Virus record (IMG/VR): IMGVR_UViG_2974791188_000001
Span: 5,603 to 69,602 of that record
DNA: 64,000 nt
Direction: 5' to 3' (one strand)
Source: a virus
Shown: piece by piece, positions 1 to 64,000 of the stretch
Layout of the letters: every line of letters starts with the position of its first letter
Position numbering within the stretch: position 1 is the stretch's first letter
Made by a program: the position numbers and the translations under genes
Notes under the pieces: generated by a model
Told to the model about the DNA's origin: nothing
The model's database searches: none
Seen by the model: only the letters and a program-made list of their open reading frames with translations

Positions 1-9
1 AAGACTCTT

Positions 10-42
10 TAGCCCCGTTAGCGTAACACGTTAGCGGGGATT
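10..42 (+). terminator. GC hairpin (CCCCG...CGGGG) followed by T-rich tract, upstream of terminase genes
   Basis: gCCCCGttagcgtaacacgttagCGGGGatttt read directly; same AGCCCCGTT...CGGG motif recurs at 28704 and 41998. Confidence 0.3.
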
Positions 43-58
43 TTCTATATCAGGGGGC

Positions 59-412
59 TTGGTGTCGAACATTAACTCGCTTAAGACTGCCGGTAAGGCG
101 CTCTGGGATGGCGTAAAGACCATCCGACGAGTTGATTCCGCATTCGAGCCGCTGCTCTTCAATGCTTGCCGCATTGCCGATCGTTTGGACGAACTTAACG
201 ACGCACTAGAAGCTGCGCCGCTAACCGTCACAAACGCTAAGGGTGACGAAGTCGCTAATCCACTAATGACTGAGCACCGACAGCAACTACTAGCTCTTCG
301 ACAAGTTCTGCACTCTCTCGGCATCCGCGAACTGGACCTTGAGGTTGCTCAGGAGAAGTCGCTTGCAGAAGTACTCGCGGAAGCCAAGGAGCAGATGAAG
401 TCGAAAGGGTAA
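59..412 (+). CDS. putative terminase small subunit
   Basis: 117-aa ORF immediately upstream of and co-oriented with terminase large subunit; helical, charged; positional inference only. Confidence 0.45.
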   Translation: MVSNINSLKTAGKALWDGVKTIRRVDSAFEPLLFNACRIADRLDELNDALEAAPLTVTNAKGDEVANPLMTEHRQQLLALRQVLHSLGIRELDLEVAQEKSLAEVLAEAKEQMKSKG

Positions 413-415
413 GCC

Positions 416-1891
416 TTGACTCGCATCGGTGCCCAACTTCCGCCAGCGGAGCACTACCACGTACCCCTCTTTCATTCCTCTCTAGGTGAAGATGCCATTG
501 CGCTCGCCCAACTCGCTGGGCTTGAGCTAGACGAATGGCAGCAACACGTCCTCGAATGCAGTTTGCGATTCAAGGAGGACGGACTCTTCGCCGCCCCCGA
601 CATGACGCTGATCGTGCCCCGCCAGAACGGTAAGGGTTCGGTCATTGAAGCGCGCGAACTGGCTGGACTGTTCCTGCTCAAGGAATCCACCATCGTTCAC
701 TCTGCGCACGAGTTTAAGACTGCGGTTGAAGGCCACATGCGGCTTACTGCGCTTGTCGAGAACTCGGACTATCTGAGGGCAGAGGGTAACCCCAAGTCGA
801 CCAACTCTGGCGCGGCCGGGACTATCGTCAAACTCCAATCTAAGAAGTACAAGCTGCCTGACGGCTCTTTCCCACGTGTGGTGTTCGCTGCACGGTCAAA
901 GGGATCTATCCGAGGCTTCACCGTTGACGCGCTGATCATGGACGAGGCTTACGAGCTTCCCGACGCGGCGCTTGACGCTATGACGCCGACAATGGCTGCG
1001 GCCGACAACCCGCAAATGTGGTTCATCTCTTCTACGGGCATGGACGACAGTGACGTGTTGCGACGTAAGCGCAATAACGGCATGGCGAAGCTCGACGATC
1101 TCGGATATTTCGAGTGGAAGGCTGACGACGACTGTGACCCGGCTGACCGGGACCAGTGGTACCAGTCCAACCCCGCTCTGGGTATCCGCCTCAAGGAAAA
1201 CAAGGTCGCTCAGGAGTTCCGGACGTTGTCCCCTGTGGGCTTCGCTCGTGAACGTTTGGGCCTCTGGGCGTCGAACGACATAGACGCTCTGATTCCCGCC
1301 ACGGTGTGGAAGACCCTTGAGTACCAGGATCACGAGCTTGAGTCTGACGAGCCGGGTGTTGGTGAGCCTATCGGCCAGGTGTCTGTGGCTGTCGATGTTG
1401 CCCCTGAGGGTGACTCTGCCGCTATCTATGTGGCCGGCCAGGATAAGCACGGCTTGTTCTGTGTGGAGCGTGCCGACTTCTTGGAGGGTATCAACTGGGT
1501 GCCTGATGCACTCAAGTCGATCCAGGAGAAGCACAAGCCTAAGTCGATTGCCATTGACGTTACTAGTCCCGCTGGTGCTTTGGTTCCCGCTTTGAACGAC
1601 CTGGAAGTCGAATACCAGGCGTTGACTTTGAACGACATTACTTCTGCATGCCAACAGTTCCTCACTCTTGTTATTGAATCCCGACTGCGTCACCGCCGTG
1701 TCGTTGATGACCCGGAGTTGACTAAAGCGGTCTCTATGGGCATTAAACGTCCGATCGGCCATAAGGGTTCATGGGCGTGGGCGCGGAAGGACATTGCCGC
1801 GAACATTTCCCCGCTCGTTGCCGCCACTTACGCCTTGTACGCATACCAGGCTTTGGAGGCTAAACCTAAGCGGGTTGGAAAGGTGTTTTAA
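416..1891 (+). CDS. terminase large subunit
   Basis: 491 aa, TTG start; N-terminal ATPase with Walker-B-like LIMDEAYELP, C-terminal nuclease-like region; position at head of structural operon. Confidence 0.88.
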   Translation: MTRIGAQLPPAEHYHVPLFHSSLGEDAIALAQLAGLELDEWQQHVLECSLRFKEDGLFAAPDMTLIVPRQNGKGSVIEARELAGLFLLKESTIVHSAHEFKTAVEGHMRLTALVENSDYLRAEGNPKSTNSGAAGTIVKLQSKKYKLPDGSFPRVVFAARSKGSIRGFTVDALIMDEAYELPDAALDAMTPTMAAADNPQMWFISSTGMDDSDVLRRKRNNGMAKLDDLGYFEWKADDDCDPADRDQWYQSNPALGIRLKENKVAQEFRTLSPVGFARERLGLWASNDIDALIPATVWKTLEYQDHELESDEPGVGEPIGQVSVAVDVAPEGDSAAIYVAGQDKHGLFCVERADFLEGINWVPDALKSIQEKHKPKSIAIDVTSPAGALVPALNDLEVEYQALTLNDITSACQQFLTLVIESRLRHRRVVDDPELTKAVSMGIKRPIGHKGSWAWARKDIAANISPLVAATYALYAYQALEAKPKRVGKVF

Positions 1892-3387
1892 TGAGCCAAA
1901 TCCTGTTTCAGGACTACCGTCAGCCCGACCAGTTCTTGTATCTGAACGAAGAGCCTGGGGTTCTAGTCCAAGCTAAGGCGATTTTGGATCGCGCTAAGAA
2001 GATGTGGGCTGATGCTGAGACCGAGACTGCGCGCCTCGACAGTATCGACAAGTGGTACAAGGGCACGCAGGACCCGTATTCGATTCGGGGTGCGGCTTCG
2101 GAGGTTAAGGAACTTAATGAGCTTGCTCGGACGCCGTGGCTGGGGCTGGTTGTTACGACCATTGCGCAGGCCATGTTCGTGGATGGTTACCGTTCCCCGG
2201 TTACCGGTTCTGATGTTCCCGGTCCTTGGAACATCTGGAATGCCAACGGTATGGCTAAGCGACAGATCCCTGTTCATCGCGCGGCCTTGGGATACGGGTA
2301 TTCGTACATTCTCGTAGAGCCTGGGGTTTCGCCGATCACGGGGCAGCCTATGGCCCGCATGCTCGGCATGTCTCCTAAGCGCTTGTTTGCGGTGTACAAC
2401 GATCCTGCTGTTGATGACTGGCCGGTCTACGCGTTGCGCATTGATCGGAGTATCGACGGTAAGACGAATCTGTACCTGTACGACAAGCTGTACAAGCACA
2501 CTATCCGGCGTGTTGACCGGGAGTGGGCGGTGTTGGCTACGGAACGTCACGGTGCGGCTGTCTGCCCGGTTGTGCGGTACACGAACAACTTGGATCTGGA
2601 CGGCCACACGCCTGGTGAGGTTGAACCGTTCATCGTTACTGCTTCGCGTGTCGATAAGTCGACGTTCGATCGTCTGTTGACTCAGCACTACAACTCGTGG
2701 AAGAAGTTCTGGATCGCTGGTCTCGCCGATATTACGTCGGACGAGGAGGCCCGTAAGAAGAAGATCCAGATTCGCCAGGATGGCGTCCTTATCGCTCCTG
2801 ATGTGGATACCAAGTTCGGCACTGTGGATGAGACGAACCTTGACGGGTTTGTTAACGCTATCGGCGCGGACATTGAGCATCTGTCGGCTATCGCACAGCT
2901 CCCTAGTCACCTGTTGACGGGCAAGCTGGTGAACCTGACTTCTGATGCGCTGTCGGCTGCTCGTGCACCGCTTACTCAGAAGGTGTTCGAGCGGCAGGTG
3001 TCGTTCGGCCAGTCCCATGCTCAGGCGTTGCGTCTGGCGTCGGCTATCCAGGGTGACACCACTGGGGCTTCGGATGTGTTGGCGCGTGTGACGTGGCAAG
3101 ACATGGAGATTCGTTCGCTGGCTCAGGCTGCTGACGCTCTCGGCAAGATGGCTGTCCAGTTGGGTATTCCGCGTGTGGCTTTGTGGCGCATGATTCCGGG
3201 TGTCACTCAGGACGATATTGATGAGTGGTCGGAGCATCTGCTGGACGACGATCCGGTGTCGGTGTATCTGCGTGGCTTGAACGCTACGGGCCAGTCTGAT
3301 GGGCCGGGAGATCCGGCTAAGGACAGTCCGGAGGCTGATAAGGGCACTGCCGATCCGGAGAAGGATTCCGCGTCGGGTGGTAGCTGA
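1891..3387 (+). CDS. portal protein
   Basis: 498 aa, ATGA overlap with terminase stop; size and position between terminase and MuF-like gene. Confidence 0.8.
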   Translation: MSQILFQDYRQPDQFLYLNEEPGVLVQAKAILDRAKKMWADAETETARLDSIDKWYKGTQDPYSIRGAASEVKELNELARTPWLGLVVTTIAQAMFVDGYRSPVTGSDVPGPWNIWNANGMAKRQIPVHRAALGYGYSYILVEPGVSPITGQPMARMLGMSPKRLFAVYNDPAVDDWPVYALRIDRSIDGKTNLYLYDKLYKHTIRRVDREWAVLATERHGAAVCPVVRYTNNLDLDGHTPGEVEPFIVTASRVDKSTFDRLLTQHYNSWKKFWIAGLADITSDEEARKKKIQIRQDGVLIAPDVDTKFGTVDETNLDGFVNAIGADIEHLSAIAQLPSHLLTGKLVNLTSDALSAARAPLTQKVFERQVSFGQSHAQALRLASAIQGDTTGASDVLARVTWQDMEIRSLAQAADALGKMAVQLGIPRVALWRMIPGVTQDDIDEWSEHLLDDDPVSVYLRGLNATGQSDGPGDPAKDSPEADKGTADPEKDSASGGS

Positions 3388-4394
3388 TGGCCGAATCCGA
3401 GGATCAGTCGCTATGGGAGTTGCTGGCTGCTTGGCTTATCGGTAAGCACACAGCTAAGCAGGAGGAGATCGCGGACACGGTCCGGAATGGTGTGATCCGC
3501 CAGTTCCGGTCCTTGGACTTCAACAACCTGGACCGCACTCAGGTTCCGTGGATTGAAGCCACTATGCCGTCCGTCCGTTGGGGCTATGAACGTTCCCAGC
3601 AGGCCACTTCTTCGTTCATTACTGACTATCGCAAGATGAGGCTACAGGAAGCCGACGACGAGGATGACGGGATTGATCCGGTCATCACTGCGCGGCAGGC
3701 CGACAGGATTGGTGCTGTCGACCGGTCTGTGGCCGCCCCGTTCAATGAGCAGAAGGCTGCTGTTCAACTGCTCACGACGGGACCGGCTCGGGTTAAGAAG
3801 GCTATGCCGACGCCTGAGTCGGACGCTATGGCTAAGGGCCTTAAGGGGGCTATTGGGGCTGCTATCCAGGTTGCGATGGATGGTGGCCGTGGTGTTGCTG
3901 AGGGTGAGACGCGCCGCGATCAGAAGGTGATTGCTTGGCAGCGGATCACGGACTCTAACCCTTGCTATTTCTGTGCTCTCTTGGCGGCTAATGGGCCGGT
4001 TGAGACGCGCACTATCTACCGCAACAACAAGGCTTGGAATGTGAATCGCCGAACTAAGAAGGCGTTCGTTCCTAATGCTGCGTTTGAGGCTACTGGCGAA
4101 CCTGACAATATCGCTAAGGCCCACGACCATTGCCGCTGCACTCTTGTGCCGGTGTATGGGAATTTCCATGTGTCTGAGGTAGCCAAGGAGGCTGCTGAGC
4201 TGTGGAAAGAGGCTTCTACGGGGGTTTCCCCTAAGGAGGCTTTGAACAACTATCGGCGCGCTTATGACGCGTTGCGTAGGTCTAGTCCGCTGGTGGATGA
4301 GCCGGTGGATACGGACGTTGTTCGCACCGCCCTTTTGGAGAGCGGTAATGCGGATCTTCGGGCTTGGGGTAATCGCCTTAAGCCTGCTTCTTGA
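3387..4394 (+). CDS. MuF-like minor capsid / head morphogenesis protein
   Basis: 335 aa; C-terminal HDHCRCTLVP matches the conserved H-x-N/H-CRC motif of the Phage_Mu_F (SPP1 gp7) family; ATGA overlap with portal. Confidence 0.72.
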   Translation: MAESEDQSLWELLAAWLIGKHTAKQEEIADTVRNGVIRQFRSLDFNNLDRTQVPWIEATMPSVRWGYERSQQATSSFITDYRKMRLQEADDEDDGIDPVITARQADRIGAVDRSVAAPFNEQKAAVQLLTTGPARVKKAMPTPESDAMAKGLKGAIGAAIQVAMDGGRGVAEGETRRDQKVIAWQRITDSNPCYFCALLAANGPVETRTIYRNNKAWNVNRRTKKAFVPNAAFEATGEPDNIAKAHDHCRCTLVPVYGNFHVSEVAKEAAELWKEASTGVSPKEALNNYRRAYDALRRSSPLVDEPVDTDVVRTALLESGNADLRAWGNRLKPAS

Positions 4395-4457
4395 CCCTTT
4401 GTGGTCTATTCCGGCGCTCAGGTTGGGCGTCGCATGCTGACGAGCTACGGAGCTTTG

Positions 4458-5087
4458 ATGACTAATCCTGTTACGCCTGCTGTGCCTGCTGAGATCACCC
4501 CCGATGGGTCTGCTGCGCCTGCTGCACCGACTACGACTGTTACGCCTGCTGATCTTGCTGCTCAGGTGAACGCTGGCGGTGCCCAGACTGTTGAGACCCC
4601 GGCTGTTCCCGAGTTTAAGGCGATTACCTCTCAAGAGGAATTTGATCGTCGGATTGGGCAGCGTATCGGCCAGATTGAGGCTAAGTACCCGAACTATGAC
4701 GACTTGAAGGCTAAGGCCGAGAAGTATGACCAGTCGGAGCGGGCCAAGTTGGATGAGGTTCAGCAGAAGGATCTCACCATTGAAGAGCTGAATCAGCGGA
4801 TTGCTGATTTCGAGGCTCGTGAACAGGAACGGCAGTTTAACGATCTCCGTACCGGTATTGCCCGCGCTAAGGGGCTTCCGGATGCGCTTGCTAGCCGTTT
4901 GACCGGTACCACGAAGGAAGAGCTTGAGGCTGATGCCGAATCGCTCTTGTCGTTGGTTCCTCAGGCACCCGTTGCGGTCGCCACCCAGACCCCAGAGCCG
5001 GTTGGCGGTGGGGCACCCCCGGTTCCGGGGACTAACGAAGCTAAGAACGAGAGCTTGATCGACGACCTGATGCGTAACGGGTTCTGA
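4458..5087 (+). CDS. scaffolding protein
   Basis: ORF open from 4401 but ATG at 4458 has GGAG 5 nt upstream; Ala/Pro-rich N-terminus then coiled-coil-like charged region (EEFDRRIGQRIGQIEAKY..., QRIADFEAREQERQ); position before capsid gene. Confidence 0.6.
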   Translation: MTNPVTPAVPAEITPDGSAAPAAPTTTVTPADLAAQVNAGGAQTVETPAVPEFKAITSQEEFDRRIGQRIGQIEAKYPNYDDLKAKAEKYDQSERAKLDEVQQKDLTIEELNQRIADFEAREQERQFNDLRTGIARAKGLPDALASRLTGTTKEELEADAESLLSLVPQAPVAVATQTPEPVGGGAPPVPGTNEAKNESLIDDLMRNGF

Positions 5088-5122
5088 GTTCTTAATTCTC
5101 TTTTCTACAGAATGGATTTCCC

Positions 5123-6079
5123 ATGACTTTTAACGCCGTTAAGGTTGAAAAGCTGGCTAGCTACGGCTTGGAGCTGTTGCAGCGTCAGATTGTTCTTCCT
5201 AGCCGTATCACCATTAAGAGCGGTGCCGAGTTCCAGGGCGCTCTTGGCGATGCCATCACTATCAAGATCGGTGCTCGCACCAAGGCCCGTCGGGCTAAGA
5301 TCCGCCCCGCTACTGAGGCGGAACGTCAGATCCAGTTCTCGGATCTGACCGAGCAGAAGACCCACGTCACTCTGACTGACCGCATCTACTCGGCTGTTGG
5401 CCTTGAGGATGAAAAGGCCAAGTTGGACGTCGAGGACATTTTCTCGCAGGTCGTTGCTCCGCAGGTTCGGGCTATCGCGGTTGACTACGAGAACCTGTTG
5501 GCTGAGGAAATTGCGGGTGCCCCGTACAAGCACGTTGTGCCTGTCGACCCGGACGAGCCTTACCAGGCTTTCGTTGAGGCTAACCGCCTCTTGGGTCTGT
5601 CGTTCGTTCCGGACGAGAATCGGACCCTGTTGGTTGGTGCCAACTTTGAGGCTGCGCTGCGCAAGTCGCCGCAGTTCATCGCTGCTACCAGCGCTGGTGA
5701 CAACATCGCCGCGAGCCTGTTGGCGCGTGCGACCCTCGGCACCATCAACGGCTACACCGTGGTTAAGAGCTACGCGTTGCCGGCCGATGAGGCTTACATC
5801 ATCCACAAGAGTGCGTTCAGCTCTGCGTGGTTGGCTCCTGTCGTCCCTGACGGCGCTAGCTGGGGTAAGTCGCTGGGTCTGGGTGGCGAAACCGGCATCT
5901 CGCTGACCTGGTTGAAGGATTACGACTTCATGGTTGGCCGCGACCGTTCACTCCTGCACTTCTACACCGGCGTCAACACCACGATTGACGAGCCGGACGT
6001 GAATGCGGACAACGAGATCGTCGCTGCGGGTGGTTTCCTCCGTGGCGTCAAGCTGGTTATGCCTGCTTACAGCTCCTGA
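5123..6079 (+). CDS. major capsid protein (HK97 fold)
   Basis: 318 aa after scaffold gene; composition and length typical of actinophage HK97-like capsid subunits. Confidence 0.85.
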   Translation: MTFNAVKVEKLASYGLELLQRQIVLPSRITIKSGAEFQGALGDAITIKIGARTKARRAKIRPATEAERQIQFSDLTEQKTHVTLTDRIYSAVGLEDEKAKLDVEDIFSQVVAPQVRAIAVDYENLLAEEIAGAPYKHVVPVDPDEPYQAFVEANRLLGLSFVPDENRTLLVGANFEAALRKSPQFIAATSAGDNIAASLLARATLGTINGYTVVKSYALPADEAYIIHKSAFSSAWLAPVVPDGASWGKSLGLGGETGISLTWLKDYDFMVGRDRSLLHFYTGVNTTIDEPDVNADNEIVAAGGFLRGVKLVMPAYSS

Positions 6080-6104
6080 TCCTAAGCGACCTTAGGGGGT
6101 CTTG

Positions 6105-6572
6105 ATGGGGGCTTTGGCTTCTGTTGATCGACTCTCGGCTCGTTTGGGTGTCACTCTGACTCCGGGTAATCCCGACTATGTGCGGGCGGAAGAGGCACTA
6201 TGGTCCTCTTCCGTCCGCGCTAGGGGTATTGCGGAGCGCGAGTGGGATGATCCGGCGACGGTTCCTGATGAAGTGCTTGACGTTGTGTTGTCGGCGGCTT
6301 TCAGGATCTTCAAAAACCCGGATCGGTTCCTCACTAACCAGGCCGGGACTTTCCAGGCAACTTTGGCGCAGTCGGATTTCGCTACTGGCGATATTTTCCT
6401 GCCTGCTGAGGCTGCGATCCTTGAGAAGCATCGCCCGTCGGCCGCTTTGCGGGTGTTGGGTGTGTATCGGGATGACCCTCGGGACCGTTATTGGGACGCT
6501 AAGCAGTTTGTTGCCGATGGCGGCGCGGGTGAACCGATGCTTGTGTACCGGCCTGATGAGGTTGGACTCTGA
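6105..6572 (+). CDS. head-to-tail adaptor
   Basis: 156 aa; ATG at 6105 preceded by AGGGGG; first of four small connector-sized genes after capsid. Confidence 0.5.
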   Translation: MGALASVDRLSARLGVTLTPGNPDYVRAEEALWSSSVRARGIAEREWDDPATVPDEVLDVVLSAAFRIFKNPDRFLTNQAGTFQATLAQSDFATGDIFLPAEAAILEKHRPSAALRVLGVYRDDPRDRYWDAKQFVADGGAGEPMLVYRPDEVGL

Positions 6573-6907
6573 TGCTTCTATTCAATTTGGCTGACGCTGA
6601 AACCATCACGGTTTTGCGTAAGGGTGTCCGTGATTGGACGGGCGACCCTGTTAGCGGTGACGACTTCGATGAGTCGCACAAGATTTCTGGTGTGCTGGTG
6701 GATTACCAGACCACTAACTCCAATAAGTGGCTTACGGACGATTACACGGTGCGTGGTGTGCTGCATATGCCTATGGGGTCGGACGTGTTGCCGACCGATC
6801 AGGTGGAGCTTGCGGACGGTACGCGGGTGGTTGTTGACGGTAAGCCTTTCAAGTCCGCTCTCGGCTTTGCGCGTGGCGTGTCTGTGAGGTTTAGGGGGGT
6901 CAAGTAG
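6572..6907 (+). CDS. head-to-tail connector protein
   Basis: 111 aa; ATGA overlap with upstream gene. Confidence 0.5.
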   Translation: MLLFNLADAETITVLRKGVRDWTGDPVSGDDFDESHKISGVLVDYQTTNSNKWLTDDYTVRGVLHMPMGSDVLPTDQVELADGTRVVVDGKPFKSALGFARGVSVRFRGVK

Positions 6908-7263
6908 TGGAAGTTAACATCCCATCCCCTAACCCCGGTCTTCGGAAGTTCCTTCTTTCGGCGACTTTGAATAAGGCGCTTGTGCCGGTCGCTATTGAGG
7001 CTGCGGCGCTGTACATGGCGTTGGCCCCTAAGCGGTCGGGACGGCTGGCGGCTTCGGCTACGCCGCGTGTGTCTTTGCATCAGTACGGGAAGAGAGATCC
7101 CCGCTGGATTGCTGAGGTTCAGGTTCAGGCCCCGTACTCGGTGTGGAACGAGATGGGCGCTGGCCCCGGTAAGCACCCTAAGTCGACTGGAAACACTCCT
7201 AGGTATGGCCCCTTTGAGGGGTCTTTCACATTTAAGAAGGTTCTTGAGGGGATGAAGGGTTGA
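6907..7263 (+). CDS. head-to-tail stopper / connector protein
   Basis: 118 aa; GTG start overlapping upstream TAG; synteny. Confidence 0.45.
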   Translation: MEVNIPSPNPGLRKFLLSATLNKALVPVAIEAAALYMALAPKRSGRLAASATPRVSLHQYGKRDPRWIAEVQVQAPYSVWNEMGAGPGKHPKSTGNTPRYGPFEGSFTFKKVLEGMKG

Positions 7264-7748
7264 CAGTCACTTTCCCGGACTGGTTCAAGGGTGGTTTTCC
7301 GGACGCTGAGGCGGCGGTTAAGGCGATTCTTGATCCGTTCCTTGAGGCTATGTCTCCGACGCCGAAGGTGTGTGCGTGGCTTCCGGATGACTATGGGGAT
7401 CACTTGCCGATCGTTGCTATTCAGCGTGTCGGCGGGAAGATCTCTGATGATGGTCTTACCGATAACCCCCTTGTGTGGGTGTGGGTTATCACTGATCGCC
7501 GTCACGATTCGTGGCGGACTATTGAGTATTTACGTCAAGCGGTTTTGACGTATGCGAAGGGTGGCCGCGTCCAGAACTCTGCGGGCGAGGTCTTCCTTAT
7601 TGAATCTGTCAGCGAGGTCCAAGGGCCTGAGTTGACACAACGAGACGTGCCAGACGAACGCGCTATCCCTGTGGCGTTCGCATTCGAGACGAAGAAGTTT
7701 GCTTCGACTCCTGATTACGCACGCATTCGCGGGGAACTTTTCGACTGA
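7260..7748 (+). CDS. tail terminator-like protein
   Basis: 162 aa; TTGA overlap; position immediately before major tail gene. Confidence 0.45.
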   Translation: MTVTFPDWFKGGFPDAEAAVKAILDPFLEAMSPTPKVCAWLPDDYGDHLPIVAIQRVGGKISDDGLTDNPLVWVWVITDRRHDSWRTIEYLRQAVLTYAKGGRVQNSAGEVFLIESVSEVQGPELTQRDVPDERAIPVAFAFETKKFASTPDYARIRGELFD

Positions 7749-7759
7749 GAGGGCCAATT

Positions 7760-8419
7760 ATGGCTAATGGTATTAAGTCTCTTAAGGACAAGAACGACGG
7801 CTTGGTCGTTATGGCGCGCGACGCTGCGGTCATTGCGACTCCTTACGGCGTGGGCAGTATCCCCACTAAGTTGACGGGGCCGGGTGGAAACCTGATTTCG
7901 TTGCCGTCTAACTGGGATTCGTTCGGCGAGCTGGACCAGCAGGCGGGTATCAGCATCACTCCTGATGTTCAGACTGCGAACGTTGATGGCTATGGCTCGA
8001 CCGGCCCGCGACGGACTGTTAAGACCGGCGAGTCGGTGACTCTGGCGTTCGCGGCTCAGGAGTCGCGGAATCTGGTTCTGTCGGCGTTCTGGGATCTCGA
8101 CCTGGACAACACTGTTGCTGATAGCAACGGCGAGTGGCAGGCCAAGAAGAGCTACACGTCGGACATGAAGCTGTGGAGCCTCATCCTGTTGGGTGCGGAC
8201 CAGAACGAGTTTGGCGACGTCTACCCGTACTGGATCTTCCCGAAGGTCATGGTTACTCAGACTGATGCGGTGACCTTGGGTACCGATTCGGCTCTGGTGT
8301 ACCCGTTCACCTTCCAGGCGTTCGAGGACGAGAGCTTTGGTGGCTTCATGGCTATTGGTTCGGCTGGTCCGGGCCAGGCTGGCGTGAACGCTGCTGCTGG
8401 TTTCGGTAACGGTTCCTGA
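7760..8419 (+). CDS. major tail protein
   Basis: 219 aa; upstream of chaperone pair and tape measure; Gly/Ser/Thr-rich beta-type composition. Confidence 0.7.
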   Translation: MANGIKSLKDKNDGLVVMARDAAVIATPYGVGSIPTKLTGPGGNLISLPSNWDSFGELDQQAGISITPDVQTANVDGYGSTGPRRTVKTGESVTLAFAAQESRNLVLSAFWDLDLDNTVADSNGEWQAKKSYTSDMKLWSLILLGADQNEFGDVYPYWIFPKVMVTQTDAVTLGTDSALVYPFTFQAFEDESFGGFMAIGSAGPGQAGVNAAAGFGNGS

Positions 8420-8528
8420 TCTAAGCATTTCCTAAGACTGCGGTCACTCGGAAGGGATTTCTCACGACTCTCTTCCGGGTGGCCGCCGTTTTGCTTTCTC
8501 TACACACTTTTTCGGAGGTTTCCTAACC

Positions 8529-8834
8529 ATGTCCACCCCCACTAACGAGGCTGGCCTTAAGGGCTTGTTCCACGAGCTTAAGCAAGAGATCGGTGTTCCT
8601 GCCGATATTCAGTTCACTGAGGACATTCTGCTTAAGTTCCCTACGCGGGAGCAGATGCGCGAGTATGCGTTGGCTTCGTCTGCGCAGGACAAGAACCGAG
8701 CGCTCTTCGGTGAGCACTACGACACCATCCAGGCGATGTTCGACAAAGAACCTCCCCAGTTGTATTTGGCGTTTGTGAACCGGATTGAGGAACTGTGGTT
8801 CGGTAAGGGTGCGAATAAGGTACCGGGAAAATAG
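8529..8834 (+). CDS. tail assembly chaperone (G-like, short form)
   Basis: 101 aa; ends ...VPGK* with slippery heptamer G GGA AAA directly before stop. Confidence 0.7.
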   Translation: MSTPTNEAGLKGLFHELKQEIGVPADIQFTEDILLKFPTREQMREYALASSAQDKNRALFGEHYDTIQAMFDKEPPQLYLAFVNRIEELWFGKGANKVPGK

Positions 8835-9301
8835 CGGGCCTGCTTGACATGATTGACCGCTACTGGGATGAGCTGGAATGGGATTTCCAGGAGATCCTTG
8901 GGTTGCGGGCAATGGACTGGATAGCAGGCAAGAAGGACTGGCGAGAGTTCTATCGCTTTAAGGCACGTTTCGGGATGGGTTCAGCGTATTTCAATGCTGT
9001 GGCTAACGATCCTGAGGTTGCCGCTCAGTTGGCCGAGGAGATGGCTAAGAGTCCTCAGCGTGGCCGTAAGGCTCCGTCTGCTGAGGGTTGGACTCCTTTG
9101 CGGGATGACATGGCTGATCTTAAGGACCAACTGACTGCCCTTAGGGGCGCTTTGACTGGGGCTAAGGCTCACGAGTTGTCGTTCGTGACGCGTCCCGAGT
9201 TTGAGTATGACCGTATTCGACGGCGTAAGGCCGTTAAGAAGCTTCGTGTTGCGCAGTCGATTCTGTTGCCGCACAAGAACATCGAACTTTTGAATGATTG
9301 A
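8529..9301 (+). CDS. tail assembly chaperone, -1 frameshift fusion product (G-T-like)
   Basis: frame-2 ORF 8849..9301 is open upstream to 8819; this is the conserved G/GT arrangement upstream of tape measure genes. Confidence 0.6.
8825..8831 (+). promoter_or_regulatory. -1 programmed ribosomal frameshift slippery heptamer G_GGA_AAA
   Basis: zero-frame codons ccG GGA AAA tag; -1 frame (GGG AAA ATA GCG ...) is open from 8819 and continues to 9301. Confidence 0.65.
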
Positions 9302-9314
9302 AGGGTTACCTGTA

Positions 9315-9704
9315 ATGACTACCGAATTTGTCGCTGACGTTGTCGCTAAGCCTGCAACTCTGATTGAAGAGCTGCGCGCTGAGAAGCCGGATCTGTTCCG
9401 CAAGGCCATCCAGTTCACTGATGAGATCGCTATTCCGATTCCTACCCAGGAGCAGGCTAAGGCGATTCAGGAGACTGAGGACCCGGAGGACATGGTTCGG
9501 ATCATGTTCGGCGACCAGTTTGACGCGGTCGAGGCTTATTGCGCGTCGCTCCCGGTTGGTGCCGGTGTTGTAGCGCTCGCAAAGCTGGTTGAGGCGATTC
9601 GGGCTTCGCTCCCGGATCTGGATTTGGTGTTCGCCGAGTACGGCATTGACAAGGGTGAGATTGAGGCGCAGTTCGCGGCCAAGCTCAAGACTAAGGCTGA
9701 ATGA
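9315..9704 (+). CDS. hypothetical protein (between chaperones and tape measure)
   Basis: 130 aa acidic ORF; ATG at 9315 after AAGGG; not part of the usual G/GT pair. Confidence 0.5.
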   Translation: MTTEFVADVVAKPATLIEELRAEKPDLFRKAIQFTDEIAIPIPTQEQAKAIQETEDPEDMVRIMFGDQFDAVEAYCASLPVGAGVVALAKLVEAIRASLPDLDLVFAEYGIDKGEIEAQFAAKLKTKAE

Positions 9705-9744
9705 CGTTCCCCCTTTTGGTGGGGTTGCGAGGGGGTAGTCGGTA

Positions 9745-12700
9745 ATGGCTGAGAAGTTCACGGTTGGCGATGCGGTCCTAAAGATTATCCCCTCGCTTGA
9801 CGAGTTTAAGAAGCGTCTGGATAGCGAGCTTAAGGCTTACCAGAAGTATTTCGATGTGACGATCCGTGCTGACATGGATCGGTTCAAGCGGGAGTTGCCT
9901 GCCGAGGTTAAGGCTGCTGCGGCTGCTGCTCGTTCTGACGTCAAGGTCGGGGCGGATGCTTCTGAGGCTCATGCGGAGATCGCCAAGGCTAAGGGTGCGA
10001 TTAAGGCTGCTGGCGGGGATATTCGTGTCGGCGCTGATACGGCGGAAGCTGTTGCTGAGATCGCGGCGGCTAAGGCGGCTATCGAGGCTGCTAGTGGCGA
10101 GATCAAGGTCGACGTTGATACGTCGGAGCTGCGCGAGGCATTGAAGCTGGCCCGCGATGAGGCGCGTATCCGTCGGGATATTGCGTTGGCCCGCGACATG
10201 GCTAACAAGGCTGCTGATGATGGCGAGAAGAAGGCTGCTCGCAAGATGGAGCAGAACCTTAAGCGTGAGCTTGATTCTCGTCAGTTGATTGTCGCGGCGT
10301 TGCGTGCGGCGAATGACATTGAGGGCATGTCGACTCAGGAGCGCGAGTCTGCCATGCGCAAGATTCGCGCGGCCGAGCAGGAGGTTGCCCGTAGTCGTGC
10401 GCGTGCCCGTGTGGACACGCAAATGTCGAACGAGGATCTACTTAACGCTCTCACGTCTGAGGCTGTACTGCGGGATCGGATTGCTCGTGCGCGTGCGGCG
10501 GGTGACGAGGCTAGCCTTGCTGCCGCCCGTGAGGAGCTGGGTATCCGGCAGGAGTTGGAGCGTGCGGAGCGTGCTCGTACTCGTGCTGCGGAGCCGGCCG
10601 ATAAGGAAGCTAAGGCTGCTCTCGAAGCTGAGAAGAAGTTGCAGGCTGAGCGCGCCAAGGCTGCCGGTAAGTGGGCTGAGGACCGCCGTAAGGAGCGGGA
10701 GCGCCAGGAGCGTGCACAGGCTAAGGAGGCGGCGAAGAAGGTCGACCTCGGTGCTGCTGAGGCCAAGATTGCGCAGTTGCAGGCTGAGATTGACACCCTC
10801 TCGGGGGACGTTGAGATCGGCGCTGACACCGAGCAGGCCAATATGCGTATTGCGCTGCTTGAGGAGAAGATCCGCCTGCTTCGTTCGGAGTTGCGGATCG
10901 GTGCTGACACTGTTGAGGCCCGCGCTAAGGTTGCGATCCTTGCGGCTCAGATCCGTGCGACGAAGGCCGACATTCGTGTTGGCGCTAACACGCGGGATGC
11001 TGCCGAAGAGGTGGACGATTTCGAGGCTAAGTTCCGGGTCGTCCAGTCGTTCCAGGGCTTCAATCTGTTCTCGCTGGGCAACATCACGTCGGCGATTGTC
11101 GGTATCGGCACTGTCATCGGCTTGCTTGGTGGCGTGGTCGCGGCTGCTGGTGCGGCTGCTACGTCTTTGGGTGCGATGGGCGGCGCTGTCGCTATCGGCT
11201 CTAGTGGCGTTTTCGGCGCGTTTTCTGAGCTTCGGGCACAGAACCAGCCGGGGGCTAAGGATTCGGGCCAGCAGGCCGCTGACGCTATGCGTGAGCAGCG
11301 TGAGGCCACTCAGCGTGTTGCTGATGCTCAGGAGAACTTGCGTAATGCGTCGTCGGATCTGGCTAACGATCAGAACCGGTTGCGTGATGCGACGAAGGAT
11401 GCGACCCGCGAGATTCGGGACCAGAAGCTCGCCTTGGAGGATGCGGCTCTAGCGCAGGAGGGTTCGGCTATTGCTGTGGCCCGCGCTAAGGAGCGGTACA
11501 CGGAGGTTGAGCGTCGGTACCGGCGTGGTGAGGCTTCGGCGCTGGACTTGCAGGAAGCGGATCTGAATGTCCGTACTTCGCAGTCGCGGTTGAAGGCGTC
11601 TCAGAACAACTTGGTGGATCAGCGGGAGACTACGCGCACCACGGTAGCTAACGGTGTGGCTAACAACCCTGGTGTTGTTGCGGCCCGTGAGCAAGTGGCC
11701 GATGGAGTCACTAAGGTGGCTAAGGCCCGCCGTGAGCTGGATGATTCGCGTGCGGATGCGTCTGCTGCGACGGCCGGTGCTGGTGTGGATCGGTTCACGC
11801 AGGCTATGTCTCGTCTGTCGCCGAATGCTCAGGACTTTGTCACTAAGGTGCGGTCTTTGGGTGGGGCTTGGACTGAGCTGCGCACGGCTACTCAGCAAGC
11901 GTTGTTTGCGGGCTTTGGTGACACGTTCACCGAGGTTGCCCGTAAGCAGATGCCTGAGTTGCAGAACGGCATGGTGTTGCTGGCTGGCACTGCTAACACG
12001 GTGTTGTCGGATTCGTTGCGTCGGGTGTCGGATACGTTCTCCGAGTTCACCGCTAATGGCACGTCGATGAAGTTCTTCGACAGCGTCGCGGCGTCGTTCT
12101 CTGGGTTCGCCCCGTTCGTCGAGTCGCTTGTGCGGGTGTTGACCGAACTGACTATCGGTATGGGTCCTCAGCTTGGCGTGTTCTTCGAGAGTCTGGGCCA
12201 GTTCCTAGAGGATCAGGCACCGATGTGGACCCGTATGGGTTCTCAGGTGCTTGCGGTTATGACGATGCTGATGCCTGTTATGGATCAGATGTTCAAGGCG
12301 CTTGAGCCTGTCTTCTCTGAGGGCTTCGAGCAGTTCGTGCGCATCTTCTCCGAGCTAGCTGTCGTGTTGCAGGATAACCAGGGTCCGCTTACCGAGTTTA
12401 CGTCTGCTCTTGGGTCGATGATCGTTAATCTGCTTAAGGCGGTTAACGAGCTGATGCCGATTTTCTTGGGTGCCTTGACGCTGTTTATGCAGGGTATCGC
12501 GGCGTTCGATCCTCAGGTTCTGGCGATCATTCTTGGCACGGTCGTTGCGCTTAGGTCTATTGTTGGCGGCTTTATCGCGGTGGGTAACACTGCGGGACGT
12601 ATGCTCGCGGCTGGTGAAAGCTTGGCTGAGGCATTCAAGTTCCTTAAGCTGTTGCCTGGTCGTCTTGCGGCTAGCGCTATTGGGATGAAGGTTGCTGCGG

Positions 12701-15700
12701 CGGCTACGTTCCTGTGGGGCAAGGCGATGCTGCTGGTCAACGGCATTATGAACGCGTCTCCGGCGATGAAGATTGCGATGGCGGTTACCGCTTTGGCGGC
12801 GGCTGTCGTGTACGCGTACCGAAACTTTGAGCCTTTCCGCAATGCGGTGAATGGCGCATGGGAGGCGCTTAAGAGTTTCTGGGATCTGCTTAACGGTTCG
12901 GGTGAGGGCCAGGCTGCTATGGCGCTTGGTGCTCTGCCGTTGTTGTTTATGCGGACGCGTATTGCGGCGTTGGCTGCGGCTGCTGCGACTACGGTGTGGG
13001 CTGTTGCTCAGCGCGTGTTGAATGCGGCTATGTCGGCTAACCCGGTCGGCATTGTGATCACCCTTTTGGCGGCTCTTGTGGCTGGCCTTATCTATGCCTA
13101 CAAGAACTCGGAAACGTTCCGGAATATCGTGCAGGGAGCCTGGGAAGGAATTAAGGTTGCGGCTCAGTTCTGCTGGGAAGTCCTTAAGTCTGTCTTCGGA
13201 TTCCTAGGCGAGGTCATCTCCGGCTCTATCGAGAATGTTAAGGGCTGGTGGGAAGCGTTCGTTAAGGCGCTGAAGATCGTCGGTGAAGCCTTTAAGGGTG
13301 CCTTCAAGTTGCTTACGGGTGACTTCGAGGGATTCAAGAAGGCGATGGGGTCTATCAGCACTGTGGCCGGTCAGGTCGGAGAGGGAATTAAGAAAGCCTT
13401 CTCTGGTGTCGTCGATGTGATCAAGGCTCCGGTTCGGCTTATCGGCCGTCTGTTGCAGAAGATCCCGACGTCTATCGCGGGCTTCAAGATCAAGGGCGCG
13501 CAGTCGTTGCATGACTGGGGCGAGTCGCTTGCCCGTCTGAGTGTTGGTGGTTCTGCTGCTGGCGCTGGACGTAAGCCTAACGGGATGCTTTATGGTCCCG
13601 GTACGGGCACGTCGGATGACATTCTGGGTGTGAACGCTTATGGCATGCCTACGGCGTTGGTTTCGACCGACGAGGCTGTGGTTAATGCGCGTGGTGTTCA
13701 GAAGTATTGGCCGATCATTGATGCGATCAACAAGGACACTCTTGCTGACGCGTTCGGGATCAAGAAGCTTAATACGGGCGGCACTGTCGCTGATGGTGTG
13801 AATGCTAAGACCCAGTTGGGCGCTAGTGCATGGGATAAGCAGTGGCAGGCGTATTTCAAGACCCAAGGGGCTGATACGCCTAAGAAGGCTTACGACTTCA
13901 TGCAGTCCAACTCGATGGTGCGTGAGTTGTACCGTGGCGGGTCTTTGCCTCCGGATGGTGGCGGTAACGGGTCGCAAGATCCGCAGTCGATGCTCCTCAC
14001 GGGCACTGGCTTGGATGGTGGCGCTTCGGCGCGGGCCGACCAGGAGCAGTTCGCTCGTAATGAGCAGCAGCGGATTAATGAGCTGATCGAGGCTGAGGCT
14101 GATCGCGGGTTCCGGGCGAACGCTCGGAAGATGTTCGATGAGGCGTGGACGGCGTACTTCAACGAGAACGGCGGAAACGACAACCGGGACGCTTATCTGG
14201 GCCGTAACCCTGAGGTTGCGGAGCGGTGGCGGTCGGGTCAGTTCCCTCCGGGTGATGAGCGTTCGCAGGAATCGGTTGCCGATGACCTTAAGGGTGGCGG
14301 CGATGGTAGCGACGATCTGGGTGGCGGCGATTTCGGTGGAGACACCGACTTTGACGACGATTCGGGTTCGAGCAACTATGACGTTGACACTACGGGTGCG
14401 GGCGGCGATCCCAGCTCTGTCGAGATCACCCCGCAGGAGGAATCCCTCCTCATGGGTCAGGAAGTCAATACGTCTCTGTGGCGCGCGGTTAAGGCCGAGT
14501 TCCCGGACGCGATCTTGACTTCGGCTAAGGGTGCTCACGATGATGACGGCGGATACCATCCGGCCGGTAAGGCGATTGACATTGCGGGTTCTAACGACCT
14601 GATGTTGCGTATCAACCATTGGTTGTTCGAGACGTTTGGTACGAAGCTCGCGGAGTTGATTTACGCTCCTGCTCCCCCGGCGAAGCTCATGTACAACAAG
14701 GGCGGGCAGCTCATCACGGATCAGGCGCAGCTTGCTAACGAAGTCTATGCGGGTGATCTTGCTGGGCACACCAACCATGTGCATGTGTCTGCCGATACGG
14801 CGGTGCAGGTTCCGGATCAGGAAGTTGATGGCGGTGTAGGCGGCTTCGGTAACGACGATTTGGGTGACGGCGGTAGTGGCTACGGCGGCGATCCGCTCTA
14901 CGACAACGGCGAGGGCTTGGAGAAGGACGAGGGGCCTAAGGCTTCGACGTCGATCTCCGACGCGATGCGCGGTGACTACTTCGATCCTAAGCGGTTCTCG
15001 CAGAATGTGGCTCTTGCTGTGCATGACGCCACGTGGGACGGAGTTGTTGACGCTTTCGGCTTGGACACAACCTATTACGACGCTTACGGCCAGGCCGTAG
15101 ACGAGACGGAGCGGTTGCGTTTGAAGAAGCTGGAAGAGCAGGGCGGGAAGACCCCGAACGTCGGTGGTGGTGACCCGAACGACCCGGCAACCAAGCGGTT
15201 GATGAGTCGCGGTCAAGGCCCGGTCGGCGGCGAGATGGAGGAGATCAAGGAAGAGCTGGATCACACCTATACCCCTGGTGGTGGTGTGGAACAGTGGCGT
15301 CCTTTGTTCGCCAAGATCTTGGAGTTCGGCGGCTGGTCTATGTCGTTGCTTGAGCCTGGGTTGGCGCAGATGAAGACTGAATCTGGCGGCAATCCTAAGG
15401 CGATCAACAATTATGACTCGAATGCCGCTAAGGGCACTCCGTCTAAGGGCTTGATGCAGGTTATCCAGCCTACGTTCGATGCCAACAAGTCGTCGCAGTT
15501 GAAGGACGACATTTACGACCCGGCAGCGAACATTTATGCGGGCACCAACTACGCGGTTAATCGTTATCCGAACCTTGAAGAGGTCTGGGGCAATGGTCAC
15601 GGCTATTCCACGGGCGGCAAGGTTAAGGGTAAGGGTGGTCGACGTACTGACAGCATTCCGGCTTGGCTTTCGGACGAAGAGTTCGTGATCAATGCTGAGT

Positions 15701-16143
15701 CGGCTATTGCTGCTGGGCCGCTGCTTGAGTGGATCAACGATTCACCTGAGATGGCCGGCCAGTTGGTGGAGACCCTTGCTGGTGGTGCTGGTGCGATCCC
15801 TGGGATTGGGCCTGCTATCGCGGCTGGTGCTCCCCTGTTGGGTGATCTGGTCGAGCATGGTGTCGGCGGGTTGGCTGTTGGCGCGGAAACCCTCGTGGAG
15901 GGTGGCGCGGAGTTCCTGTCTATCGCTGAGCGGGATCGTGTGCAGGCTATTCAAGCGTTGGGTGGGATCTCTGGTTCTGCCCCGTTGACGGCCGCTAAGC
16001 ATGAGGCTCCGGCTCAGGTTGTGAATCAGGGTGCGCGGTACGGCGACGTACATACGCAGTCTCTTCGGGAGTTCCAGCAGTTCATCGAGAAGGAGAACGC
16101 TCACGCGGCGTTCGCCCATATGGCGGGTCATACGATCCGCTGA
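9745..16143 (+). CDS. tape measure protein with internal lytic transglycosylase (SLT) motif
   Basis: 2132 aa; N-terminal tandem ~25-aa repeats (VGAD..EA.AEIA.AK.AI); Gly/Ala TM-like central segments; ESGGNPKAINNYD...GLMQVIQPTF...YAGTNYAVNRY matches SLT catalytic motifs; also AKGAHDDDGGYHPAGKAIDI...NHVHVSAD motif. Confidence 0.9.
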   Translation: MAEKFTVGDAVLKIIPSLDEFKKRLDSELKAYQKYFDVTIRADMDRFKRELPAEVKAAAAAARSDVKVGADASEAHAEIAKAKGAIKAAGGDIRVGADTAEAVAEIAAAKAAIEAASGEIKVDVDTSELREALKLARDEARIRRDIALARDMANKAADDGEKKAARKMEQNLKRELDSRQLIVAALRAANDIEGMSTQERESAMRKIRAAEQEVARSRARARVDTQMSNEDLLNALTSEAVLRDRIARARAAGDEASLAAAREELGIRQELERAERARTRAAEPADKEAKAALEAEKKLQAERAKAAGKWAEDRRKERERQERAQAKEAAKKVDLGAAEAKIAQLQAEIDTLSGDVEIGADTEQANMRIALLEEKIRLLRSELRIGADTVEARAKVAILAAQIRATKADIRVGANTRDAAEEVDDFEAKFRVVQSFQGFNLFSLGNITSAIVGIGTVIGLLGGVVAAAGAAATSLGAMGGAVAIGSSGVFGAFSELRAQNQPGAKDSGQQAADAMREQREATQRVADAQENLRNASSDLANDQNRLRDATKDATREIRDQKLALEDAALAQEGSAIAVARAKERYTEVERRYRRGEASALDLQEADLNVRTSQSRLKASQNNLVDQRETTRTTVANGVANNPGVVAAREQVADGVTKVAKARRELDDSRADASAATAGAGVDRFTQAMSRLSPNAQDFVTKVRSLGGAWTELRTATQQALFAGFGDTFTEVARKQMPELQNGMVLLAGTANTVLSDSLRRVSDTFSEFTANGTSMKFFDSVAASFSGFAPFVESLVRVLTELTIGMGPQLGVFFESLGQFLEDQAPMWTRMGSQVLAVMTMLMPVMDQMFKALEPVFSEGFEQFVRIFSELAVVLQDNQGPLTEFTSALGSMIVNLLKAVNELMPIFLGALTLFMQGIAAFDPQVLAIILGTVVALRSIVGGFIAVGNTAGRMLAAGESLAEAFKFLKLLPGRLAASAIGMKVAAAATFLWGKAMLLVNGIMNASPAMKIAMAVTALAAAVVYAYRNFEPFRNAVNGAWEALKSFWDLLNGSGEGQAAMALGALPLLFMRTRIAALAAAAATTVWAVAQRVLNAAMSANPVGIVITLLAALVAGLIYAYKNSETFRNIVQGAWEGIKVAAQFCWEVLKSVFGFLGEVISGSIENVKGWWEAFVKALKIVGEAFKGAFKLLTGDFEGFKKAMGSISTVAGQVGEGIKKAFSGVVDVIKAPVRLIGRLLQKIPTSIAGFKIKGAQSLHDWGESLARLSVGGSAAGAGRKPNGMLYGPGTGTSDDILGVNAYGMPTALVSTDEAVVNARGVQKYWPIIDAINKDTLADAFGIKKLNTGGTVADGVNAKTQLGASAWDKQWQAYFKTQGADTPKKAYDFMQSNSMVRELYRGGSLPPDGGGNGSQDPQSMLLTGTGLDGGASARADQEQFARNEQQRINELIEAEADRGFRANARKMFDEAWTAYFNENGGNDNRDAYLGRNPEVAERWRSGQFPPGDERSQESVADDLKGGGDGSDDLGGGDFGGDTDFDDDSGSSNYDVDTTGAGGDPSSVEITPQEESLLMGQEVNTSLWRAVKAEFPDAILTSAKGAHDDDGGYHPAGKAIDIAGSNDLMLRINHWLFETFGTKLAELIYAPAPPAKLMYNKGGQLITDQAQLANEVYAGDLAGHTNHVHVSADTAVQVPDQEVDGGVGGFGNDDLGDGGSGYGGDPLYDNGEGLEKDEGPKASTSISDAMRGDYFDPKRFSQNVALAVHDATWDGVVDAFGLDTTYYDAYGQAVDETERLRLKKLEEQGGKTPNVGGGDPNDPATKRLMSRGQGPVGGEMEEIKEELDHTYTPGGGVEQWRPLFAKILEFGGWSMSLLEPGLAQMKTESGGNPKAINNYDSNAAKGTPSKGLMQVIQPTFDANKSSQLKDDIYDPAANIYAGTNYAVNRYPNLEEVWGNGHGYSTGGKVKGKGGRRTDSIPAWLSDEEFVINAESAIAAGPLLEWINDSPEMAGQLVETLAGGAGAIPGIGPAIAAGAPLLGDLVEHGVGGLAVGAETLVEGGAEFLSIAERDRVQAIQALGGISGSAPLTAAKHEAPAQVVNQGARYGDVHTQSLREFQQFIEKENAHAAFAHMAGHTIR

Positions 16144-16227
16144 TTTTCTTTCAAGGTCCACAAGAGCATGCGAGTTTCTGCCTCTGCTCTTGTGGCCTTC
16201 CAATTCTTTTTGTTTGGGGGTTGAGGC

Positions 16228-17139
16228 ATGCCTAAGTCCGATTTGTCGATCGAGTACCGGGCACCTAACGGTTCGGTTTGGCACGTTTCCGGCGAGGGCG
16301 CTGAGGAAGAGGGGGTTCTCCTTCTCCCTAAGCCCACTAAGCTTTATGACGCTCCGACCGTAACGTATTGGGCGCAGTCGGCGTGGAAGCATGTGTATCA
16401 GGGTTTCCGCATTGAGCGACGCGAGCCTGTGATCGGTTTTCAGATCTGGGCGGGGCCTTACGGTACTGCGCGGGATTGGCGCGATATTGACTCGGACTTT
16501 TCGCTTGCGTGGGAGTTTGAGCGTGAGGGCCAGCTTGTGTTCATCACTGATGATGGTGAACGTTCGCTTGGTCTCCGTAAGCTGACTGAGCCTACCTGTT
16601 ATGAGGGCAACATTGAGCAGGGCAAGGACCCGTTCATGTATGCCGATGCCACGGTGGTTATGAACACGGCGGGTGAGAATCCGTTGTGGGTTGGCGAGAC
16701 TGTCGAGATCCCGTTCACCTGTCCTACCACTTCTGGTAGCACCACTTTTGAGATCGAGAACGACGGCAATACGGATATGTGGCCGCGTTGGACGGCGTCG
16801 TGTTCTAAGGCTGGTGGCCGGTTCGTTCTGCCTGACTGGTCGTTCGGTTCGGATGCTTACGGGCGGGCGATCGAGGACCAGAACCGCACGTGGCCTACTC
16901 CAGTGCTGTTGCTGAACGAGCACATTGATGTGAACGCGGACCCGGACGAGGAGCTGTTGGCGTCTTCACTGGGCACTAACCCGTGGAATCGCACTGAGGG
17001 CAACGGCCTTATGTATCCGATCCCTGCTCACACACCTAAGACGCAGGTTCCGGTGTCGTGGTCGGGTGTCGAGCCGGGTGATTCGATCATGCTGACTTAC
17101 ACGCGCATGTATACGCGGCCGTGGGGGGTCACTCGATGA
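16228..17139 (+). CDS. minor tail protein (distal tail / Dit-like by position)
   Basis: 303 aa directly after tape measure. Confidence 0.55.
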   Translation: MPKSDLSIEYRAPNGSVWHVSGEGAEEEGVLLLPKPTKLYDAPTVTYWAQSAWKHVYQGFRIERREPVIGFQIWAGPYGTARDWRDIDSDFSLAWEFEREGQLVFITDDGERSLGLRKLTEPTCYEGNIEQGKDPFMYADATVVMNTAGENPLWVGETVEIPFTCPTTSGSTTFEIENDGNTDMWPRWTASCSKAGGRFVLPDWSFGSDAYGRAIEDQNRTWPTPVLLLNEHIDVNADPDEELLASSLGTNPWNRTEGNGLMYPIPAHTPKTQVPVSWSGVEPGDSIMLTYTRMYTRPWGVTR

Positions 17140-18887
17140 CTACTCCTCTTGAGCCGTTGGTGGATCTGCGTGAGGTTAAGGCGCAGTGTGATGCGACGCG
17201 GCAGGCGCACAAGGCGATGGCTAAGCGTGCTCCGTGGGTGCGGTTGTGGGCTAATCCGCCTGATGACCAGATGGGCCGTGGCCTGATCTTGCGTGGCGTG
17301 GTGAATGACTCGATTGCGGGTTCGTTCCCGTTCACGATTAAGGACCCGGCGACTGGGACGCTTAGGTTGCGGTTGGACCACTATTTGGCTAAGTGGCTGA
17401 TCTCGATTCCGGATGATCCGGAAGCTAAGAAGAATGTGGTGATCTCGGTTGACCACATGGGGCGTGGCAAGAATTGCAAGCTCCGCTGGTCTGGGATTCT
17501 GCATCACTGGACGGTCAAGAAGGATGGTTTCGGGGTCTACTACCTTGAGGCTACGTTCATTGATGACCGCCAGTTCTTGCGTTATCTGCTCGGCCCGCCT
17601 AACCCGGCACTGCCGATCCCGGTGTTCCAGTTCCCTCGTGTGCTCCCGGTCTTCGCTCCCGCTAAGTGGGGCATCTCTTTCCTAATCCTTATCAACCTGA
17701 TGCGCGTGCAATCCAACTGGTTGCAGCTACCAGATGATCCGTTCAACTGGTCCTCGTGGGTGTCTGGCTTTGATCCACGAACGTGGCAGGCCCACATTAA
17801 GGCTGACAGCCTATTGGCTGATTCGTCGTTGTGGGCGTTGCTTGCTACCCGCATGAACACGATGGAAGAGGTTATCTCCGACACGTTGGACGACGCTAAG
17901 CTCGTTATGACGTATCGGCGGATCTTCTCCGTTGATGGTGAAACTCCGGAAGATGCCGGTATGGGTCACCTGTCGTCTATGCGTAATGGTGCGTTGGTGT
18001 TCGAGGTAGTCGATAAGTCGGGCTACTACAACCCTGAGGGCACTTGGTACACGGGTGAGATGTTTAAGGGCTTGGCCCGGTCTGCTGTCCAGTTCTTGGA
18101 GGGCTTCGTTGAGTCGATCCTGACTCCGGTGACGGATGATCAGGGTATTTGGCCTGACGAGTACTACCAGCAGGGCTACTGGGGACAGGCACCTAACCGA
18201 CCTTGGATTGTGCTAAGGGATTCTAAGTGGTCTCAGATAGAGACAGGTTCGCTCACTTGGAATCCCGCTGGACCGGTATCTGTCATCGTTGGTGGCAGTA
18301 ACCCGTATGCGGATCAGATGGCTTCGTTGGCTATCAAGGCTGTGGGTAACATTCTGGGCTATTTCGCTTTGGCGGGCTTCTCGTCTGCTGGCGATATTGC
18401 CGAGTCGATCATTATGCCGTTCCTACAGGGAACGATCCTTGCTTGGCAGCAGTGGAAGAACACTTCCCGCGCTAAGAATCTGGGTTGGGTTCATTTGTGG
18501 GAGACGTATCAGCAGGGCGGCGATAACGCTTGGTCTCTGGCTGCTGCGGCGGCGTTGAAGGCAGGGTTTGAGGCTACCGAGTCTAAGACCTCGCACGAGT
18601 TCACTATGGGTGTTGGGCCGATCTATCCGGGTCTGCACTTCATGCCTGGTGATCGTATCGGTTCTACGGCTGAGCAGATTATCAAGAACAAGGTGTTTGT
18701 GGACGATGTCCAGGTGATCACTTTGTCTTGGGATTTCTCTTCTACGAATACTGATGGCCCTATGTGGTCGTTCTCTGTGACTGTCGGCACGAATGAGGCT
18801 GGCATGTCGGTTTCTGAGCGTCAGGCTCGTCTTGTGTCTAAGGCATTGGCGACGATCCGTGATATTGGCGTTCGCATGGTTACGTAA
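17136..18887 (+). CDS. minor tail protein (Tal-like by position)
   Basis: 583 aa; ATGA overlap with upstream gene; second gene after tape measure. Confidence 0.55.
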   Translation: MTTPLEPLVDLREVKAQCDATRQAHKAMAKRAPWVRLWANPPDDQMGRGLILRGVVNDSIAGSFPFTIKDPATGTLRLRLDHYLAKWLISIPDDPEAKKNVVISVDHMGRGKNCKLRWSGILHHWTVKKDGFGVYYLEATFIDDRQFLRYLLGPPNPALPIPVFQFPRVLPVFAPAKWGISFLILINLMRVQSNWLQLPDDPFNWSSWVSGFDPRTWQAHIKADSLLADSSLWALLATRMNTMEEVISDTLDDAKLVMTYRRIFSVDGETPEDAGMGHLSSMRNGALVFEVVDKSGYYNPEGTWYTGEMFKGLARSAVQFLEGFVESILTPVTDDQGIWPDEYYQQGYWGQAPNRPWIVLRDSKWSQIETGSLTWNPAGPVSVIVGGSNPYADQMASLAIKAVGNILGYFALAGFSSAGDIAESIIMPFLQGTILAWQQWKNTSRAKNLGWVHLWETYQQGGDNAWSLAAAAALKAGFEATESKTSHEFTMGVGPIYPGLHFMPGDRIGSTAEQIIKNKVFVDDVQVITLSWDFSSTNTDGPMWSFSVTVGTNEAGMSVSERQARLVSKALATIRDIGVRMVT

Positions 18888-18908
18888 TTGCTTTGAAAGG
18901 TGATTGTT

Positions 18909-19376
18909 TTGAGTGAGCAGGCCCGACGTTTTGAGTCCGAAGTGACCGATTGGGATGACCCTACTCAGCATCTAGCTCCGTTTCTTTATGAGTGGCCGGC
19001 CTTCGGGAAGATGCAGGCTATGCCTGCCCCGACGGCTTTGGTGCCGTATCAGGCTGAGCTTCTGTACAAGATGGGTGTTCGTTTCCATCCGGAATTGGCT
19101 GAGGTTGTGAAGGTGTCGGATGCGGATGGTGTTTCCCAGTGGGTTTCTAAGGCTGAGGCTGAGGCGTTGGCTGAGGCCGAGTCTGAGCGTTTGGGGTCGG
19201 ATGAGGCGTTGGGCCTGCTTGCCAAGATTTCGCCTGATCGTGCGGCCGAGATTGAGTCGATGAGCGATGAGGAGCGGGCGGCGCAGGCTGACGCTATGGC
19301 CCCCGATCTGGCTGAGGCGCTTAACGAGTTGGCGCGGCTTCGTAAGGCTTTGGAGGTTGCTAATGCTGGTGCCTAG
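18909..19376 (+). CDS. hypothetical protein
   Basis: acidic 155 aa; TTG at 18909 with GAAAGG 9 nt upstream (ORF open from 18900). Confidence 0.4.
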   Translation: MSEQARRFESEVTDWDDPTQHLAPFLYEWPAFGKMQAMPAPTALVPYQAELLYKMGVRFHPELAEVVKVSDADGVSQWVSKAEAEALAEAESERLGSDEALGLLAKISPDRAAEIESMSDEERAAQADAMAPDLAEALNELARLRKALEVANAGA

Positions 19377-20856
19377 TGGGTCTGTGAATTTCCCGGCTGG
19401 CGCTTTCCCGGTCGGCGCGGGTGGCGCTGCTCGGGCACGCATGGAGAACCGCAATGAGGGTGTTGTTAAGGGCCTTCTTAAGGGCGATTACAAGCCTGAG
19501 GTTGATGAGGCTTTCGAGGGGTTCAACACTGGCTTTGCTGGTGTCTTGCAGCGCATGCTTACGGGGTCTGGGTCGGGACCTTTGTCGTCGGGACTGTCGT
19601 TTGTGCGGGATCTGTTGTCCCTTCGGTGGGCGCAGGTCGACACGCACGATGTGGATATTGAGATCACGCGTCGTATCGCTATGTCGGCGCAGTCTCAGCT
19701 ACAGGACATTGCGAACAACATTGAAGATCCAACCGGCCAGTTCAACGGCATGCAGTGGTCGACAGTGTTCGGCGGCGTGGTGGGTTCGCCTCTGGCTACG
19801 GCCGACTGGGGCGGTCCTGGCTCCCTCGTGGTGCGCACTGAGGCTGGCTATGTCGGTCCCGCGTCGGGCCTGCCGGACGGTGTGCATCACGCCTTCACTA
19901 CGCGGACGTTCAACACGGACTGGCAATCGGTGTCGGTGGTTGTCGGTACGTCGGTGTCGCGTGGCGGCAGTCTCTCGTCGGCGATGTTCTGCCGTTGCAA
20001 CGAGGACATGACTTCGGGTGTGTATTGCCGGTTCACGGACAGCCTGATTGATGTGGGCGTGTTTACCCGCACGGGGACGACCCTCACGCCGACGTCGATT
20101 ATTAGTCGAGCGATCACGGTCAAGCAGGGTGACATTATCCGGCTTCGGGTTAACGGACACACCTACAACGTGTTGGTGAATGGCGTTAGCGTTTTCTCGT
20201 TCACGGACCCGAACAGTCGGGCCGCTATTGGTTTGCAGTATCGGACTGCGGGTGTCTCGTGTTTGCGGCATTCGGACTTCTTTGGTCCTACAGATTCTTA
20301 CCGGTTGGCGTCGTTTGCGATGGCTGACTGGCTTCCCCCAGGAGCAGATGTGTCTACCCCTTCTTGGCGTATCCGGCGTGGCGCTACGGGTGCTGCGGCG
20401 CTAACTGTGGCGCATGGCGCGACGGCCCCGATGCCTGACAACTTCTTTACGGTCAATGACCTTTCAGAACAGGTCGGCGTCAACATGACCACGGGTGCGG
20501 TGACGATTCAGGAAACGGGCTGGTATGAGATCACGGCCACGTCGACCAACGTTGATACGAGTGATGCATCGTCGTCTCTGGGCACCCAGGACAACCTTGC
20601 TAACGCTTACCGGCCGTCTCCGTGGGTTATCTACGTTGATGGCACTCCTATTGCGGGTCCGATCATGGCCGGTACGGCTTCGACGGTCTATCTGGTAGCC
20701 GGTCAGGTTGTGCGGACTGGTGTTTCCGCTTCGTGGCCGTTCACCACAACCCTGGTTAGCGAGGGTGGAACTAGCGGTTTCCACTCGTACTCGCGCTCGA
20801 ATATCACTCACGTTAGTGGCGGTCCTGCTGCTTCGTTTACTGGTCGAAAGGTGTAA
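19363..20856 (+). CDS. minor tail protein
   Basis: 497 aa; ATG overlaps upstream stop; Gly/Thr/Ser-rich beta composition. Confidence 0.55.
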   Translation: MLVPSGSVNFPAGAFPVGAGGAARARMENRNEGVVKGLLKGDYKPEVDEAFEGFNTGFAGVLQRMLTGSGSGPLSSGLSFVRDLLSLRWAQVDTHDVDIEITRRIAMSAQSQLQDIANNIEDPTGQFNGMQWSTVFGGVVGSPLATADWGGPGSLVVRTEAGYVGPASGLPDGVHHAFTTRTFNTDWQSVSVVVGTSVSRGGSLSSAMFCRCNEDMTSGVYCRFTDSLIDVGVFTRTGTTLTPTSIISRAITVKQGDIIRLRVNGHTYNVLVNGVSVFSFTDPNSRAAIGLQYRTAGVSCLRHSDFFGPTDSYRLASFAMADWLPPGADVSTPSWRIRRGATGAAALTVAHGATAPMPDNFFTVNDLSEQVGVNMTTGAVTIQETGWYEITATSTNVDTSDASSSLGTQDNLANAYRPSPWVIYVDGTPIAGPIMAGTASTVYLVAGQVVRTGVSASWPFTTTLVSEGGTSGFHSYSRSNITHVSGGPAASFTGRKV

Positions 20857-20863
20857 GCCCCTA

Positions 20864-21058
20864 ATGGCTAACAGTACTTCTTTCACTCTCCCCGATTTGC
20901 CTGATGTGACGTTCGAGGTTTCGCGCGGGGCTACGGCTGATCCGTATTCGTCGTCTAACACGATCACAATTATTGGCACCAAGCCTGGTATTGCTACCGA
21001 GGATAACCCTAGCCCGGATCGGCTTGTGGTTATCGAGTTGGCTTTCGCTGGGCCGTAA
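20864..21058 (+). CDS. hypothetical small protein
   Basis: 64 aa; ATG 8 nt after upstream stop. Confidence 0.35.
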   Translation: MANSTSFTLPDLPDVTFEVSRGATADPYSSSNTITIIGTKPGIATEDNPSPDRLVVIELAFAGP

Positions 21059-21076
21059 AATTGGAGGGGTTCCGTT

Positions 21077-21385
21077 ATGGCTAACCTTGGATATGACCCC
21101 ATGAAGGGGAAGATTCTTCTTAGTAAGGGTGCCGATTGGGTTTGCACTCTCAGTACGGGTGATGTGTGGCCTGCCGGTACCACAGTGTGGGCGCAGGTTG
21201 GGGATCTCGCGCCGTGGAATGCGGCGGTCACCGAGTCGACGGGCACTGCGGCGTTCCGGGTGGAGTCGACGATCACTGACGAGGTTGAGGACCGCACCCC
21301 GTACACGATCTATCTGCGTTTCCCTGGCTCTCCTTCCACCGAGTTTGCGTGGTTTGAGGATCAGGTTCGACGCACACGTAAGTGA
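21077..21385 (+). CDS. hypothetical protein (tail region)
   Basis: 102-aa ORF. Confidence 0.45.
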   Translation: MANLGYDPMKGKILLSKGADWVCTLSTGDVWPAGTTVWAQVGDLAPWNAAVTESTGTAAFRVESTITDEVEDRTPYTIYLRFPGSPSTEFAWFEDQVRRTRK

Positions 21386-21392
21386 GGCTGTG

Positions 21393-22523
21393 ATGACTTT
21401 CCTTACGGGCACGGTCAATGTGTCGTCTCCGGGCGGCCCGTCGTGGTCTGTGCGTTCCCCTGCTGGTAGCTCGGTGAACGTTTCTCCGGCCACTCCGGGT
21501 CCTCCGGGGCCGAAGGGCGACCAGGGTATCCAGGGGCCGGTTGGCCCTAAGGGCGACAGTGTGGTTGGCCCTAAGGGCGATGCGGGACCTAAGGGCGACA
21601 AGGGTGATCCGGGTGATGTTTCACTCGCGCAACTCGATTCCGGTCTCGCTACCAAGGTGTCCAAGAGTGCGACCAACAACTCCGTGTATGGCACGGACGG
21701 TTCGGGTGTGGACCGCATGTGGCTTATCGCTTCGGGGGTCACTGGCGGATCGCTCGCATTGCGTGGCACTGGCGGTGTGCTCTCGGTTGCTGAGCCGACC
21801 GCGACCACCCACGCGACCACCAAGAACTATGTCGACACCGGCCTAGCTGCCAAGGAATCTGCGGCCAACAAGGGTGTGGCTAATGGTTACGCCTCGCTGG
21901 ATTCTGGCGGCAAAGTTCCGATCACGCAGCTCCCGTCTTCGATCATGGAGTACAAGGGCGTTTGGAACGCTGCCACGAACACTCCTGCTCTCGCGGATGC
22001 TAGCGGCGGGCGGGACCAGGGCGACGTATACCGGGTCACTACTGCGGGCACACGAAACTTGGGTTCGGGCAATATCGAGTTCGCGGTGGGCGACTATGTC
22101 ATCTACAACGGCACGACATGGGAGAAGTCCGACACCACGGATGCTGTTGCGAGTGTCGCCGGTAAGACGGGTGTTGTCACGCTCGTTAAGGGCGATGTGG
22201 GCCTTGGGAACGTGGACAACACCTCTGACGCCAATAAGCCTGTATCTACTGCTACGCAGACGGCTTTGAATAGCAAGGTCAATGTGTTGCCTACGCCTTG
22301 GCTGCTTTATGCGACCGACGCCTCCGGCCTGACAGGGATGCAGTATTCCGCTAACGACTGGGCTGCGTGGACGATTGTGCAGCGCGGCGAGAATGGTGTG
22401 GTCAAGGCTGGTACTCCGGTGGCTAATAACGATGCGGCCACTAAGGCTTACGTCGATTCCAAGGTTGTGTTTGGTGCGCTGCCCCCGACCGGGCAGGCTG
22501 GCGTCTTGTACGTGGTGCCGTAA
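21393..22523 (+). CDS. minor tail protein with collagen-like Gly-X-Y repeats
   Basis: GPPGPKGDQGIQGPVGPKGDSVVGPKGDAGPKGDKGDPGD run; ATG 21393 in frame of longer ORF. Confidence 0.65.
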   Translation: MTFLTGTVNVSSPGGPSWSVRSPAGSSVNVSPATPGPPGPKGDQGIQGPVGPKGDSVVGPKGDAGPKGDKGDPGDVSLAQLDSGLATKVSKSATNNSVYGTDGSGVDRMWLIASGVTGGSLALRGTGGVLSVAEPTATTHATTKNYVDTGLAAKESAANKGVANGYASLDSGGKVPITQLPSSIMEYKGVWNAATNTPALADASGGRDQGDVYRVTTAGTRNLGSGNIEFAVGDYVIYNGTTWEKSDTTDAVASVAGKTGVVTLVKGDVGLGNVDNTSDANKPVSTATQTALNSKVNVLPTPWLLYATDASGLTGMQYSANDWAAWTIVQRGENGVVKAGTPVANNDAATKAYVDSKVVFGALPPTGQAGVLYVVP

Positions 22524-23242
22524 TGGCCCTTAAGCACTGGAATGGTACGGCTTTTGTCGATCCGTCCCAGTACAGGGTGTGGAATGGGTCTGCTTTCGTG
22601 GCCCCCTCGGGGATCTACGAATGGGATGGTGCGCAGTTCGTTAAGCGCTGGCCGACCTACCAGGAATCGGTCCACCTGTTCACTACGACTGGCTCGTCCT
22701 CGTTGCCTATCCCGTCGTGGGCGCGGTACGCGGATGTGGCTGTGATCGGTGGCGGCGGTGGCGGCGGTGGACGTGGATCGTTCACCACGAACATCGGCAA
22801 GGGCGGCAACGCTTCGGTGTGGAACGCTTCGACGTTCGATCTGCTCGGTAACACCGCTACATCGGTTCTGGTCGTTGTCGGCTCCGGTGGGGCTGCTGGA
22901 CCTAACAGCAGTCCTTACAACGGCTCTGCGGGCGGTACGTCGTCTGTGGCGCTCAACAACGACCCGACCAACCTGTTCTCGTCCGTGGGCGGTTCTGGCG
23001 GGCAGGGGCAGACCGGTGCGCCGGTCACTCCTGGCGGCTCGTCTGCGGGCATTACGACCTCGTTTGGCATCACGTTGCCTGGCGGCACGGGTGGTGCTGG
23101 CGGTACGGGTTCGATCGCCCCGACCGACGGTGAGGCTCCGGGAGCTGGTGGCGGTGGAGCTGGTGGCGGTGCGGTGAATCCGTCTCGTGCTGGCGGTGGT
23201 GGCGCGGTTGGCCGCGTGTATGTCCGCTTCCGGACTGGCTAA
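22523..23242 (+). CDS. glycine-rich minor tail / fibre protein
   Basis: 239 aa with poly-Gly tracts (GGGGGGGRG; GGTGGAGGTGS; GAGGGGAGGGA). Confidence 0.55.
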   Translation: MALKHWNGTAFVDPSQYRVWNGSAFVAPSGIYEWDGAQFVKRWPTYQESVHLFTTTGSSSLPIPSWARYADVAVIGGGGGGGGRGSFTTNIGKGGNASVWNASTFDLLGNTATSVLVVVGSGGAAGPNSSPYNGSAGGTSSVALNNDPTNLFSSVGGSGGQGQTGAPVTPGGSSAGITTSFGITLPGGTGGAGGTGSIAPTDGEAPGAGGGGAGGGAVNPSRAGGGGAVGRVYVRFRTG

Positions 23243-23284
23243 GTATTTCTTCCCCTTCGGGGGCTTTCCCTTAAGGGGTTTTCA

Positions 23285-24004
23285 ATGTTTAAAAAGACTC
23301 TCCCTTATACTGCTTCGATCATTAAGCAGGACACCTATTACTGGTGTGGGCCTGCCACGGTGCAGAACATCTCTTCGTCTCGCAAGTTTGTTGGCGAACC
23401 GGCGTTGGCTAAGGAGATGGGCACCACGGTTAACGGCACGAACCATATCGGCTTGCTGGCTAAGGCACTGCATAAGCATCTGGGGATCTTGTACGCCACG
23501 GTGCTTATCGGCGGCGCTGACGCCACGGTCAAGCAGCGGGACAAGTTGTGGGCGGATCTTAAGGCGTCTGTTGATGGCGGATATGGCGTCGCCATGAACT
23601 GGGTTGCTCCCCCTAATGGATACCCTAAGGGTGTTCTGGGGTCGCGTAACCCGTCGTATGGCGGCGGCACTGTCTACCACTATGTGGCGGCTATGGGGTA
23701 TGCCGAGGAGAACGGTAAGCGTTATGTGCTGATCGTTGACTCGGGGTTCTCCCCGTATAGCTATTGGGTGACGCTGGAACAGTGCGCCACGCTGATCGCG
23801 GGCAAGGGCTACGCCTATGCGGTGGTCCCGGTTCGGGACGATCTTGAGGCTAAGCCGGTTACCGATTTTGTTAAGGCATTCCTGGGGCCGTTGGCTTCGG
23901 ACGTCAAGGATATTCGGGGCCAGTTGGTGACTGCTTGGAAGCAGCTCGGGGGCCGCACTGTTGTGGACGGCCTGGCTGATACGCGGGGGTTGCTCGGTGG
24001 TTGA
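23285..24004 (+). CDS. endolysin component, papain-like cysteine peptidase domain (Lysin A-like)
   Basis: YYWCGPATVQ (Cys) ... GGTVYHYVAAMGY (His) typical of C39/NlpC-like peptidases; C-terminal module shared with next gene. Confidence 0.65.
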   Translation: MFKKTLPYTASIIKQDTYYWCGPATVQNISSSRKFVGEPALAKEMGTTVNGTNHIGLLAKALHKHLGILYATVLIGGADATVKQRDKLWADLKASVDGGYGVAMNWVAPPNGYPKGVLGSRNPSYGGGTVYHYVAAMGYAEENGKRYVLIVDSGFSPYSYWVTLEQCATLIAGKGYAYAVVPVRDDLEAKPVTDFVKAFLGPLASDVKDIRGQLVTAWKQLGGRTVVDGLADTRGLLGG

Positions 24005-24812
24005 GTCTTCGATCACCCGGACCCAGATTTCACCGAACAAGCATTACGGGGGCCGGGACGTCGACTGGGTTGTGATCCACACTCAGGAGGGCAATGGGCG
24101 GGCGCGGGACATTATCCCGTTCTTGTGCAACCCGGCGTCTCAGGTGTCCTACAACGCGGTTGTTGACGATGTGGAGTCGGTGCTTGTGGTGCCGTGGGAT
24201 GCCAACCCGTGGGCGGCGTCCAACGCTAACTCCAGGGGCGACCATCTACTTTCGGCCGGCTCTTTCGCTAAGTGGTCTAAGGCTAAGTGGCTTGAGACGG
24301 ATGCGCGTGACGGCAAGAACGAGAACGCGCAGATGGATCGGCTGGCGTTGCTGACGGCGTGGCGGTGCAAGGTTCGGGGTATCCCCCCGGTGTATGTGGG
24401 CGGCAAGGGCCGTCCTTCTAAGCCCGGTATTTGCGGGCATGTCGACTTTGGCGCTTGGGGTGGTGGTCATACCGACCCTGGGCCGAACTTTCCCTGGATC
24501 GAGTTCATTAAGCGCGTCCAGGACTTCTACTACGGTGAGGATTTTGATATGGCCGCTAAGGACGAAGTTATCAACTTCATTAAGAGCTTCGTCGGGCCGA
24601 TCGTGTCCGACGTTAAGGACATTCGTCAGCAGCTCACGGGTGGCCGTGACTATGGCGAGTATCCGGGCTGGAAGCAGCTCGGGCAGAACGCTAAGGGCGA
24701 GAACTTCACGATCGTTGACTCGTTGGCGGATACCCGTCAGCGGGTGATCGGCTTGGTGGATCTTGTTAAGGGTTTGGAGGCGCGGGTCTCCAAGTTGGAA
24801 GGTGGTAAGTGA
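23997..24812 (+). CDS. endolysin component, N-acetylmuramoyl-L-alanine amidase (amidase_2/PGRP)
   Basis: WVVIHTQEG ... GICGHVDFGAWGGGHTDPGPNFPW zinc-amidase motifs; GTG start in GTGGTTGA overlap. Confidence 0.75.
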   Translation: MVESSITRTQISPNKHYGGRDVDWVVIHTQEGNGRARDIIPFLCNPASQVSYNAVVDDVESVLVVPWDANPWAASNANSRGDHLLSAGSFAKWSKAKWLETDARDGKNENAQMDRLALLTAWRCKVRGIPPVYVGGKGRPSKPGICGHVDFGAWGGGHTDPGPNFPWIEFIKRVQDFYYGEDFDMAAKDEVINFIKSFVGPIVSDVKDIRQQLTGGRDYGEYPGWKQLGQNAKGENFTIVDSLADTRQRVIGLVDLVKGLEARVSKLEGGK

Positions 24813-25042
24813 TGGCTACTCAGGTTGAGCATCCTCGTCGGGCTGTTGTTCGGACGGTGTTCCAGGTTGTGATTGCCTTGGCGGCTGCGTTGCCCCTCAT
24901 TGTTGTGGCGTCGGGTGTTCCGGCGACTGCGGCTGGTGTGGGTGTGGCGTTGGCTGTTGCGGCTGGTGTTACTCGGGTGATGGCGCTGCCCGTGGTCAAT
25001 GATCTGATTGACCAGTATGTGCCTTGGTTGCGCACTGAGTGA
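24809..25042 (+). CDS. holin-like membrane protein
   Basis: 77 aa, two hydrophobic segments, directly after lysins. Confidence 0.5.
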   Translation: MMATQVEHPRRAVVRTVFQVVIALAAALPLIVVASGVPATAAGVGVALAVAAGVTRVMALPVVNDLIDQYVPWLRTE

Positions 25043-25413
25043 TTGAGCAAGTCGATCTGACGAGTGGTGGATGGTCCTCGATCATTCTGGTTGTGGGGTT
25101 CTTCTTCGCGGCTTTGGCTTCGGGGTTCATCCACTACTTGTACAAGAAGACGTCTCGTCTCCAAGCTGATTACGAGTCCTTGCGCCTGGACATGGAGAAG
25201 CTTAAGGAAGAGTCGCGGAAGCAGGAAGAGCGGCACCGGCAGGACCGTGAGAGCGACTACCGCATGATTAACCGCTTGCAGAATTTCATTGTGGACTTGC
25301 AGGTGTATGCGGCCCGGTTGCGGGGCATGCTTGCTGAGAAGGGTCAGGCTTCGCCTGTTCCTCCCGTGTTGGACGATGTTGACCTTGACCCTAAGGAGCT
25401 GGTCACCCCTTAA
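25039..25413 (+). CDS. membrane protein with coiled coil (holin/spanin-like)
   Basis: N-terminal TM then charged heptad-like region (LRLDMEKLKEESRKQEERHRQ). Confidence 0.45.
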   Translation: MIEQVDLTSGGWSSIILVVGFFFAALASGFIHYLYKKTSRLQADYESLRLDMEKLKEESRKQEERHRQDRESDYRMINRLQNFIVDLQVYAARLRGMLAEKGQASPVPPVLDDVDLDPKELVTP

Positions 25414-25418
25414 TACAG

Positions 25419-25466
25419 AACACCCCCTAGTTGGCCCTGAGTGGCCCGCTAGGGGGTGTTTTTTGC
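25419..25466. terminator. rho-independent terminator between convergent operons
   Basis: AACACCCCCTAG ... CTAGGGGGTGTT stem followed by TTTTT. Confidence 0.7.
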
Positions 25467-25562
25467 GTTTGTGCCTACTTGTGAGAGGACGCACCCCCGA
25501 AGGCTTAAAACGGGAGCTAACCGATTTTGGGTTGCCTCCGGGGATGCCCGCTCACTGTAGCA

Positions 25563-25931
25563 CTAGCCTGCGGCGGCTTCGGATGCCTCGTAGGCTTCCA
25601 TGACGTGCTTGGGGACGCGGCCCTTCTCCGACACGGTGTAGCCGTTGTTGTTGGCCCATGCGCGGACGACGGACAGGTCGAGGCCGGATTCCGAGGACGT
25701 CGAGGCCGGCTTCGGCTTGCTGCCGCCGACCTTGGGTGCGCGGCCGACCTTGGTTGCCCGGTTGATCCACTTGTCCATGTCCTTCTGGAACCGCTCCTGG
25801 TTGGCGGCTCGGAGGTCGAGCTGGTAGGCGGTGCCGTTGACAACGAAGGGGACGGGCGACCACTCCTCGTCCGGGCCGATCATCTTGCCGTCGTAGTCGT
25901 CGGTGATTTCGAGAACTTCTTTGCGTGCCAT
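25563..25931 (-). CDS. lsr2: Lsr2-like nucleoid-associated DNA-bridging protein
   Basis: N-terminal dimerisation-type segment (ITDDYDG...AYQLDL) and C-terminal RGR-type DNA-binding segment (VRAWANNNGYTVSEKGRVPKHVMEAY), colinear with mycobacterial Lsr2. Confidence 0.8.
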   Translation of the reverse strand: MARKEVLEITDDYDGKMIGPDEEWSPVPFVVNGTAYQLDLRAANQERFQKDMDKWINRATKVGRAPKVGGSKPKPASTSSESGLDLSVVRAWANNNGYTVSEKGRVPKHVMEAYEASEAAAG

Positions 25932-25942
25932 GTGGTCTTACC

Positions 25943-26221
25943 TCATTTCTTCATCTGAGCGGCTGCTTGGAACCATGAGTCTCTGCGCTGTCGTTCGAGG
26001 TTTGCGTAGATGAGTGCTTCGGCTTCGGTGCCGCCCGCGTTGCGGATCTTCTGTAGGTCTTGCTTGTGCTGTTCCTCTTCGCCCACCTTCACCAGCTTGA
26101 AGAAGCCGATGAGCAGTGAGACGGCGATGAGGAGGAATCCGATCCCGGCGAGCGTCGGTGCCACGGACATGCCGATGACGATGCACGCGATACCGACGAG
26201 GAAAGTGACGAAGGTCTTCAT
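25943..26221 (-). CDS. small membrane protein
   Basis: 92 aa with two TM segments. Confidence 0.5.
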   Translation of the reverse strand: MKTFVTFLVGIACIVIGMSVAPTLAGIGFLLIAVSLLIGFFKLVKVGEEEQHKQDLQKIRNAGGTEAEALIYANLERQRRDSWFQAAAQMKK

Positions 26222-26242
26222 GCCGGGAACCTTAACACCCGC

Positions 26243-26635
26243 TTAGGGCTTTAGGCCCAGAGTTTGCTTCAGCTCGGTTACGGCGACGTGATAGCCGTAC
26301 CGTTCGCCTTCGCCATCGACTACCTTCGGGTAGGGGGTGTTGATGAACTCTCGCACCTGGTCAAGCACGGTTTTCTGGCCGGTCTTAGCCAAGTGGAACT
26401 CGATGCCCGCGAGGAAGCCGTCGATATACATGGCGACGGCATTTGCTCCCTCTCGTGTCGACATGGGATCGCTGGTGCCGAGGTTCTTACCGACACGTTC
26501 GAGTGCTGTTTGCACGAGGGCTTCTGGGTCGACGTGTTCGGAGATCGTTTTGTGAAGATCCGGGTCGCTGCCCGTGGGTGGGCTGTTGATGGCTTGTTTG
26601 AGCCACCACGCGTCCACGCGGTTGTCGTTGCTCAT
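26243..26635 (-). CDS. hypothetical protein
   Basis: 130-aa ORF in leftward cassette. Confidence 0.5.
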   Translation of the reverse strand: MSNDNRVDAWWLKQAINSPPTGSDPDLHKTISEHVDPEALVQTALERVGKNLGTSDPMSTREGANAVAMYIDGFLAGIEFHLAKTGQKTVLDQVREFINTPYPKVVDGEGERYGYHVAVTELKQTLGLKP

Positions 26636-26769
26636 GGTGTTGCTCCCGTTTTGTTGGTGATGGGGGGAAGTCCCACCACCGACTATACACAGGGAACGTA
26701 TCGAGCGCTACTCGGATAAGAAAGAAGTTTTATAGATTTCTATATCCGCTTAGCTTAGTGGCTTAGCGC

Positions 26770-27543
26770 TTAGCCGTTATCGTTTTGGCCGGCTGACCAC
26801 TCTTCGGGGACGTTGTCGGGGATCACTAGTGGCTTAGCGAATGCCCGGTAGGACAGTCGGGACGCGGTGTACATGAGGGTGCTGATGATGATGAGGGTTG
26901 AGGCGAGGACTGCGTAGTACTGGGGGCTGGTGCTGATGCAGGGGAAGATTGCTGCGGCGAGGTTGACGGCTGAGCCGGTGATCCATGTTGCGCCTACTCC
27001 GAAGAAGCAGAGTGCGATCTTGCGGGCGGTGGTGCCTTTGTGGCTGACGCTGCGGATCTGCAAGGCGATCTGACAGGTGATGCCAGCGAAGTAGGTGATG
27101 GCTGCGGTTATGGCGAGTTGGTTGACGAAGTGGATCTCGAATGGGCCGAGGTAGGCGGACCAGGAGATGGCTAAGGCTAGGTAGATGACGCTCTGGGTGC
27201 GCTTGCGTTCGTTGCGGGAGAGTGCCCCGATTGAGGCGAGTAGGTGGATGGACAGTGTTCCGGTGCCGATGAGGACGAAGGCGACTCCGAGTTGGAGGTT
27301 GAGGTGGGGGCGTTCGATCAGTCGGGCGAGGGGGTCGGTGGCGAGTGCGACGAGCGGGGTGTACAGAAACCACGCCAGGGTGGTGGTGAGCAGGGAGATG
27401 GTGAGCCAGCAGCAGTGTGTGCTCTTAAACCATCGTCTGCGCTGGATCAACGCTGCGGCCCCGATCGCGGCGGGGAGTCCGGTGGCAACGGTGATGGCGA
27501 TTGACTGCAATGTCACGTCGATACTTCTTCTCTTGCGGCGCAT
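26770..27543 (-). CDS. polytopic membrane protein (possible superinfection exclusion)
   Basis: 257 aa, around 7 hydrophobic helices; co-oriented with repressor. Confidence 0.5.
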   Translation of the reverse strand: MRRKRRSIDVTLQSIAITVATGLPAAIGAAALIQRRRWFKSTHCCWLTISLLTTTLAWFLYTPLVALATDPLARLIERPHLNLQLGVAFVLIGTGTLSIHLLASIGALSRNERKRTQSVIYLALAISWSAYLGPFEIHFVNQLAITAAITYFAGITCQIALQIRSVSHKGTTARKIALCFFGVGATWITGSAVNLAAAIFPCISTSPQYYAVLASTLIIISTLMYTASRLSYRAFAKPLVIPDNVPEEWSAGQNDNG

Positions 27544-27666
27544 ACAGCGGGGGTTAGACAGAGAAAGAGCACCCAGACCGGGTTAGCAGCCTGGGTGCTC
27601 CGAGGGGAGGAGAACGGTTGGTGCAGTGTAGGTATCGCGCCTTGCGGGCTTTGTGTTACAGCGGGG

Positions 27667-27996
27667 TTACAGCGAGTAGCCGTGGTCCACGTCGGTGTCA
27701 CTCTTCTTCCGCGTGGCGGTTGCCCCCCTCTCTGTCCGGTTGCTGGGGGAAAAATCGGCGTCCCACTGGTCCACCGCTTCGATGACGGTGGCCTTGTCGG
27801 AGTAGCCCATCTCCACGAGGGCTTCGATCTCGTTGAGTCCGAACACGCGCATTGCGCGCATGACCTGGTCTGCGGTGATGGTGCCGTTGTCGCGGTGGGC
27901 GGTGTACTGCGTGCGGCCGAGGCCGACTGCTTCTGCCGCTTCGGCGACGGTGACCCGTCGTAACAGCTTGTAGTGCGCGTATGCCTCGATGCTCAT
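27667..27996 (-). CDS. HTH DNA-binding protein, candidate immunity repressor
   Basis: helix-turn-helix VTVAEAAEAVGLGRTQYTAHRDNG; ATG at 27996 preceded by GAGGAAACGAAAA; divergent from Cro-like gene. Confidence 0.55.
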   Translation of the reverse strand: MSIEAYAHYKLLRRVTVAEAAEAVGLGRTQYTAHRDNGTITADQVMRAMRVFGLNEIEALVEMGYSDKATVIEAVDQWDADFSPSNRTERGATATRKKSDTDVDHGYSL

Positions 27997-28054
27997 TTTT
28001 CGTTTCCTCATGTTGTCGAGCTTACTGCACGGTAGGCCGTGCCACAAGCCCGGT

Positions 28055-28064
28055 TTTCCGAACA
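28055..28064. promoter_or_regulatory. candidate operator half (TTTCCGAACA)
   Basis: exact inverted copy TGTTCGGAAA at 28150-28159 and a CCCGAACA copy at 28160-28167, all in the repressor/cro divergent intergenic region. Confidence 0.4.
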
Positions 28065-28149
28065 ATTTTGTGACTTGTTACCTGGGTTACGAAACGGTGT
28101 CTGACCAGCGTTTACCCGCCGTTTACCCCGACCGGTCAGCCGTGAAACA

Positions 28150-28167
28150 TGTTCGGAAACCCGAACA
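28150..28167. promoter_or_regulatory. candidate operator (inverted and direct copies of CCGAACA motif)
   Basis: see 28055. Confidence 0.4.
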
Positions 28168-28271
28168 GGGTCCTTGCGCCGCCGAACGACCCGGCCGTAG
28201 TGTCCTCAACCGTGAGCAGCACCACGGCGGCCAGGACGGCCGGAACGAAAGCCCAAAACCCCAGCTACGCA

Positions 28272-28484
28272 ATGGCTCTCGACTACAAACAAATCAACAA
28301 CCTGATGCAGGTCGCTGAAATTCCCAGCATCACCCGTCTCGCCAAGACCTCCGGTGTAAGCCGGACTGTCCTCACCGAGTTTATGGATGGCAAGCCCGGT
28401 GTCTCCGCTAAGACGGTCGGCGCGCTTGCCGGTGCTCTTGGCACCTACCCCGACCGAATAGCTCGCTGGATGCGTGCAGCATAA
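28272..28484 (+). CDS. Cro-like HTH (XRE-family) protein
   Basis: 70 aa; HTH ITRLAKTSGVSRTVLTEFMDG; divergent from repressor; the longer ORF from 28149 runs through the operator region and is rejected. Confidence 0.55.
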   Translation: MALDYKQINNLMQVAEIPSITRLAKTSGVSRTVLTEFMDGKPGVSAKTVGALAGALGTYPDRIARWMRAA

Positions 28485-29219
28485 CCCTCTCCCCCGACAA
28501 CTTCATTCGCCTGAGTAGCCCACGCCAGGGGTGCGAGTCCCTTGGCAGGCACGACGGAGATGCGCCTCTAGCGCCTCCCTCATTCTTTCATTCCCTTTGA
28601 ATCCGCGGTCTCCGTAGGTCTATTTGGCCTGCGCCCGTGCGGTTCGTGTTCCTTTCAGAACTTCATATGCCCGATGACGCTCCTGCCTAACGGTTTAAGA
28701 GTGCAGCCCCGTTGACTTGTCCGGGGAAGCAGCCTAAAGGGGTGGGTGTCGGGAAGTGGCAGAGCCACACAACACAAAGTCTTCACCTGCTGTTTGAGAC
28801 ATGCCGCAAACACATACACAACACACTCCTGCTTCCCCGTTGGGGTGTGGTGATCTGGCGACCAACGTCCTCAGCGTCAGAGCATTAGGTCAACCCACCA
28901 TACGAGTATGGGACGGCACAGCTAGGGCTAAAGCTGTGGGGTTAGGCCGTAAACAGTTCAGGTGAGGGCCGAAGCGAGACGCAACGTTACATGCGGTGGT
29001 AGTCCGATGTTTCCCTTATGAAACGGGGATAGTCCATGTCTGCCGAGGTAGTTCCATCTTTTCTTATTCCAATGTGGGGCCGGTGAGCCTCCTTGGCCGC
29101 GTTGCAGGTTTCTACGGTTCGATCCGACTTCGGCCTGCTGGTTCCTCCCTTCCCGAAACGGGTTGGGGGTTGAACCATCCATGTTCTACCAAGCAAACCA
29201 ACCCTTTAGGAGCACACAA

Positions 29220-29690
29220 ATGACCACTGCGGAACTGATCGACGAACTGCTCAAGCCCGCTCCGATGCCGGAGAAGATGCTAGAGGGTCGTTTCGTCACT
29301 GACGAAACGTTCATCGCGGCACTGACTAAGGCTGCTGTCCTCAATCCGGACTTCGTGTACGAGCCGCGCAAGACCGGCGAAGTACTCCACGATCAAGAGG
29401 TCACGGCCTGCAAGTACCTCAAGGAAGACGGCGTTACCGGCGACTGCGGCGTGGGTGTCGCGCTGATCGAGTGCGGCGTCAACCCGGAATGGCTCAAGCG
29501 CAAAGAGGGCGGCGGCGCTTACACCCTGCTCTCCCAACTGGGCCTGTCGGAACGGGTCCGGTCTATCGCTAGCAGTTTCCAGGAGCGCCAGGACACCGGC
29601 ACTTCGTGGGGCGAAGCGTTGCAGGAGTCGCTTACCAACACCGAGCGGTACGCACGGCGGGACGCTCACTACTACTCCCCTACCGTCTGA
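29220..29690 (+). CDS. hypothetical early protein
   Basis: 156 aa; AGGAG RBS before ATG 29220. Confidence 0.5.
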   Translation: MTTAELIDELLKPAPMPEKMLEGRFVTDETFIAALTKAAVLNPDFVYEPRKTGEVLHDQEVTACKYLKEDGVTGDCGVGVALIECGVNPEWLKRKEGGGAYTLLSQLGLSERVRSIASSFQERQDTGTSWGEALQESLTNTERYARRDAHYYSPTV

Positions 29691-29739
29691 TCCCCCATCC
29701 CCCTCAACTAACCACCACTTGAAAGAAGGTTTCACCGCT

Positions 29740-30360
29740 ATGACGATCGCCACCGAGGACGCCTTGAAGGTTGTTGCCCGCCACCTGGACGCCATCGACC
29801 AGGACGTGTTCACCCCGGATCTGCTCCGCGAGGAGGCTAAGCGTCTTGTCAAGGAGGCCGAGCTGGACGCCATCCAGGACGAGATCAACAAGCTGCCGGG
29901 TATCGCTCTTGCGCTGGCCGGGTTCGGTTGGCTGGCGGTTAAGGCCGCTAAGCCCGACCTCGATGGTGTCAGTAACTACGACGACCTGTCGCTGCGTAAG
30001 AAGTTGGAGTACTACCAGTTCGCGGATGCGGTCATCACGGCGTTCCGGCTTGCGGACCCCAGGTTCATCGAGCTGTCGGATCGGTGCGTTGGCCGAATCC
30101 CGACCGAAGAGGACGAGGCGGCAGTGTATGGCGCGCCGATCGTGGTGCAGCAGGGCGAGAAGATCCCTGGCGATGTGAACGCGGTTCGGTCTTCGTTCGA
30201 CGGCGGCCAGGTGTTTGTGCGGTCGTTCGACCGTGAGCGCTGGGTGCCGAGTCAGTATGTCGAGGCCGACACCAGCTCGCTCGCCAATCAGGGCCTCGGT
30301 TTCACTGAGGACAAGTTCATGCGTGTGGAGTACCCGCTGACTCAGGTCTGGTCCTTCTGA
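29740..30360 (+). CDS. hypothetical protein
   Basis: 206-aa ORF. Confidence 0.5.
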   Translation: MTIATEDALKVVARHLDAIDQDVFTPDLLREEAKRLVKEAELDAIQDEINKLPGIALALAGFGWLAVKAAKPDLDGVSNYDDLSLRKKLEYYQFADAVITAFRLADPRFIELSDRCVGRIPTEEDEAAVYGAPIVVQQGEKIPGDVNAVRSSFDGGQVFVRSFDRERWVPSQYVEADTSSLANQGLGFTEDKFMRVEYPLTQVWSF

Positions 30361-30474
30361 TGCAGGGGCGGCGTACACACAAACTCGACTTGGGTACGGC
30401 GTTCGCCTGTGTGTGCGCCGTCCTCATCTTCGCCCTCTTCTTCTACACACTGCTAACAGGAGCCAACTAAACCC

Positions 30475-30750
30475 ATGACTGCACCTAAGGAGCACCCGCT
30501 TGTCGAGCTGATCGGATCGTGCCTTGCTGCTGATACCGCCGATGAAGCCAACCTGCTGGTATCCAAGTTCCTCGTCGAATACGAGGTCGTGAACCGGGCC
30601 GAGATGGAAAACATGCTTGTCGCGGTCGCTAACCGTAATGCCGCGTATGCCGCCGAAGCTAAGGTGCTGCGCGAAATGTCGAACCTGCCGAACCTCGACG
30701 AGCTGGACGGCCTGAACGACATTACCTACGCCACAGAGGACGATCTGTGA
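30475..30750 (+). CDS. hypothetical protein
   Basis: 91-aa ORF. Confidence 0.45.
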   Translation: MTAPKEHPLVELIGSCLAADTADEANLLVSKFLVEYEVVNRAEMENMLVAVANRNAAYAAEAKVLREMSNLPNLDELDGLNDITYATEDDL

Positions 30751-31037
30751 GCGCTATCGGCGTAGTGGCCGGCCGAGTTTACCGGATCACTAACCGGGTC
30801 ATCGACCAAATGTTGGACGAGTTGATTGACCCCGAGGACGTTAAGGCGGCGCTTAGCGCTGTCCCTCAGTACATCGCGGGTGACCGCTACATGTTCCACG
30901 GTGCCTCACTGACTGCTGTTGGTGTGGATTCGGGTGACGGCTACAAGGTGATCGCTTTGTGTCGGACCCTGGGTGAGTTGGTGTCGTGGGGCTTCAACCC
31001 TTTCGAGAGCGAGAAGGAATGCCTGCTGGCAGCGTAG
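30747..31037 (+). CDS. hypothetical protein
   Basis: 96 aa; GTGA overlap. Confidence 0.45.
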   Translation: MSAIGVVAGRVYRITNRVIDQMLDELIDPEDVKAALSAVPQYIAGDRYMFHGASLTAVGVDSGDGYKVIALCRTLGELVSWGFNPFESEKECLLAA

Positions 31038-31369
31038 AAGACAAGGCCGACTGGGAGGACCGTAACTGGAATGTCCTGGTCGCTGAGAACGCGGAGCTTA
31101 AGGCCGAGAATCGTCGGCTGCGTGAGCAGTTGGATGATCCGATCTATTCAATCTTCGAGGTTGCCAAGGTCTTGGAGGACGGCGGCTACCACAATCCTCA
31201 CGAGAACACGTGGGACACCATCGAGTTCTGGGCGCTGCTGCATCCGGATTGGTGGGATAGCAGTTTGATGAACGAGGAGGGCCGTCGTCATGCCCGTTTG
31301 ACTCGTAACGGGATCATGTTTACCGAGCTTGGTATTGAGGCTGCTAAGGCTCAATATCTGGACGAGTAG
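31019..31369 (+). CDS. hypothetical protein
   Basis: 116 aa; GAGAAGGA RBS before ATG 31019. Confidence 0.45.
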   Translation: MPAGSVEDKADWEDRNWNVLVAENAELKAENRRLREQLDDPIYSIFEVAKVLEDGGYHNPHENTWDTIEFWALLHPDWWDSSLMNEEGRRHARLTRNGIMFTELGIEAAKAQYLDE

Positions 31370-31572
31370 TGGGTTGGTGGTTTAGGCGTCCTAAGCCTGA
31401 CGAGCTTGGGCGCTGCGCTCACATCGTGTGTTCTCCCTGGGAGATGCTTCAAAAGGTTGAAGTCTTCCAGACCGCTAAGTCCGAGCGGCCAATCGGATAC
31501 ATGTTCATCCAGAAGCGGAGCTGCATTGCGTGCGGCTTCACCGAAATATCTGAGAAGGAAGTCAATTTCTAA
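31369..31572 (+). CDS. hypothetical Cys-containing small protein
   Basis: 67-aa ORF. Confidence 0.35.
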   Translation: MGWWFRRPKPDELGRCAHIVCSPWEMLQKVEVFQTAKSERPIGYMFIQKRSCIACGFTEISEKEVNF

Positions 31573-32450
31573 TGGGTTTGCTCATTGCAGCAATCGTCCT
31601 GTCGCTGGTGGTCGCACTGCCGGTGTCGCTCATGCTCCTCGCCAAGAGCCGCTATGACGGTGTCGAGGTCGGTAAGCCTGTTCGCTTCGGCGGCGCTCTA
31701 CTGGTCTGGCTGATCGCGCTCTCCCCTGTCATCTTCGGTTCGGTCACCACCGTCTCCACCAAGAACATCGGTGTCGTGACCGCGTTCAATCGTCCGACTG
31801 GCGAGAACCTGTCCAACGGCCTGCACTTCAAGGCTCCGTGGGAGAAGGTCCACGAGATGGATGGCGCTATCCAGATCCAGACCAAGGAGGGCGAGAACTC
31901 GACCCAGGTCCGGTTGGGTGACAACTCGATGGCGAAGGTCGACTACACGGTGCAGTGGCGGATTAAGCCGGATGCTGCGTCGGCGCTGTACCTGGATTAC
32001 CGAGGGTTCGACTCGGTTAAGGAAAACCTGGTCACTAAGCAGTTCAACAACTCGCTGTCCGATGTGATGAGCCAGTACAACCCGCTGTCTTCGCTGGACA
32101 ATCAGCAGGCCGACACTAACGCGGCGCTGGCTAAGAAGGTTCTCGACGCGATGCGTGACCGTGTCGGCAACCGCATCGAGGTCATGTCGGTGATGCTGCC
32201 GGTCATCCATTTCGACCCGGACACTCAGCACAAGATCAACCAGTTCAACGAGGAGCTGGCGAACACCAAGGTTGCGTTGCAGAAGCAGGCCACGGCGTCG
32301 GCTGAGGCTAAGGCGAACGAGAACCTTAAGTCGTCGGTTACCGACCCGAATGTTCTGGTGTCGAAGTGCCTGGATATTGCGGCGCAGAACAAGACGTCCC
32401 CGGCTGGTTGCTGGCCGGGTAGCAGCACACACATCACTGGCGTCAAGTAA
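31572..32450 (+). CDS. SPFH/band-7 (stomatin/prohibitin-like) membrane protein
   Basis: N-terminal TM then IGVVTAFNRPTGENLSNGLHFKAPWEKVHEMDG...VDYTVQWRI SPFH core. Confidence 0.65.
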   Translation: MGLLIAAIVLSLVVALPVSLMLLAKSRYDGVEVGKPVRFGGALLVWLIALSPVIFGSVTTVSTKNIGVVTAFNRPTGENLSNGLHFKAPWEKVHEMDGAIQIQTKEGENSTQVRLGDNSMAKVDYTVQWRIKPDAASALYLDYRGFDSVKENLVTKQFNNSLSDVMSQYNPLSSLDNQQADTNAALAKKVLDAMRDRVGNRIEVMSVMLPVIHFDPDTQHKINQFNEELANTKVALQKQATASAEAKANENLKSSVTDPNVLVSKCLDIAAQNKTSPAGCWPGSSTHITGVK

Positions 32451-32470
32451 GCCGGAAGGGATCAAATCAA

Positions 32471-32941
32471 ATGAGTCTCACGTATGCGCAGAAAGATGTT
32501 GCCCAGTTCATGCGAACTGCGGGCCAGACGGTTCGTGAAACCCCAACTGTCCCGGAGATGACTCGCGCTCAGCGGACATACCTGGGGCATGTGGTTGACG
32601 CGATGATCCAGACGGCCGAGCTTGCTAAGAGCATTGCGTTGGTCTCCCCGTCGGAGCAGTCGCTACGTGTCCGGCTGCTCACTGAGGAGCTGGCAGAGCT
32701 GGTCGAGGCAATCTGCGACGGCGACCTCGTCGGTATTGCGGACGGCACCACGGACCTGTCGGTGGTGAACATCGGCACCATGTGCACGTTCGGCCTCCCG
32801 GCTGGCCCTTTGTGGGATGAGGTTCACGCCTCGAATATGTCCAAGTTTGTGGACGGTAAGGCTCTTAAGGATGCGTCGGGCAAGGTGATTAAGGGTCCGG
32901 GCTATTTCAAGGCGGATTGCGCGGCGGTGATGCACTCGTGA
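32471..32941 (+). CDS. MazG-like NTP pyrophosphohydrolase (all-alpha)
   Basis: EELAELVEAI...DGTTDLSVV acidic helix motifs typical of MazG/HisE fold. Confidence 0.5.
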   Translation: MSLTYAQKDVAQFMRTAGQTVRETPTVPEMTRAQRTYLGHVVDAMIQTAELAKSIALVSPSEQSLRVRLLTEELAELVEAICDGDLVGIADGTTDLSVVNIGTMCTFGLPAGPLWDEVHASNMSKFVDGKALKDASGKVIKGPGYFKADCAAVMHS

Positions 32942-33204
32942 TCGTCAAGAAGATCAAGGATCGGGTCTACGGCCGCAAAGACGGCGGGAAGCTGCGCATT
33001 CACAGCATCGTCCGCCACAGCGATGCCGGGTTCATCTATGTGGGCCTACGCCAGGGGCAGGCCGACGAGGAAGAGCGGTTGGACCCGGACGGCAGGACGG
33101 CCAGGTTCGACTTCTACCCAGCCACCCCGCGTGAGTGCCGGGAACTTGCCAAGGCCCTTAAGAAAGCTGCTAAGCACATCGACCCGAACAAGGAGTGCCG
33201 ATGA
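32938..33204 (+). CDS. hypothetical protein
   Basis: 88 aa; GTGA overlap. Confidence 0.4.
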   Translation: MIVKKIKDRVYGRKDGGKLRIHSIVRHSDAGFIYVGLRQGQADEEERLDPDGRTARFDFYPATPRECRELAKALKKAAKHIDPNKECR

Positions 33205-33653
33205 AGCGTCTCATCGCTGCGGCAGTGATCGCCGCTGTCGCCGGTATGGGTGTCACCGCATGCAACAGTTCCGCCCCTGCCGGGCAGGACGTGAGCGCTG
33301 TCTGTATCGACCAGCACACCAACATGCGGCTGGACGATGACGAGTGTGAGGACGATGACGGGATCTCTGGCTGGTGGTATTTCGCTGCCGGTGCTGCGAT
33401 CCCGGCTGTCGGCCATCACGTGGCGAAGTCGTCGGGTTCGTACAAGAAGCCGCCGCGCGCTCATGTCCGTAAGCAGCCCCGCATGGGTGTGGCTAAGCCG
33501 TCTCTGGTGAAGCCTCCCAAGCCGTCGGCGTCCAAGCCCCGCACATCGGTATCCAAGCCGACACAGACGACCCGGAAGCGATCGTGGCTGGGGTCGAGCA
33601 GTTCCGGGTCCAAGTCCAAGTCATCGTCACGGTCGGGAGGTTCCCGCCGCTGA
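33201..33653 (+). CDS. secreted lipoprotein with basic Ser/Lys/Pro-rich tail
   Basis: MKRLIAAAVIAAVAGMGVTAC lipobox; AAGGAG RBS. Confidence 0.55.
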   Translation: MKRLIAAAVIAAVAGMGVTACNSSAPAGQDVSAVCIDQHTNMRLDDDECEDDDGISGWWYFAAGAAIPAVGHHVAKSSGSYKKPPRAHVRKQPRMGVAKPSLVKPPKPSASKPRTSVSKPTQTTRKRSWLGSSSSGSKSKSSSRSGGSRR

Positions 33654-33720
33654 CACATTCAAGGGAGGCCCCTAACTGACCGACTACGCAATTAAGCGGA
33701 ACTACTACGACCAGCCGTGG

Positions 33721-34656
33721 GTGATGCCCCCAGGCCCCAACGGTGAGCCGCAACCCCTCACGGGTGAATGGCGGGAGGGTCGGAAGGGTTCCAAGAAGGC
33801 CCGGTGGTGGTACTCGGAGGACGCAACCCCATACTCCCGAATGTCGTCTATCGCTAAGGCCCTGGACACCAAGGAGAACTTGGTTGACTGGGCTGCATGC
33901 CAGGCGGCGGTCGGGGTCATGCTGGATGCGTCCGCACGGTCGGAGGTTGTCACTCTGATCAACGAGTACGACGCCGATCCGTGGAACAACGGTGACGACA
34001 ATTCGCCGAAGAATGGTAAAGCCCGGTTGAAGGAGGCGGTGGAGCAGGCCCGCACTACTGCGGGATCTCATGTCGCCTCGTCGGCGGGTACCGAGTTCCA
34101 CAAGCTGGGCGAGTTGCACAACAGTGGGAAGTCTCCCCGGATTGTGCAGGACCATTTGAAACCTCTGTTTGAGCATTACAAGCAGGCGGTTGCGCCGCTT
34201 GAGTTCTTGCAGCAGGAGTTGTTTGTCGCTAACGATGAGCTTAAGAAGGCTGGGTCTGTTGACTACATGATCCGCATGCCTAAGGGGCTTGTGGTTAAGG
34301 TGCCGTGGATTAAGGGTCCGATTGATTTGTCTGATCGGGTCCTGATCGGTGACCTTAAGACTGGTAAGTGGGATGCGATGTATCCCATGTCTGTGACTAC
34401 GCAGATTGCTGGTTATGCGACGGCTAAGAAGTATGACCAGGAGACGGGCGTCCGTGAGGATTTGCACCCTGACTTGTATGAGTCGTTGGGGTTGTTGGTG
34501 CATTTCCCGATTGGTCGTCCGAATCCTCGGGTCAAGTTCTATCTGCTGGATACGCGGCTGGGGCTGCGTGCGGCACATGTTGCGCAGGACATTGAGGAAC
34601 TGCGTAAAGAGTTCAAGCGCACTGGCGCCAAGCCTAAGGAAGTGACATTTGAGTAA
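33721..34656 (+). CDS. PD-(D/E)xK exonuclease (RecB/RecE/Cas4-like)
   Basis: motifs ...VDYMIRMP...IGDLKTGK (D..E.K arrangement); frame open from 33676 so the start is uncertain; adjacent to Erf-like gene. Confidence 0.65.
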   Translation: MMPPGPNGEPQPLTGEWREGRKGSKKARWWYSEDATPYSRMSSIAKALDTKENLVDWAACQAAVGVMLDASARSEVVTLINEYDADPWNNGDDNSPKNGKARLKEAVEQARTTAGSHVASSAGTEFHKLGELHNSGKSPRIVQDHLKPLFEHYKQAVAPLEFLQQELFVANDELKKAGSVDYMIRMPKGLVVKVPWIKGPIDLSDRVLIGDLKTGKWDAMYPMSVTTQIAGYATAKKYDQETGVREDLHPDLYESLGLLVHFPIGRPNPRVKFYLLDTRLGLRAAHVAQDIEELRKEFKRTGAKPKEVTFE

Positions 34657-35200
34657 CGTCAAGCTCTATCAGCACGGCAATCGGATCATCGGAAGCGATG
34701 GCACAACGATCGAGTCGTGCCAGTGGGATGAGGGTGAGGGTTTCTACAACTTCGACCTTCTCGATACGGTTCCGGCGGCGGCTCGACCGCTGGTGGATCT
34801 TCCCCCGGTTACGGACATGGGCACTGACATTGACGGCGATCCGCTCTACACCACGGGCAACGGCCCCTGGTCCCTGGACGAGACCGACACCACCGTCGCC
34901 TTGGCTGCCCGTATCGACGAGCTGGCCGAGGAACTGTCCATCACCATCGCCTTCCACGACTACCTGCTTGAGCAGAAGGCCAAGGACGCGGAGCTGCTGC
35001 GGCAGATCGAGTCCGAGATTGCCGAGACGGTCAACAAGGCCCGGATCGACCGGTTCGCCGATCTGTACATCAGCACCCGCACCGAGCTGGCCGCGCAGAA
35101 CGGCCGCGAGTACTACGTCACGAGTGACGAAAATCTTCGTGGCGGTATCGCCGCTGTCATCGCCGCTGTCATCGACGCGGTCGAACAGGAGGTCAAGTGA
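34649..35200 (+). CDS. hypothetical acidic protein
   Basis: 183-aa ORF. Confidence 0.45.
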   Translation: MSNVKLYQHGNRIIGSDGTTIESCQWDEGEGFYNFDLLDTVPAAARPLVDLPPVTDMGTDIDGDPLYTTGNGPWSLDETDTTVALAARIDELAEELSITIAFHDYLLEQKAKDAELLRQIESEIAETVNKARIDRFADLYISTRTELAAQNGREYYVTSDENLRGGIAAVIAAVIDAVEQEVK

Positions 35201-35871
35201 CAGATGTTCAATCACGGCTGAGGGCCGTGCAGGGTGCTCTCAAGGCACCTAAGGGGCAGTACAACTCGTTCGCCAAGTATCACTACCGGTCGGCGGAAGA
35301 CATTCTGGAAGCCGCCAAACCGCTGTGTGTCGAGCATGGCCTTGTGTTGACGGTGTCGGATGAGGTTCGCCTGCTGGCCGATGATGGCGCTGCCCGCTTC
35401 TATGTGGTGGCGACCGCGAAGGTGGAGGCCGAAGACGGCAGCTTCATTCTCGCTACCGGCTTTGCGCGTGAAGGTGACGACAAGAAGGGCATGGACCCGG
35501 CTCAGTTGACCGGTGCCACGTCTTCGTATGCCCGCAAGTACGCACTCAACGGCCTGTTTGCGATCGACGACTCTAAGGACGCCGATTCGGACGAGCATGC
35601 CACCCAGACGGGCCAGCAGCCTAAGGGCGGTAAGCCTTCCGGTGGTGCAGCTAAGAGTCGGCCGGCTGCAAACAAGTCGGCGGCGGCTAAGCCTGATGCC
35701 AAGCTGACTGGCTTGAGGGTTAAGGCGAAGAAGGCGCTCTCTGAAAACGAGGTGCCGGTCGATGAGTTTCGCAAGCATCTTGCAACTCTTTCGCCGCTTT
35801 GGGCTGGTGTAGACGAGGTTGATGATCCGGCTGCGCTGGAAGGGATCATTGAGTGGGCCAGCCAGAAGTAG
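35197..35871 (+). CDS. Erf-family single-strand annealing protein
   Basis: GATSSYARKYALNGLF matches the conserved ERF core; followed by low-complexity basic tail. Confidence 0.6.
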   Translation: MTDVQSRLRAVQGALKAPKGQYNSFAKYHYRSAEDILEAAKPLCVEHGLVLTVSDEVRLLADDGAARFYVVATAKVEAEDGSFILATGFAREGDDKKGMDPAQLTGATSSYARKYALNGLFAIDDSKDADSDEHATQTGQQPKGGKPSGGAAKSRPAANKSAAAKPDAKLTGLRVKAKKALSENEVPVDEFRKHLATLSPLWAGVDEVDDPAALEGIIEWASQK

Positions 35872-35882
35872 GTAAGGCCCTT

Positions 35883-36188
35883 TTGCCTGCCGATAGCTGG
35901 ATTCGGCATGAGATGCCGGTGTTGCCTGACGGGTTCTCGTGGCGCATTGATTATGTGCGGGAGAAGCGTGAGGCGTTGGTCCGGTTGACTACGAGGCTGG
36001 CGGGTACGGCCCTGGGTGTGGCGTTGGCTGAGGGCCGCGTCCCGCTCGGGGACAATTCCCCGGATCTCATGTCGGCGGCGTGTGTGGAGCTGGGCAAGGA
36101 GTTGTTGGCTTCGGTGTCGCCGCTTGAGTTGAGTCTGCCGAATCTGCACGGGTATTCGCCCGGTTTGGGGATTGCTAGTGAGTCTTGA
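35883..36188 (+). CDS. hypothetical protein
   Basis: TTG 35883 after AGGTAAGG; ORF open from 35853. Confidence 0.35.
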   Translation: MPADSWIRHEMPVLPDGFSWRIDYVREKREALVRLTTRLAGTALGVALAEGRVPLGDNSPDLMSAACVELGKELLASVSPLELSLPNLHGYSPGLGIASES

Positions 36189-36561
36189 ACCGTCTGAGTG
36201 GGCGCAGTTGGCGCGGCGACTGTGGACTTTGTCCAAGGAGTTGCACGCTGAGCCGCTGGTGTTTGAGCGTTATCCGTATGCGGTGTTCCGTGATCGGAAA
36301 CGCACTTATGACCGGGCGCGGGCTAAGGCTTTGCTTAGGGCACCTATCCGTGACCCTAATGATGAGTCGCGGAAGATGAATGCTGATGATCGTGACGCTT
36401 GGGTTGAGTCTCAGCCTGAGGTTATGGCGGCGTTCGAGGAGTACATGGTGGCTGAGGTCGCTTACGAGTATTTCAAAGAGACGGTGTGGAATCGGAAGTT
36501 AGAGACTGAGATTCTAAGAACGCTGTCTGCGGATAAGAGAGCGGAGTTGAATGTCACGTGA
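36172..36561 (+). CDS. hypothetical protein
   Basis: 129-aa ORF. Confidence 0.4.
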   Translation: MLVSLEPSEWAQLARRLWTLSKELHAEPLVFERYPYAVFRDRKRTYDRARAKALLRAPIRDPNDESRKMNADDRDAWVESQPEVMAAFEEYMVAEVAYEYFKETVWNRKLETEILRTLSADKRAELNVT

Positions 36562-36956
36562 GTGACCTTGCATTGAGCCTGTTGGCTGAGAGTTTGATTG
36601 GTAAACGGGTTAAGTCTGCTACCACGAACAGTTTGACGTTGGATGACGGCACGGTGATCGAGCTGTTCGAGTCGGCGTCGGATTGTTGCGCGTCGGCTTA
36701 TGGCGACTGGGCTTTGGCTGACGCTGTGGATCTGGATGCTGCGATCACGGCCGTGGATCTGACGTCCGAGGAACACGAGGACTACGACAGCCATTACACG
36801 ACGGGTGAGCTGCGGATCATGCACAACCAGAATCCGATTGCCCTGGGTGACCTGTACGCGAACTCCGGTAATGGTGGCTACTACTACTCGGTGCTGTCGG
36901 TGAAGGTGCATCTGCCGACGGGTGGTTCGATCCAGACGGAGTTGATTTCGTCGTGA
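36558..36956 (+). CDS. hypothetical protein
   Basis: 132 aa; GTGA overlap. Confidence 0.45.
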   Translation: MSDLALSLLAESLIGKRVKSATTNSLTLDDGTVIELFESASDCCASAYGDWALADAVDLDAAITAVDLTSEEHEDYDSHYTTGELRIMHNQNPIALGDLYANSGNGGYYYSVLSVKVHLPTGGSIQTELISS

Positions 36957-37243
36957 GCTACCAGGAGGACATGCTGGCATGGGCCGTCCATAAGGCTAAG
37001 GCCGCTAACCAGTGGCATGACGGCCGTGAGGCGGTCGAGGTTGTCGTCGATACCGAAACCCGGTGGTCGGGTGGCTGTGAGACGTGCGAGTACAGCTATG
37101 ACGTCACTGTCGTCACGGTCTACTACAAGGCCGAGGGTGGTTGGCGTAGGCCGGTCGAGGTCGATTTGGGGGAAATGACCACGTCTGACGTGATGATCGA
37201 CTTCCTCAAGTTCTGTGACGAACTGAGGGAAGCCGGTAAGTGA
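36953..37243 (+). CDS. hypothetical protein
   Basis: 96 aa; GTGA overlap. Confidence 0.45.
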   Translation: MSYQEDMLAWAVHKAKAANQWHDGREAVEVVVDTETRWSGGCETCEYSYDVTVVTVYYKAEGGWRRPVEVDLGEMTTSDVMIDFLKFCDELREAGK

Positions 37244-37620
37244 TCGACAAGCTGCTCGCTGACATTCACTTTCAAGCGTGCGGCATGGCGGGAGTCGAAA
37301 TACCGTTCGGCTCCCGCGAAGTGAGTCCCGCTCACGTGGTAGAGGCACTGCTGCCCAAAATTGCCACGGGGCGGGACTCCATCCCCTTCCTAGGCTCCCC
37401 CGACTGGGCCGACACGAAAGACCCACGGTCGATCTACGTGGCCGCTCTGTCGTGGGCGCTGCTGTCCCAGTTCCTCCAAGACGGCCAGCTCGACGCGGAA
37501 CGCATAGCGCGCTTCTACCAAGAGCAGGGCTGGGACATAACCCAACTGCCGCTACGTCTGAGGTTCGCCGCTGAGGCGATGGAAGGAGTTACCCAACGTG
37601 CACTGGATGCTGCGGGCTAA
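37240..37620 (+). CDS. hypothetical protein
   Basis: 126 aa; GTGA overlap. Confidence 0.45.
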   Translation: MIDKLLADIHFQACGMAGVEIPFGSREVSPAHVVEALLPKIATGRDSIPFLGSPDWADTKDPRSIYVAALSWALLSQFLQDGQLDAERIARFYQEQGWDITQLPLRLRFAAEAMEGVTQRALDAAG

Positions 37621-37909
37621 ATGTCGCGGTAATGACCCAGAACTGTACGACGTCGGGAATCTAACTCCCGGCAGAGAAGACGTAGAAGCAGCTCAGCTAT
37701 GTGCGGGCTGCACGGTAGTGCCCGAGTGCGCGGAAGATGCGCTGACGCTCATCAACGTCTCTCGGACATTGCGCGCTGTTGCTGACAAGCCGGACCCCGA
37801 ACCGGGAGACGACCTTGTCCCCCACCTAGGCGTTGTGCGCGCAGCAACGGTTATCAGGATGCCGAAAGGATTTGATTTTGAGCTACTTTCGGCCGGGGCC
37901 GGAACTTGA
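37598..37909 (+). CDS. WhiB-like Fe-S transcription factor
   Basis: four-Cys pattern AKCRGNDPELY...CAGCTVVPEC. Confidence 0.6.
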   Translation: MHWMLRAKCRGNDPELYDVGNLTPGREDVEAAQLCAGCTVVPECAEDALTLINVSRTLRAVADKPDPEPGDDLVPHLGVVRAATVIRMPKGFDFELLSAGAGT

Positions 37910-38147
37910 CTGGCAGCTAAGCGCTAAGTGCGCTAACGAAGATCCCGCTAACTACGAGGTCGCGGCCCTTAACGAGTTGTGGCCCGAGAAGCAAGCAGAA
38001 CTGTTGTGCCGGGGATGCCCGGTGCGCAACGCCTGCTATCTCAACGCCTTGCAGGAGTACTCAACTTCGGAGTATGCGGGATTCACCGACGAGCTGGACG
38101 CCGAGCTGTGGACAGAGGGCGTGGTTCGAGCTGGGAGAATTTGGTGA
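37878..38147 (+). CDS. second WhiB-like protein
   Basis: AKCANEDPANY...LLCRGCPVRNAC; TTG 37878 after AAAGGA; ORF open from 37833. Confidence 0.5.
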   Translation: MSYFRPGPELDWQLSAKCANEDPANYEVAALNELWPEKQAELLCRGCPVRNACYLNALQEYSTSEYAGFTDELDAELWTEGVVRAGRIW

Positions 38148-38938
38148 GCACTGGGAAAACAAACTCGCGGCGAGTTCTGATCGGCGACCGTCAAGCGGTC
38201 GAGAAGCGGGCCACAATCTTCGCGTCCCGTGGGATACCGCTGACGCTTGACGTGGACCCGATTGCCCGTCACGTGAACACGCTCATGGATTGGGGTTTGC
38301 CCCCTAACTCGATAGCTGCTGCGGCCGGTGTGAACGTGGATACGGTGTTCTCGGTTGCGAACGGTGAGCGCGAAAGTCGGGTACATCTTCGGGTTGGCCG
38401 ATCTCTTTTGGCGGTCGGGGCCAAGCCGGTTCCCGCCCAAGAGGGCCACACCGTTCTCGCGATCGGCGCGCGGCGCAGACTCCAAGCGCTACGCCGGATT
38501 GGCTACAACCTCAAGCTCCTCGATGAGTTGTTGGAGTCGCGGGATCTCGCATACCGGATCGAGAAGCAACTCACCATCACCTACGGCATCTGGATGAAGG
38601 TGGACGCCTTGTACCGGGCCAAGAGCCACGTAGCAGGCCCCTCATCCAGGGCCAAGATCCACGCTGAGCGGCAGGGCTGGCCCGACCCGTTCGATTGGGA
38701 GACGGCGAATATCGACGACCCCACGTCTTGGCCGAAGGAACTACCCAAGCCGGAATCTGCGCAGGTGACTGCCCGTCGACAGGGTGTGGCGTTGCTCGGT
38801 AAGGGCCTGTCTCACAAGGCGGTGGCCGCGAAGGTCGGTGTTGCGGAGCGCACTGTTGCCCGCTGGTCAACACAGATGAAGGAGGTCAATGACGGACGAA
38901 ACGACCCAGATTCACAGTCACTCGGATTGGTGGCGTGA
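38144..38938 (+). CDS. multi-HTH DNA-binding protein
   Basis: GTGA overlap start; C-terminal HTH LLGKGLSHKAVAAKVGVAERTVARW plus internal HTH-like IAAAAGVNVDTVFSV. Confidence 0.5.
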   Translation: MSTGKTNSRRVLIGDRQAVEKRATIFASRGIPLTLDVDPIARHVNTLMDWGLPPNSIAAAAGVNVDTVFSVANGERESRVHLRVGRSLLAVGAKPVPAQEGHTVLAIGARRRLQALRRIGYNLKLLDELLESRDLAYRIEKQLTITYGIWMKVDALYRAKSHVAGPSSRAKIHAERQGWPDPFDWETANIDDPTSWPKELPKPESAQVTARRQGVALLGKGLSHKAVAAKVGVAERTVARWSTQMKEVNDGRNDPDSQSLGLVA

Positions 38939-39195
38939 GCACTGGGGTTGGGCACTTGATGAACAACGAGAGGCTGGAAGTTTTGAAGAGAACCGCTAAG
39001 TGGATTGTCGGCGTGGTGGCGGGCTTGCTGCTCCTGCTGGCACTGGCGGGCTGTAGTGGCGGCACCGAGTACGAAGGCCCGGACGACTACACCGCGAAGA
39101 TCGTCGAGCTGCGGGACGGACGGGAGCTGACCTGCATTGTGTTCGGCATGGGGCAGGACCAGATGATGAGCTGCGATTGGGAGAACGCCAAGTGA
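38935..39195 (+). CDS. putative lipoprotein
   Basis: LLLLLALAGC lipobox; GTGA overlap. Confidence 0.45.
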   Translation: MSTGVGHLMNNERLEVLKRTAKWIVGVVAGLLLLLALAGCSGGTEYEGPDDYTAKIVELRDGRELTCIVFGMGQDQMMSCDWENAK

Positions 39196-39371
39196 CCTAC
39201 CTGCTAGCGCTGTTGTGGCTGGCAGGCATCCTGATCTGCGCATTCCCCCCGTCACGATTCGTGGTGTGGGTAGCCGGCCGAAAGCTTAGCGCCGTCGACT
39301 CGATCGAACGGTTCATAGCACCCCGACCGCTCCTGTGGAGGTTCTGGAATCCCACCGTCATCACGACGTAA
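39192..39371 (+). CDS. small membrane protein
   Basis: GTGA overlap; hydrophobic helix. Confidence 0.4.
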   Translation: MTYLLALLWLAGILICAFPPSRFVVWVAGRKLSAVDSIERFIAPRPLLWRFWNPTVITT

Positions 39372-39399
39372 ATGCACGATCTGCAAGAAGCCGGTCCTC

Positions 39400-39579
39400 A
39401 TGGACCAAGGCACCCGCCACCTGGTGTGTTCGGAAGTGTGCGACGTCTGCTTCAACCCCATCCCGTCAACTGACGTGGACGCATTGAGCTACCGCCACTC
39501 CTACTGCACCCCAAAGACTTCTAAGGGTCGAGGGGCTAAGCCTAAGCAGGCTGAGGAGCTGGAAGAAGGCTTGATCTGA
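39400..39579 (+). CDS. small Cys-rich (zinc-ribbon-like) protein
   Basis: 59-aa ORF below the ORF-track threshold; CSEVCDVC...C pattern; ATGA-coupled to downstream HNH gene. Confidence 0.3.
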   Translation: MDQGTRHLVCSEVCDVCFNPIPSTDVDALSYRHSYCTPKTSKGRGAKPKQAEELEEGLI

Positions 39580-39920
39580 TGACCGACGAGCCATTCGACA
39601 ACCAGAAGAAGTGCAGAGCGATCCTCGCTAACCGCTCAGACGGCATATGCGAACGATGCTGCGCCGCACCCGCCCAATCAGTGCACCACCGCCGCAAACG
39701 CGGCCAAGGCGGACCCTGGTCCCCCACCAACTGTGTGCACATCTGCGGAGACGGCACACGCGGCTGCCACGGCTGGATCGAAGGACACCCCAACGCCGCA
39801 CGAGAAGAAGGCTTCCACGTGCGGTCCTACGAAGACGAATCCCAGGTCCCAGTACTCATCTGGGGAACCCTGGTCTACCTAGACGATGAAGGAGGCACAA
39901 CACGTGTCGACGAACGGTAA
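39579..39920 (+). CDS. HNH endonuclease
   Basis: CERCC...VHHRRKRGQGGPWSPTNCVHICGDGTRGCH. Confidence 0.6.
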   Translation: MTDEPFDNQKKCRAILANRSDGICERCCAAPAQSVHHRRKRGQGGPWSPTNCVHICGDGTRGCHGWIEGHPNAAREEGFHVRSYEDESQVPVLIWGTLVYLDDEGGTTRVDER

Positions 39921-40098
39921 ATCCCACCTGACCACCCCGGCGTTCTCGGTGTACGGCGAAGAGGCGTCAGTCCTCGTCCGACCGTCCACCAAGCACAAGG
40001 GCGGAATCATGCTCAACCAGGCATCCTCATGGGTGCACCTGGACCCCGGCATGGTCGATGCAGTTCAGGATGCGATCGACCAACTCACCGGCAACTGA
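39904..40098 (+). CDS. hypothetical protein
   Basis: GTG 39904 with AAGGAGG 8 nt upstream. Confidence 0.4.
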   Translation: MSTNGKSHLTTPAFSVYGEEASVLVRPSTKHKGGIMLNQASSWVHLDPGMVDAVQDAIDQLTGN

Positions 40099-40302
40099 TT
40101 GCCGTGGGTACCGATCCCCGGACTTACCGGCACCGCTAACGCGCTCTACGCCGAAAACCAGTCACTCATTGAGTGGATGGAGGCCAACGTAGACATAGCC
40201 CCCGACGAAGAAGTCGAGCAGGTTGTGGACATGCTGATCCGAGTCGGCAAGAAAATCGACGCTCTCGACAACTCAGGGCTACGTCTCAGCCTCCTGAAAT
40301 GA
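40099..40302 (+). CDS. hypothetical protein
   Basis: 67 aa, TTG start. Confidence 0.3.
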   Translation: MPWVPIPGLTGTANALYAENQSLIEWMEANVDIAPDEEVEQVVDMLIRVGKKIDALDNSGLRLSLLK

Positions 40303-40478
40303 CAGGGTCGGTTGCTACCTTTCATCCATCGGCCTTTCGAGGGCCGGGGTCGTCTAGCAAACGATGCGGAGCCGTCAGACGGGGATCTCTTGTCGTGCCT
40401 CACATAGCCCCGAAGTATCAGGCTTGAAGTTGTGGCGCACGACGGTTTACTCAGCGATGGCGATAGCGTGGCTCCGCA

Positions 40479-40520
40479 GGGGAAGCCCCTTCTGGGGGAC
40501 TCTAGGGGGCACTCTTCCCC
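40479..40520. promoter_or_regulatory. nested GC inverted repeat upstream of dnaB (terminator/attenuator or origin-associated)
   Basis: GGGGAAG cccc ttct ggggg ... CTTCCCC nested hairpins in a 257-nt noncoding gap. Confidence 0.3.
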
Positions 40521-40559
40521 TGTGGTGAACGTTGGAGCTGTCCGGAAAGGACATGCCCA

Positions 40560-41870
40560 TTGGTAGATGTTCTCAAGCGTGCGATTGATTCCACTAATCG
40601 TCACACTGATGAACAGATCCTTGTAGCAGCGTTGACTAGCTTCACCCTCAGGGATGAAGTCAAAGAGCTGGTGCCCCATCTAGCGGGTGCCGACTTCTAC
40701 AACGCGAACTACGGGAAAATCTGGGATGCAGCGGTAGGTCTCGTTGAAGACTCGCGCATCCTGTCCGTCGAGAATCTGTTGGGCAAGGTTAAGTCCGATG
40801 CCCAGAAGCAGATCCTTGACGATCTAGCCGGTACCCCGGTGCGACTGATTGAGGTCACGAGGGGTATCGAGATTGTTAAGAACGAGGCGATGAAGCGTCG
40901 CCTGTTCGAGGCGATGAGGGAATCCGCACAAACAGCCTCGTCGGCTGACAGTGTTGGTGAGGCGTTGGATGCCTTCCACACGAACTTGCAGCGGATCAAC
41001 GGTGAAGAGGTTGCAGCAGCTTCGGCCGGTATCGGTGAGGCGATCGGCGACTTCTGGCAAGACCTGGATCTCCCCGAGGATGAGAAAGAGCCACCGTTCC
41101 CTACGCCGTGGCTTGAACTGGATGAACGCCTTAACGGCGGGCTTAGGCGTGGCCGTCTCTACATTTGGGGCGGCCGTCCGGGTGAGGGTAAGAGCTTAGC
41201 TTGCTGCAACATTGCGGGCTTGGCTGCTGAGCGTGGCCTTAAGTCCATCTACTTCACTGCGGAAATGTCTAAGGGTGAGGTGACGGCCCGGATCTTGTGT
41301 GCGGGTGCTCAGGCTGATTACGGCCAGATCACTCGTGGGGACGTGGACGCTGCCAACCGGGCGATACTCTCTAATTACTCGGATGAGATCAAGGATGCTG
41401 ACCTTGAGATCGTGGACAAGCCTTCTATCTCGATCCGCGATATTCGGGCTATGTCTGCCGCTAAGCATCGTGCGGGTGGTCTTGACATTGTGTTCGTGGA
41501 CTACTTGCAGATGATCCAGCCTGATGACAAGTCGATTCCTCGTGAGCAGCAGGTGGCGGGTATCTCGTCTTCGCTCAAGGTGTTGGCTCGTCAGTTGAAT
41601 GTGGCTGTGGTGTGCGCGGTCCAGTTGAACCGTCCGCCTCAGCAGCAGGGGCGCGATAATTCGGGCGGGTCTAAGCCTCGTCCGACGTTGGAGTCGATTC
41701 GTGAGTCTGACCGTATCGGCCAGGACGCGGATGTGGTGATCTTGAATCACTGCCCTAATGGCAATACGCAGGCGGGTGTGGAGATGGAGTTCTGCATGCC
41801 GAAGTGTCGCACTGGCCGTCCGGGTGTGGTTAAGCGGATATGGCGGGCGGATCAAGCCCGGATTCAGTGA
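40560..41870 (+). CDS. dnaB: DnaB-family replicative helicase
   Basis: N-terminal DnaB domain; Walker A GGRPGEGKSLACCNIAG; DnaB-type C-terminal motifs; TTG start after GGAAAGGA. Confidence 0.85.
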   Translation: MVDVLKRAIDSTNRHTDEQILVAALTSFTLRDEVKELVPHLAGADFYNANYGKIWDAAVGLVEDSRILSVENLLGKVKSDAQKQILDDLAGTPVRLIEVTRGIEIVKNEAMKRRLFEAMRESAQTASSADSVGEALDAFHTNLQRINGEEVAAASAGIGEAIGDFWQDLDLPEDEKEPPFPTPWLELDERLNGGLRRGRLYIWGGRPGEGKSLACCNIAGLAAERGLKSIYFTAEMSKGEVTARILCAGAQADYGQITRGDVDAANRAILSNYSDEIKDADLEIVDKPSISIRDIRAMSAAKHRAGGLDIVFVDYLQMIQPDDKSIPREQQVAGISSSLKVLARQLNVAVVCAVQLNRPPQQQGRDNSGGSKPRPTLESIRESDRIGQDADVVILNHCPNGNTQAGVEMEFCMPKCRTGRPGVVKRIWRADQARIQ

Positions 41871-42080
41871 TCTGTCAGACGTGCGGTGCGGAGCTTTTGT
41901 GGTCTCCGTTTGGCCCTATCACTGAGTGGGGTTACGTCTGTCGGGATGACTACAACCCCACGTATGTGGGTCTGGATAACGAGGGCCTACACGTGGTAGC
42001 CCCGTTCACCTTTTAGCCCGTCTACGGGCTTCTCAGGCCGCGCAATCGCGGTTCTGTTCTCTAACCAAGGAGTTACATAT

Positions 42081-42443
42081 ATGGCAATGCCGACTATTTC
42101 TGGCAGCAACGCAACTGTCTTCGGCGGCAAGGATCAGGAACTCAAGTACGACGTCGGCCAGTACGGTGCCTACGTCCTGTTCAACCTGGGCATGCAGAAG
42201 GCCAAGAAGGACCAGTACGGCGAGTGGGAGACGACCGCTAAGACCACCATTAAAGCTGCCGCCTACGGTGAGCTTGCCGAGTTCATTAAGGACAACATTC
42301 AGCATCTCGACAAGGTCGACTTCACGGCCGAGATGACCGGTGTTGACCTGTGGGAAGGCAAGGACGGCACCCAGGCCAACATTCAGGTGAAGATCCTCAC
42401 CATTGGTGCACCGTTCCGTAAGAAGGAAGATTCGGGTTACTGA
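42081..42443 (+). CDS. hypothetical protein (strong RBS)
   Basis: AAGGAG before ATG; 120 aa. Confidence 0.5.
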   Translation: MAMPTISGSNATVFGGKDQELKYDVGQYGAYVLFNLGMQKAKKDQYGEWETTAKTTIKAAAYGELAEFIKDNIQHLDKVDFTAEMTGVDLWEGKDGTQANIQVKILTIGAPFRKKEDSGY

Positions 42444-42682
42444 TGAGTCACCCGGTACTTGAGTCTCTGGACTTCGAGGCTCGCTGCGAGTGCGAGTGGG
42501 TTCGTCCGGGTGAGACTCGGTCTCGTCGCTGTCACTACGGTTCGCCGGATCATCTGGTGACCTTGGTGACGCCTAAGAAGACGGTGGCCCGCCGAGCTGT
42601 GTGTGGGGGCTGCTTGGAGCGTTTGGAGTTTTCGGGCCGTCTGGTCGGCACGTGGAAGTCTTCCGCGTTGTCACCTGCCTGA
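42443..42682 (+). CDS. Cys-rich small protein
   Basis: ATGA overlap; CECEW...C..C pattern. Confidence 0.4.
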   Translation: MSHPVLESLDFEARCECEWVRPGETRSRRCHYGSPDHLVTLVTPKKTVARRAVCGGCLERLEFSGRLVGTWKSSALSPA

Positions 42683-42830
42683 TTGGACTCCGAGGAGTGG
42701 GAGGGGGTGGCCGACTACTATTGCCAGTTTCTTGGTGAGCATGGTCGGCCCCCTTCCGTCTCTGAGATATGGGAACACCGTACTTCCCAGAATGCTGTGC
42801 GGGAACAAACCCTTTTGGAAGGAACACTCT

Positions 42831-43619
42831 TTGAGTGAATTTGACCCTGTAGCGATGCCTAAGCATTACAACGGGTTTTCGTCAGGTGCTCAGCCGATTG
42901 ATATTGCGCGGGACCTGACGTTCTGTGGCGGCAATATCGTCAAGTATGCGGCCCGGTCGACCCGCTTGGATAACGAGCACAACAAGGGTGACCGTGTCGA
43001 GGATCTTCGCAAGGTCATCCAGTACGCGGAGTTTGAGATTGCCCGTCTTGAGGGTGAGCAGTCGCGGCCTAAGCATGCGGCCGATCCGGTTGAGGCGTAC
43101 CTGGACAGTCAGGACGACGCGGACGCGTGGGAGGTGGATGACGATGACGACTACTGCGCGGATGACGACGACTATGGTCCCGCCGATCCGGCACCCGTCG
43201 AAGTAGGCCCCGGCGAGTACTTCCGCGTCACCCGCAACAACTTCCACGTCGGCTTCCCTCCTTACCATCCTGCCGAGGTTGGCGCAGTAGTTAAGTCGGT
43301 TGCCACCCAGCACGGCTCTCACCGATTCCAGTACTGCGAGGCCATGCCTGCAAACACCATCTGGGTTGCCCCGGAGCACTTGGAGCCTTACACCCCGCGA
43401 GTCGGGGACAAGATCCGAGTCACGCCGAACGGCGACGATTACCACAGTGTGAACACTGGCGCGGTCGGTGAGATCGCCAAGGGTGCAGACGAAGACGGCG
43501 ACTACCTCGGATCGTTCGCCGCCACCGACTACACCGACTACGGCATGTTCGGATACGTGGCCGATCCGTTCACCCAGTGGCTCCGACCCGAAGACTTCGA
43601 GCCGGTGCTTGCCCCTTGA
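42831..43619 (+). CDS. DUF3310-like protein with acidic linker and extra C-terminal domain
   Basis: PKHYNGFSSGAQPIDI...IVKYAARSTRLDNEHNKGDRVEDLRKVIQYAEFE resembles DUF3310 core; poly-Asp linker; start TTG 42831 or ATG 42855. Confidence 0.5.
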   Translation: MSEFDPVAMPKHYNGFSSGAQPIDIARDLTFCGGNIVKYAARSTRLDNEHNKGDRVEDLRKVIQYAEFEIARLEGEQSRPKHAADPVEAYLDSQDDADAWEVDDDDDYCADDDDYGPADPAPVEVGPGEYFRVTRNNFHVGFPPYHPAEVGAVVKSVATQHGSHRFQYCEAMPANTIWVAPEHLEPYTPRVGDKIRVTPNGDDYHSVNTGAVGEIAKGADEDGDYLGSFAATDYTDYGMFGYVADPFTQWLRPEDFEPVLAP

Positions 43620-44014
43620 CCCTGACCGTGTTCGTGCCCGGAGAACCAGCACCACAGGGCAGTAAGAAACACGTCGGCCGGGGAATCATGGTCGAAGCGT
43701 CAAAGAAGCTGGCCCCGTGGCGGAAACAAGTCGCTTCCGTCGTGGGGTCGGCCTACACGGGCGAACTAGTGGAAGGCCCCGTAGAGGGAAGTCTCATGTT
43801 CGTCATGCCAAGACCTAAGTACTTGGCTAAGAAAGCCACTCCCCTGCATATCAAGCGTCCGGACGTGGACAAGTTGACCCGCGCTGTTCTGGACGGGATC
43901 ACCGGCGTCTACCTCAAGGACGACTCTCAGGCATACAAGCTGCTCGTCGAGAAGCGGACTGCCGAGCTTGATGAGGAACCGGGGGTGCACATCGACCTTA
44001 AGGAAACCATCTAA
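43616..44014 (+). CDS. RusA-like Holliday junction resolvase
   Basis: TVFVPGEPAPQGSKKH ... IKRPDVDKLTRAVLDGITGVYLKDDSQ (PD.D..K); TTGA overlap start. Confidence 0.7.
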   Translation: MTLTVFVPGEPAPQGSKKHVGRGIMVEASKKLAPWRKQVASVVGSAYTGELVEGPVEGSLMFVMPRPKYLAKKATPLHIKRPDVDKLTRAVLDGITGVYLKDDSQAYKLLVEKRTAELDEEPGVHIDLKETI

Positions 44015-44701
44015 GTGAAGTACTACGGCGGGCGAGATCCGCACGCGGTGACTGAGGAGTTGCCGGCCGATTTGGACTACGAGCACCTAAAGGTGCTGTG
44101 GGATGCGCGGGAGCAGCAACGCTACGCGGTCGCTGACTGGATGCAGCAGGCGACAGCTCTTCCCACCGAAGTGCACATGGATGAGGACGTGGCTGAGAAG
44201 CTGCGCCGTGTCGCTACGCGGGAGAAGCTGCGGCCCGATGCGGCCGAGCTGGCAGACCAGATACCCGATGTTGTTGGTTGGCTCCGTGCCCGGATGACGA
44301 TGCGCGGCCAGGCCAGTGACGATGAAGTGACCAGCCACGCTAAGCCCGGTTCTAAGCCTCCGTTCCGGTTGGCGTACATGAGTGCTGCGGATCGTGAGGT
44401 TGCGGCGCTCGCTTACTGGTGTGCGCATTACGGCATCTATCCGAGTTCGCCGATGTGGCGGGTTGACGGTCAGGTTGCTGGGGTGTTTCCGGATCATCTG
44501 GATTGCGTGTCTGAGATGGCTAAGTCCCTTAGTGAGGCGATTAGGGGTCGGCCGCTTGCTGAGGGGATCTATACCGATCCCGAGTTCGGGTTGTGGGCGG
44601 TGCGGTCGTCGCATTATGCGGTGTGGCCTGAGCTGGCAACCATTTTTGAGCCGGAGCTTGTGGCTAAGGCCCTTCCGGAGACTCAGGAGTCATTGTTTTG
44701 A
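44015..44701 (+). CDS. hypothetical protein
   Basis: 228 aa; GTG start. Confidence 0.5.
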   Translation: MKYYGGRDPHAVTEELPADLDYEHLKVLWDAREQQRYAVADWMQQATALPTEVHMDEDVAEKLRRVATREKLRPDAAELADQIPDVVGWLRARMTMRGQASDDEVTSHAKPGSKPPFRLAYMSAADREVAALAYWCAHYGIYPSSPMWRVDGQVAGVFPDHLDCVSEMAKSLSEAIRGRPLAEGIYTDPEFGLWAVRSSHYAVWPELATIFEPELVAKALPETQESLF

Positions 44702-45045
44702 AACTGCGTGTTGAGTATGAAATTCCGGAGGATCAGCACGAGCGGGTGCGGTTGCAGGCGAAGCTTTCGGAGCTGGATTCGTTGCTGTCGTGGGTGGAGC
44801 CGTGGAAGCGGACTGTCAGCCTGATTGACGATGATCCGCTACCGGCGTGTGCGACTGAGAAGAAGTCGAGATACCAGCCGGTGTGCGGTAGCTGTCGTGA
44901 GCCGATCCAGGCGACCGAATGGTGGGGCTATCACCAACGCCTGTCCTCATACGTGCATCTCAACGCCCCCTGCTGGCACAACCTGTACGGGGAGGACGTC
45001 AGCGGCCACACGATGATGCTCGGTTCGGGGGGTGTGCCCGCGTGA
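44698..45045 (+). CDS. Cys-containing hypothetical protein
   Basis: 115 aa; TTGA overlap. Confidence 0.4.
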   Translation: MKLRVEYEIPEDQHERVRLQAKLSELDSLLSWVEPWKRTVSLIDDDPLPACATEKKSRYQPVCGSCREPIQATEWWGYHQRLSSYVHLNAPCWHNLYGEDVSGHTMMLGSGGVPA

Positions 45046-45971
45046 CCTTTCTAGTTGCTATGCGGGGGCTTCCCGCGTCAGGCAAGACCACCCGTGCCCG
45101 CGAGATCGCTAAGGAAACCGGGGCTGTCGTTGTCGGCCGCGACTTCGAGCGCTTCCAGATGTTCGGGGAATGGTGGACCGGTAAGAACGAGCATGAGAAT
45201 GCCGTGACGGTTGCGCTTAACGCTAAGGTTCGGGCCTTGCTTAAGGACGATCAATCCGTGATCGTTGATAACACCCACGTTCAGCTTCGCCTCCTCAAAG
45301 CCTGGGCCAAGATTGCGTCCGAATGTGGGGCAACTTTCCACGTCGAGGACGTGAAGACGCCGGTCGAAACCTGCCTGTTCCGCGACATGCAGCGCCAAGC
45401 CAACGGTGAGCGCTGGGTCGGCGAGGACGTCATTAACCGAATGGCTAAGCAAATCAACTGGGGGCAGGTTAAGCCCGTCCCGCCGATCGTGGTCAAGCCG
45501 CTCGAACCGTGGGAAACGCAATGGGATGCACCAGCCGCGATCATCGTCGACATTGACGGCACCCTGGCCCACATGCGGGAAGTCAACGGCACTGTTCGTA
45601 GCCCGTATGACTACAGCCGCGTTCACGAAGATGCCGTAGACCCCGCTATCCGCCAGATGGTCATTGACTATGACGCGATGGACGGAGACGTGATCGTCTG
45701 CTCTGGCCGAGACGATGACTGCCGGGACGTCACCGAAGCATGGCTGTGCGCCCACGGCGTGCCGTTCGATGAGCTGCTGATGCGGCCGAAGGATGCACGG
45801 GACGCTAACGGCAACAAGCTCCCGGACTGGATCGTTAAGTACAACCTGTTCAACGAACACATTCGCGGCCAATACGACGTGGAATATGTGCTCGATGACC
45901 GCAATCAGGTTGTGGACATGTGGCGGGCGCTCGGGCTTAAGTGCCTCCAAGTGCAGCCGGGAGACTTCTGA
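45042..45971 (+). CDS. polynucleotide 5'-kinase / 3'-phosphatase (Pnkp-like)
   Basis: N-terminal P-loop GLPASGKTT kinase; C-terminal HAD phosphatase IIVDIDGTL; GTGA overlap start. Confidence 0.75.
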   Translation: MTFLVAMRGLPASGKTTRAREIAKETGAVVVGRDFERFQMFGEWWTGKNEHENAVTVALNAKVRALLKDDQSVIVDNTHVQLRLLKAWAKIASECGATFHVEDVKTPVETCLFRDMQRQANGERWVGEDVINRMAKQINWGQVKPVPPIVVKPLEPWETQWDAPAAIIVDIDGTLAHMREVNGTVRSPYDYSRVHEDAVDPAIRQMVIDYDAMDGDVIVCSGRDDDCRDVTEAWLCAHGVPFDELLMRPKDARDANGNKLPDWIVKYNLFNEHIRGQYDVEYVLDDRNQVVDMWRALGLKCLQVQPGDF

Positions 45972-46246
45972 TGGCAGACGAACCGAACGTTATCGAACTC
46001 AAGTCGCCTAGCGAGAAGGTCATCACCCTTGTGCATCCCTTCCCGCCTGGTATGGCGGCGCAAGTCCTTGAAGAACTCAAGATCATGCGCGGCGGGTTCG
46101 ACGAAATGATTGGCGACCTCCAAAAGCGTGTCGATCAGATGCGCGCGGCGGGCCTTGTGGAGCCTGCCCCGGTCGCTTACCTCGATGATTACCGGGCACG
46201 TAAGGCCGCTAAGGCGAGTGCTCTTGAACCTAAGGATATTGGTTGA
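45971..46246 (+). CDS. hypothetical protein
   Basis: ATG in TGATG overlap. Confidence 0.45.
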   Translation: MADEPNVIELKSPSEKVITLVHPFPPGMAAQVLEELKIMRGGFDEMIGDLQKRVDQMRAAGLVEPAPVAYLDDYRARKAAKASALEPKDIG

Positions 46247-47541
46247 TTCTCGACGACCCTAAGAACAACAACTATGCCGTGACTGTTGTGCGTGTCCCGG
46301 CTACCTATGATCTGGACGGCTTGGACAACCTGGTGGGTGTCAAGGTGTTCAATTCGCAGATCCTCACTCAGCGTGACGGTGTGGAGCCGGGTGAGTTGCG
46401 CCTGTACTTCCCGGCCGAGGTTCAGATTTCGGCCGAGTATGCCGAGTACAACAGCCTGTACAGCAGCGGCGCGGGCCTTAACCGTGACCCGGAAGCGAAG
46501 GGCTACTTGGCTAAGAACCGACGCGTGCGGGCTATCAAGCTTCGCGGTCACCGTTCGGACGCACTCCTGATGCCGCTCGATTCGCTCAAGTGCTTCACTG
46601 GCCGCTACGACTACCTGCAAGAGGGCGACACGTTCGACGTGATCGAGGGCCACGAGGTTGTCCGCAAGTTCGAGCTACCCCGCAACGAACCGAAGGCCGG
46701 CGCAACTAAGCTCGCTAAGGTTCTTAAGCGGGTAGACAAGGCTCTGTTCCCTGAGCACCTGTCGACCGACAACTTTTTCCGCAACTCGCACCTGCTCGAC
46801 GCGAAGCGTGAGGTTGTCATCACCCAGAAGTTGCACGGCACGAGCATCCGCGTCGGCCGTGTCCCGGTGCGCCGCGAGAAGGGCCGCTGGGAACGTTTCC
46901 TCAACCGCCTGGGCGCTGCCACCCCGGACTTTGCTCACGAGCCGGTATTCGGCTCCCGCAAGGTCATCAAGGAGGCCGACAACAGCCGCCAGAACCACTA
47001 CTACGGTTCGGACATTTGGACCCGTAAGGGTGCTGAGATTGTCGCGGACATTCCGGACGGCTTCATTGTTTACGGCGAGCTGGTCGGTTGGACCGAGGAC
47101 GGTTCTCCGTTGCAGAAGGGCTACACCTACGACGTGCCTAAGGGCCAGTCGGAGCTGTACGTGTATCGGGTTGCACGTATCGACGTGAACCGGACGCTCA
47201 CGGATCTGCCTTGGGACGGTGTTAAGCAGTTCTGCAAGGAACGCGGCTGGAAGCATGTTCCGGAGATTGATCGGATCATTCCGGACTTCTGGGAAGCTTT
47301 GGTCGGCGAGACGATGGTCGAGTTTGTTGAGGACATGATGGACCGCCGCTACACCGAGGCTTACCACAGCCCCATCGACAAGCCGGTCGCGCTGTCGGAC
47401 CCCAAGACTGTCGATGAAGGCGTATGCATCCGTCAGGACGCAATCGCCCCGCTCATCCTCAAGGCTAAGGCCCCGAAGTTCTTGCAGCACGAAACCAAGC
47501 AGCTCGATAAGGGCGAAGTCGACTTGGAGAGCGCGGCCTAG
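46243..47541 (+). CDS. ATP-dependent RNA ligase (Rnl2-like, KxHG motif I)
   Basis: nucleotidyltransferase motif I ITQKLHGTS (cf. T4 Rnl2 KIHGTN); TTGA overlap start. Confidence 0.6.
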   Translation: MILDDPKNNNYAVTVVRVPATYDLDGLDNLVGVKVFNSQILTQRDGVEPGELRLYFPAEVQISAEYAEYNSLYSSGAGLNRDPEAKGYLAKNRRVRAIKLRGHRSDALLMPLDSLKCFTGRYDYLQEGDTFDVIEGHEVVRKFELPRNEPKAGATKLAKVLKRVDKALFPEHLSTDNFFRNSHLLDAKREVVITQKLHGTSIRVGRVPVRREKGRWERFLNRLGAATPDFAHEPVFGSRKVIKEADNSRQNHYYGSDIWTRKGAEIVADIPDGFIVYGELVGWTEDGSPLQKGYTYDVPKGQSELYVYRVARIDVNRTLTDLPWDGVKQFCKERGWKHVPEIDRIIPDFWEALVGETMVEFVEDMMDRRYTEAYHSPIDKPVALSDPKTVDEGVCIRQDAIAPLILKAKAPKFLQHETKQLDKGEVDLESAA

Positions 47542-47732
47542 TGCAGAACGGGCAATCGCAGTGTTACGTGGCGTTCCCCGGCCACCAATTTGACGTGGGA
47601 TCGTTGCGCCTCGCATACGACCAGCTCATTGGCATGGGAGTTCCACGTACCCGAAAGCTGACAATCGAATCCGTGCCCAAGGTGGGCGACGAGAAGTGCG
47701 ACGGGATCGCATTTGTGGAGGTAGTTCCGTGA
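47541..47732 (+). CDS. hypothetical small protein
   Basis: 63 aa. Confidence 0.35.
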   Translation: MQNGQSQCYVAFPGHQFDVGSLRLAYDQLIGMGVPRTRKLTIESVPKVGDEKCDGIAFVEVVP

Positions 47733-48568
47733 CCGTACATCTTTGGGCGCAAAGCCTCGACGACAAAGAGCTACACCCCGTCCACCCATTCCAGTTCCCT
47801 GGCGGCGAATGGCACATCCAACTCGCATTCGACGACCCCAAGCGGTCCTACCAGTGGATCGCAGTCGTCTACGGGGCCAGCGCCGAAGACCTCGTGAAGG
47901 CAAGCCTGCTGGCCGACATTGCGTTGGAACGCGAGGAGCACTCCGTACTGCTCATCCCCTACCTGCCTGCGGCACGGGCAGACCGGGGAGTCCCGCTGGG
48001 ATTGAGTGTGTACGGCGGGATCATTAACGTTGCCTGCTTCGGTGACGTCGTCACCCTGGACGCGCACAACCCGGAAGCTGCCTACCGGGAAGTCAACGGG
48101 CTGGTGAATCTGTCGGCTACCCCGCTGGTCACCGCGACCGTCCAGTACCAGGACACGTTCACCGGGGTCATCGCACCCGACAAGGGGGCCGCGGATCGGG
48201 CAGGAGACGTAGCCCGCGCGCTCGGCGTCGAGCTGGTCGTTGCAGACAAGGCCCGCGACTTCGACACCGGACGGATCACTGGTCTTAGCTGCCCGAAAGT
48301 CGACCCTAAGGGCAACTACCTGGTGGTCGATGACATTTGTGACGGCGGCGGCACCTTCATGGGACTGGCCGAAGCGACCGGCCTGCCGCAAGATCGACTG
48401 TCCCTGTGGGTCACGCACGGCATCTTCTCGGGTAACGCGGCCAACCTGCTCAAGCACTACTACAAGGCTGTTTACACCACCGACTCTCACCCCGGTTCGG
48501 GGCAGCTCGGCATGTGGACGGTCAAAACCCCCACGTGGGCATACATGTTCAGAAAGGTCCAAGCATGA
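47729..48568 (+). CDS. ribose-phosphate pyrophosphokinase (Prs) homolog; candidate Adps of NARP1
   Basis: PRPP-binding loop LVVDDICDGGGT and Prs-like topology; GTGA overlap start. Confidence 0.72.
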   Translation: MTVHLWAQSLDDKELHPVHPFQFPGGEWHIQLAFDDPKRSYQWIAVVYGASAEDLVKASLLADIALEREEHSVLLIPYLPAARADRGVPLGLSVYGGIINVACFGDVVTLDAHNPEAAYREVNGLVNLSATPLVTATVQYQDTFTGVIAPDKGAADRAGDVARALGVELVVADKARDFDTGRITGLSCPKVDPKGNYLVVDDICDGGGTFMGLAEATGLPQDRLSLWVTHGIFSGNAANLLKHYYKAVYTTDSHPGSGQLGMWTVKTPTWAYMFRKVQA

Positions 48569-50043
48569 CCAAGTTCGCACCCATCGCTGCACTGATGCAG
48601 ACCGATGCTTACAAGCTTGACCACCGCAACCAGTACCAGTTGGCCGGCCGCGTTAGCCGTGTCTACTCGAACTACACCAACCGTAAGAGCCGCATCGACG
48701 GGGTCGACCACGTTGTGCACTTCGGGTTGCAGGCGTTCATCCAGAAGAACCTTGTGGAAGCGTTCGAGCCGTTCTTCGCGGCCGACGAGGATCTGGTGTG
48801 CGACCTGTACGAGGAGCGGGTTACGCAGATCCTTGGCCCGAACACGATTGGTTCGGATCACATTCGGGCCTTGCACCGTAAGGGCTACCTGCCGCTTCGG
48901 TTCTCTGCTCTGCCGGAAGGTACGCCGGTTCCGATCCGGGTTCCGTCGTTCGTCGTGGAGAACACCGAGGACGAGTTCTTTTGGCTGACCAACTATGTGG
49001 AGACGGCGCTTAGCGCTGGCGTGTGGCAGGCGTCTACGTCTGCGACGATTGCCCGCGAGTACCGGAAGATCCTCGACCAGGCCGCCGAGGCTACCGGTGG
49101 TGTCCGTGAGGCTGTCGACTTCCAGTGCCACGACTTCTCTTACCGGGGCATGTCGTCTCAGGAGTCGGCGCAGCTTAGCGGCGCTGCCCACCTGCTGTCG
49201 TTCAGCGGCACCGATTCGCTGGTGGCCTTGGACTGGATTGACCGCTACTACGGCGGCGAGTACGTCGCGGGATCAGTTCCAGCCACCGAACACTCGGTGA
49301 TGTGCACCGGCATTGAAGCCGTGGGCGAACAGGAGTTGTTCTCTAAGCTGCTGGACCTGTACCCGACTGGCATCTTCTCGGTGGTGTCTGACACGTTCGA
49401 CCTGTGGACGGTCCTGACCGAGTACCTGCCAGCACTTAAGGACAAGATCCTGGCGCGCGACGGCAAGCTGGTGATCCGCCCGGACTCTGGCGACCCGGAG
49501 AAGATCATTTGCGGAGACCCGGACGCCGAGACGGGGACCGCCGAATGGTTTGGTGTCGTCCGGCTGCTTCGGATGGCGTTTGGTTGCACCTGGAATGAGG
49601 CTGGCTTCCGCGAGTTGAACTCGCATGTAGGGGTCATCTACGGCGACTCCATCACCCTCGAACGCGCTAAGAGCATCACCGCGCGACTCGAATCTATGGG
49701 CTACGCATCCACCAACGTCGTGTTTGGTGTCGGCTCATACACCTACCAGCACAACACCCGCGACACGTTCGGCTCCGCGATGAAAGCCACATGGGCTGAG
49801 GTCGACGGTAAGGGCGTCAACCTGCTTAAGGACCCCATCACTGATGACGGCACGAAGAAGTCGGCTACGGGACGTCTGGCAGTCGTTAACAGCGAGTACG
49901 GCGGAGACCTCAAGCTCATCGAACGGGCAACCCCCGAAGCTGAGCAGTGGAGCCTCCTCAAGCCCATCTGGGAAAACGGACAGTTCGTACAGCGAGTTAC
50001 CTTCGCCGATGTACGGGCAACCCTGGCTAACGCGGGGGCTTGA
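48565..50043 (+). CDS. nicotinamide phosphoribosyltransferase (NAMPT/NadV) homolog; candidate Namat of NARP1
   Basis: TDAYKLDHRNQY...FSYRGMSS...SGTDS NAMPT family signatures; ATGA overlap start. Confidence 0.78.
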   Translation: MTKFAPIAALMQTDAYKLDHRNQYQLAGRVSRVYSNYTNRKSRIDGVDHVVHFGLQAFIQKNLVEAFEPFFAADEDLVCDLYEERVTQILGPNTIGSDHIRALHRKGYLPLRFSALPEGTPVPIRVPSFVVENTEDEFFWLTNYVETALSAGVWQASTSATIAREYRKILDQAAEATGGVREAVDFQCHDFSYRGMSSQESAQLSGAAHLLSFSGTDSLVALDWIDRYYGGEYVAGSVPATEHSVMCTGIEAVGEQELFSKLLDLYPTGIFSVVSDTFDLWTVLTEYLPALKDKILARDGKLVIRPDSGDPEKIICGDPDAETGTAEWFGVVRLLRMAFGCTWNEAGFRELNSHVGVIYGDSITLERAKSITARLESMGYASTNVVFGVGSYTYQHNTRDTFGSAMKATWAEVDGKGVNLLKDPITDDGTKKSATGRLAVVNSEYGGDLKLIERATPEAEQWSLLKPIWENGQFVQRVTFADVRATLANAGA

Positions 50044-50044
50044 G

Positions 50045-50347
50045 TTGGCTGACGGTAGCTGGTGGGCCTTGGAGAATCCGGGCCGATACAGGATCGAATC
50101 ACTCAAGTGCGACGTTGAGGTCGACTGGCCTGCGTACTCATTCGGCTCTCTCGAATCGCCACGGCCCCGGAAGTATCTGACACTAATCGAACTGACTAAC
50201 GGCCGAACCACCACGGTGCTCAAGGCGTACACCGACCCGGACACGGACGAGAGCATTGTGGCGGCTTACGGCAAGGGCCAGCTTAAGGAGCTAAGCGTCT
50301 ACCTCGATGAGAAGCCCGACGCTTTCTCGTGGCGGAAGATCCACTAG
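50045..50347 (+). CDS. hypothetical protein
   Basis: TTG 2 nt after NAMPT stop; ORF open from 49844. Confidence 0.4.
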   Translation: MADGSWWALENPGRYRIESLKCDVEVDWPAYSFGSLESPRPRKYLTLIELTNGRTTTVLKAYTDPDTDESIVAAYGKGQLKELSVYLDEKPDAFSWRKIH

Positions 50348-51227
50348 TTGGGTTACGGAGCTGCCGCACAATACCCCGGCGACACCCGCGTCTGGGTATG
50401 GGACTACACAGGCCCCAAGGGACAACGGGGCCATTGGGAGGACAAAACTGAACACTCGGAAACTAGCTCTCGACAACCTCATAATGCTGGGGGTAGCAGG
50501 CTCCCAGCTCTACGGGACACAGCTTGACGACGGCGACAATGACCAAATGGGGGTGTGCATCGAGCCTCCAAGTCACGTCATCGGGCTAAGCCAATTCGAG
50601 CAATGGCAGTACCACAGTGCAGGCAACGGCGTCAGGTCCGGAAGTGAAGACCTCGACGTCACCGTGTACTCGCTACGGAAGTGGACCCGGCTAGCAGAAC
50701 AGGGCAACCCGACTGTCCTGCTGCTCGGGTTCACCCCCGATGAACTGGTCCTTGAGGACTCGTTCTGGGGTGCGCAACTCCGCTCCAATATGGACATGTT
50801 CATGTCCCGGCAGGCCGGATCGCGGTTCCTCGGCTACCTCGACTCCCAGCGCAAGCAGATGCTAGGGCTTACCGGCCGTAAGCATTCCAACCGCCCGGAG
50901 CTGGTTGAGCAGTACGGCTACGACACCAAGTTTGCCTACCACGCCGTCAGGCTCGGTATGCAGGGTGTGGAGTACCTGACCACCGGGCACATGGAACTGC
51001 CCATGAAGCAGGACTACCGGGACTACCTCATCGACATTCGGCAAGGCCGGGAGTCGAAAGAAGACGTGGTGACGGTCATCAACCTGTACATCGACCTACT
51101 GCGCAAGCTCAAGCATTCGCCGGATCTGCCGCCACGCGCTAACCGGGTGGAGATCGACGCCTGGCTTGAGGTCATGCACGAAACGTTCTGGACGTCGCAG
51201 GGGCGGACACTCGCCAATGTGGCTTGA
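50307..51227 (+). CDS. Pol-beta superfamily nucleotidyltransferase
   Basis: GVAGSQLYGTQLDDGDNDQMGV fits hG[GS]-x10-DxD; helical C-terminal domain. Confidence 0.5.
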   Translation: MRSPTLSRGGRSTSWVTELPHNTPATPASGYGTTQAPRDNGAIGRTKLNTRKLALDNLIMLGVAGSQLYGTQLDDGDNDQMGVCIEPPSHVIGLSQFEQWQYHSAGNGVRSGSEDLDVTVYSLRKWTRLAEQGNPTVLLLGFTPDELVLEDSFWGAQLRSNMDMFMSRQAGSRFLGYLDSQRKQMLGLTGRKHSNRPELVEQYGYDTKFAYHAVRLGMQGVEYLTTGHMELPMKQDYRDYLIDIRQGRESKEDVVTVINLYIDLLRKLKHSPDLPPRANRVEIDAWLEVMHETFWTSQGRTLANVA

Positions 51228-51471
51228 CGAGGATTCGGCGGTCAAGTACGTGGGCAGGTCCCGTAGGACTCTGCGCTGGTGGTATCAGATGGGCATTGTT
51301 CAGCGCCGCAAGCATCGGGAACGCTGGCAGTACGACTCGCTCACTCTGGATGCTGCTAAGGCCCGTCAGGAACACAACTACGAGTTTCGGCCGATCAAGC
51401 CGGGGCTTGGTGGTGCTCCGAACATGATGGGTGGAAGGCGAAAGCCTGAGGGTATGGACCCCTTGTTTTAA
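51217..51471 (+). CDS. small HTH (excisionase/MerR-like) DNA-binding protein
   Basis: AVKYVGRSRRTLRWWYQMGIV helix-turn-helix. Confidence 0.45.
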   Translation: MWLDEDSAVKYVGRSRRTLRWWYQMGIVQRRKHRERWQYDSLTLDAAKARQEHNYEFRPIKPGLGGAPNMMGGRRKPEGMDPLF

Positions 51472-51537
51472 GCGTGGTCGATGCCATGCGGTGAGTAATC
51501 TTTATGGTGTGAATGGTTGATGAACCGTTTGCGCTAT

Positions 51538-51609
51538 TCCCGTATAGCTTAATTGGCAGAGCGTCCGGTTGTTACCCGGATGGTCCAGGTTCGATTCCTG
51601 GTGCGGGAG
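51538..51609 (+). tRNA. tRNA-Asn (GTT)
   Basis: manual cloverleaf: acceptor tcccgta/tgcggga, D-arm gctt-aattggca-gagc, anticodon loop ttGTTac, T-arm ccagg-ttcgatt-cctgg. Confidence 0.75.
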
Positions 51610-51725
51610 CTTAGAGTAGATTGTTTCGGCTCCGTTTCGTAGAACACTCAGACGTCAATCCAAACGGGCAGCACTCGAAATCACTTACCCATGTGGGTGT
51701 CACTGGTTCATTGTTCGGGTGATCT

Positions 51726-51796
51726 GGGGCGATAGTTTAGTGGTAGAACGGCGGTCTCCAAAGCCGCTCGCCGGGGTTCGATTCCTCGTCGCCTCG
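51726..51796 (+). tRNA. tRNA-Trp (CCA)
   Basis: acceptor ggggcga/tcgcctc, anticodon loop ctCCAaa, T-arm cgggg-ttcgatt-cctcg. Confidence 0.75.
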
Positions 51797-51860
51797 CCGC
51801 GCTTGGCTGTGCGCGTAAACAGTCCGCCGCTGCCGACCGGCGTAAAACGGTACGGCTTCC

Positions 51861-51933
51861 GCCTTAGAAACCGAATTGGCTAGGTGCCTGACTTCCAATC
51901 AGGATTTTGCGGGTTCAAGTCCCGTCTAAGGCT
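51861..51933 (+). tRNA. tRNA-Gly (TCC)
   Basis: perfect 7-bp acceptor gccttag/ctaaggc, anticodon loop ctTCCaa, T-arm gcggg-ttcaagt-cccgt; short D-stem. Confidence 0.7.
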
Positions 51934-52036
51934 CAATGGGACGCCAGAGATAAACGCTGGTGCGGTAGAAGCTGACCCGATTCAGAAACCCGCCGATTCC
52001 CGATCACCGATGGCTGCCGGTATATGCAGTTTCTAA

Positions 52037-52112
52037 CTCTCCGTAGCTCAGTTGGTCTTAGAGCAGGGCACTCTTAATGCTCGGGTCGCAGGTTCGAGTC
52101 CTGCCGGGGAGA
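52037..52112 (+). tRNA. tRNA-Lys (CTT)
   Basis: acceptor ctctccg/cggggag, D-arm gctc-agttggtctta-gagc, anticodon loop ctCTTaa, T-arm gcagg-ttcgagt-cctgc. Confidence 0.75.
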
Positions 52113-52150
52113 CGTAGTGGGAGACGGGGGTTCGATTCCCTCCATGCGCG
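52113..52150 (+). pseudogene. tRNA-like 3' fragment (T-arm plus acceptor-like) without a matching 5' half
   Basis: ggggg-ttcgatt-ccctc T-arm-like element 38 nt after tRNA-Lys; no complementary acceptor 5' strand found. Confidence 0.3.
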
Positions 52151-52358
52151 CTGTAGCTTAATGGTAGAGCACCCACGCTTTGCAAATATGTTCCGGATGG
52201 CCCGCTCAAGGGATACGGCGCATAGAGCTAAGAGGTTGTAAGCCCGTAAAGCCCAACCCTTAGTCTCCGCAGGTTCGCCACCGAACTACCTGCGTTATCA
52301 AAACCCACGTGAATTGAGGCCGAAGGGCCGGTGGGCCTTAGTTGGAAGGGTGGACCCA

Positions 52359-52441
52359 GGGCTTGTGGCGGAATTGGCAGACGCGCCGGATTCAAAATCC
52401 GGTACTCATTGAGTGTGTGGGTTCGAGTCCCACTAAGCCCA
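52359..52441 (+). tRNA. tRNA-Leu (CAA)
   Basis: acceptor gggcttg/taagccc, anticodon loop ttCAAaa, long variable arm, T-arm gtggg-ttcgagt-cccac. Confidence 0.75.
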
Positions 52442-52442
52442 C

Positions 52443-52655
52443 ATGGAAAACACTGACATTCACAACCGGTTCGCCTTCCACCCGGCCACCACGGCTGAAA
52501 AGAAGGGTGCCCACGGCAGTATCCGAGAGGCAATGCTGTCGACCGCGCTCTACGTGAACAACAACGTTCCGGACGGCCGCGAAAAGTCTCTGGCTATCAC
52601 CGCCCTGGAAGAGGCTATGTTCTGGGCCAACGCTGCCATCGCACGAGCAGTGTAG
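52443..52655 (+). CDS. hypothetical protein
   Basis: 70 aa, starts 2 nt after tRNA-Leu. Confidence 0.45.
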   Translation: MENTDIHNRFAFHPATTAEKKGAHGSIREAMLSTALYVNNNVPDGREKSLAITALEEAMFWANAAIARAV

Positions 52656-52882
52656 TGGCAATCGTCCTGGGGGTCGGTGACGTCGACAAGATCACCGATC
52701 CCGGCCACCTAGAAGCGCTCAGACGCCTCGAAATGATCGCCGCCTACACAGTGGACGACCACGAGATGGTCGACCTGAACGCTATGGCACTTAGCGGTGC
52801 GTGGGCCACTCCCGCGTACCAACCATCCGAAATTGGCTCCAAGGCTGGAAAGAAGCTTCGGGTCATGTATTCCAAGAAGTAG
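52655..52882 (+). CDS. hypothetical protein
   Basis: 75 aa; GTG in TAGTG overlap. Confidence 0.4.
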   Translation: MAIVLGVGDVDKITDPGHLEALRRLEMIAAYTVDDHEMVDLNAMALSGAWATPAYQPSEIGSKAGKKLRVMYSKK

Positions 52883-52891
52883 GAGAATCCT

Positions 52892-53263
52892 TTGGGTTTC
52901 CGTGATCTGTTTACTCCCCGTACTAAGCGTCAGAAGAAGGCTAAGGGTAAGGGTGAGCAGTTGGGCCGCGCGATCGGCGAACTGACTGTGAGTGCGCAGG
53001 GCTTTACCGAGTCCGTCATCACTCCCCGCGTGGGTGGCAAGCTCCCCATGTCGAACGGCTCCCCGTTGGAGTCTCGTGGCCCGGTTCGGCCGGCTCCTAA
53101 GCCCCGTAGCTACGAAAGCCCCAGCTACTCGGGCTACGACCATTCGCCCGCGATCGCTGCTGCTGCGGTGTCGTCTAGCTACTCGTCGCCTTCGTACAGT
53201 TCGTCGTGTGATTCCAGCTCGTCTAGCTCGTTCTCGTCTGACTGTGGCGGCGGCGGATTCTGA
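52892..53263 (+). CDS. hypothetical protein with Ser-rich low-complexity C-terminus
   Basis: SSYSSPSYSSSCDSSSSSSFSSDCGGGGF. Confidence 0.4.
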   Translation: MGFRDLFTPRTKRQKKAKGKGEQLGRAIGELTVSAQGFTESVITPRVGGKLPMSNGSPLESRGPVRPAPKPRSYESPSYSGYDHSPAIAAAAVSSSYSSPSYSSSCDSSSSSSFSSDCGGGGF

Positions 53264-53436
53264 TGCTTGAGGCCATCATTGCGGGCTTCTTCACCACCCT
53301 ACTAGTGGGGGTATTCGTCGGATTCGTCTACTGGATGCTCAGTCCGCCGTCCTGGGTCGGCGGTGGCGGCACCTACAAGGGGGGGTTTGATCTGAGTTCG
53401 CCGCAAGGCGTCGCCCTGCTGGTGGCCGCGACATGA
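53263..53436 (+). CDS. tiny membrane protein (57 aa), followed by a 33-aa TM micro-ORF 53433..53534
   Basis: hydrophobic helix; ATGA coupling between the two micro-ORFs. Confidence 0.3.
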   Translation: MLEAIIAGFFTTLLVGVFVGFVYWMLSPPSWVGGGGTYKGGFDLSSPQGVALLVAAT

Positions 53437-53576
53437 TAACCACCGTCCTTAGCGGGATCGGCGCTATCGCGCTCCTGTATGTGCTCGGCTACATACTCGT
53501 CGGGGCCTGGTGCCTTTGGAGCCTAGGCCGATGATCTAACGGGTTTGGTCACGTTCCCTCATCTAAACGTGGCTCT

Positions 53577-53658
53577 ACTAGGTGATGCCCCAATGGCGGG
53601 GCAGCGGGCTGTAACCCCGTGGCGTTTTACGCAGGCAGGTTCGATCCCTGTCACCTAG
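53577..53658 (+). tRNA. tRNA-Tyr (GTA)
   Basis: perfect acceptor ctaggtg/cacctag, anticodon stem gcggg/cccgt loop ctGTAac, long variable arm, T-arm gcagg-ttcgatc-cctgt. Confidence 0.7.
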
Positions 53659-53725
53659 ACGTTTCACCTTCTTCTACGGGAGACCAACCTAACTCTGCTC
53701 CGTCAGGGGGAAGGTGACCTACCAC

Positions 53726-53770
53726 GCGCCACGGCCCATCAAACACTGGTGGTCCGTGGCGCTCTTTTTG
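53726..53770 (+). terminator. rho-independent terminator after tRNA cluster
   Basis: GCGCCACGG...CCGTGGCGC stem then TCTTTTTG. Confidence 0.6.
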
Positions 53771-53897
53771 TCTAAGAGAGGCTAAGCCATTCAAGGCGAA
53801 CAGCTTGTAGACGGGCGCTGTGTGCGTTCGGAGCTTCTACCCGATCACTGCTGGTGTAAGCATCACCGAAACCTAGAGGAAGTGCAGGTAACAATCC

Positions 53898-54212
53898 TTG
53901 ACTGAAACAGCCTACGAGCGCAGCGAGGTTATCGCCGAGGTTGGCGAGTACGACTGGTCATGGTCGGTCACTACCGCATTCTTTGACCCGGTACACAATG
54001 CTTACCGTGTCGGCTCCGATAGTGGGTGTTCCTGCTATGGGGAGTGGGAAGACGGTATCGAGAGCCTTGAGCCGGTCGGTGCTGCTGAGGCTATGCGCCG
54101 TTTCCGTAAGGAGGCCAACGACCCCGGCCACTACGGTGTCAAGTCTGAGGACATTGAGGCTGAGGTTAAGAAGATCCGGGAACACGCTAAGAAGGTTGGT
54201 GCGCGTCCGTGA
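53898..54212 (+). CDS. hypothetical acidic protein
   Basis: 104 aa, TTG start. Confidence 0.45.
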   Translation: MTETAYERSEVIAEVGEYDWSWSVTTAFFDPVHNAYRVGSDSGCSCYGEWEDGIESLEPVGAAEAMRRFRKEANDPGHYGVKSEDIEAEVKKIREHAKKVGARP

Positions 54213-54929
54213 AGCCTGTAACACCCAAGGTTCAGCTCGTCGGTCTCACCGAGGCGTTCATTCCGGAAATCATGGACACGGACGACGGCGAGGTTGCGCA
54301 CTTCCATCCGCAGCATTTGATGGAGTTTGCGGGCCGAAACTGCTACCAGTCATTCCACAAGCCTAACGAGGCCACCCGGTCTAACTGGGACTACATCACG
54401 AACATTCTCAAGCAGAAACACTACTCCGTGCTTGAGCATGCTTCGGTGTCGTTCTATCTGGCTGGTGTGTCTCGGAACTTCACGCACGAGCTGGTGCGTC
54501 ACCGGCACATGTCATTCTCGGAGCTGTCGGGCCGCTACGTCGATCCGGTCAAGGCTGGGCTTGGGTACGTGATCCCCCCGGCCACCCAGCTCGACGAGTG
54601 GGAGAGGCCGACTCTCGACTACACGTTTGAGTCAGCCGAAGACGGCTACAAGGATGAGCTGGAAGTCCAGGAAGCTAACGGGGTTAAGGGTAAGAAGGCC
54701 CGCGAAGCTGCCCGCGCACACTTCCCCGGTTCCCTCGAAACCCGCATCGTTGTGACCGCCAATATCCGCTCCTGGATGGAGTTCGTGTCTAAGCGTGACC
54801 ATCCGGCCGCTGACGCCGAGATGCAGCAGGTCGCCGCAACCATCTACGGACAGCTCAAGTTGTACTTCCCTGCTGTGTTTGAGCAGCGCGAGTTGTGGGA
54901 CGACCAGTGGGCGCAGGAGGCACCTAAGC

Positions 54930-54937
<8 letters not shown>
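54209..54937 (+). CDS. thyX: FAD-dependent thymidylate synthase ThyX
   Basis: ThyX signature RHRHMSFSELSGRY (RHRxxSxxxxSxRY). Confidence 0.85.
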
Positions 54938-56194
<1,257 letters not shown>

Positions 56195-56205
56195 CTAGGA
56201 GTCAT

Positions 56206-56442
56206 ATGGGTAATACAACGTTGCTGTCGCAGCCTGGTTGCGGTTCGTGCGTATTCGTTAAGCGGGCGTTCAGTGAAAAGAATGTGCCGCTTGAGGTCGT
56301 GAACATTCGTGTTGATGCGGAGGCGTTCGGCTGGATGCAGGAGCGTGAGCTTAAGAGCACTCCGGTCCTTATCTATGAGGATGGAACGTTCACGCAGAAC
56401 ACTGAGGAGATGTACCAGTACGCGGAAGCTAATAAGCAGTGA
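56206..56442 (+). CDS. nrdH: NrdH-like glutaredoxin
   Basis: 78 aa with CGSC redox motif directly after nrdF. Confidence 0.6.
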   Translation: MGNTTLLSQPGCGSCVFVKRAFSEKNVPLEVVNIRVDAEAFGWMQERELKSTPVLIYEDGTFTQNTEEMYQYAEANKQ

Positions 56443-56642
56443 CCGCGTGCGTTGTCGGCCAAAAGCTCGATGACGACGACAAGGCCGCACTCCCCGAACT
56501 GTTGACGCGGTACAAGCGCAACTTCCTACATGCCACCCTCGTGCAGGCCAACAACGGCGTCCAACCCTTTGGGCTTACCGCTTTCAAGGACCATTTGAAC
56601 GGAAGGTGCGTGTGCTATGGGCGTATTGGCAGCGCTGCTTAG
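56439..56642 (+). CDS. hypothetical protein
   Basis: GTGA overlap. Confidence 0.35.
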   Translation: MTACVVGQKLDDDDKAALPELLTRYKRNFLHATLVQANNGVQPFGLTAFKDHLNGRCVCYGRIGSAA

Positions 56643-57747
56643 TCAACCGACGGCCGCAGATCCGCCACCCGTGCGGGAAACGATTACCACGGTTGAAGAG
56701 GCCGGGAACTATTCCCGAACCTTTATCGACCACGAGCCTCCCGAAACACGGGAAGAGCTGTATCGAATGTTGGAGGTTCCCCGTGGGTATTCCATTGTGG
56801 GTGACATCACTTATCGCAACCGTGAGCTTGTTAACGGCAGCACTGTATCCGCCTACAACTACAAGCTCCGCGAGCTACCCCAACCCCTGGACTTCGACGG
56901 CCTTGCCGAACGGGTCCTAAAGTCCCCGCCCGCTAACCCAATCAATCAGCCGGGTCCATACTGGTTTGTCTTCCAGGCCGGTGACTTGCAGCTCGGGAAG
57001 ATTGCCCGCGACGGGTCTACTGAGCAGATCGTGGAAACGTACATGCAGTCCGTTCGGGCTGCTGTGGTCGAGTATGAGAGCTTGGCCGACGAGTTCGGCG
57101 TTTCTGGCGTCCAGTTGTCCTTCCCTGGCGATTGCATGGAAGGTGTGGTGTCCCAGGGTGGGCGGAACATTTGGCTCACTCAGGAGACGATCACGGAGCA
57201 AACGCGGATCTTCCGGCGTCTGCTGCTGTGGACGGTCGACCAGTTCGCTCCGATCGCTAACCACGTGTACGTCGATGTGGTCAACGGCAACCACGATGAA
57301 GCTAACCGGCAGGTGAACACTAAGCCTGGCGATGGTTGGGCTACCGAGTGCGCTATCGCCTTGTCGGATGCGATGGCCCTTAACCCTGGCGCTTACGGGC
57401 ATGTTGAGGTCCGGGTGCCGGATTCCTGGTGCGGGCATATGACTGTGCCGGTCGGGGATTCTCTGGTCACGGTGGCTCACGGTCACCAGTGGCGGCGCGG
57501 TAAGGGTATGGGTTGGTGGGCTGAGCAAGCCCTTAACTTGCAGTCCCCGACTACTTCGGGTGTTTTGCAGCACGGACATATTCACACCTACGAGATCGAG
57601 ACTACGCGCGACCGCACTCGGATCTCGTCCCCCACATTCGACACCGGCTCCGATTGGTTTAGGGAGATTCACGGTGGCGATTCTAAGTTGGGCGGTTTGG
57701 TGTACCTGTTGCGGTCTAACGAAATTTCGAGAGTGAGTTTGGTATGA
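56617..57747 (+). CDS. calcineurin-like metallophosphoesterase
   Basis: VVNGNHD and VAHGHQW...GHIH metal-binding motifs. Confidence 0.6.
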   Translation: MGVLAALLSQPTAADPPPVRETITTVEEAGNYSRTFIDHEPPETREELYRMLEVPRGYSIVGDITYRNRELVNGSTVSAYNYKLRELPQPLDFDGLAERVLKSPPANPINQPGPYWFVFQAGDLQLGKIARDGSTEQIVETYMQSVRAAVVEYESLADEFGVSGVQLSFPGDCMEGVVSQGGRNIWLTQETITEQTRIFRRLLLWTVDQFAPIANHVYVDVVNGNHDEANRQVNTKPGDGWATECAIALSDAMALNPGAYGHVEVRVPDSWCGHMTVPVGDSLVTVAHGHQWRRGKGMGWWAEQALNLQSPTTSGVLQHGHIHTYEIETTRDRTRISSPTFDTGSDWFREIHGGDSKLGGLVYLLRSNEISRVSLV

Positions 57748-57986
57748 GTAGGAACGTTCGTAAGCCTGTAGTTGCCGATGAACCGCTTATCGCTAAGATC
57801 ATCGCGGGGATTCTTGTTGGCCTGTTCGTTATCGCCCTAGTGGTTGGCGCGTTTGCGCTTCAAGTGTGGCTTATCATGCTGATTGTTGGCGCTCTCGGCT
57901 ACGCTGTCGGGTTCTTCAAGGTCGCGTTGATTATGCTGCTGGTCAATTTCGCCCTGTCGGCTCTGGGTACTGTGGGACGCCATTGA
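57744..57986 (+). CDS. small membrane protein
   Basis: ATGA overlap; two TM helices. Confidence 0.45.
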   Translation: MSRNVRKPVVADEPLIAKIIAGILVGLFVIALVVGAFALQVWLIMLIVGALGYAVGFFKVALIMLLVNFALSALGTVGRH

Positions 57987-58258
57987 GGTATCGCAAGAAG
58001 CCTGTAGAGATTGATGCGCAACAGTGGCTTGGCTTCACATTCCTGCTAATGAAGTGCTTCACGGGTGATGACAAATTCCGTGCGCCTACCAAGCAGGAAG
58101 CGTTAGACGATCCCGAGGTTACCGCCTACGTCTACGACGAGCTGCACCACACGTGGGTTGGTGTTCTTACTGGGGATTACATCATTCGCGGCATCCAGGG
58201 CGAGTTTTATCCATGCAACCCGGACGTCTTCGAGCAGACTTACGAGGTGGCTCCGTGA
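57983..58258 (+). CDS. hypothetical protein
   Basis: TTGA overlap start. Confidence 0.45.
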   Translation: MRYRKKPVEIDAQQWLGFTFLLMKCFTGDDKFRAPTKQEALDDPEVTAYVYDELHHTWVGVLTGDYIIRGIQGEFYPCNPDVFEQTYEVAP

Positions 58259-58977
58259 GGATCATTCTGTGTCGCGGCATCGGCGAACCTGCCAGCTCCC
58301 CCATGCTGCGAACCGTCATCGCGGAGATACGGAAGCTCGGTTACAGCCCTGAGGTTGTCAACCTGCCGTGGAAGGCCCAGTACGGGCCGGTACCTGACCC
58401 GCTGGGGGATGACTTCCACGATGCGTTAGCTCACGGTAAGGAGCTGCTGCGCCGTGAGCTGGACTTGGGGCCGGCTGTGGTCCTCGGCTACTCCGGGGGT
58501 GCCCAGTTAGCAGGCGACTTCGTCGTTGACGTCGGCCACCACAACCTGCGTGCGCTCGGCCTGGTTGCAGATCCGGGACAGCCTAAGGGCGCTACTGGGA
58601 ACTATGGCCGGTGGGGTATCACTGGGGCGCGTATCCCGTTCGGCACACCTACCGCGTGGATCGCAGACCCCAACGATGGCATCCCCTTGTGTCCCGCTAA
58701 CTCCCCGCTTAGGACGCTTGCAGACCAGTCGGAGAAGTTCAGCTTGATTGATCCGGTCGCTTGGGGATTTGAGTTGTGGCTCAAGCTTGTGCGCGGCGAC
58801 TTCCAGAAGGTTGATGCCTTCAAACAGTTCACTGAGGGTGAATGGTGGGAAGCTGCCGACTTGCTGCACGGTTACGTGTTTGGCCGGGACCACACAAGCT
58901 ACGGGAAGCGTATTGATCCGCGCACCGGTAACACGTACTCGCGCGATCTGGCTGAGTGGGTGGTGAAGTTCCTGTGA
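58255..58977 (+). CDS. cutinase-like serine esterase (Lysin B-like)
   Basis: GYSGGAQ nucleophile elbow (G-x-S-x-G) with downstream Asp/His candidates; GTGA overlap start. Confidence 0.5.
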   Translation: MRIILCRGIGEPASSPMLRTVIAEIRKLGYSPEVVNLPWKAQYGPVPDPLGDDFHDALAHGKELLRRELDLGPAVVLGYSGGAQLAGDFVVDVGHHNLRALGLVADPGQPKGATGNYGRWGITGARIPFGTPTAWIADPNDGIPLCPANSPLRTLADQSEKFSLIDPVAWGFELWLKLVRGDFQKVDAFKQFTEGEWWEAADLLHGYVFGRDHTSYGKRIDPRTGNTYSRDLAEWVVKFL

Positions 58978-59112
58978 GGTTCACTATTCGCCTGTTTGGG
59001 CGTGAGTTGTTGTCGTTCTCGTTTAGCGAAACGGACGCTTCCGAAGAGGTTGCGTCTCTGGTTTCGGATACGACTCCTTCGTTTGGGTTTGTGTACAGCG
59101 ATATGGAGGACA

Positions 59113-59577
59113 ATGGGAAGGCACTCTAAGCCGGTAGAAGTCGATGATCGCGGCCACCCACGCCTCAATCGTGTCAACCTTGAGGTTCTTGGGGACCGAC
59201 AATCCGGTAAGACCGAAACCATCCTTAGGGCACTGTTCTATGACTTGGTAGTTGAGGATAAGCAAGTCTTGTATCTGTGCCGCAATCAGTTGCAGGCCCA
59301 GGAAGTGTTCCACCGGTTCGATTCCATGCTTCCACGCACTAAGTTCATCCGGCGTAGAAGCTTAGGCACCTTGGATATGCGCGCGGAATGCGGCAGGGGA
59401 CGCATCTGCTTCCGGTCTATCAATGGCAGCGGCCACAGGGGCGTGTCGGTTGACACTGTTGTGCTCGACGACTGCGGACCCATCCCGGACGACGACTGGT
59501 GCTCACTGTTCATGTCAACCATCCAGTCCGATGAACCGAGAATGATCGTTATATCGACAGGGGGTGCGCCGCAATGA
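59113..59577 (+). CDS. small P-loop NTPase
   Basis: Walker A GDRQSGKTE and Walker B VVLDDCG; GGAGGA RBS. Confidence 0.45.
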   Translation: MGRHSKPVEVDDRGHPRLNRVNLEVLGDRQSGKTETILRALFYDLVVEDKQVLYLCRNQLQAQEVFHRFDSMLPRTKFIRRRSLGTLDMRAECGRGRICFRSINGSGHRGVSVDTVVLDDCGPIPDDDWCSLFMSTIQSDEPRMIVISTGGAPQ

Positions 59578-60188
59578 GGCTAATACTGGGCACATATCGA
59601 AAACGGGCCTACATCGAGCGTGCGCTAGCGTCCATCGACAAGCACCTTAAGGGTGTCACGGATATTGCTTTCGTGGACGACTCCGGGGATGCGGAGCATT
59701 CCGAGTGGTTGCGCCAGTACGGGCATGTGGTCGAGACCGGCGCTAAGGGATACAACGCGGCCATGAACGCTGTGTGTGAGACTGCTCAGGGCCAAGAGTT
59801 CATGTTCTGGGAAGAGGACTTCACCATGCTTGAGCCGGTGAACCTCACCCACATGTCGGAGATCCTGTTTCACCGCCCCTACCTCGCTCAGATCGCGCTA
59901 CTTCGCGGGCCTTGGTTCGACGTAGAGCACCAGCACGGGGGCCTACTTGAGGCTCTGGTGGCCCAAGGCCGAAAGGTCGAGCTGGTCGATGGTGTGCACG
60001 AGCAGACCGCAACGTTTACCTGCAACCCGTCGGTGTGGCGCGGGAGCGTGGCGGCAGCCGGTTGGCCTGCTGGCCGCTGGTCGGAGGAAAGGAAACGCGA
60101 TGAGCTGCTAAGGCAGGGTTATCGGTTCGGGTTTATGGAAGGGGTGAAGGTTGACCATGACGGAGAACGCACCGGCCACGACTACTAA
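59574..60188 (+). CDS. glycosyltransferase (GT-A fold)
   Basis: N-terminal Rossmann-like LILGTYRKRAYIERAL...FVDDSGD (DxD-type) ; ATGA overlap. Confidence 0.55.
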   Translation: MRLILGTYRKRAYIERALASIDKHLKGVTDIAFVDDSGDAEHSEWLRQYGHVVETGAKGYNAAMNAVCETAQGQEFMFWEEDFTMLEPVNLTHMSEILFHRPYLAQIALLRGPWFDVEHQHGGLLEALVAQGRKVELVDGVHEQTATFTCNPSVWRGSVAAAGWPAGRWSEERKRDELLRQGYRFGFMEGVKVDHDGERTGHDY

Positions 60189-60495
60189 CTACTTTGGGCA
60201 GGTAATCGGGCCGGGGACCATTGTTGCTGTCAATGTGTTGCAGCATCGGACCACTACGCTTCGGCTTGGGGTGGTTGCGTCTATCGGCAAGTCTGGTAAG
60301 ACGGCTCACGTCCATTGGGTGTTCAGTCGCCGAGGGGCTAATGGTAGGTCTGAGTGGTCTCGCACCGAGAAGAGCAATGTTCCAATCGTTAAGCTCATCC
60401 GGCCGGACCTTTCGGGCATTGACCCCGAGATTGCGTATGCCATCGCTAGTAAGCATCAGGAGTTGATGCACACGGGGGATGCTGATGACGCTTGA
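60157..60495 (+). CDS. hypothetical protein
   Basis: 112 aa. Confidence 0.4.
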   Translation: MTENAPATTTNYFGQVIGPGTIVAVNVLQHRTTTLRLGVVASIGKSGKTAHVHWVFSRRGANGRSEWSRTEKSNVPIVKLIRPDLSGIDPEIAYAIASKHQELMHTGDADDA

Positions 60496-61120
60496 GGTTT
60501 GCATCCCCTGGCGGGCGACACCCGAACGTAAACCGGCATTCGCGCGGGTAACCGACTTCTGGCTACACCACGACTTCGACCTGATTACCGGCGACAGTGA
60601 TCGTAGGTCTAAAGCGTTCTCGATCACCCAAGCCCGAAACAAGGCTGTGAACGCCTCTAAGGGCGATGTGGTGGTACTTGCTGACGCGGACACCATCGTG
60701 GACATTGCGGCCGTCAGGGAAGCAATCAGCACGGTTAAACCGGGGGAAGTGATCTACCCGTTCGCTACTTACCGGCATATCCCGGCCGATACCGTCTCGA
60801 TCAGCGATCTGCACGCAGCTAAGCCCGACCAGGAATACCGCAACAGTGTTGGTGGGATCATGGTCACCCTTAAGGACACCTACTGGGAGCTTGGGGGCAT
60901 GGATGAACGATTCGAGCCTAGGTGGGGTTACGAGGATTCGGCATTCAAGCTCGTAGCGGAAACGTTGGGAACTGTTCGACGTCTCCCCGGAACGATCTAC
61001 TCGTTCAACCATCCGGCCGACCGTGACCTTAGCTACGACAATCCGAACCGTCACCGGTTCGACCTGTATCGGGCATGCGCGGGTAAGCCGAATCTGATGC
61101 GAGAGCTGGTCAAGCGTTGA
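60479..61120 (+). CDS. glycosyltransferase (GT-A fold)
   Basis: VVVLADADTIVD DxD motif and GT-A topology. Confidence 0.6.
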   Translation: MLMTLEVCIPWRATPERKPAFARVTDFWLHHDFDLITGDSDRRSKAFSITQARNKAVNASKGDVVVLADADTIVDIAAVREAISTVKPGEVIYPFATYRHIPADTVSISDLHAAKPDQEYRNSVGGIMVTLKDTYWELGGMDERFEPRWGYEDSAFKLVAETLGTVRRLPGTIYSFNHPADRDLSYDNPNRHRFDLYRACAGKPNLMRELVKR

Positions 61121-61833
61121 ACCTGAGCCTTTGCGTACTTACGGTTCCTAGCCGGGAGGAGCAGGCCCGCCGTCTCGCCGAAGAGCTGGGGGCGTCACTG
61201 CACATCGACCACTACGGCAGTCCGACTAAGGCTCACGCTAACGCTTGGTATGAGGCCCTAGCTGATGCCCGGTGCAAGTCCGCGCACTACACCGAAGACT
61301 GGGTGGGGGTTATCGAGGATGACGCGATACTTGCTGACGGGGCTACTAGGGATGACCTGATGCACATGCTGCGGAAGGCCCCTGCCGATATTGTGTCCGG
61401 CTACCTAGGTCGAGCTAAGCCGGCCGATACCCAACCCCACATCGAGCAGGCCCTTAAGCATGACCCGCACTACGTCATCACCTACCGATTGTTGCACCAT
61501 GTGGCGGTATTCATGCGGGCTAAGCATGTCGCTAAGGCTGCTGCCTACTTGCGTGAACACCCCAAGTTCCCGTGCGATGAGGCGCTAGGGATCTGGGCGC
61601 AGACAGCGGGCGAACCTGTTGCTTACAGTGTGCCGTCTCAGTTCGATCACATGGACTCCGAGCCTGTGATCTTAGGTAGGCCCGTAACCACCGGTGACCC
61701 GGCAGAACCGCGGATCGCATGGGTGCTTGGTGACCGGGACGATTGGGACGGTAAGCGGATACAGCTACTCGACCAGCCCACACGTAACCGGTACGGGAGA
61801 CGGTACGGGCAGCGTCCAGCACAGCCCGCATGA
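61117..61833 (+). CDS. glycosyltransferase-like (GT-A, GT25-like)
   Basis: WVGVIEDDAIL acidic motif; TTGA overlap. Confidence 0.5.
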   Translation: MNLSLCVLTVPSREEQARRLAEELGASLHIDHYGSPTKAHANAWYEALADARCKSAHYTEDWVGVIEDDAILADGATRDDLMHMLRKAPADIVSGYLGRAKPADTQPHIEQALKHDPHYVITYRLLHHVAVFMRAKHVAKAAAYLREHPKFPCDEALGIWAQTAGEPVAYSVPSQFDHMDSEPVILGRPVTTGDPAEPRIAWVLGDRDDWDGKRIQLLDQPTRNRYGRRYGQRPAQPA

Positions 61834-62143
61834 CGGCAAGGCTGCGGGTAGCGAACACACCGGCCGGGGCATCCACCGGGGCAGGTTCGTACCAGGGGGC
61901 GTAATGCTCCCGCTCCGCACGCTCCCAGTACTCGGCTACGGCCAGATCCTCGGCACGCCGTGCACGCCACTCAGCGGCCACAGCGGACACCACAGACTTG
62001 TAAGTGACCCGTGGCTCAACCTCCCGGTAGTACTCGCGCTCCTCGGTTTCATACCCGACGCACCACGATTCCATCCGGGCTATCTGGATTTCACGGAGAG
62101 CAGCGTATGTCGCTTTGCACTCCTCGATGAACGCGTTTGCCAT
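61532..62143 (-). CDS. hypothetical protein (leftward; 3' end overlaps glycosyltransferase gene)
   Basis: first ~100 aa look protein-like (aromatic/charged); distal 100 aa are Arg/Ala-rich and overlap 61532-61833 of the plus-strand gene. Confidence 0.3.
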   Translation of the reverse strand: MANAFIEECKATYAALREIQIARMESWCVGYETEEREYYREVEPRVTYKSVVSAVAAEWRARRAEDLAVAEYWERAEREHYAPWYEPAPVDAPAGVFATRSLAVMRAVLDAARTVSRTGYVWAGRVAVSAYRPNRPGHQAPMRSAVLPGHRWLRAYLRSQARSPCDRTETAHCKQQVRPLSAPRSLAPHRTGTWGVHASRQQP

Positions 62144-62178
62144 ACGGCAATCGTAGCGGACGCTACGTAGGGAGTCAA

Positions 62179-62511
62179 ATGGGGAAACACAAGGGAAGAT
62201 CCGGCCGACCTTACCGGACTAAGCGCGCCAATTTCAGGCGTAAGTGTGCTGCCGAGAACCGGCCATGTTCGCTATGCGGTAAGCCTATCGACTACACGCT
62301 AACGGGTAAGAATCCGATGGCGTGGACGTTGGAACACATCATTCCGGTATCGGAGCTTAAGCGCATTGACCCTAACCATCGCCTGCTTGAGGCTGTGTCG
62401 AATTTTGCGGCTGCTCATTTCCTCTGTAACCAACGTAAGCAGGATGGGGGTTACCGGGATAAGGGTACGGCGGGTCCGGCTCCTGCTGCTAGCTCTAGGC
62501 GGTGGACGTGA
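62179..62511 (+). CDS. HNH endonuclease
   Basis: CSLCGK...WTLEHIIPV...HFLCNQRK HNH motifs; GGGAG RBS. Confidence 0.65.
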   Translation: MGKHKGRSGRPYRTKRANFRRKCAAENRPCSLCGKPIDYTLTGKNPMAWTLEHIIPVSELKRIDPNHRLLEAVSNFAAAHFLCNQRKQDGGYRDKGTAGPAPAASSRRWT

Positions 62512-62750
62512 GGCGGCATTTGACCGCTAAACGCGGGTGGATGGCGTTAGCGCTCAGTGTGCTGGTCTACGAGGTTGCGGCACCTGAGGGGGAACTACTC
62601 TCGGAGGGTGTCGATAGGGCTTTGCTTAGTAATCGTAAGAGTGTGCGGGCTGCGGCTTGGGCGGGGATCACGGTTACCGCATTGCATCTGCTTAATGTGC
62701 TGCCGGTGTGGTGCGATCCTTATGCCCTGTTGGCACGTGTTCGGATCTAA
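62502..62750 (+). CDS. small membrane protein
   Basis: two hydrophobic helices. Confidence 0.35.
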   Translation: MDVRRHLTAKRGWMALALSVLVYEVAAPEGELLSEGVDRALLSNRKSVRAAAWAGITVTALHLLNVLPVWCDPYALLARVRI

Positions 62751-62758
62751 ACAAGTAA

Positions 62759-62807
62759 TAACCCCCTCTGGGCTACCAGTAATGGCAGCTCGGAGGGGGT
62801 TATTTTG
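62759..62807. terminator. bidirectional rho-independent terminator
   Basis: TAACCCCCTC...GAGGGGGTTA stem then TTTTG between convergent genes. Confidence 0.65.
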
Positions 62808-62823
62808 CGTTCTGGGGGTGGTG

Positions 62824-63165
62824 TTACTGGGCCGGTTCTTCTGCCGGGGTCTCGGGGTCGGTCGGCTCTTCCACCGGGGGTTCCTCGGTCGGCTCCTCTT
62901 CCACCGGCTCCTCTTCCGGCTTGGGCAGTCGCCAGAACTTGGGGGCTTCCGGTTCTGCCTCGTCGGCTAGCGGGGTGCCGGTTGCGGGCAGTCCTCCGGG
63001 GCCTTGGGGCATGGTGGGCGGGCAGGGTGCGAACTTGCCGTTACCTACCTCGATCTGGCACTTGGGCTTGGGTGCCGGGGCCGCGTCGGCTGTGGCGGCG
63101 AATCCGAGCAGACCCCCCAGGGCCAGGATGGTGACGGCTGCGGCTCGGACGATGGTGCGGAACAT
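62824..63165 (-). CDS. secreted Pro/Glu-rich protein
   Basis: signal peptide MFRTIVRAAAVTILALGGLLGFAATADA then PEEEPVEEEPTEEPPVEEP repeats. Confidence 0.5.
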   Translation of the reverse strand: MFRTIVRAAAVTILALGGLLGFAATADAAPAPKPKCQIEVGNGKFAPCPPTMPQGPGGLPATGTPLADEAEPEAPKFWRLPKPEEEPVEEEPTEEPPVEEPTDPETPAEEPAQ

Positions 63166-63242
63166 CTGTGTTCCCCTTTCGTTAAGGTGTTTCTTAGCTT
63201 AGCTGGTGTTTACGGGTTGTTGGGGTGGTTTTTGTGCCGCGT

Positions 63243-63464
63243 TTACCTTGCGACTGCTTGAGTGTAGCTTGCGCTACGTCGTTTGTCTAGTTCCTTCTTA
63301 AGCTGGTCTTTCATCCATTCCCATTGCCAGTCTCCGTAATCGCCGTTTTGGAAGTCTTCCAGCGCGGCTAAGGTCCCGACCCCCTCGTTTGTCCATATGC
63401 TCAGGAATGCGACTAGACCCTTATCTTTGAGCGATACCGCGTGATCCTTGTAGTTCACAGCCAT
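63243..63464 (-). CDS. hypothetical protein
   Basis: 73 aa Trp-rich. Confidence 0.45.
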   Translation of the reverse strand: MAVNYKDHAVSLKDKGLVAFLSIWTNEGVGTLAALEDFQNGDYGDWQWEWMKDQLKKELDKRRSASYTQAVAR

Positions 63465-63595
63465 ACGTCCCCGTCCAGCTCCAACACATTCATAAGGTTT
63501 AGGTAAGTGCCATCTTCCCCGTATCTAACGTCAGCGTCCTGGTTGAACTTGAGTAGGGCAGCTACGAGGTCGGCTACCTTGACTGTGTCACTCAT
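63455..63595 (-). CDS. hypothetical small protein (46 aa)
   Basis: ATGA-coupled to upstream gene, 8-nt overlap with downstream gene. Confidence 0.35.
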   Translation of the reverse strand: MSDTVKVADLVAALLKFNQDADVRYGEDGTYLNLMNVLELDGDVWL

Positions 63596-63786
63596 CGCCG
63601 GTTGAACTCCCGATACTTGGCCCGGTACTCGCGGGCATCACGACGGATCTGCCGACGGCTACGCGTCTCAAGCATTAGCTGCGTGCCGCTATCCTCACGA
63701 GGCTTAGCCGACATGCGCTGAGCTGTCCGCACCCACTTAGCAAGAATCACAACCGTTGAAACAAGAATCCCAAACGCGACTAGCAT
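63592..63786 (-). CDS. small membrane protein
   Basis: N-terminal TM then basic tail. Confidence 0.45.
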   Translation of the reverse strand: MLVAFGILVSTVVILAKWVRTAQRMSAKPREDSGTQLMLETRSRRQIRRDAREYRAKYREFNRR

Positions 63787-63794
63787 CCTGCTAC

Positions 63795-63930
63795 CTACTT
63801 ACTTTCTGCTTCGGCTAGCCACCGGTTAATGGTGGTGCGCGCTATACCGGTTGCCTCGAATACGTCCGCGCGGGTGATCCCCGCCTTAACAGCACTGACA
63901 ACCGCCGCCCTTAGCTTCTGGTCTGCCATG
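63795..63930 (-). CDS. small HTH DNA-binding protein
   Basis: 44 aa ITRADVFEATGIARTTINRWL helix-turn-helix; in-frame stop upstream of its ATG. Confidence 0.4.
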
Positions 63931-64000
63931 CGCTTAGCTTCGGCCGACTCTTCCGCCGTTTGCTGAAGTGCGCTTAGAACCGCGTTCTTGTCAGTGCTCA

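Follow-up and report, generated by a model that had tools for sequence, protein, structure and literature searches.

Comparative sequence evidence for a structured RNA between cro and the early genes of Gordonia phage Octobien14 and its relatives

The window analyzed here, a stretch of 64,000 nucleotides, belongs to Gordonia phage Octobien14 (cluster DU), whose genome measures 76 kb. Within this window, a gap of 735 bases (28485-29219) lies between a cro-type gene and gp47. The upstream gene encodes a Cro/C1-type HTH protein and ends in a TAA stop at 28482-28484, and the early promoter P_R lies upstream of it, with a -10 element of TAGTGT at 28199. On the other side, the ATG of gp47 is found at 29220, preceded by the ribosome-binding site (RBS) AGGAG at 29208-29212. 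These positions agree with the borders given in the original prediction, which had also described the region as ending at the RBS of the first early gene. In both genera compared here, Octobienvirus and Nevillevirus, the gene that follows the region is a homologue of gp47. Of the smaller elements named earlier, the TTGACT box (28712-28717), the CCCCG/CGGGG hairpin (28707-28726), and CCCCGTTGGGG (28835-28845) were all located. The CA-rich tracts are also present (28767-28778 and 28809-28828), but they are not repeats according to Tandem Repeats Finder and occur in Octobienvirus only. Likewise, the small GC hairpins exist but are unremarkable by themselves. Instead, the features of the region that exceed chance are its conservation and covariation.

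Open reading frames (ORFs) of up to 75 aa occur in the gap, and those of 46-75 aa have been annotated in GenBank, which places gp45 on the minus strand and gp46 on the plus strand. Other ORFs are annotated in the equivalent region of the sister phages, and these annotations disagree with one another. Codon-usage log-odds for all seven gap ORFs ranged from -0.26 to -0.49, which is the level of a wrong-frame null (mean -0.41) rather than that of real small genes (mean +0.33). None of the seven matched Pfam or PHROGs. Moreover, the gp45 frame is interrupted by a stop in Trax, and stops and 1-nt indels break the frames of the gap ORFs among the phages. The gap codes for no protein, in line with the earlier statement that it holds no protein-like ORF, and gp45 and gp46 are probably spurious gene calls. 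Although the annotated frames do exist, we consider it very improbable that they and their counterparts represent small proteins as recorded in GenBank. The entries for gp45, gp46, and their counterparts in the six other genomes should probably be deleted and an RNA feature put in their place.

Our comparison set consisted of seven phages in ~3 lineages, including four Octobienviruses. The gap is 96-100% identical to that of Kudefre, compared with a genome median of 81.5% and 40-80% in the flanking genes, and identity falls abruptly at both gene boundaries. Genome-wide, 8% of 200-nt segments reach 95% identity to Kudefre, and the gap is one of the longest runs of at least 95% identity in the genome, comparable to the tRNA array. 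Other high-identity patches exist elsewhere in the genome, and part of the identity of the gap could stem from recent mosaic exchange. The 213 nt from 28733 to 28945 carry zero substitutions among the four Octobienviruses. Between the two genera, the central domain is not alignable, while the 5' 160 nt can still be aligned by blastn; this is the sole such non-coding stretch within the 8-kb neighborhood, where there are few others of any kind. The neighboring genes of the two genera are mostly no longer alignable, yet the motifs of the region persist as islands of invariant sequence that are collinear between the genera.

The element appears to be confined to this small group of phages. When the regions of Octobien14 and Trax were searched with blastn in INPHARED, and IMG/VR was scanned for exact matches to four motifs, only the seven DU phages or chance matches were returned. 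One scan of JGI metagenomes gave two matches, both attributable to chance, and protein searches guided by gp47 and cro added a single gp47 homologue, carried by a JGI contig of 2.5 kb from which the element is absent. An Rfam scan, which had been proposed alongside the original prediction, found no relevant match in Octobien14 or Trax at E<=10 (GOLLD, ROOL, group I intron, tmRNA, YrlA, T-box, small ribozymes, and others), and at gathering scores only tRNAs were reported in the whole window. We found nothing usable in the literature on cluster DU phages, RNA-seq of related phages, or actinobacterial boxA sequences. The comparison with relatives that had been proposed at the same time showed conservation and covariation among the seven phages.

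Substitutions preserve plus-strand helices in three independent comparisons: between the genera, within Octobienvirus, and within Nevillevirus. Between genera, 98.6% of cells in the 5' module were paired, and seven pairs had changed on both sides vs. 0-1 in slid controls. Nevillevirus contained 17 such pairs vs. 1-2 in controls, and in the 16-bp long-range helix that closes its counterpart of the central domain, TGA>CAC is matched by TCA>GTG, giving three adjacent compensatory changes. Octobienvirus contributed three compensatory pairs, and its remaining changes were unpaired or wobble-compatible. Because the seven phages fall into only ~3 lineages, each covariation represents one or two events. 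Still, when the fold was predicted from Octobien14 only, which makes the test non-circular, two compensatory pairs were observed where 0.08 were expected (P ~0.001). The strand is indicated by numerous G-U pairs, and local folding stability was found on the plus strand only. In the consensus fold of the four Octobienviruses, substitutions avoid paired positions. The most conserved parts of the region are the loop and the single-stranded tracts, while the stems covary. These substitution patterns indicate that the gap is a structured RNA kept by selection in the seven related phages, which was one of the options originally put forward. The elements of this RNA are listed in Table 1.

Table 1. 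Elements of the region between cro and gp47, in window coordinates
Element	Coordinates	Strand	Remark
HP1, tRNA-Leu-derived minihelix	28509..28551	+	Starts 24 nt after the cro stop
HP2, short hairpin GGAG..GCGC-CUCUA-GCGC..CUCC	28556..28578	+	Predicted in 7/7 phages
Invariant pyrimidine tract UCCCUCAUUCUUUC	28576..28589	+	Identical in 7/7 phages
HP3, irregular 18-bp hairpin with U-rich tail	28599..28645	+	Covariation; recovered from Octobien14 alone
Conserved block UGUUCCUUUCAGAACUUCAUA	28647..28667	+	18 nt near-identical in 7/7 phages
Hairpin CCCCG-UUGACUUGUC-CGGGG with 12-mer GUUGACUUGUCC (the "-35 box" of the original prediction)	28707..28732	+	12-mer kept in both genera
Central domain, predicted long-range closing helix 28779-28796/28950-28969	28779..28969	+	Consensus fold of 4 Octobienviruses
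UUCCCC-loop hairpin, apex 16-mer CCUGCUUCCCCGUUGG	28822..28849	+	16-mer identical in Trax
Helix 29051-29057/29074-29080	29051..29080	+	29057 U>A with 29074 G>U (U.G to A-U), Octobienvirus
3' tRNA-like module: hairpin A 29083-29100, hairpin B 29104-29138	29083..29138	+	Predicted folds
3' extended hairpin UGGUUCCUCCC..CCCG-AAA-CGGG..GGGGGUUGAACCA	29139..29177	+	Recovered from Octobien14 alone
Variable linker and gp47 RBS	29178..29219	+	Identity to Kudefre collapses here

The first hairpin of the 5' module, HP1, corresponds to part of a tRNA. An acceptor stem of 5 bp (GCCUG/CAGGC), the remnant of a D loop, a T arm of AGGGG-UGCGAGU-CCCUU, and a discriminator A can be recognized in it. Aligned to tRNA-Leu, it covers the T arm and acceptor but lacks a D stem, an anticodon arm, and a variable arm. 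A 23-nt degenerate pattern drawn from HP1 (GGGGTKCGAGTCCCYYGRCAGGC) matched five times in 596 Gbp, and four of the five matches were tRNA-Leu(UAA). HP1 is present in all seven phages and contains one compensatory pair (A-U to G-C). By its sequence, HP1 is a truncated tRNA-Leu made up of acceptor stem and T arm. Because the 5' acceptor strand is present too, it is a whole truncated tRNA rather than a 3' half. Two acceptor pairs are mismatched, the 3' tail reads ACGA instead of ACCA, and by inspection Octobien14 has a G at T-loop position 55, where tRNAs have an invariant U55. Neither HP1 nor the region was called as a tRNA by ARAGORN at default settings or by the Rfam tRNA model at E<=10. Two 16-nt direct repeats that flank the 5' module (28499 and 28659) were set aside, as they are not kept in Trax.

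The rest of the 5' module consists of a further two hairpins plus two invariant, pyrimidine-rich tracts. The HP2 stem is longer in Syleon through matched insertions on both strands, and in Trax and Rabbitrun its sequence is different with pairing retained. The invariant tract UCCCUCAUUCUUUC occurs once in the window, and the C/G ratio is maximal there in both genera; being C-rich and G-poor, it bears a likeness to an anti-Shine-Dalgarno sequence and to a rut site. A match of 12/15 between this tract and a 16-mer adjacent to int was discarded, as other chance matches in the genome equal it. HP3 contains four compensatory pairs: three separate the genera, and the fourth, in which 28604 C>U is accompanied by 28639 G>A, belongs to Octobienvirus. 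For HP3, local z-scores lay between -2.1 and -2.8 for the plus strand, compared with ~0 for the minus strand. A sub-hairpin of HP3 was flagged as terminator-like in a scan whose total terminator count was at chance level. With its interrupted U tract (GUGUUCCUUUC) and its long, irregular stem, HP3 departs from a canonical intrinsic terminator. The block that follows at 28647-28667 presumably has UCCUUUC in common with the 3' tail of 16S rRNA. It is also boxA-like, agreeing at 10/13 positions, with one insertion, with the extended E. coli rrn boxA UGCUCUUUAACAA, in a post hoc comparison made with the E. coli sequence. For reference, the E. coli boxA core is UGCUCUUUA, and the leader oligo is ugcucuuuaacaauuua (PMC2724277). 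A loose boxA-like expression matched the 76-kb genome only at this block, and no second copy of the block or of the other motifs was found in that genome. We treat the boxA resemblance as a lead.

Further downstream, the 12-mer GUUGACUUGUCC lies in a hairpin loop in the consensus folds of both genera, and CGGGGAAGCAG, 3' of the CCCCG/CGGGG hairpin, has 11 nt of perfect complementarity to 28829-28839. The central domain includes the CA-rich tracts and the UUCCCC-loop hairpin, and an indel at 28957-28958 falls within an internal bulge of its predicted closing helix. The UUCCCC-loop hairpin was predicted independently in both genera; comparing the two folds by eye, both strands of the lower stem have changed, with A-U replaced by U-A and U.G by G-C. 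Around the helix at 29051-29080, the other changes are at loop positions. In the 3' tRNA-like module, hairpin B carries a T-loop-like GGUUCGAUCC at 29116-29125, and GCAGGUU, GGUUCGAUCC, and CUGGUUCC are collinear with Trax 3632-3651. When ARAGORN was run at 90% of threshold and with introns allowed, it proposed a weak split tRNA-Pro around this module, interrupted by an intron of 315-325 nt, for Trax and Rabbitrun only. We rejected a tRNA with a group I intron, as the acceptor stem of that model contains two G-U pairs and a mismatch and Intron_gpI had no match, as well as a tRNA or tmRNA in the region more generally, for which ARAGORN gave only weak models at lowered thresholds. In the 3' extended hairpin, 29149 C>U is compensated by 29165 G>A, and the changes at 29146 and 29159 are wobble-compatible. 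Sequestration of the gp47 RBS by a conserved partner was also dismissed: although the predicted folds pair the Shine-Dalgarno sequence, its partner changes from phage to phage.

The original prediction offered four interpretations, which taken together are partly supported: the structured RNA is, and the three at the DNA level are not. A regulatory hub, in which a second early promoter at the TTGACT box and protein-binding sites gate the early genes, could account for the retention of GTTGACTTGTCC in both genera, with CCTAARG and GGTGTCG downstream, and for an octamer (TGACTTGT) that is also found between repressor and cro. However, this octamer occurs at chance level, and operator-like 10-mers of the repressor are found only upstream of cro. 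A promoter, defined here as -35 and -10 hexamers spaced by 16-19 nt and conserved among relatives, was not detected by a tool scan or by a sigma-70/SigA-type scan of both strands in four phages. TTGACT has no usable -10: the would-be hexamer in Octobien14 is TAAAGG, and the spacing is 17, 16, or 14 nt depending on the phage. As compensatory changes and G-U pairs also point to RNA rather than duplex DNA, we find the hub improbable. We give even less credence to a replication origin. Although a large non-coding region downstream of an early promoter would be a fitting place, neither iterons nor tandem repeats were detected, an AT-rich tract is lacking (GC 54-57%, featureless skew), the weak direct repeats GGTAGTCC/GATAGTCC/GGTAGTTCC at 28999-29055 are not kept in Nevillevirus, and the covariation is strand-specific. 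An attP site, with the tRNA-like piece as a core common to the phage and a host tRNA gene, would explain the resemblance to a tRNA 3' half and the gene annotated as excise directly upstream of the region in Nevillevirus. Yet the tyrosine integrase (record positions 1764-2858) is 31 kb away and adjoins its own 330-bp gap, where two identical 16-mers 220 bp apart are kept in Kudefre. The 23-nt pattern is absent from all actinobacterial genomes scanned (one per species; a core shorter than 23 nt would escape), the sequence here is not the same in the two genera even though they share a host strain, and the G at position 55 and the 5' acceptor strand of HP1 also speak against it. We therefore hardly credit an attP in the gap, and the true site is probably the one beside the integrase.

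A decaying remnant of old tRNA genes or of a mosaic recombination joint, conserved merely through recent exchange, would fit the tRNA-derived look of some fragments, the sharp drop in identity at both gene boundaries, as in mosaic joints, and the further high-identity patches in the genome. We nevertheless see little chance of it, given that compensatory substitutions recur in three independent comparisons, that motifs survive across two genera despite unalignable neighbors, and that substitutions avoid paired positions. A serious rival to the reading we prefer is a stable, trans-acting large RNA of ~0.6 kb with host or phage targets. RNase P or RNase Z would release it by cutting at its two terminal tRNA-like modules, much as the termini of some long RNAs are set by tRNA-like elements. 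Its invariant C-rich strands (CCUCCCUCAUUCUUUC and the UUCCCC loop) could pair with purine-rich RBSs, or it could act as a decoy or scaffold. Its size, multi-domain fold, and collinear invariant islands are like those of large bacterial and phage RNAs, and the tRNA-derived elements at both ends, the substitution-free 213 nt among four phages, and the concentration of conservation in loops and single-stranded tracts with covarying stems all fit. The phage is also rich in tRNA biology, with six tRNAs, an RNA ligase, a polynucleotide kinase, and a nucleotidyltransferase. By contrast, the region showed neither a promoter nor a terminator of its own, no known RNA family matched, the central domain is not alignable between the two genera, and a complementary target is absent from the phage genome. 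On balance, a trans-acting RNA is possible but on the unlikely side. Somewhat less likely still is the more specific proposal of a new, actinobacteriophage-specific class in which an RNA of ~0.6 kb is excised by host tRNA-processing enzymes and acts in trans in early infection, for example through its C-rich tracts on RBSs or as a decoy for host defense nucleases that target tRNA or rRNA.

Our best explanation, held tentatively and at a little under even odds, is that the gap RNA is an untranslated, structured segment of ~0.7 kb in the early rightward transcript, where it would act in cis as a checkpoint after cro. This transcript would run from P_R through cro into some 45 early genes, and we infer that the gap RNA is co-transcribed from P_R and processed. 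The checkpoint would separate the immediate-early gene (cro, or cro and xis in Nevillevirus) from the delayed-early genes in one or both of two ways. Enzymes of tRNA maturation may cleave the RNA, with RNase P cutting at G28509 and splitting off the cro mRNA. The segment may also control the passage of RNA polymerase through a long stretch that is not translated and on which Rho could otherwise act; the candidate parts for this are the C-rich rut-like tract, HP3 with its U-rich tail, and the boxA-like block. Upstream of gp47, the remainder of the fold would give the RNA its shape and protect it. Several observations count against a cis-acting checkpoint. The fold of the whole region was no more stable than that of shuffled sequence (z of -1.2 in Octobien14 and 0.0 in Trax), and where lambdoid logic would call for a nutL/nutR pair, the genome holds a single copy only. 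In addition, ~0.7 kb with 213 invariant bases exceeds what known cis-acting checkpoints need, which favors the trans-acting alternative.

Under either reading, this is a region built in part from recycled tRNA that evolves in such a way that RNA helices persist. Thousands of actinobacteriophages have been sequenced, yet to our knowledge their control at the RNA level is almost unexplored, and gaps of this kind receive invented small genes from annotation pipelines. If the checkpoint is true, actinobacteriophages would have their first counterpart of lambda nutR/tR1 or HK022 put, and it would offer a way into the biology of Rho and Nus factors in Gordonia and its Mycobacterium relatives. If a processed trans-acting RNA is true, the short list of large phage RNAs known so far would gain a new family.

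Among known systems, GOLLD and ROOL are likewise several hundred nt long, multi-domain, phage-carried, associated with tRNA-like elements, and of unknown function (PMC12286853, PMC5737381). By contrast, the gap RNA gave no match to their covariance models at E=10, is confined to seven phages, and is located within an early operon, not next to a tRNA array. The 6C and B11 small RNAs of Actinobacteria have C-rich loops (PMC10470900), and the gap similarly contains a C-rich UUCCCC loop, CCUCCC tracts, and covarying stems, although it is much larger and had no Rfam match to them. HP1 can also be compared with tRNA-like processing signals. RNase P recognizes, at minimum, a T arm with the acceptor stem stacked on it and needs no anticodon arm; mascRNA is a tRNA-like processing signal at the end of MALAT1. 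HP1 has the same minimal shape and sits at the boundary of two putatively functional RNAs, but it differs in its two acceptor mismatches, ACGA tail, and G55, and the Rfam mascRNA model did not match.

The closest parallels in position are found in lambdoid phages. Lambda nutR-tR1 occupies the same place, directly after cro, ~300 nt from the early promoter and before the delayed-early genes. Its layout, like that of the rrn boxA leader, is similar in combining hairpins, C-rich unstructured tracts, and a boxA-like block (UGUUCCUUUCAGAA in the gap vs. UGCUCUUUAACAA in E. coli), and rrn leaders present a hairpin and then boxA in the same order as the gap (PMC2724277). Still, the gap element is several times larger than nut and has a single genome copy, and its boxA match is partial and made to the E. 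coli sequence only. The put RNAs of HK022 are cis-acting antiterminator RNAs of ~70 nt that need no protein, and putR corresponds in position to the 5' module of the gap. Compared with put, the gap is far longer (~700 nt), and its first hairpin is tRNA-derived. Like put, however, it presents consecutive stem-loops just after the early promoter and cro, and it too could act on its own polymerase.

The 735-nt gap between the cro-type gene gp44 and the early gene gp47 (28485-29219) holds a conserved, structured, untranslated plus-strand RNA. At 100% identity, the region matches Gordonia phage Octobien14 (NC_060134.1; subtracting 5602 from a record position gives the window position). This phage is a temperate siphovirus in genus Octobienvirus (Deeyouvirinae, cluster DU). 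A Cro/C1-type HTH gene lies to the left of the gap and gp47, the first of ~45 rightward early genes, to the right, while the immunity repressor gene is transcribed divergently from cro. The structured RNA runs from 24 nt past the cro stop to the ribosome-binding site of gp47; in the sister genus Nevillevirus, it begins 6 nt after the stop of an upstream gene annotated as excise.

A -10 element common to Octobien14 and Trax (TAGTGT, 28199) likely marks P_R, the early rightward promoter, and falls within the annotated gp44 ORF. The annotated start of gp44 (cro-like, 111 aa, window 28149-28484) is probably too far upstream: codon usage in the N-terminal extension is at wrong-frame level, and alignment of homologues begins at Met 28272, giving 70 aa. 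The same applies to Trax cro. Operator-like 10-mers, TTTCCGAACA, were confined to the repressor-cro spacer, and their inverted identical pair (28055-28064, +; 28150-28159, -; ~95 bp apart) likely represents the immunity repressor operators. Near-matches to this 10-mer were enriched in the window (9 observed vs. 3.3 expected).

Related regions were found in seven phages only: the Octobienviruses Octobien14, Kudefre, Syleon, and Sephiroth (~95% identity over the region), plus the Nevilleviruses Trax, Neville, and Rabbitrun. Between Octobien14 and Kudefre, the region is 96-100% identical, compared to 40-80% for flanking genes and a genome-wide median of 81.5% in 200-nt windows, 8% of which reach at least 95%. 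Its 550-nt high-identity run is among the genome's longest, on par with the tRNA array. The other longest runs at or above 95% cover the end of the lysis cassette (24549-25349), the end of a DnaB-like helicase gene and a short following gene (41849-42549), and the tRNA array (51849-52599), a mosaic pattern that is the yardstick for judging the region. Among the four Octobienviruses, 28733-28945 carries zero substitutions (213 invariant bases). A blastn comparison of 8 kb with Nevillevirus gave few alignable stretches, of which 28506-28667 was the sole non-coding one, and short-word comparison recovered collinear islands shared across genera (GTTGACTTGTCC, GGTGTCG, CCTGCTTCCCCGTTGG, and GCAGGTT/GGTTCGATCC/CTGGTTCC). 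The gene 3′ of the region is homologous between the genera.

The sequence details listed in the original prediction were all present at their positions, and its view that the region lacks a protein-like ORF agreed with codon usage, family searches, frame disruption, and discordant annotation. The seven ORFs of at least 45 aa had codon-usage log-odds of -0.26 to -0.49, the same as wrong-frame ORFs (mean -0.41) and lower than real small genes (mean +0.33). None matched Pfam or PHROGs, the gp45 frame is interrupted by a stop in Trax, and indels between the conserved blocks have lengths not divisible by three. In GenBank, Octobien14 has gp45 (minus strand) and gp46 inside the region, but the six sister phages were annotated with other ORFs. 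These small genes are mutually discordant across all seven records, failed the coding tests, and are probably annotation artefacts. The CA tracts exist, restricted to one genus, but are not tandem repeats.

Hairpins of the 5′ module and small genes annotated in the region (window positions unless a sister-phage sequence, L002 or L006, is named)
Feature	Position	Strand	Remark
HP1	28509-28551	+	5′ module hairpin, conserved pairing
HP2	28556-78	+	5′ module hairpin, conserved pairing
HP3	28599-28645	+	5′ module hairpin, conserved pairing
Hypothetical protein gene	28655-28819	-	GenBank annotation
Hypothetical protein gene	29083-29223	+	GenBank annotation
Hypothetical protein genes	L002 3226-3396, 3504-3671		GenBank annotation
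Hypothetical protein genes	L006 3159-3260, 3330-3413, 3539-3694		GenBank annotation

Between genera, 98.6% of cells in the 5′ module form standard pairs and seven pairs are altered on both sides; sliding partners by 1-3 columns left ~40% pairing and 0-1 such changes. Within Octobienvirus, 28604 C>U in HP3 is compensated by 28639 G>A, further compensatory pairs occur at 29057/29074 and 29149/29165, and Syleon lengthens the HP2 stem through matched insertions. At 28946, 29146, and 29159 the changes still allow wobble pairing, and all the rest fall in unpaired columns of the consensus fold. Because consensus folding avoids inconsistent pairs, the test was repeated non-circularly by scoring the minimum-energy fold of Octobien14 alone against Kudefre's 17 substitutions, giving two compensatory pairs (0.08 expected, P about 0.001) and three broken pairs (5.9 expected). 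In the Nevillevirus consensus, 17 of 159 pairs are altered on both sides (1-2 in slid controls). The clearest case is a long-range helix of 16 bp joining Trax 3355-3370 to 3582-3597, where TGA>CAC on one side is offset by TCA>GTG on the other. A 28822-28849 hairpin with a UUCCCC loop is predicted in both genera with a differing lower stem, and the central domains were not alignable between them. Whole-region folding energy was unremarkable; local stability exceeded shuffles on the plus strand only (z -2.1 to -2.8 at 28530-28710, -2.5 at 29070). Since the conserved helices are also rich in G-U pairs, the structure belongs to a plus-strand RNA. Each covariation in this sample of ~three lineages is a single event. 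Four lines agree (between genera, within each genus, and the non-circular test), bearing out the structured noncoding RNA that was one of the options first proposed, and giving good evidence that selection maintains the fold.

HP1 resembles a tRNA that lacks the anticodon arm: it keeps a 5-bp acceptor stem, a class II D-loop remnant (TGGCAnACACG), the T arm, and the discriminator. In 596 Gbp of genomes, a degenerate 23-nt pattern built on the HP1 T arm and acceptor had five matches, four in tRNA-Leu(UAA) of Clostridia and none actinobacterial, which points to a truncated tRNA-Leu and not to a tRNA end copied from the host. Octobien14 HP1 has G at T-loop position 55 (standard tRNA numbering), where tRNAs have an invariant U. 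Two hairpins near the region's 3′ end include T-loop-like GGUUCGAUCC in both genera. When introns were permitted and its threshold was reduced, ARAGORN reported a weak "split tRNA" for both Trax and Rabbitrun, which we read as tRNA-likeness, not a gene. An Rfam scan of the region, suggested with the original prediction, matched no family, including tRNA, tmRNA, group I intron, YrlA, T-box, GOLLD, and ROOL.

Elsewhere, exact T-loop-like 11-mers (GGTTCGATTCC) lie outside annotated tRNA genes at window 59315 (+), 65966 (-), and 66753 (-), and may reflect either chance or further elements of tRNA origin. Inside the tRNA array, between tRNA-Lys and tRNA-Leu, 52103-52200 (+) gave a full-length, sub-threshold match to YrlA (Y RNA-like, RF02553; 29.5 bits vs. 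gathering score 69, E about 0.001). This stretch combines a T-arm-like GGGGGTTCGATTCCCTCC with an apparent tRNA 5′ half, and its identity to Kudefre is 95% or higher; the phage annotations include no Ro/Rsr gene. Just upstream of six tRNA genes, 46199-50049 encodes polynucleotide kinase, RNA ligase, ribose-phosphate pyrophosphokinase, nicotinamide phosphoribosyltransferase, and nucleotidyltransferase, an RNA-repair and NAD-salvage set that may bear on defence systems that cleave tRNA or deplete NAD.

The DNA-level roles first proposed for the region were not supported. Scans of both strands gave no SigA-type promoter, and TTGACT as a -35 box lacks a -10, varies in spacing, and is placed in a hairpin loop by both consensus folds. 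An origin was not supported either: the region has neither iterons nor tandem repeats, and it lacks an AT-rich tract. As for attP, the tyrosine integrase (record 1764-2858) lies at the genome's far left among leftward genes and has its own 330-bp gap (2859-3187 of the Octobien14 record, L008, outside the window). This gap carries two identical 16-mers, CTCCCGCATTCCTCCC, 220 bp apart and kept in Kudefre, and is probably the true attP with arm-type sites. Similarity between these 16-mers and the region's invariant tract was at chance level.

The structured RNA had no detectable promoter of its own, and the region would belong to the P_R transcript. Its 5′ module carries an acceptor stem plus T arm, a shape recognisable by RNase P. 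It also holds a hairpin that covaries and has a U-rich tail, and an invariant C-rich, G-poor tract that marks the C/G maximum in each genus. An 18-nt conserved block there resembles boxA of E. coli (UGCUCUUUA; PMC2724277). A 0.7-kb untranslated operon head should be open to Rho, and early-gene expression would therefore need heavy structure or antitermination. Our preferred, though tentative, reading is that the RNA acts as a cis-acting checkpoint, by processing and/or termination-antitermination, dividing cro from the delayed-early genes. The main rival, a trans-acting RNA freed by tRNA-processing enzymes, is favored by the region's size, its invariant bases, and the highest conservation being in loops and single strands; we consider it somewhat less likely than the checkpoint. 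Sequestration of the gp47 ribosome-binding site by a conserved partner was not supported.

The RNA family is undescribed, without an Rfam match, and limited to seven phages. As a kind of element, a structured RNA with tRNA-like signals within the early operon of a phage is already known. In location, the 5′ module would correspond to lambda nutR-tR1 or HK022 putR.

Follow-up and report, generated by a model that had tools for sequence, protein, structure and literature searches.

Genes 90 and 91 of Gordonia phage Octobien14 as a probable NARP1 module for NAD+ reconstitution

Introduction

NAD+ reconstitution pathway 1 (NARP1), known since 2024, occurs in about 4% of the phages sequenced so far and already has models in AntiDefenseFinder. 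Its two enzymes, the Prs-like Adps and the Nampt-like Namat, are encoded in SPbetaL1 (Bacillus), Bas63 (coliphage) and ICP1 (Vibrio) by two coupled genes in the same order as the pair that we describe here (Osterman et al. 2024; PMC12774641; PMC13586617), and for 97% of the proteins in the Adps clade a Namat is encoded next to them (Osterman et al. 2024). Synthesis and use of ADPR-PP, in preference to PRPP, have been demonstrated only for homologs of the present proteins (those of SPbetaL1, ICP1, P. foliorum and DyoEdafos), and rescue from NAD+-depleting defence has been seen with Bas63, FADO and SPbetaL1/ICP1 constructs. Substitution of a single lysine on the beta-hairpin, K185A in ICP1 or K162A in SPbetaL1, abolishes Adps activity. 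The SPbetaL1 Namat, whose crystal structure has been determined, shares a catalytic core with Nampt (D13, Y15, F189, R192, D215, the catalytic His, R306 and D308), and in Namats the stacking residue of the selectivity-clamp loop (SCL) is Arg, Lys or Tyr.

The closest tested homologs of our pair are those of Mycobacterium phage DyoEdafos (Adps gp77, Namat gp79), for which a preprint reports, using a coupled luminescence assay, that the two purified proteins turn ADPR, ATP and nicotinamide into NAD+ (Lopez Rivera et al., bioRxiv 10.64898/2026.05.28.727677). In that phage a RyR-domain (PF02026) glycosidase, RyDEP (gp78), lies between adps and namat. The NARP1-AP system of Vibrio phage Gary contains the same core pair together with a Macro-domain phosphatase, Adpp (bioRxiv 10.64898/2026.01.28.702374), and NARP2 of Vibrio phage KVP40, made up of a Nampt (NadV) and an Nmnat (NatV), shares with our candidate Namat the Nampt fold and its presumed role in restoring NAD+ during infection. 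Cellular Prs and Nampt/NadV share with the two proteins their folds, the core phosphoribosyl-transfer chemistry and the acceptor-site residues, although gene adjacency of the Adps-Namat type is rare for cellular prs.

The NARP1 classification of exactly the two proteins analysed here is already known, having been published in 2024: MH976515_00078 is given as an Adps homolog with "Namat within 10 genes = Yes" in Table S1 of Osterman et al. 2024, a table with no explicit clade column, and MH976515_00079 is given as "Adps-associated" in Table S2. The phage name Octobien14 had no match in the full-text literature and occurs in supplementary tables only.

Locus and gene organization

The window, by which we mean the whole 64,000-nucleotide stretch analysed (record positions 5603-69602), is Gordonia phage Octobien14 (MH976515 / NC_060134, 100% identity), a temperate phage with an integrase and a repressor in its genome. 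Two open reading frames in this window coincide with annotated Octobien14 genes 90 and 91, whose products we refer to as gp90 and gp91 (Table 1). Gene 90 runs from a GTG start (47729), with a GGAGG 7 nt upstream, to a TGA stop (48568), and its start overlaps the stop of the upstream gene 89 in a GTGA. Gene 91 runs from an ATG (48565) to a TGA (50043), and its ATGA overlaps the adps stop by 4 nt. The co-oriented genes, the GTGA and ATGA overlaps and the actinophage origin proposed in an earlier sequence-only reading of this DNA were thus all borne out, the junctions exactly as described. Genes 90 and 91 are translationally coupled, and they seem to be co-transcribed with the RNA-repair genes around them.

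Table 1. Features of the candidate NARP1 locus, numbered from the first letter of the window.
Feature	Position	Strand	Description
gene 89, 63-aa ORF	47541..47732	+	translationally coupled to adps; module membership uncertain
adps, Octobien14 gene 90 (gp90)	47729..48568	+	279-aa Prs-like protein, predicted ADP-ribose diphosphokinase
Adps K174	48248..48250	+	putative catalytic lysine; equivalent to ICP1 K185 and SPbetaL1 K162 (alignment)
Adps DDICDGGGTF, residues 201-210	48329..48358	+	acceptor Asp pair and PP (donor) loop; corresponds to ICP1 D212-F221
namat, Octobien14 gene 91 (gp91)	48565..50043	+	492-aa Nampt-like protein, predicted nicotinamide ADP-ribose transferase
Namat R43	48691..48693	+	SCL residue that stacks on adenine; equivalent to SPbetaL1 R40
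Namat GSYTYQHNTRD, residues 390-400	49732..49764	+	selectivity-clamp helix motif; match to published Namat signature
gene 92, 100-aa ORF	50045..50347	+	start 2 nt past the namat stop; module membership uncertain

The pairing recurs beyond this phage. Across related loci, Adps and Namat form a same-strand operon in all 19, with Namat directly downstream or one small gene away, and the pair is kept at identities of 39-83% (Adps) and 54-91% (Namat). The flanking small genes are less informative: neither gene 89 nor gene 92 has a Pfam or PHROG match, and gene 89 is conserved solely in the closest relative, Kudefre.

Comparison of gp90 with phage Adps and cellular Prs

Profile searches placed gp90 far beyond chance in the PHROG family phrog_619 (232 bits, E 1.5e-68), and it stayed below the cut-off of each of the nine cellular Prs NCBIfam models that it matched. 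Its best cellular score was 82.3 bits with TIGR01251, for which the cut-off is 113, and the other Prs models gave 27-68 bits against cut-offs of 296-506; E. coli Prs reached 423-533 bits on the Prs models, with 423 on TIGR01251. The assignment of gp90 as a cellular ribose-phosphate diphosphokinase (Prs) was rejected, its scores falling under every matched curated cut-off of the TIGR01251 and NF00xxxx equivalogs.

Because pairwise BLAST fails to split Adps from Prs cleanly, we used as our separation measure the difference between two profile scores (phrog_619 minus TIGR01251). This came to +150 bits for gp90. Four validated Adps enzymes gave values between +142 and +195, and E. coli Prs gave -229. 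Pairwise comparisons gave a more mixed picture. The BLAST score of gp90 with E. coli Prs (59 bits) exceeded that with SPbetaL1 Adps (52 bits), and its identity to the characterised ICP1, Bas63 and SPbetaL1 Adps is just 26-31% (31% for ICP1), both of which count against an Adps assignment; identity to DyoEdafos Adps is 46% over the full length. A PDB sequence search with gp90 returned cellular PRPS chains only, at an E of about 1e-10. The best 120 database homologs of gp90 are 267-367 aa long, nearly all of them 273-297 aa, and have PF00156 as their only recorded domain or no Pfam domain, none carrying a further one; where a source is named it is nearly always an actinophage, a mycobacterium or Streptomyces, and many others are unnamed metagenome proteins.

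Evaluating the active site by alignment, we found that F23, R83, H113, D151, K174 and DDICDGGGTF of gp90 correspond to F18, R87, H121, D161, K185 and D212-F221 of ICP1 Adps, with the acceptor pair D201 and D202 matching ICP1 D212 and D213. The loop VVDDICDGGGT that the sequence-only reading had picked out is present. This acceptor-and-donor segment reads DDICDGGGTF in gp90 and DyoEdafos Adps, DDICDGAASF in ICP1, DDLSSFGGTF in SPbetaL1 and DDMIDTGGTL in E. coli Prs; within it the PP (donor) loop, which is remodelled and conserved among Adps homologs, is CDGGGT-F (204-210) in gp90 and CDGAAS-F (C215-S220, then F221) in ICP1, as against IDTGGT-L in E. coli Prs. The catalytic lysine and a DDICDG-type donor loop are features that gp90 holds in common with ICP1 and Bas63, whereas SPbetaL1 differs in the loop. 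Of the contacts to the ADPR adenine (ICP1 F18, R87 and F92) gp90 has F23 and R83, and of the ATP adenine cap (ICP1 F221 and F223) it has F210, but F92 falls inside a four-residue deletion and Gly212 stands in place of F223. The loss of F92 is not disqualifying, since F92 is likewise missing from the active Adps of DyoEdafos, which shares the RF-loop deletion with gp90, and from that of SPbetaL1, and these adenine contacts are accordingly not universal.

At 279 aa, against the 315 aa of E. coli Prs, gp90 stops ahead of the C-terminal stretch of Prs. As judged from sequence length and alignment, the alpha11-alpha12 regulatory/filament module of Prs appears to have been lost. From the profiles and the homolog set, we interpret gp90 as a probable member of the phage Adps subfamily rather than a cellular Prs. 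The earlier view that Adps and Prs cannot be told apart on sequence alone proved too pessimistic, as the two do part company in published motifs and in simple profile comparisons.

Comparison of gp91 with Namat and Nampt/NadV

The 492-aa product of gene 91 had been assigned to the NAMPT/NadV family, and this held: it scored 629 bits with phrog_448 (E 1.5e-188, far beyond chance), E 9.5e-38 with PF04095 and 512 bits with NF006629. The NF006629 cut-off is passed by gp91, KVP40 NadV and validated Namats alike and phrog_448 is also matched by KVP40 NadV; because these models do not discriminate Namat from Nampt, our assignment uses the clamp motif together with pairwise and PDB scores. Against PDB sequences, gp91 reached 461.6 bits with 9W5X, the crystal structure of SPbetaL1 Namat, and about 210 bits with the Nampts of human and Xanthomonas. 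It is 73.6% identical to DyoEdafos Namat (full length), 47.5% to SPbetaL1 Namat and 30% to KVP40 NadV.

The catalytic core is kept in gp91 (D14, Y16, F191, R194, D217, H243 within PATEHS, R305 and D307), as is the selectivity clamp. Its helix motif GSYTYQHNTRD (390-400) fits the published Namat signature GS-X-Phi-X-Phi-X-Phi-TRD, with Tyr at position 3 and, at position 7, a His (H396) that is aromatic but off the consensus Tyr/Phe; the same His occurs at this position in the active DyoEdafos Namat. This adenine clamp motif is absent from the Nampts of KVP40 (GGGLLQQLDRD), Xanthomonas (GGALLQKVDRD), CcrSC and human, and it sets gp91 apart from cellular Nampt/NadV. In the clamp loop, R43 (within TNRKSRIDGVD) aligns with SPbetaL1 R40, but KVP40 R37 comes to lie in the same column, beyond a gap of 5 residues, so that this position by itself is not diagnostic. 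Since SPbetaL1 Namat retains PRPP-to-NMN activity in vitro, some NMN synthesis by gp91 is possible.

Partner genes and genomic neighborhood

Looking for the partners of related systems, we found no Nmnat annotated in the Octobien14 genome and no G.F.P.H.GH ((H/T)xGH-type) motif by regular expression in six frames, and a Pfam search of 10 large hypothetical proteins returned nothing relevant, with no Nmnat or Macro hit. The nearby nucleotidyltransferase gp93 belongs to the RlaP family and is not an Nmnat. The combination of a KVP40-type PRPP-preferring Nampt with an Nmnat in one genome, which is the mark of NARP2, thus seems not to occur among the genes checked. Unlike in NARP1-AP, a Macro-domain (Adpp) gene was found neither in nor adjoining the operon, nor among the larger hypothetical proteins scanned. 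For RyDEP, tblastn of the DyoEdafos protein against the whole Octobien14 genome gave a best E of 0.76, and because adps and namat overlap there is no room for a RyDEP insert between them.

In actinophages, RNA-repair genes (PNKP, which is gp86 in Octobien14, RNA ligase, RlaP and tRNAs) form a recurrent block around the NARP1 pair. A PNKP gene lies within about 3 kb of the pair in 17 of the 19 related loci, many of which are close relatives, and DyoEdafos resembles Octobien14 in having an actinobacterial host and a PNKP gene nearby. This linkage makes it conceivable, though in our view very unlikely, that actinophage NARP1, rather than being a two-gene module of its own, belongs together with RNA repair to a conserved counter-defence block in which the HAD phosphatase of PNKP might feed NARP1 by dephosphorylating ADPR-1''-phosphate-like derivatives, as Adpp does in NARP1-AP. 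Two independent anti-defence modules that happen to be co-located are the simpler reading.

Discussion

We consider it probable, at roughly 0.86, that genes 90 and 91 encode the two enzymes of NARP1. This call draws on gene structure, motif-level family membership, homology to validated enzymes and the lack of any NARP2, Macro or RyDEP partner in the sequences searched; the catalytic activities and an anti-defence role in Gordonia are predicted from these. [quoted passage not shown] Rebuilding NAD+ from ADP-ribose and nicotinamide in this way would defeat NAD-depleting bacterial immunity. The earlier proposal of NARP1 over housekeeping Prs and NadV is supported by the Osterman tables, by 46% and 74% identity to the DyoEdafos pair, by the Namat clamp, by the Adps loop and lysine, and by the failure to find an Nmnat among the genes checked.

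The same chemistry could serve metabolism rather than counter-defence, with ADPR from host or phage ADP-ribosylation or from NAD+ turnover being recycled so that NAD+ stays high, be it during lysogeny or in actinobacterial hosts that grow slowly and are limited in NAD+. Such a benefit would suit a temperate phage, and it is in line with the complete NARP1 modules also carried by bacteria, with the enrichment of NARP1 in non-mobile bacterial regions for which the AntiDefenseFinder authors suggested housekeeping roles, and with the limited cytosolic NAD+ in mycobacteria noted by the RyDEP authors. We nevertheless think this reading unlikely, as every NARP1 system tested has shown rescue from NAD+-depleting defence as its phenotype, with ADPR-PP seen only alongside an active defence system; the DyoEdafos NARP1 operon includes a Thoeris-signal glycosidase, and the Octobien14 pair is neighboured by other counter-defence-type genes (RNA repair, tRNAs).

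A classical salvage route, in which gp90 would be a true PRPP synthetase, gp91 a true Nampt and the resulting NMN would be made into NAD+ by a host adenylyltransferase, is what the current GenBank/RefSeq product names imply. The indecisive generic models, the Prs-type ribose and acceptor residues retained in gp90 and the NMN synthesis of SPbetaL1 Namat all leave some space for it, but we judge it highly improbable given the profile behaviour of gp90, which is that of validated Adps, and an adenine clamp in gp91 that PRPP-specific Nampts lack. The SPbetaL1 Adps homolog, moreover, yielded no Prs-type product (the legend of Fig. 2D gives ribose-5-phosphate + ATP, the text PRPP + ATP), the DyoEdafos enzymes produce NAD+ from ADPR, and the genes checked included no phage Nmnat, whereas a KVP40-type Nampt is accompanied by an Nmnat in 94% of the phages that encode it. 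That the pair is instead a decayed or non-functional remnant is scarcely credible, as the only hints of decay are two substitutions (F92 deleted; H396) seen when the proteins are set beside those of ICP1 and SPbetaL1, against intact and coupled ORFs, catalytic residues that are all conserved and a pair maintained in the 19 related loci.

Returning to NARP1 as our preferred reading, the finding carries little weight as a discovery because the pathway has been known since 2024, is modelled in AntiDefenseFinder and has this very pair tabulated. What it does mean is that the GenBank/RefSeq product names of genes 90 and 91 are outdated and should be Adps and Namat. It also leads to two predictions: because no ADPR-1''-phosphate phosphatase was found among the proteins scanned, Octobien14 and its relatives would be expected to stay sensitive to aRES-type defence, which makes ADPR-1''-phosphate, and in Gordonia they would be expected to withstand NAD+ depletion of the Thoeris, DSR and SIR2 types.

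Identity and anatomy of the gene pair

Megablast placed the window within Gordonia phage Octobien14, with positions 47500-50100 being 100% identical over 2601 bases to MH976515 / NC_060134 (window 47500 = record 53102), and the candidate pair coincides with annotated genes 90 and 91 of that phage. Gene 90 is preceded by GGAGG 7 nt 5' of its start and shares its GTGA with the stop of gene 89, while the ATGA of gene 91 is shared with the gene 90 stop. Domain searches matched gp90 weakly to PF00156 (27.9 bits) and to phrog_619 (232 bits), and gp91 to PF04095 (E 9.5e-38), phrog_448 (629 bits) and NF006629 (512 bits, cut-off 405). The sequence-only reading had described co-oriented, overlap-coupled Prs-like and 492-aa Nampt-like genes, the former with a ribose-phosphate loop, and these details were all borne out, the loop being present as DDICDGGGTF at gp90 residues 201-210. 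Genes 89 and 92, both translationally coupled to the pair, had no match in Pfam and PHROG scans, and Kudefre, the closest relative, was the only genome in which homologs of them turned up (92% and 64% identity, respectively).

Features of the adps-namat block (window coordinates)
Feature	Coordinates	Strand	Details
PNKP (kinase + HAD phosphatase)	45042-45971	+	first in block
Gene 87		+	between PNKP and RNA ligase
RNA ligase	46243-47541	+	
Gene 89	47541-47732	+	63-aa ORF
Gene 90 (adps)	47729-48568	+	GTG to TGA; 279 aa
gp90 R83-G87	47975-47995		RF-loop deletion site
Gene 91 (namat)	48565-50043	+	ATG to TGA; 492 aa
gp91 H396	49750-49752		clamp motif position 7
Gene 92	50045-50347	+	100-aa ORF
Gene 93 (RlaP-family nucleotidyltransferase)	50307-51227	+	
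HTH gene		+	between gene 93 and tRNA genes
Six tRNA genes (Asn, Trp, Gly, Lys, Leu, Tyr)	51538-53660		last in block

Relation to characterized NARP1 systems

NARP1 was defined by Osterman et al. (bioRxiv 10.1101/2024.02.11.579819) as a pathway in which Adps pyrophosphorylates ADPR to ADPR-PP and Namat combines ADPR-PP with nicotinamide to form NAD+, rescuing phages from SIR2-HerA, DSR1/2, Thoeris and SEFIR. The Octobien14 pair is already known, as it is explicitly tabulated in that discovery paper: Table S1 lists the gp90 sequence as MH976515_00078, with "Namat within 10 genes = Yes", and Table S2 lists the gp91 sequence as MH976515_00079, "Adps-associated". Because both exact proteins are listed, the NARP1 inference is in print for this phage, as a bioinformatic call. 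The product names of genes 90 and 91 ('phosphoribosyl pyrophosphate transferase' / 'nicotinate ribosyltransferase' in GenBank MH976515; 'ribose-phosphate pyrophosphokinase' / 'nicotinamide phosphoribosyl transferase' in RefSeq NC_060134) are older than NARP1, as are those in Kudefre, Syleon, Sephiroth, DatBoi, BrutonGaster and mycobacteriophage relatives. The family is well characterized: it has been extended several times and is the subject of two structural papers. AntiDefenseFinder also includes profiles for Adps and Namat. Among the family members, Adps and Namat from Mycobacterium phage DyoEdafos have been purified and shown to convert linear ADPR, generated by the RyR-domain glycosidase RyDEP, to NAD+ (2026 preprint 10.64898/2026.05.28.727677).

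Compared at full length with these DyoEdafos proteins, gp91 was 73.6% identical to gp79 (Namat) and gp90 46% identical to gp77 (Adps); gp91 identity was 47.5% to SPbetaL1 Namat and 30% to KVP40 NadV, a NARP2 enzyme. Among PDB sequences, gp91 scored 461.6 bits against 9W5X/9W5W, the SPbetaL1 Namat structures (PMC12774641), and only ~210 bits against human and Xanthomonas Nampt.

Identity to gp90 and profile scores (bits; difference is phrog_619 minus TIGR01251)
Protein	Identity to gp90	TIGR01251	phrog_619	Difference
Octobien14 gp90		82.3	232	+150
DyoEdafos Adps	46%	81.7	243.4	+162
ICP1 Adps	31%	98.3	287.1	+189
SPbetaL1 Adps	26%	106	247.9	+142
Bas63 Adps	28%	138.5	333	+195
E. coli Prs	25%	422.7	193.3	-229

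The sequence-only reading had held that sequence alone cannot separate Adps from Prs, which proved too pessimistic, as the difference between two profiles sets them apart and gp90 falls with the four tested Adps rather than with E. coli Prs. The gp90 protein also scored below the cut-off of all 9 cellular Prs NCBIfam models that it matched (best TIGR01251, cut-off 113). The best 120 gp90 homologs in a database of 5.8 billion proteins were 267-367 aa long (nearly all 273-297) and had PF00156 alone or no Pfam domain on record; those with a named source were almost all from actinophages, mycobacteria and Streptomyces, and many others were unnamed metagenome proteins. One of these 120, in the Mycobacteroides abscessus chromosome, lies within a prophage and is followed by a Namat homolog, the two genes overlapping by 4 nt.

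Substrate-specificity residues

The ADPR-PP specificity of Namat has been placed in a "selectivity clamp" that includes loop residue R40 of SPbetaL1 (PMC12774641). In gp91 the clamp comprises R43 and GSYTYQHNTRD (390-400), and the whole catalytic core is kept (D14, Y16, F191, R194, D217, H243, R305, D307); at the motif position, PRPP-type enzymes read GGGLLQQLDRD (KVP40), GGALLQKVDRD (Xanthomonas) and GGGMATADMDRD (the Nmnat-associated enzyme of Caulobacter phage CcrSC). The gp91 motif deviates only at position 7, where His replaces Tyr/Phe; this change is tolerated, since the active DyoEdafos Namat has the same His. This position is His in the Octobien14, DatBoi and DyoEdafos Namats and Tyr in SPbetaL1, ICP1, ST11 and two more distant actinophage-like contigs (L022, L023); His is a subclade-specific variant of an adenine-stacking residue. 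Separately, PDB 9KE8 / 9KEO, solved as 'nicotinamide phosphoribosyltransferase', scored 382 bits against gp91, between Namat and cellular Nampt; its motif, GAQTYQRNTRD, has neither clamp aromatic, and we found no paper citing it.

Structures of ICP1 Adps (PMC13586617) identify acceptor residues R87, H121, D161, D212 and D213, catalytic K185 and a remodelled PP/donor loop (C215-S220, then F221), and show that the C-terminal alpha11-alpha12 regulatory module has been lost. The gp90 counterparts are R83, H113, D151, D201, D202, K174 and CDGGGT-F, where E. coli Prs has IDTGGT-L, and gp90 is 279 aa long vs 315 aa for that enzyme; K174 lines up as well with K162 of SPbetaL1, which Osterman et al. 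mutated. Two ICP1 contacts, F223 and F92, are not conserved in gp90, and F223 is replaced by Gly. The Adps of Octobien14, DatBoi and DyoEdafos lack four RF-loop residues, including the site of F92, an adenine contact of ADPR in ICP1 (PMC13586617) that SPbetaL1 Adps also lacks, so the details of adenine recognition in the actinophage subclade must depart from those of the ICP1 structure.

Genomic neighbourhood

The pair sits within a tightly packed + strand block, embedded among RNA-repair genes (PNKP, RNA ligase and gene 93) and the six tRNA genes. Across 43000-52500 there were 0 intrinsic-terminator-like sites (6.9 +/- 2.4 in shuffles) and one promoter-like match, weak and on the minus strand, a pattern consistent with co-transcription of the block as a single long early or middle unit. 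Namat follows Adps in all 19 related phage or prophage loci, with a PNKP homolog within ~3 kb in 17 and an RNA ligase within ~7 kb in 13, these being raw counts from loci many of which are close relatives and hence not independent. We interpret the block as a pair of counter-defence modules, one for NAD+ reconstitution and one for tRNA repair, that have been kept together; that they are functionally linked, for example through action of the PNKP phosphatase on phosphorylated ADPR, is no more than speculation.

Relatives show an insertion hot spot at the adps/namat junction (locus coordinates: L010 10858, L018 10789, L021 10819, L022 10823-11107, L023 10942-11130). RyDEP occupies it in DyoEdafos and two other loci, and two metagenomic viral contigs carry there unrelated small ORFs of 94 and 62 aa that match no Pfam family. 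These inserts may represent additional genes that assist NARP1 or act against defence.

Alternative pathways and proposed mechanism

The sequence-only preference for NARP1 over housekeeping Prs and NadV is supported by the Osterman tables, the DyoEdafos homology, the clamp and Adps residues, the profiles and the failure to find an Nmnat among the genes checked, all of which count against classical PRPP and NMN synthesis by gp90 and gp91. That classical route is disfavoured, even though Namat enzymes still show some activity with PRPP in vitro. NARP1-AP requires a Macro-domain phosphatase, and none was found in Pfam/PHROG scans of the flanking small ORFs and ten large hypothetical proteins; tblastn for RyDEP against the whole Octobien14 genome returned nothing. 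NARP2, which requires an Nmnat, was rejected, as no Nmnat is annotated among the 149 Octobien14 genes, detected by Pfam among the ten large hypothetical proteins or apparent as a motif in any of six frames, and gene 93, annotated "nucleotidyl transferase", belongs to the RlaP family of RNA-repair enzymes.

Under NARP1, and given the observed anatomy, motifs and homology of the pair, NAD+ cleaved by a host NADase would yield ADPR and nicotinamide, and gp90 would convert ADPR and ATP to ADPR-PP, with K174 and the DDICDGGGTF loop positioning the beta,gamma-pyrophosphate. Holding the adenine through R43, Y392 and H396, gp91 would then exchange the pyrophosphate of ADPR-PP for nicotinamide, giving NAD+ directly. 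From these sequence features we infer both catalytic activities and a role for the pair against Gordonia defence systems.

What the first reader, a model, noticed from the sequence alone, without database searches (positions are those of the whole stretch)
51538..53658. tRNA array (Asn-GTT, Trp-CCA, Gly-TCC, Lys-CTT, Leu-CAA, Tyr-GTA) enriched for known anticodon-nuclease targets
Seen: six hand-folded cloverleafs with canonical T-loops and matching discriminator bases. Established: tRNA-Lys is the PrrC target, and the GUN-anticodon tRNAs Asn and Tyr are targets of colicin E5-type nucleases. Inference: the set may supply nuclease-resistant replacements rather than only codon-usage compensation, which fits the adjacent RNA repair genes.
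Basis: partly seen in the sequence, partly recalled or inferred. Interest (0 to 1): 0.55.

Follow-up and report, generated by a model that had tools for sequence, protein, structure and literature searches.

The report
Phage tRNA array matching codon demand
The six tRNA genes are real but already annotated in the published Gordonia phage Octobien14, and five of them decode exactly the codon families the phage uses most in excess of its host genus, so ordinary translational supply explains them better than nuclease evasion, which remains possible.

Summary
Observation confirmed. ARAGORN finds all six tRNAs at the stated coordinates, and Rfam confirms five. The window is Gordonia phage Octobien14 (NC_060134.1), where all six are already annotated.

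- **For it:** the array lies in an anti-defence and RNA-repair island (Pnkp, RNA ligase, RlaP, NARP1 Adps+Namat, and an Acb2/Tad1-like gene inside the array). tRNA-Tyr has C38 where three Gordonia species have A38. tRNA-Asn has an unusual U32/C38 loop.
- **Against it:**
  - Among 45 decoding families, the five with the largest excess use in the phage over a host-genus proxy are AAG, TTG, AAY, TAY and TGG. These are exactly five of the six tRNAs (P about 5e-6).
  - The tRNA-Trp loop is identical to the host genus.
  - PrrC targets Lys-UUU, not the Lys-CUU found here.
  - The idea is already published (van den Berg 2023).
  - Only Gly-TCC is unexplained by demand.

The unannotated Lys-Leu spacer holds a circularly permuted tRNA-like module. 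It resembles the tRNA-like domain of YrlA Y RNA, although this phage has no Ro gene.

Host tRNAs for Asn, Lys, Gly and Leu could not be retrieved.

The parts
51538..51610 (+). tRNA-Asn(GTT). Anticodon stem-loop is TCCGG-TTGTTAC-CCGGA, with U32 and C38 where E. coli and mycobacteriophage C1 Asn tRNAs have C32 and A38.
   Evidence: ARAGORN; Rfam 66.4 bits; annotated as gene 95. The same loop occurs in the Yvonnetastic tRNA-Asn.
51726..51798 (+). tRNA-Trp(CCA). Loop CTCCAAA is identical to three Gordonia species; only position 39 differs (G instead of A).
51861..51934 (+). tRNA-Gly(TCC), loop CTTCCAA. Present in all seven Deeyouvirinae examined. It is the one tRNA not explained by codon demand.
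52037..52113 (+). tRNA-Lys(CTT), loop CTCTTAA. A core tRNA of the subfamily.
52117..52178 (+). Unannotated, circularly permuted tRNA-like module. Order of elements: GTGGG, AGAC, T-arm GGGGG-TTCGATT-CCCTC, an 11-nt linker, TA, D-arm GCTT-AATGGTA-GAGC, A, CCCAC. The two ends pair as GTGGG/CCCAC. It resembles the tRNA-like domain of YrlA Y RNA.
   Evidence: Sequence. Rfam YrlA gives 29.5 bits (E 0.0013) and 26.4 bits (E 8e-4, model positions 24-84 only). The gathering score is 69, so this is not a curated-level match.
52179..52358 (+). Remainder of the conserved non-coding Lys-Leu spacer. It includes the hairpin GCAGGTTCG..CGAACTACCTGC (52269-52293), which is also found after tRNA-Asp in Gordonia phage Yvonnetastic.
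   Evidence: 97-99.6% identical in Kudefre, Sephiroth and Syleon. Yvonnetastic match. The MFE fold is not better than shuffles (z = -0.27).
52359..52442 (+). tRNA-Leu(CAA), loop TTCAAAA. A core tRNA of the subfamily.
   Evidence: TTG is used 2.4-fold more than in the host proxy, 3.2-fold in late genes.
52443..52655 (+). gp100, 70 aa, an Acb2/Tad1-like putative immune-signal sponge. Its ATG follows tRNA-Leu with a 1-nt gap after the discriminator.
   Evidence: Pfam PF24729, E 3.2e-20, 72.5 bits against a cutoff of 27. Sequence.
52655..53534 (+). Four small ORFs (gp101-gp104) of unknown function between tRNA-Leu and tRNA-Tyr.
   Evidence: Annotation. No significant Pfam or PHROG function.
53578..53660 (+). 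tRNA-Tyr(GTA) with a long variable arm, C1-G72, and loop CTGTAAC (C38). Three Gordonia species have YTGTAAA and G1-C72.
   Evidence: C38 variants also occur in mycobacteriophage C1 tRNA-Tyr.
53726..53770 (+). Terminator-like hairpin GCGCCACGG..CCGTGGCGC followed by TCTTTTTG. It probably ends the transcription unit that carries the array.
   Evidence: Read from the sequence. The consensus scan missed it because the loop is long.
45042..45971 (+). Polynucleotide kinase-phosphatase (Pnkp).
   Evidence: Pfam AAA_33 plus HAD_PNKP, E 1.6e-47; phrog_505.
46243..47541 (+). ATP-dependent RNA ligase.
   Evidence: Pfam PF09414, E 2.7e-13; phrog_968, E 2e-106.
47729..50043 (+). PRPS-like gene plus Nampt-like gene, read as the NARP1 pair Adps + Namat (NAD+ reconstitution).
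   Evidence: gp91's best PDB match is Namat 9W5X/9W5W at E 2.6e-137, against 5e-62 for canonical Nampt. gp90 gives only weak PRPS matches.
50307..51227 (+). RlaP-family Pol-beta nucleotidyltransferase (the RNA ligase-associated family).
   Evidence: Pfam PF10127, E 9e-29. Biochemistry of the family.

Best explanation
The six genes are functional elongator tRNAs of the temperate Gordonia phage Octobien14. They are transcribed with the early/middle right-arm genes and matured by host RNase P, 3'-end processing enzymes and the CCA-adding enzyme.

Their main role is translational supply. They top up the decoding capacity of a 68% G+C host for a 58% G+C phage whose proteins are richer in Lys, Trp, Tyr and Asn, and whose late genes use TTG heavily.

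**Shown**
- The genes exist and are conserved.
- Five of the six match the five most over-demanded decoding families.

**Inferred**
- They are expressed, charged and rate-relevant.

The array sits inside an island of counter-defence genes (tRNA end-healing, nucleotide re-addition and sealing; NAD+ reconstitution; an Acb2/Tad1-like sponge). A secondary role as a back-up tRNA pool when host tRNAs are cleaved is therefore plausible, especially for the loop-variant Tyr and Asn, but it is not demonstrated.
For: - **Real, annotated genes:**
- **Codon counts:** 111 annotated CDS in the window (19,929 codons) against 39 genes (10,998 codons) from Gordonia sp. SGD-V-85 and G. defluvii.
- **Amino-acid level:** W, K, Y and N are four of the five most over-used amino acids, at 1.41-1.62x. 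The hypergeometric P for four of the top five is 0.014.
- **Decoding-family level (45 families):** the excess-use ranking starts AAG, TTG, AAY, TAY, TGG, which correspond to Lys-CTT, Leu-CAA, Asn-GTT, Tyr-GTA and Trp-CCA. P = 4.9e-6.
- **TTG:** 26.2 per 1000 in late genes against 8.3 in the host proxy.
- **tRNA-Trp loop:** identical to the host genus, so no escape substitution is needed to explain it.
- **Gly-TCC, Lys-CTT and Leu-CAA loops:** read, they have the usual C/U32-U33 and A37-A38 pattern.
Against: - Gly-TCC, which is present in every relative, is not explained. GGA+GGG are used less than in the host proxy (ratio 0.86).
- The host proxy is two non-host Gordonia species and only 39 genes, partly orthologous between the two loci.
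- The ranking uses absolute excess. By ratio, rare families such as CTA (3.2) and GTA (3.0) rank higher.
- Codon usage could have adapted to the tRNAs rather than the reverse.
- AAG, AAC, TAC and TGG are not rare in the host.
- The array is interleaved with counter-defence genes.
- Tyr (C38) and Asn (U32/C38) have non-canonical loops. The Tyr variant is shared with an unannotated tRNA-Tyr-like gene in Yvonnetastic and with C1 mycobacteriophages. That recurrence is the pattern the evasion hypothesis predicts.
Confidence: 0.6

Rival explanations
1. Counter-defence replacement tRNAs. Host anticodon nucleases deplete specific tRNAs on infection. The phage copies carry loop changes that make them poor substrates, and Pnkp, RlaP and the RNA ligase repair what is cut.
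For: - The tRNA healing, re-addition and sealing genes are adjacent (RlaP biochemistry).
- NARP1 and an Acb2/Tad1-like gene flank or interrupt the array.
- tRNA-Tyr has C38 where three Gordonia species have A38.
- tRNA-Asn has a U32/C38 loop that is shared with Yvonnetastic.
- C38 Tyr variants recur in mycobacteriophages.
- Precedents are published.
- Relatives carry other GUN tRNAs, namely His and Tyr.
Against: - The tRNA-Trp loop is identical to the host genus, and Rabbitrun's also matches at position 39.
- The Lys isoacceptor is CUU, not the PrrC target UUU.
- No Gordonia tRNase is known or was testable.
- Five of the six tRNAs are fully predicted by demand alone.
- The eLife authors argued for evasion partly because codon use did not differ between phage and host. 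Here it does.
- Host Asn, Lys, Gly and Leu tRNAs were not obtained.
Confidence: 0.25
2. tRNA-dependent lysogeny. The tyrosine integrase inserts the prophage into an essential host tRNA gene without rebuilding it, and a phage tRNA of the same isotype complements the loss.
For: - Octobien14 is temperate, with a tyrosine integrase and a repressor.
- The mechanism is documented in Gordonia phages, and attB sites at Lys-CTT, Leu-CAA and Gly-TCC genes are known.
- No tRNA 3' half is visible in the attP region, so any common core would be short.
- tRNA-Asn is found only in the integrase-bearing Octobienviruses.
Against: - Nevilleviruses show no homologue of this integrase, yet they keep Gly, Lys and Leu.
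- The integrase is not in the family studied in that paper. The nearest homologues are in Corynebacterium and Rhodococcus phages.
- Two Rhodococcus loci with a 53% identical integrase show only a tRNA-Arg 3-7 kb away.
- This mechanism could explain one tRNA at most.
Confidence: 0.06
3. Selfish or relic cassettes. The tRNAs are mobile modules that are exchanged among actinophages and have little effect on fitness.
For: - There are cassette-like swaps at one slot: Trp in Octobien14 and Kudefre, an odd 'ccag' tRNA in Sephiroth and His in Syleon, all between invariant spacers.
- The Nevillevirus gap holds a degenerate tRNA-like sequence.
Against: - The genes are near-invariant among phages that are about 90% identical elsewhere.
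- The match to demand is precise.
Confidence: 0.05

Closest known systems
tRNA arrays of cluster C1 mycobacteriophages, as analysed by van den Berg et al. 2023 (eLife 12:e85183)
   Same: - An actinobacteriophage tRNA cluster.
- Phage tRNA-Tyr with C1-G72 and, in many members, a C38 loop.
- The same proposed role, evasion of host anticodon nucleases.
   Different: - Six tRNAs instead of about 33.
- A temperate siphovirus of Gordonia.
- Phage and host codon use differ strongly here, and that difference predicts five of the six tRNAs. The C1 study found no such difference.
Phage T4 tRNA cluster with Pnkp and Rnl1 countering PrrC
   Same: - tRNA genes sit together with a polynucleotide kinase-phosphatase, an RNA ligase and an RlaP-family protein (T4 NrdC.11).
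- From my own knowledge, the T4 cluster also holds stable non-tRNA RNAs.
   Different: - In T4 the damaged host tRNA-Lys(UUU) is repaired, not replaced.
- The tRNA here is Lys(CUU).
- The ligase is a PF09414-type enzyme with an N-terminal OB domain and has no solved close relative.
Phage tRNAs that overcome retron and other tRNA-cleaving defences (Nat Commun 2024, PMC11555353; PARIS AriB, PMC12409363)
   Same: Single phage tRNAs, including Tyr and Lys, can rescue infection when host tRNAs are cleaved.
   Different: Those cases are experimentally shown in E. coli phages. Nothing comparable is known for Gordonia, and no defence system was identified here.
Bacterial Ro (Rsr) with YrlA Y RNA in RNA-repair loci (Chen et al. 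2014, RNA 20:1715)
   Same: - The T-arm, short 'acceptor' linker and D-arm are in permuted order and closed by a stem that stands in for the anticodon stem.
- The Nevillevirus relatives have a Ro gene with a YrlA-like hit just upstream, placed between RlaP and the tRNAs.
   Different: - Octobien14 has no Ro gene.
- Only the tRNA-like domain matches (model positions 24-84, 26 bits against a gathering score of 69).
- There is no 5' strand available for a Ro-binding helix, because tRNA-Lys ends 4 nt upstream.
- The 'acceptor' is reduced to 11 nt.
tRNA-dependent lysogeny (Guerrero-Bustamante and Hatfull 2024, mBio)
   Same: A temperate actinophage with a tyrosine integrase and its own tRNA genes, infecting the same host species.
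   Different: - A different integrase family.
- Six tRNAs rather than one cognate tRNA.
- The core tRNAs are also present in relatives that lack this integrase.

Membership tests
Bacterial-type elongator tRNA genes | Cloverleaf found by a dedicated tRNA finder, with a 7-nt anticodon loop. | tested here: met
   ARAGORN finds 6 of 6.
Bacterial-type elongator tRNA genes | Score at or above the Rfam RF00005 gathering threshold. | tested here: inconclusive
   Five score 58-66 bits against a threshold of 29. Tyr is below threshold for RF00005 and scores 34 bits with the tRNA-Sec model.
Bacterial-type elongator tRNA genes | Discriminator base and T-loop consistent with the isotype. | tested here: met
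   Read: G73 for Asn and Trp, U73 for Gly, A73 for Lys, Leu and Tyr. However, Tyr and Lys have C1-G72.
Codon/demand-compensating phage tRNAs | Cognate codon families are used more by the phage than by the host. | tested here: met
   Five of six tRNAs occupy ranks 1-5 of 45 families (P 4.9e-6). Gly-TCC fails, with a ratio of 0.86. The host is represented by two other Gordonia species.
Nuclease-insensitive replacement tRNAs (van den Berg 2023) | The anticodon loop differs from the host tRNA of the same anticodon at or near a cleavage or recognition site. | tested here: inconclusive
   Tyr differs (A38 to C). The Trp loop is identical. Host tRNAs for Asn, Lys, Gly and Leu were not obtained.
Nuclease-insensitive replacement tRNAs (van den Berg 2023) | The host encodes a tRNase that cleaves that isoacceptor. 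| not testable with these tools
Nuclease-insensitive replacement tRNAs (van den Berg 2023) | The tRNA set is not accounted for by codon usage. | tested here: not met
T4-type 5'-phosphate tRNA repair set | A bifunctional kinase-phosphatase plus an ATP-dependent RNA ligase, with an RlaP nucleotidyltransferase. | tested here: met
   Pfam AAA_33 plus HAD_PNKP, PF09414 and PF10127; PHROGs. Enzyme activities were not tested.
YrlA / bacterial Y RNA (RF02553) | A tRNA-like domain: T-arm, acceptor-like element and D-arm in that order, closed by a stem. | tested here: inconclusive
   The architecture is present and the 5-bp closing stem is perfect. Rfam gives only 26-29 bits against a gathering score of 69. 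Other phage YrlA-like RNAs also score only 32-44 bits.
YrlA / bacterial Y RNA (RF02553) | A Ro-binding helix formed by the 5' and 3' ends. | tested here: not met
   Model positions 1-23 and 85-114 match only by borrowing the 3' end of tRNA-Lys. They are lost when that end is excluded.
YrlA / bacterial Y RNA (RF02553) | Encoded next to a Ro/TROVE gene. | tested here: not met
   tblastn with the Trax Ro protein gives no hit in Octobien14, Kudefre, Sephiroth or Syleon. The feature is met in Trax, Neville and Rabbitrun.
tRNA-dependent lysogeny | attB overlaps a host tRNA gene of the same isotype and shares only a short core, so the tRNA is not rebuilt on integration. | not testable with these tools
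   The attP region shows arm-type repeats and no tRNA half. No Gordonia prophage junction was found.
NARP1 NAD+ reconstitution | An adjacent PRPS-like Adps gene and a Nampt-like Namat gene. | tested here: met
   gp91 matches Namat 9W5X at E 2.6e-137, more than twice the bit score of canonical Nampt. gp90 is PRPS-like. Activity was not tested.

The most novel reading that the evidence does not exclude
The region 45-54 kb is one integrated counter-measure against host attacks on tRNA. In this reading, the loop-variant tRNAs (Tyr C38, Asn U32/C38) are poor substrates for Gordonia anticodon nucleases. Pnkp, RlaP and the ligase mend what is cut. The Ro-less, anticodon-less tRNA-like module in the Lys-Leu spacer acts as a decoy or sponge for tRNA-binding nucleases or modification enzymes, which would be a Y-RNA-derived domain working without Ro.
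Probability: 0.1. Interest if true: 0.65.

Novelty: already known. Interest (0 to 1): 0.27.

Why it matters
As stated, the finding adds little. The genes are in GenBank, and the nuclease-evasion idea has been in print since 2023.

What is useful is the contrast with the mycobacteriophage study. In this Gordonia phage, codon and amino-acid demand predicts the tRNA set almost perfectly. Phage tRNA arrays should therefore not be read as counter-defence by default, even when they lie among counter-defence genes.

The residue that demand does not explain gives concrete, cheap experimental targets in a genetically tractable SEA-PHAGES system:
- tRNA-Gly(TCC);
- the C38 tRNA-Tyr lineage;
- the conserved tRNA-like spacer RNA.

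Tried and rejected
**Host tRNAs**
- A blastn of tRNA-Lys against all phages, looking for attP cores that carry host tRNA halves, gave 1221 records of ordinary phage tRNAs and nothing usable.
It returned only two Rhodococcus loci at 53% identity, with no clear attB, and no further scan was allowed.
- Typing the actinobacterial L33 sequence from memory led to the rpmG-secE locus of three Gordonia species. That gave host-genus tRNA-Tyr and tRNA-Trp only.
- I know of no comparably short, conserved anchor protein for Asn, Lys-CTT, Gly-TCC or Leu-CAA.

**Spacer RNA at 52114-52358**
- A permuted tRNA gene was rejected. The 11-nt linker cannot hold two acceptor strands.
- A group I intron was rejected. 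There is no Rfam hit at E up to 5 or 10.
- tmRNA was rejected. ARAGORN finds none, and Rfam matches only the T-arm.
- A false positive from two adjacent tRNAs was rejected. There is no second anticodon arm or T-arm, and the two ends are perfectly complementary.
- MFE folding gave z = -0.27, so it offers no support.
- The few substitutions in Syleon are not compensatory.
- My first impression that this spacer is unusually conserved was wrong. The whole Asn-to-Leu block, other spacers included, is near-invariant.

**Other searches that gave nothing**
- The promoter and terminator consensus scan found nothing.
- PADLOC gave no hits.
- PDB sequence searches for the ligase and for RlaP gave no hits.
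- The Gordonia bronchialis Ro homologue lies in a prophage-like region. It says nothing about a chromosomal Rsr in Gordonia.
Full report
**What is there**

- Asn-GTT 51538-51610
- Trp-CCA 51726-51798
- Gly-TCC 51861-51934
- Lys-CTT 52037-52113
- Leu-CAA 52359-52442
- Tyr-GTA 53578-53660

Rfam's tRNA model gives 58-66 bits for the first five, against a gathering score of 29. Tyr reaches only 34 bits, and only with the tRNA-Sec model. It has a long variable arm and a C1-G72 pair.

The window is 100% identical to Gordonia phage Octobien14, NC_060134.1 (host Gordonia terrae 3612, subfamily Deeyouvirinae). All six tRNAs are annotated there as genes 95-99 and 105.

**Relatives**

The other Octobienviruses keep the same layout, with cassette-like changes at one slot.

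| Phage | Slot occupied by Trp in Octobien14 |
|---|---|
| Kudefre | Trp |
| Sephiroth | an odd tRNA annotated with a 'ccag' loop |
| Syleon | His-GTG |

The Nevilleviruses differ more.

| Phage | tRNA set |
|---|---|
| Trax, Neville | His, Tyr, Gly, Lys, Leu, Gln, Tyr |
| Rabbitrun | Gly, Trp, Lys, Gln, Leu, Gln |

Only Gly-TCC, Lys-CTT and Leu-CAA are common to all seven phages. Among the four Octobienviruses, the block from upstream of Asn to the end of Leu is almost invariant, spacers included. Coding DNA nearby is about 90% identical.

**Neighbourhood**

Upstream of the array lie the following genes:
- a kinase-phosphatase Pnkp (45042-45971), a PF09414 RNA ligase (46243-47541) and an RlaP nucleotidyltransferase (50307-51227), all;
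- between them, a PRPS-like gene and a Nampt-like gene.

RlaP enzymes add one or two nucleotides to the 3'-OH of damaged RNA. [quoted passage not shown]

The best solved relative of the Nampt-like protein is the phage enzyme Namat (9W5X/9W5W), at E 2.6e-137 against 5e-62 for true Nampt. The pair is therefore most likely the NAD+ reconstitution pathway NARP1.

Inside the array, gp100 starts one base after the tRNA-Leu discriminator. It matches the Acb2/Tad1 hairpin domain at E 3e-20.

The region is better described as a counter-defence island.

**Test 1: codon demand**

I counted codons in the 111 annotated CDS of the window (19,929 codons). I compared them with 39 genes (10,998 codons) from two Gordonia genomes, reached through the conserved rpmG-secE locus. 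Those loci are 67.5-68.3% G+C; the phage is about 58%.

The phage over-uses Trp (1.62x), Lys (1.56x), Cys, Tyr (1.47x) and Asn (1.41x). Four of the top five amino acids therefore have a phage tRNA (P = 0.014).

I then grouped the 61 sense codons into 45 decoding families (NNY, NNA, NNG). The families with the largest excess use per 1000 codons are, in order:

| Rank | Family | Excess per 1000 |
|---|---|---|
| 1 | AAG | +16.3 |
| 2 | TTG | +11.4 |
| 3 | AAY | +9.5 |
| 4 | TAY | +9.4 |
| 5 | TGG | +7.6 |

These are exactly five of the six phage tRNAs (hypergeometric P = 4.9e-6). TTG reaches 26 per 1000 in the late genes, against 8 in the host proxy.

Gly-TCC is the exception. GGA+GGG are used less than in the host proxy (ratio 0.86).

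Four caveats apply:
- The proxy is not G. terrae itself, and it is small.
- The ranking uses absolute excess. By ratio, rare families such as CTA and GTA rank higher.
- Causality could run the other way.
- The most over-used single codons are NNT codons, which share GNN tRNAs with NNC.

**Test 2: anticodon loops against the host**

The same loci gave tRNA-Tyr and tRNA-Trp from G. hankookensis, Gordonia sp. SGD-V-85 and G. defluvii. Within the genus they are virtually identical, so they are fair stand-ins for G. terrae.

| tRNA | Host genus | Phage | Difference |
|---|---|---|---|
| Tyr | GCGGA-YTGTAAA-TCCGT, G1-C72 | GCGGG-CTGTAAC-CCCGT, C1-G72 | A38 to C; acceptor pair reversed |
| Trp | GCGGT-CTCCAAA-ACCGC | GCGGT-CTCCAAA-GCCGC | Loop identical; only position 39 differs |

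Rabbitrun's Trp matches the host at position 39 too.

C38 variants of tRNA-Tyr also occur in C1 mycobacteriophages. An unannotated tRNA-Tyr-like gene in Yvonnetastic has the same variant, so C38 marks an actinophage tRNA-Tyr lineage.

tRNA-Asn has the loop TTGTTAC (U32, C38). Yvonnetastic has the same loop, whereas the C1 phage Asn tRNAs have CTGTTAA.

Lys, Gly and Leu have ordinary loops. Host genes for Asn, Lys, Gly and Leu could not be retrieved.

**The 'enrichment' argument**

- PrrC cuts tRNA-Lys(UUU) 5' of the wobble base. The phage gene is Lys(CUU).
- In T4 the answer to PrrC is repair, not replacement.
- Colicin E5 is an enterobacterial toxin.
- The eLife study counted ten anticodon-nuclease-targeted tRNAs among those that mycobacteriophages encode. 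Lys, Asn, Tyr, His, Asp, Arg and fMet are targets elsewhere. I infer that three 'targets' among six tRNAs is about what chance gives.
- The hypothesis is that of van den Berg et al. 2023. Experimental precedents exist in E. coli phages.

**Rival: tRNA-dependent lysogeny**

Octobien14 is temperate, with a tyrosine integrase and a repressor. The mechanism is known in G. terrae phages.

However, this integrase occurs only in the four Octobienviruses and belongs to another family. The core tRNAs persist in Nevilleviruses that lack it. The attP region shows arm-type repeats but no tRNA half. The only cellular homologues found were two Rhodococcus loci, which were uninformative.

At most this could concern one tRNA. 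tRNA-Asn is the only one restricted to the integrase-bearing genus.

**Verdict on function**

Translational supply is the best-supported explanation for five of the six tRNAs (confidence about 0.6). A counter-defence role is not excluded, and the genomic context and the Tyr and Asn loops favour it (about 0.25). The two readings are not mutually exclusive.

**The unannotated spacer**

The 245-nt Lys-Leu gap begins with a circularly permuted tRNA-like module. Its elements, in order, are:
- GTGGG;
- AGAC;
- a T-arm, GGGGG-TTCGATT-CCCTC;
- an 11-nt linker;
- TA;
- a D-arm, GCTT-AATGGTA-GAGC;
- A;
- CCCAC, which pairs with the initial GTGGG.

Rfam matches it to YrlA at 29.5 bits. With tRNA-Lys excluded, the score is 26.4 bits (E 8e-4), covering only the tRNA-like domain, model positions 24-84. 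That is far below the gathering score of 69. The Ro-binding helix is absent, and Octobien14 has no Ro gene.

The Nevillevirus relatives do encode Ro, with a 44-bit YrlA hit just upstream, placed between RlaP and the tRNAs. Similar short-linker YrlA-like RNAs lie in or beside tRNA arrays of unrelated viral contigs, at 32-44 bits.

Chen et al. 2014 described YrlA in phages, but next to Ro. I treat this as a probable Ro-less derivative of the YrlA tRNA-like domain. Its function is unknown and its expression is untested.

Syleon carries a second spacer RNA between Gly and Lys. It is homologous to the Trax Lys-Leu gap.

Noticed in passing
window 52117-52178 (within the unannotated spacer 52114-52358): A circularly permuted tRNA-like module: T-arm, 11-nt linker and D-arm, closed by GTGGG/CCCAC. 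It matches only the tRNA-like domain of Rfam YrlA (26-29 bits, gathering score 69). This phage has no Ro/TROVE gene.
   Followed up: partly
L003 (Gordonia phage Trax) 5821-5937 and 6068-7666: The Nevillevirus relatives encode a Ro-like protein. A 44-bit YrlA hit lies just upstream, under tiny annotated 'hypothetical protein' ORFs (gp92, gp93), which are therefore probably not genes.
   Followed up: partly
window 47729-50043: The genes annotated as ribose-phosphate pyrophosphokinase and nicotinamide phosphoribosyltransferase look like the NARP1 pair Adps + Namat. The best PDB match is Namat 9W5X at E 2.6e-137, against 5e-62 for true Nampt.
   Followed up: yes
window 52443-52655: gp100, annotated as hypothetical, matches the Acb2/Tad1 hairpin domain (PF24729, E 3e-20). 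Its ATG follows the tRNA-Leu discriminator after a single base, so tRNA 3' processing would leave a nearly leaderless mRNA. Syleon has GTG at the same place.
   Followed up: partly
window 8825-8834: The tail assembly chaperone gene ends in CCG GGA AAA TAG, which gives the slippery heptamer G GGA AAA. The P-site codon GGA is read by tRNA-Gly(UCC). That is the one phage tRNA not explained by codon demand, and it is present in all relatives.
   Followed up: no
L005 (Syleon) about 3507-3818; L003 (Trax) 9447-9641: A second conserved non-coding module (…GGCGGCATTGCAGTGCC…GACGGACTAWGCCCGRTGAAGGCCGTCTAACCCC…CAAGGTRCGGGCCGGGGACAATTT…) lies between Gly and Lys in Syleon and between Lys and Leu in the Nevilleviruses. 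A scan of the Trax locus at E up to 0.1 gave no Rfam match there.
   Followed up: no
L003 (Trax) about 9375-9447: An unannotated tRNA-like sequence with a 7-bp stem and a UAUU tetraloop in place of an anticodon arm. The alignment suggests it corresponds in position to Rabbitrun's tRNA-Gln(CTG), so it may be a degenerate tRNA.
   Followed up: partly
window 52269-52293; L008 (Yvonnetastic) 2501-2537: The hairpin GCAGGTTCGCCACCGAACTACCTGC recurs directly after a tRNA in an unrelated Gordonia phage. It may be a processing signal. Yvonnetastic also has several unannotated class II tRNA-like genes and isolated T-arms at L008 1490-1530, 2070-2110 and 2655-2995.
   Followed up: no
window 53726-53770: A terminator-like hairpin with a T tract lies just after tRNA-Tyr. 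The consensus scan missed it because its loop is long.
   Followed up: no
L004 (Sephiroth) 3280-3354: In the Trp slot, Sephiroth carries a tRNA that the depositors annotated as tRNA-?(Trp|Leu)(ccag), with an 8-nt anticodon loop. It could be a frameshift-suppressor-like tRNA or a pseudo-tRNA.
   Followed up: no
L038 (Gordonia bronchialis CP082859.1) 10001-11608: The nearest Gordonia cellular homologue of the phage Ro protein sits among small phage-like ORFs (HAD_PNKP, HNH, Acb5-like). It is a prophage gene rather than a chromosomal rsr.
   Followed up: partly
window 53578-53660 and 52037-52113: The phage tRNA-Tyr and tRNA-Lys have C1-G72, whereas Gordonia tRNA-Tyr has G1-C72. C1 mycobacteriophage tRNA-Tyr genes share the C1-G72 pair, which raises the question of how the host TyrRS charges them.
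   Followed up: no
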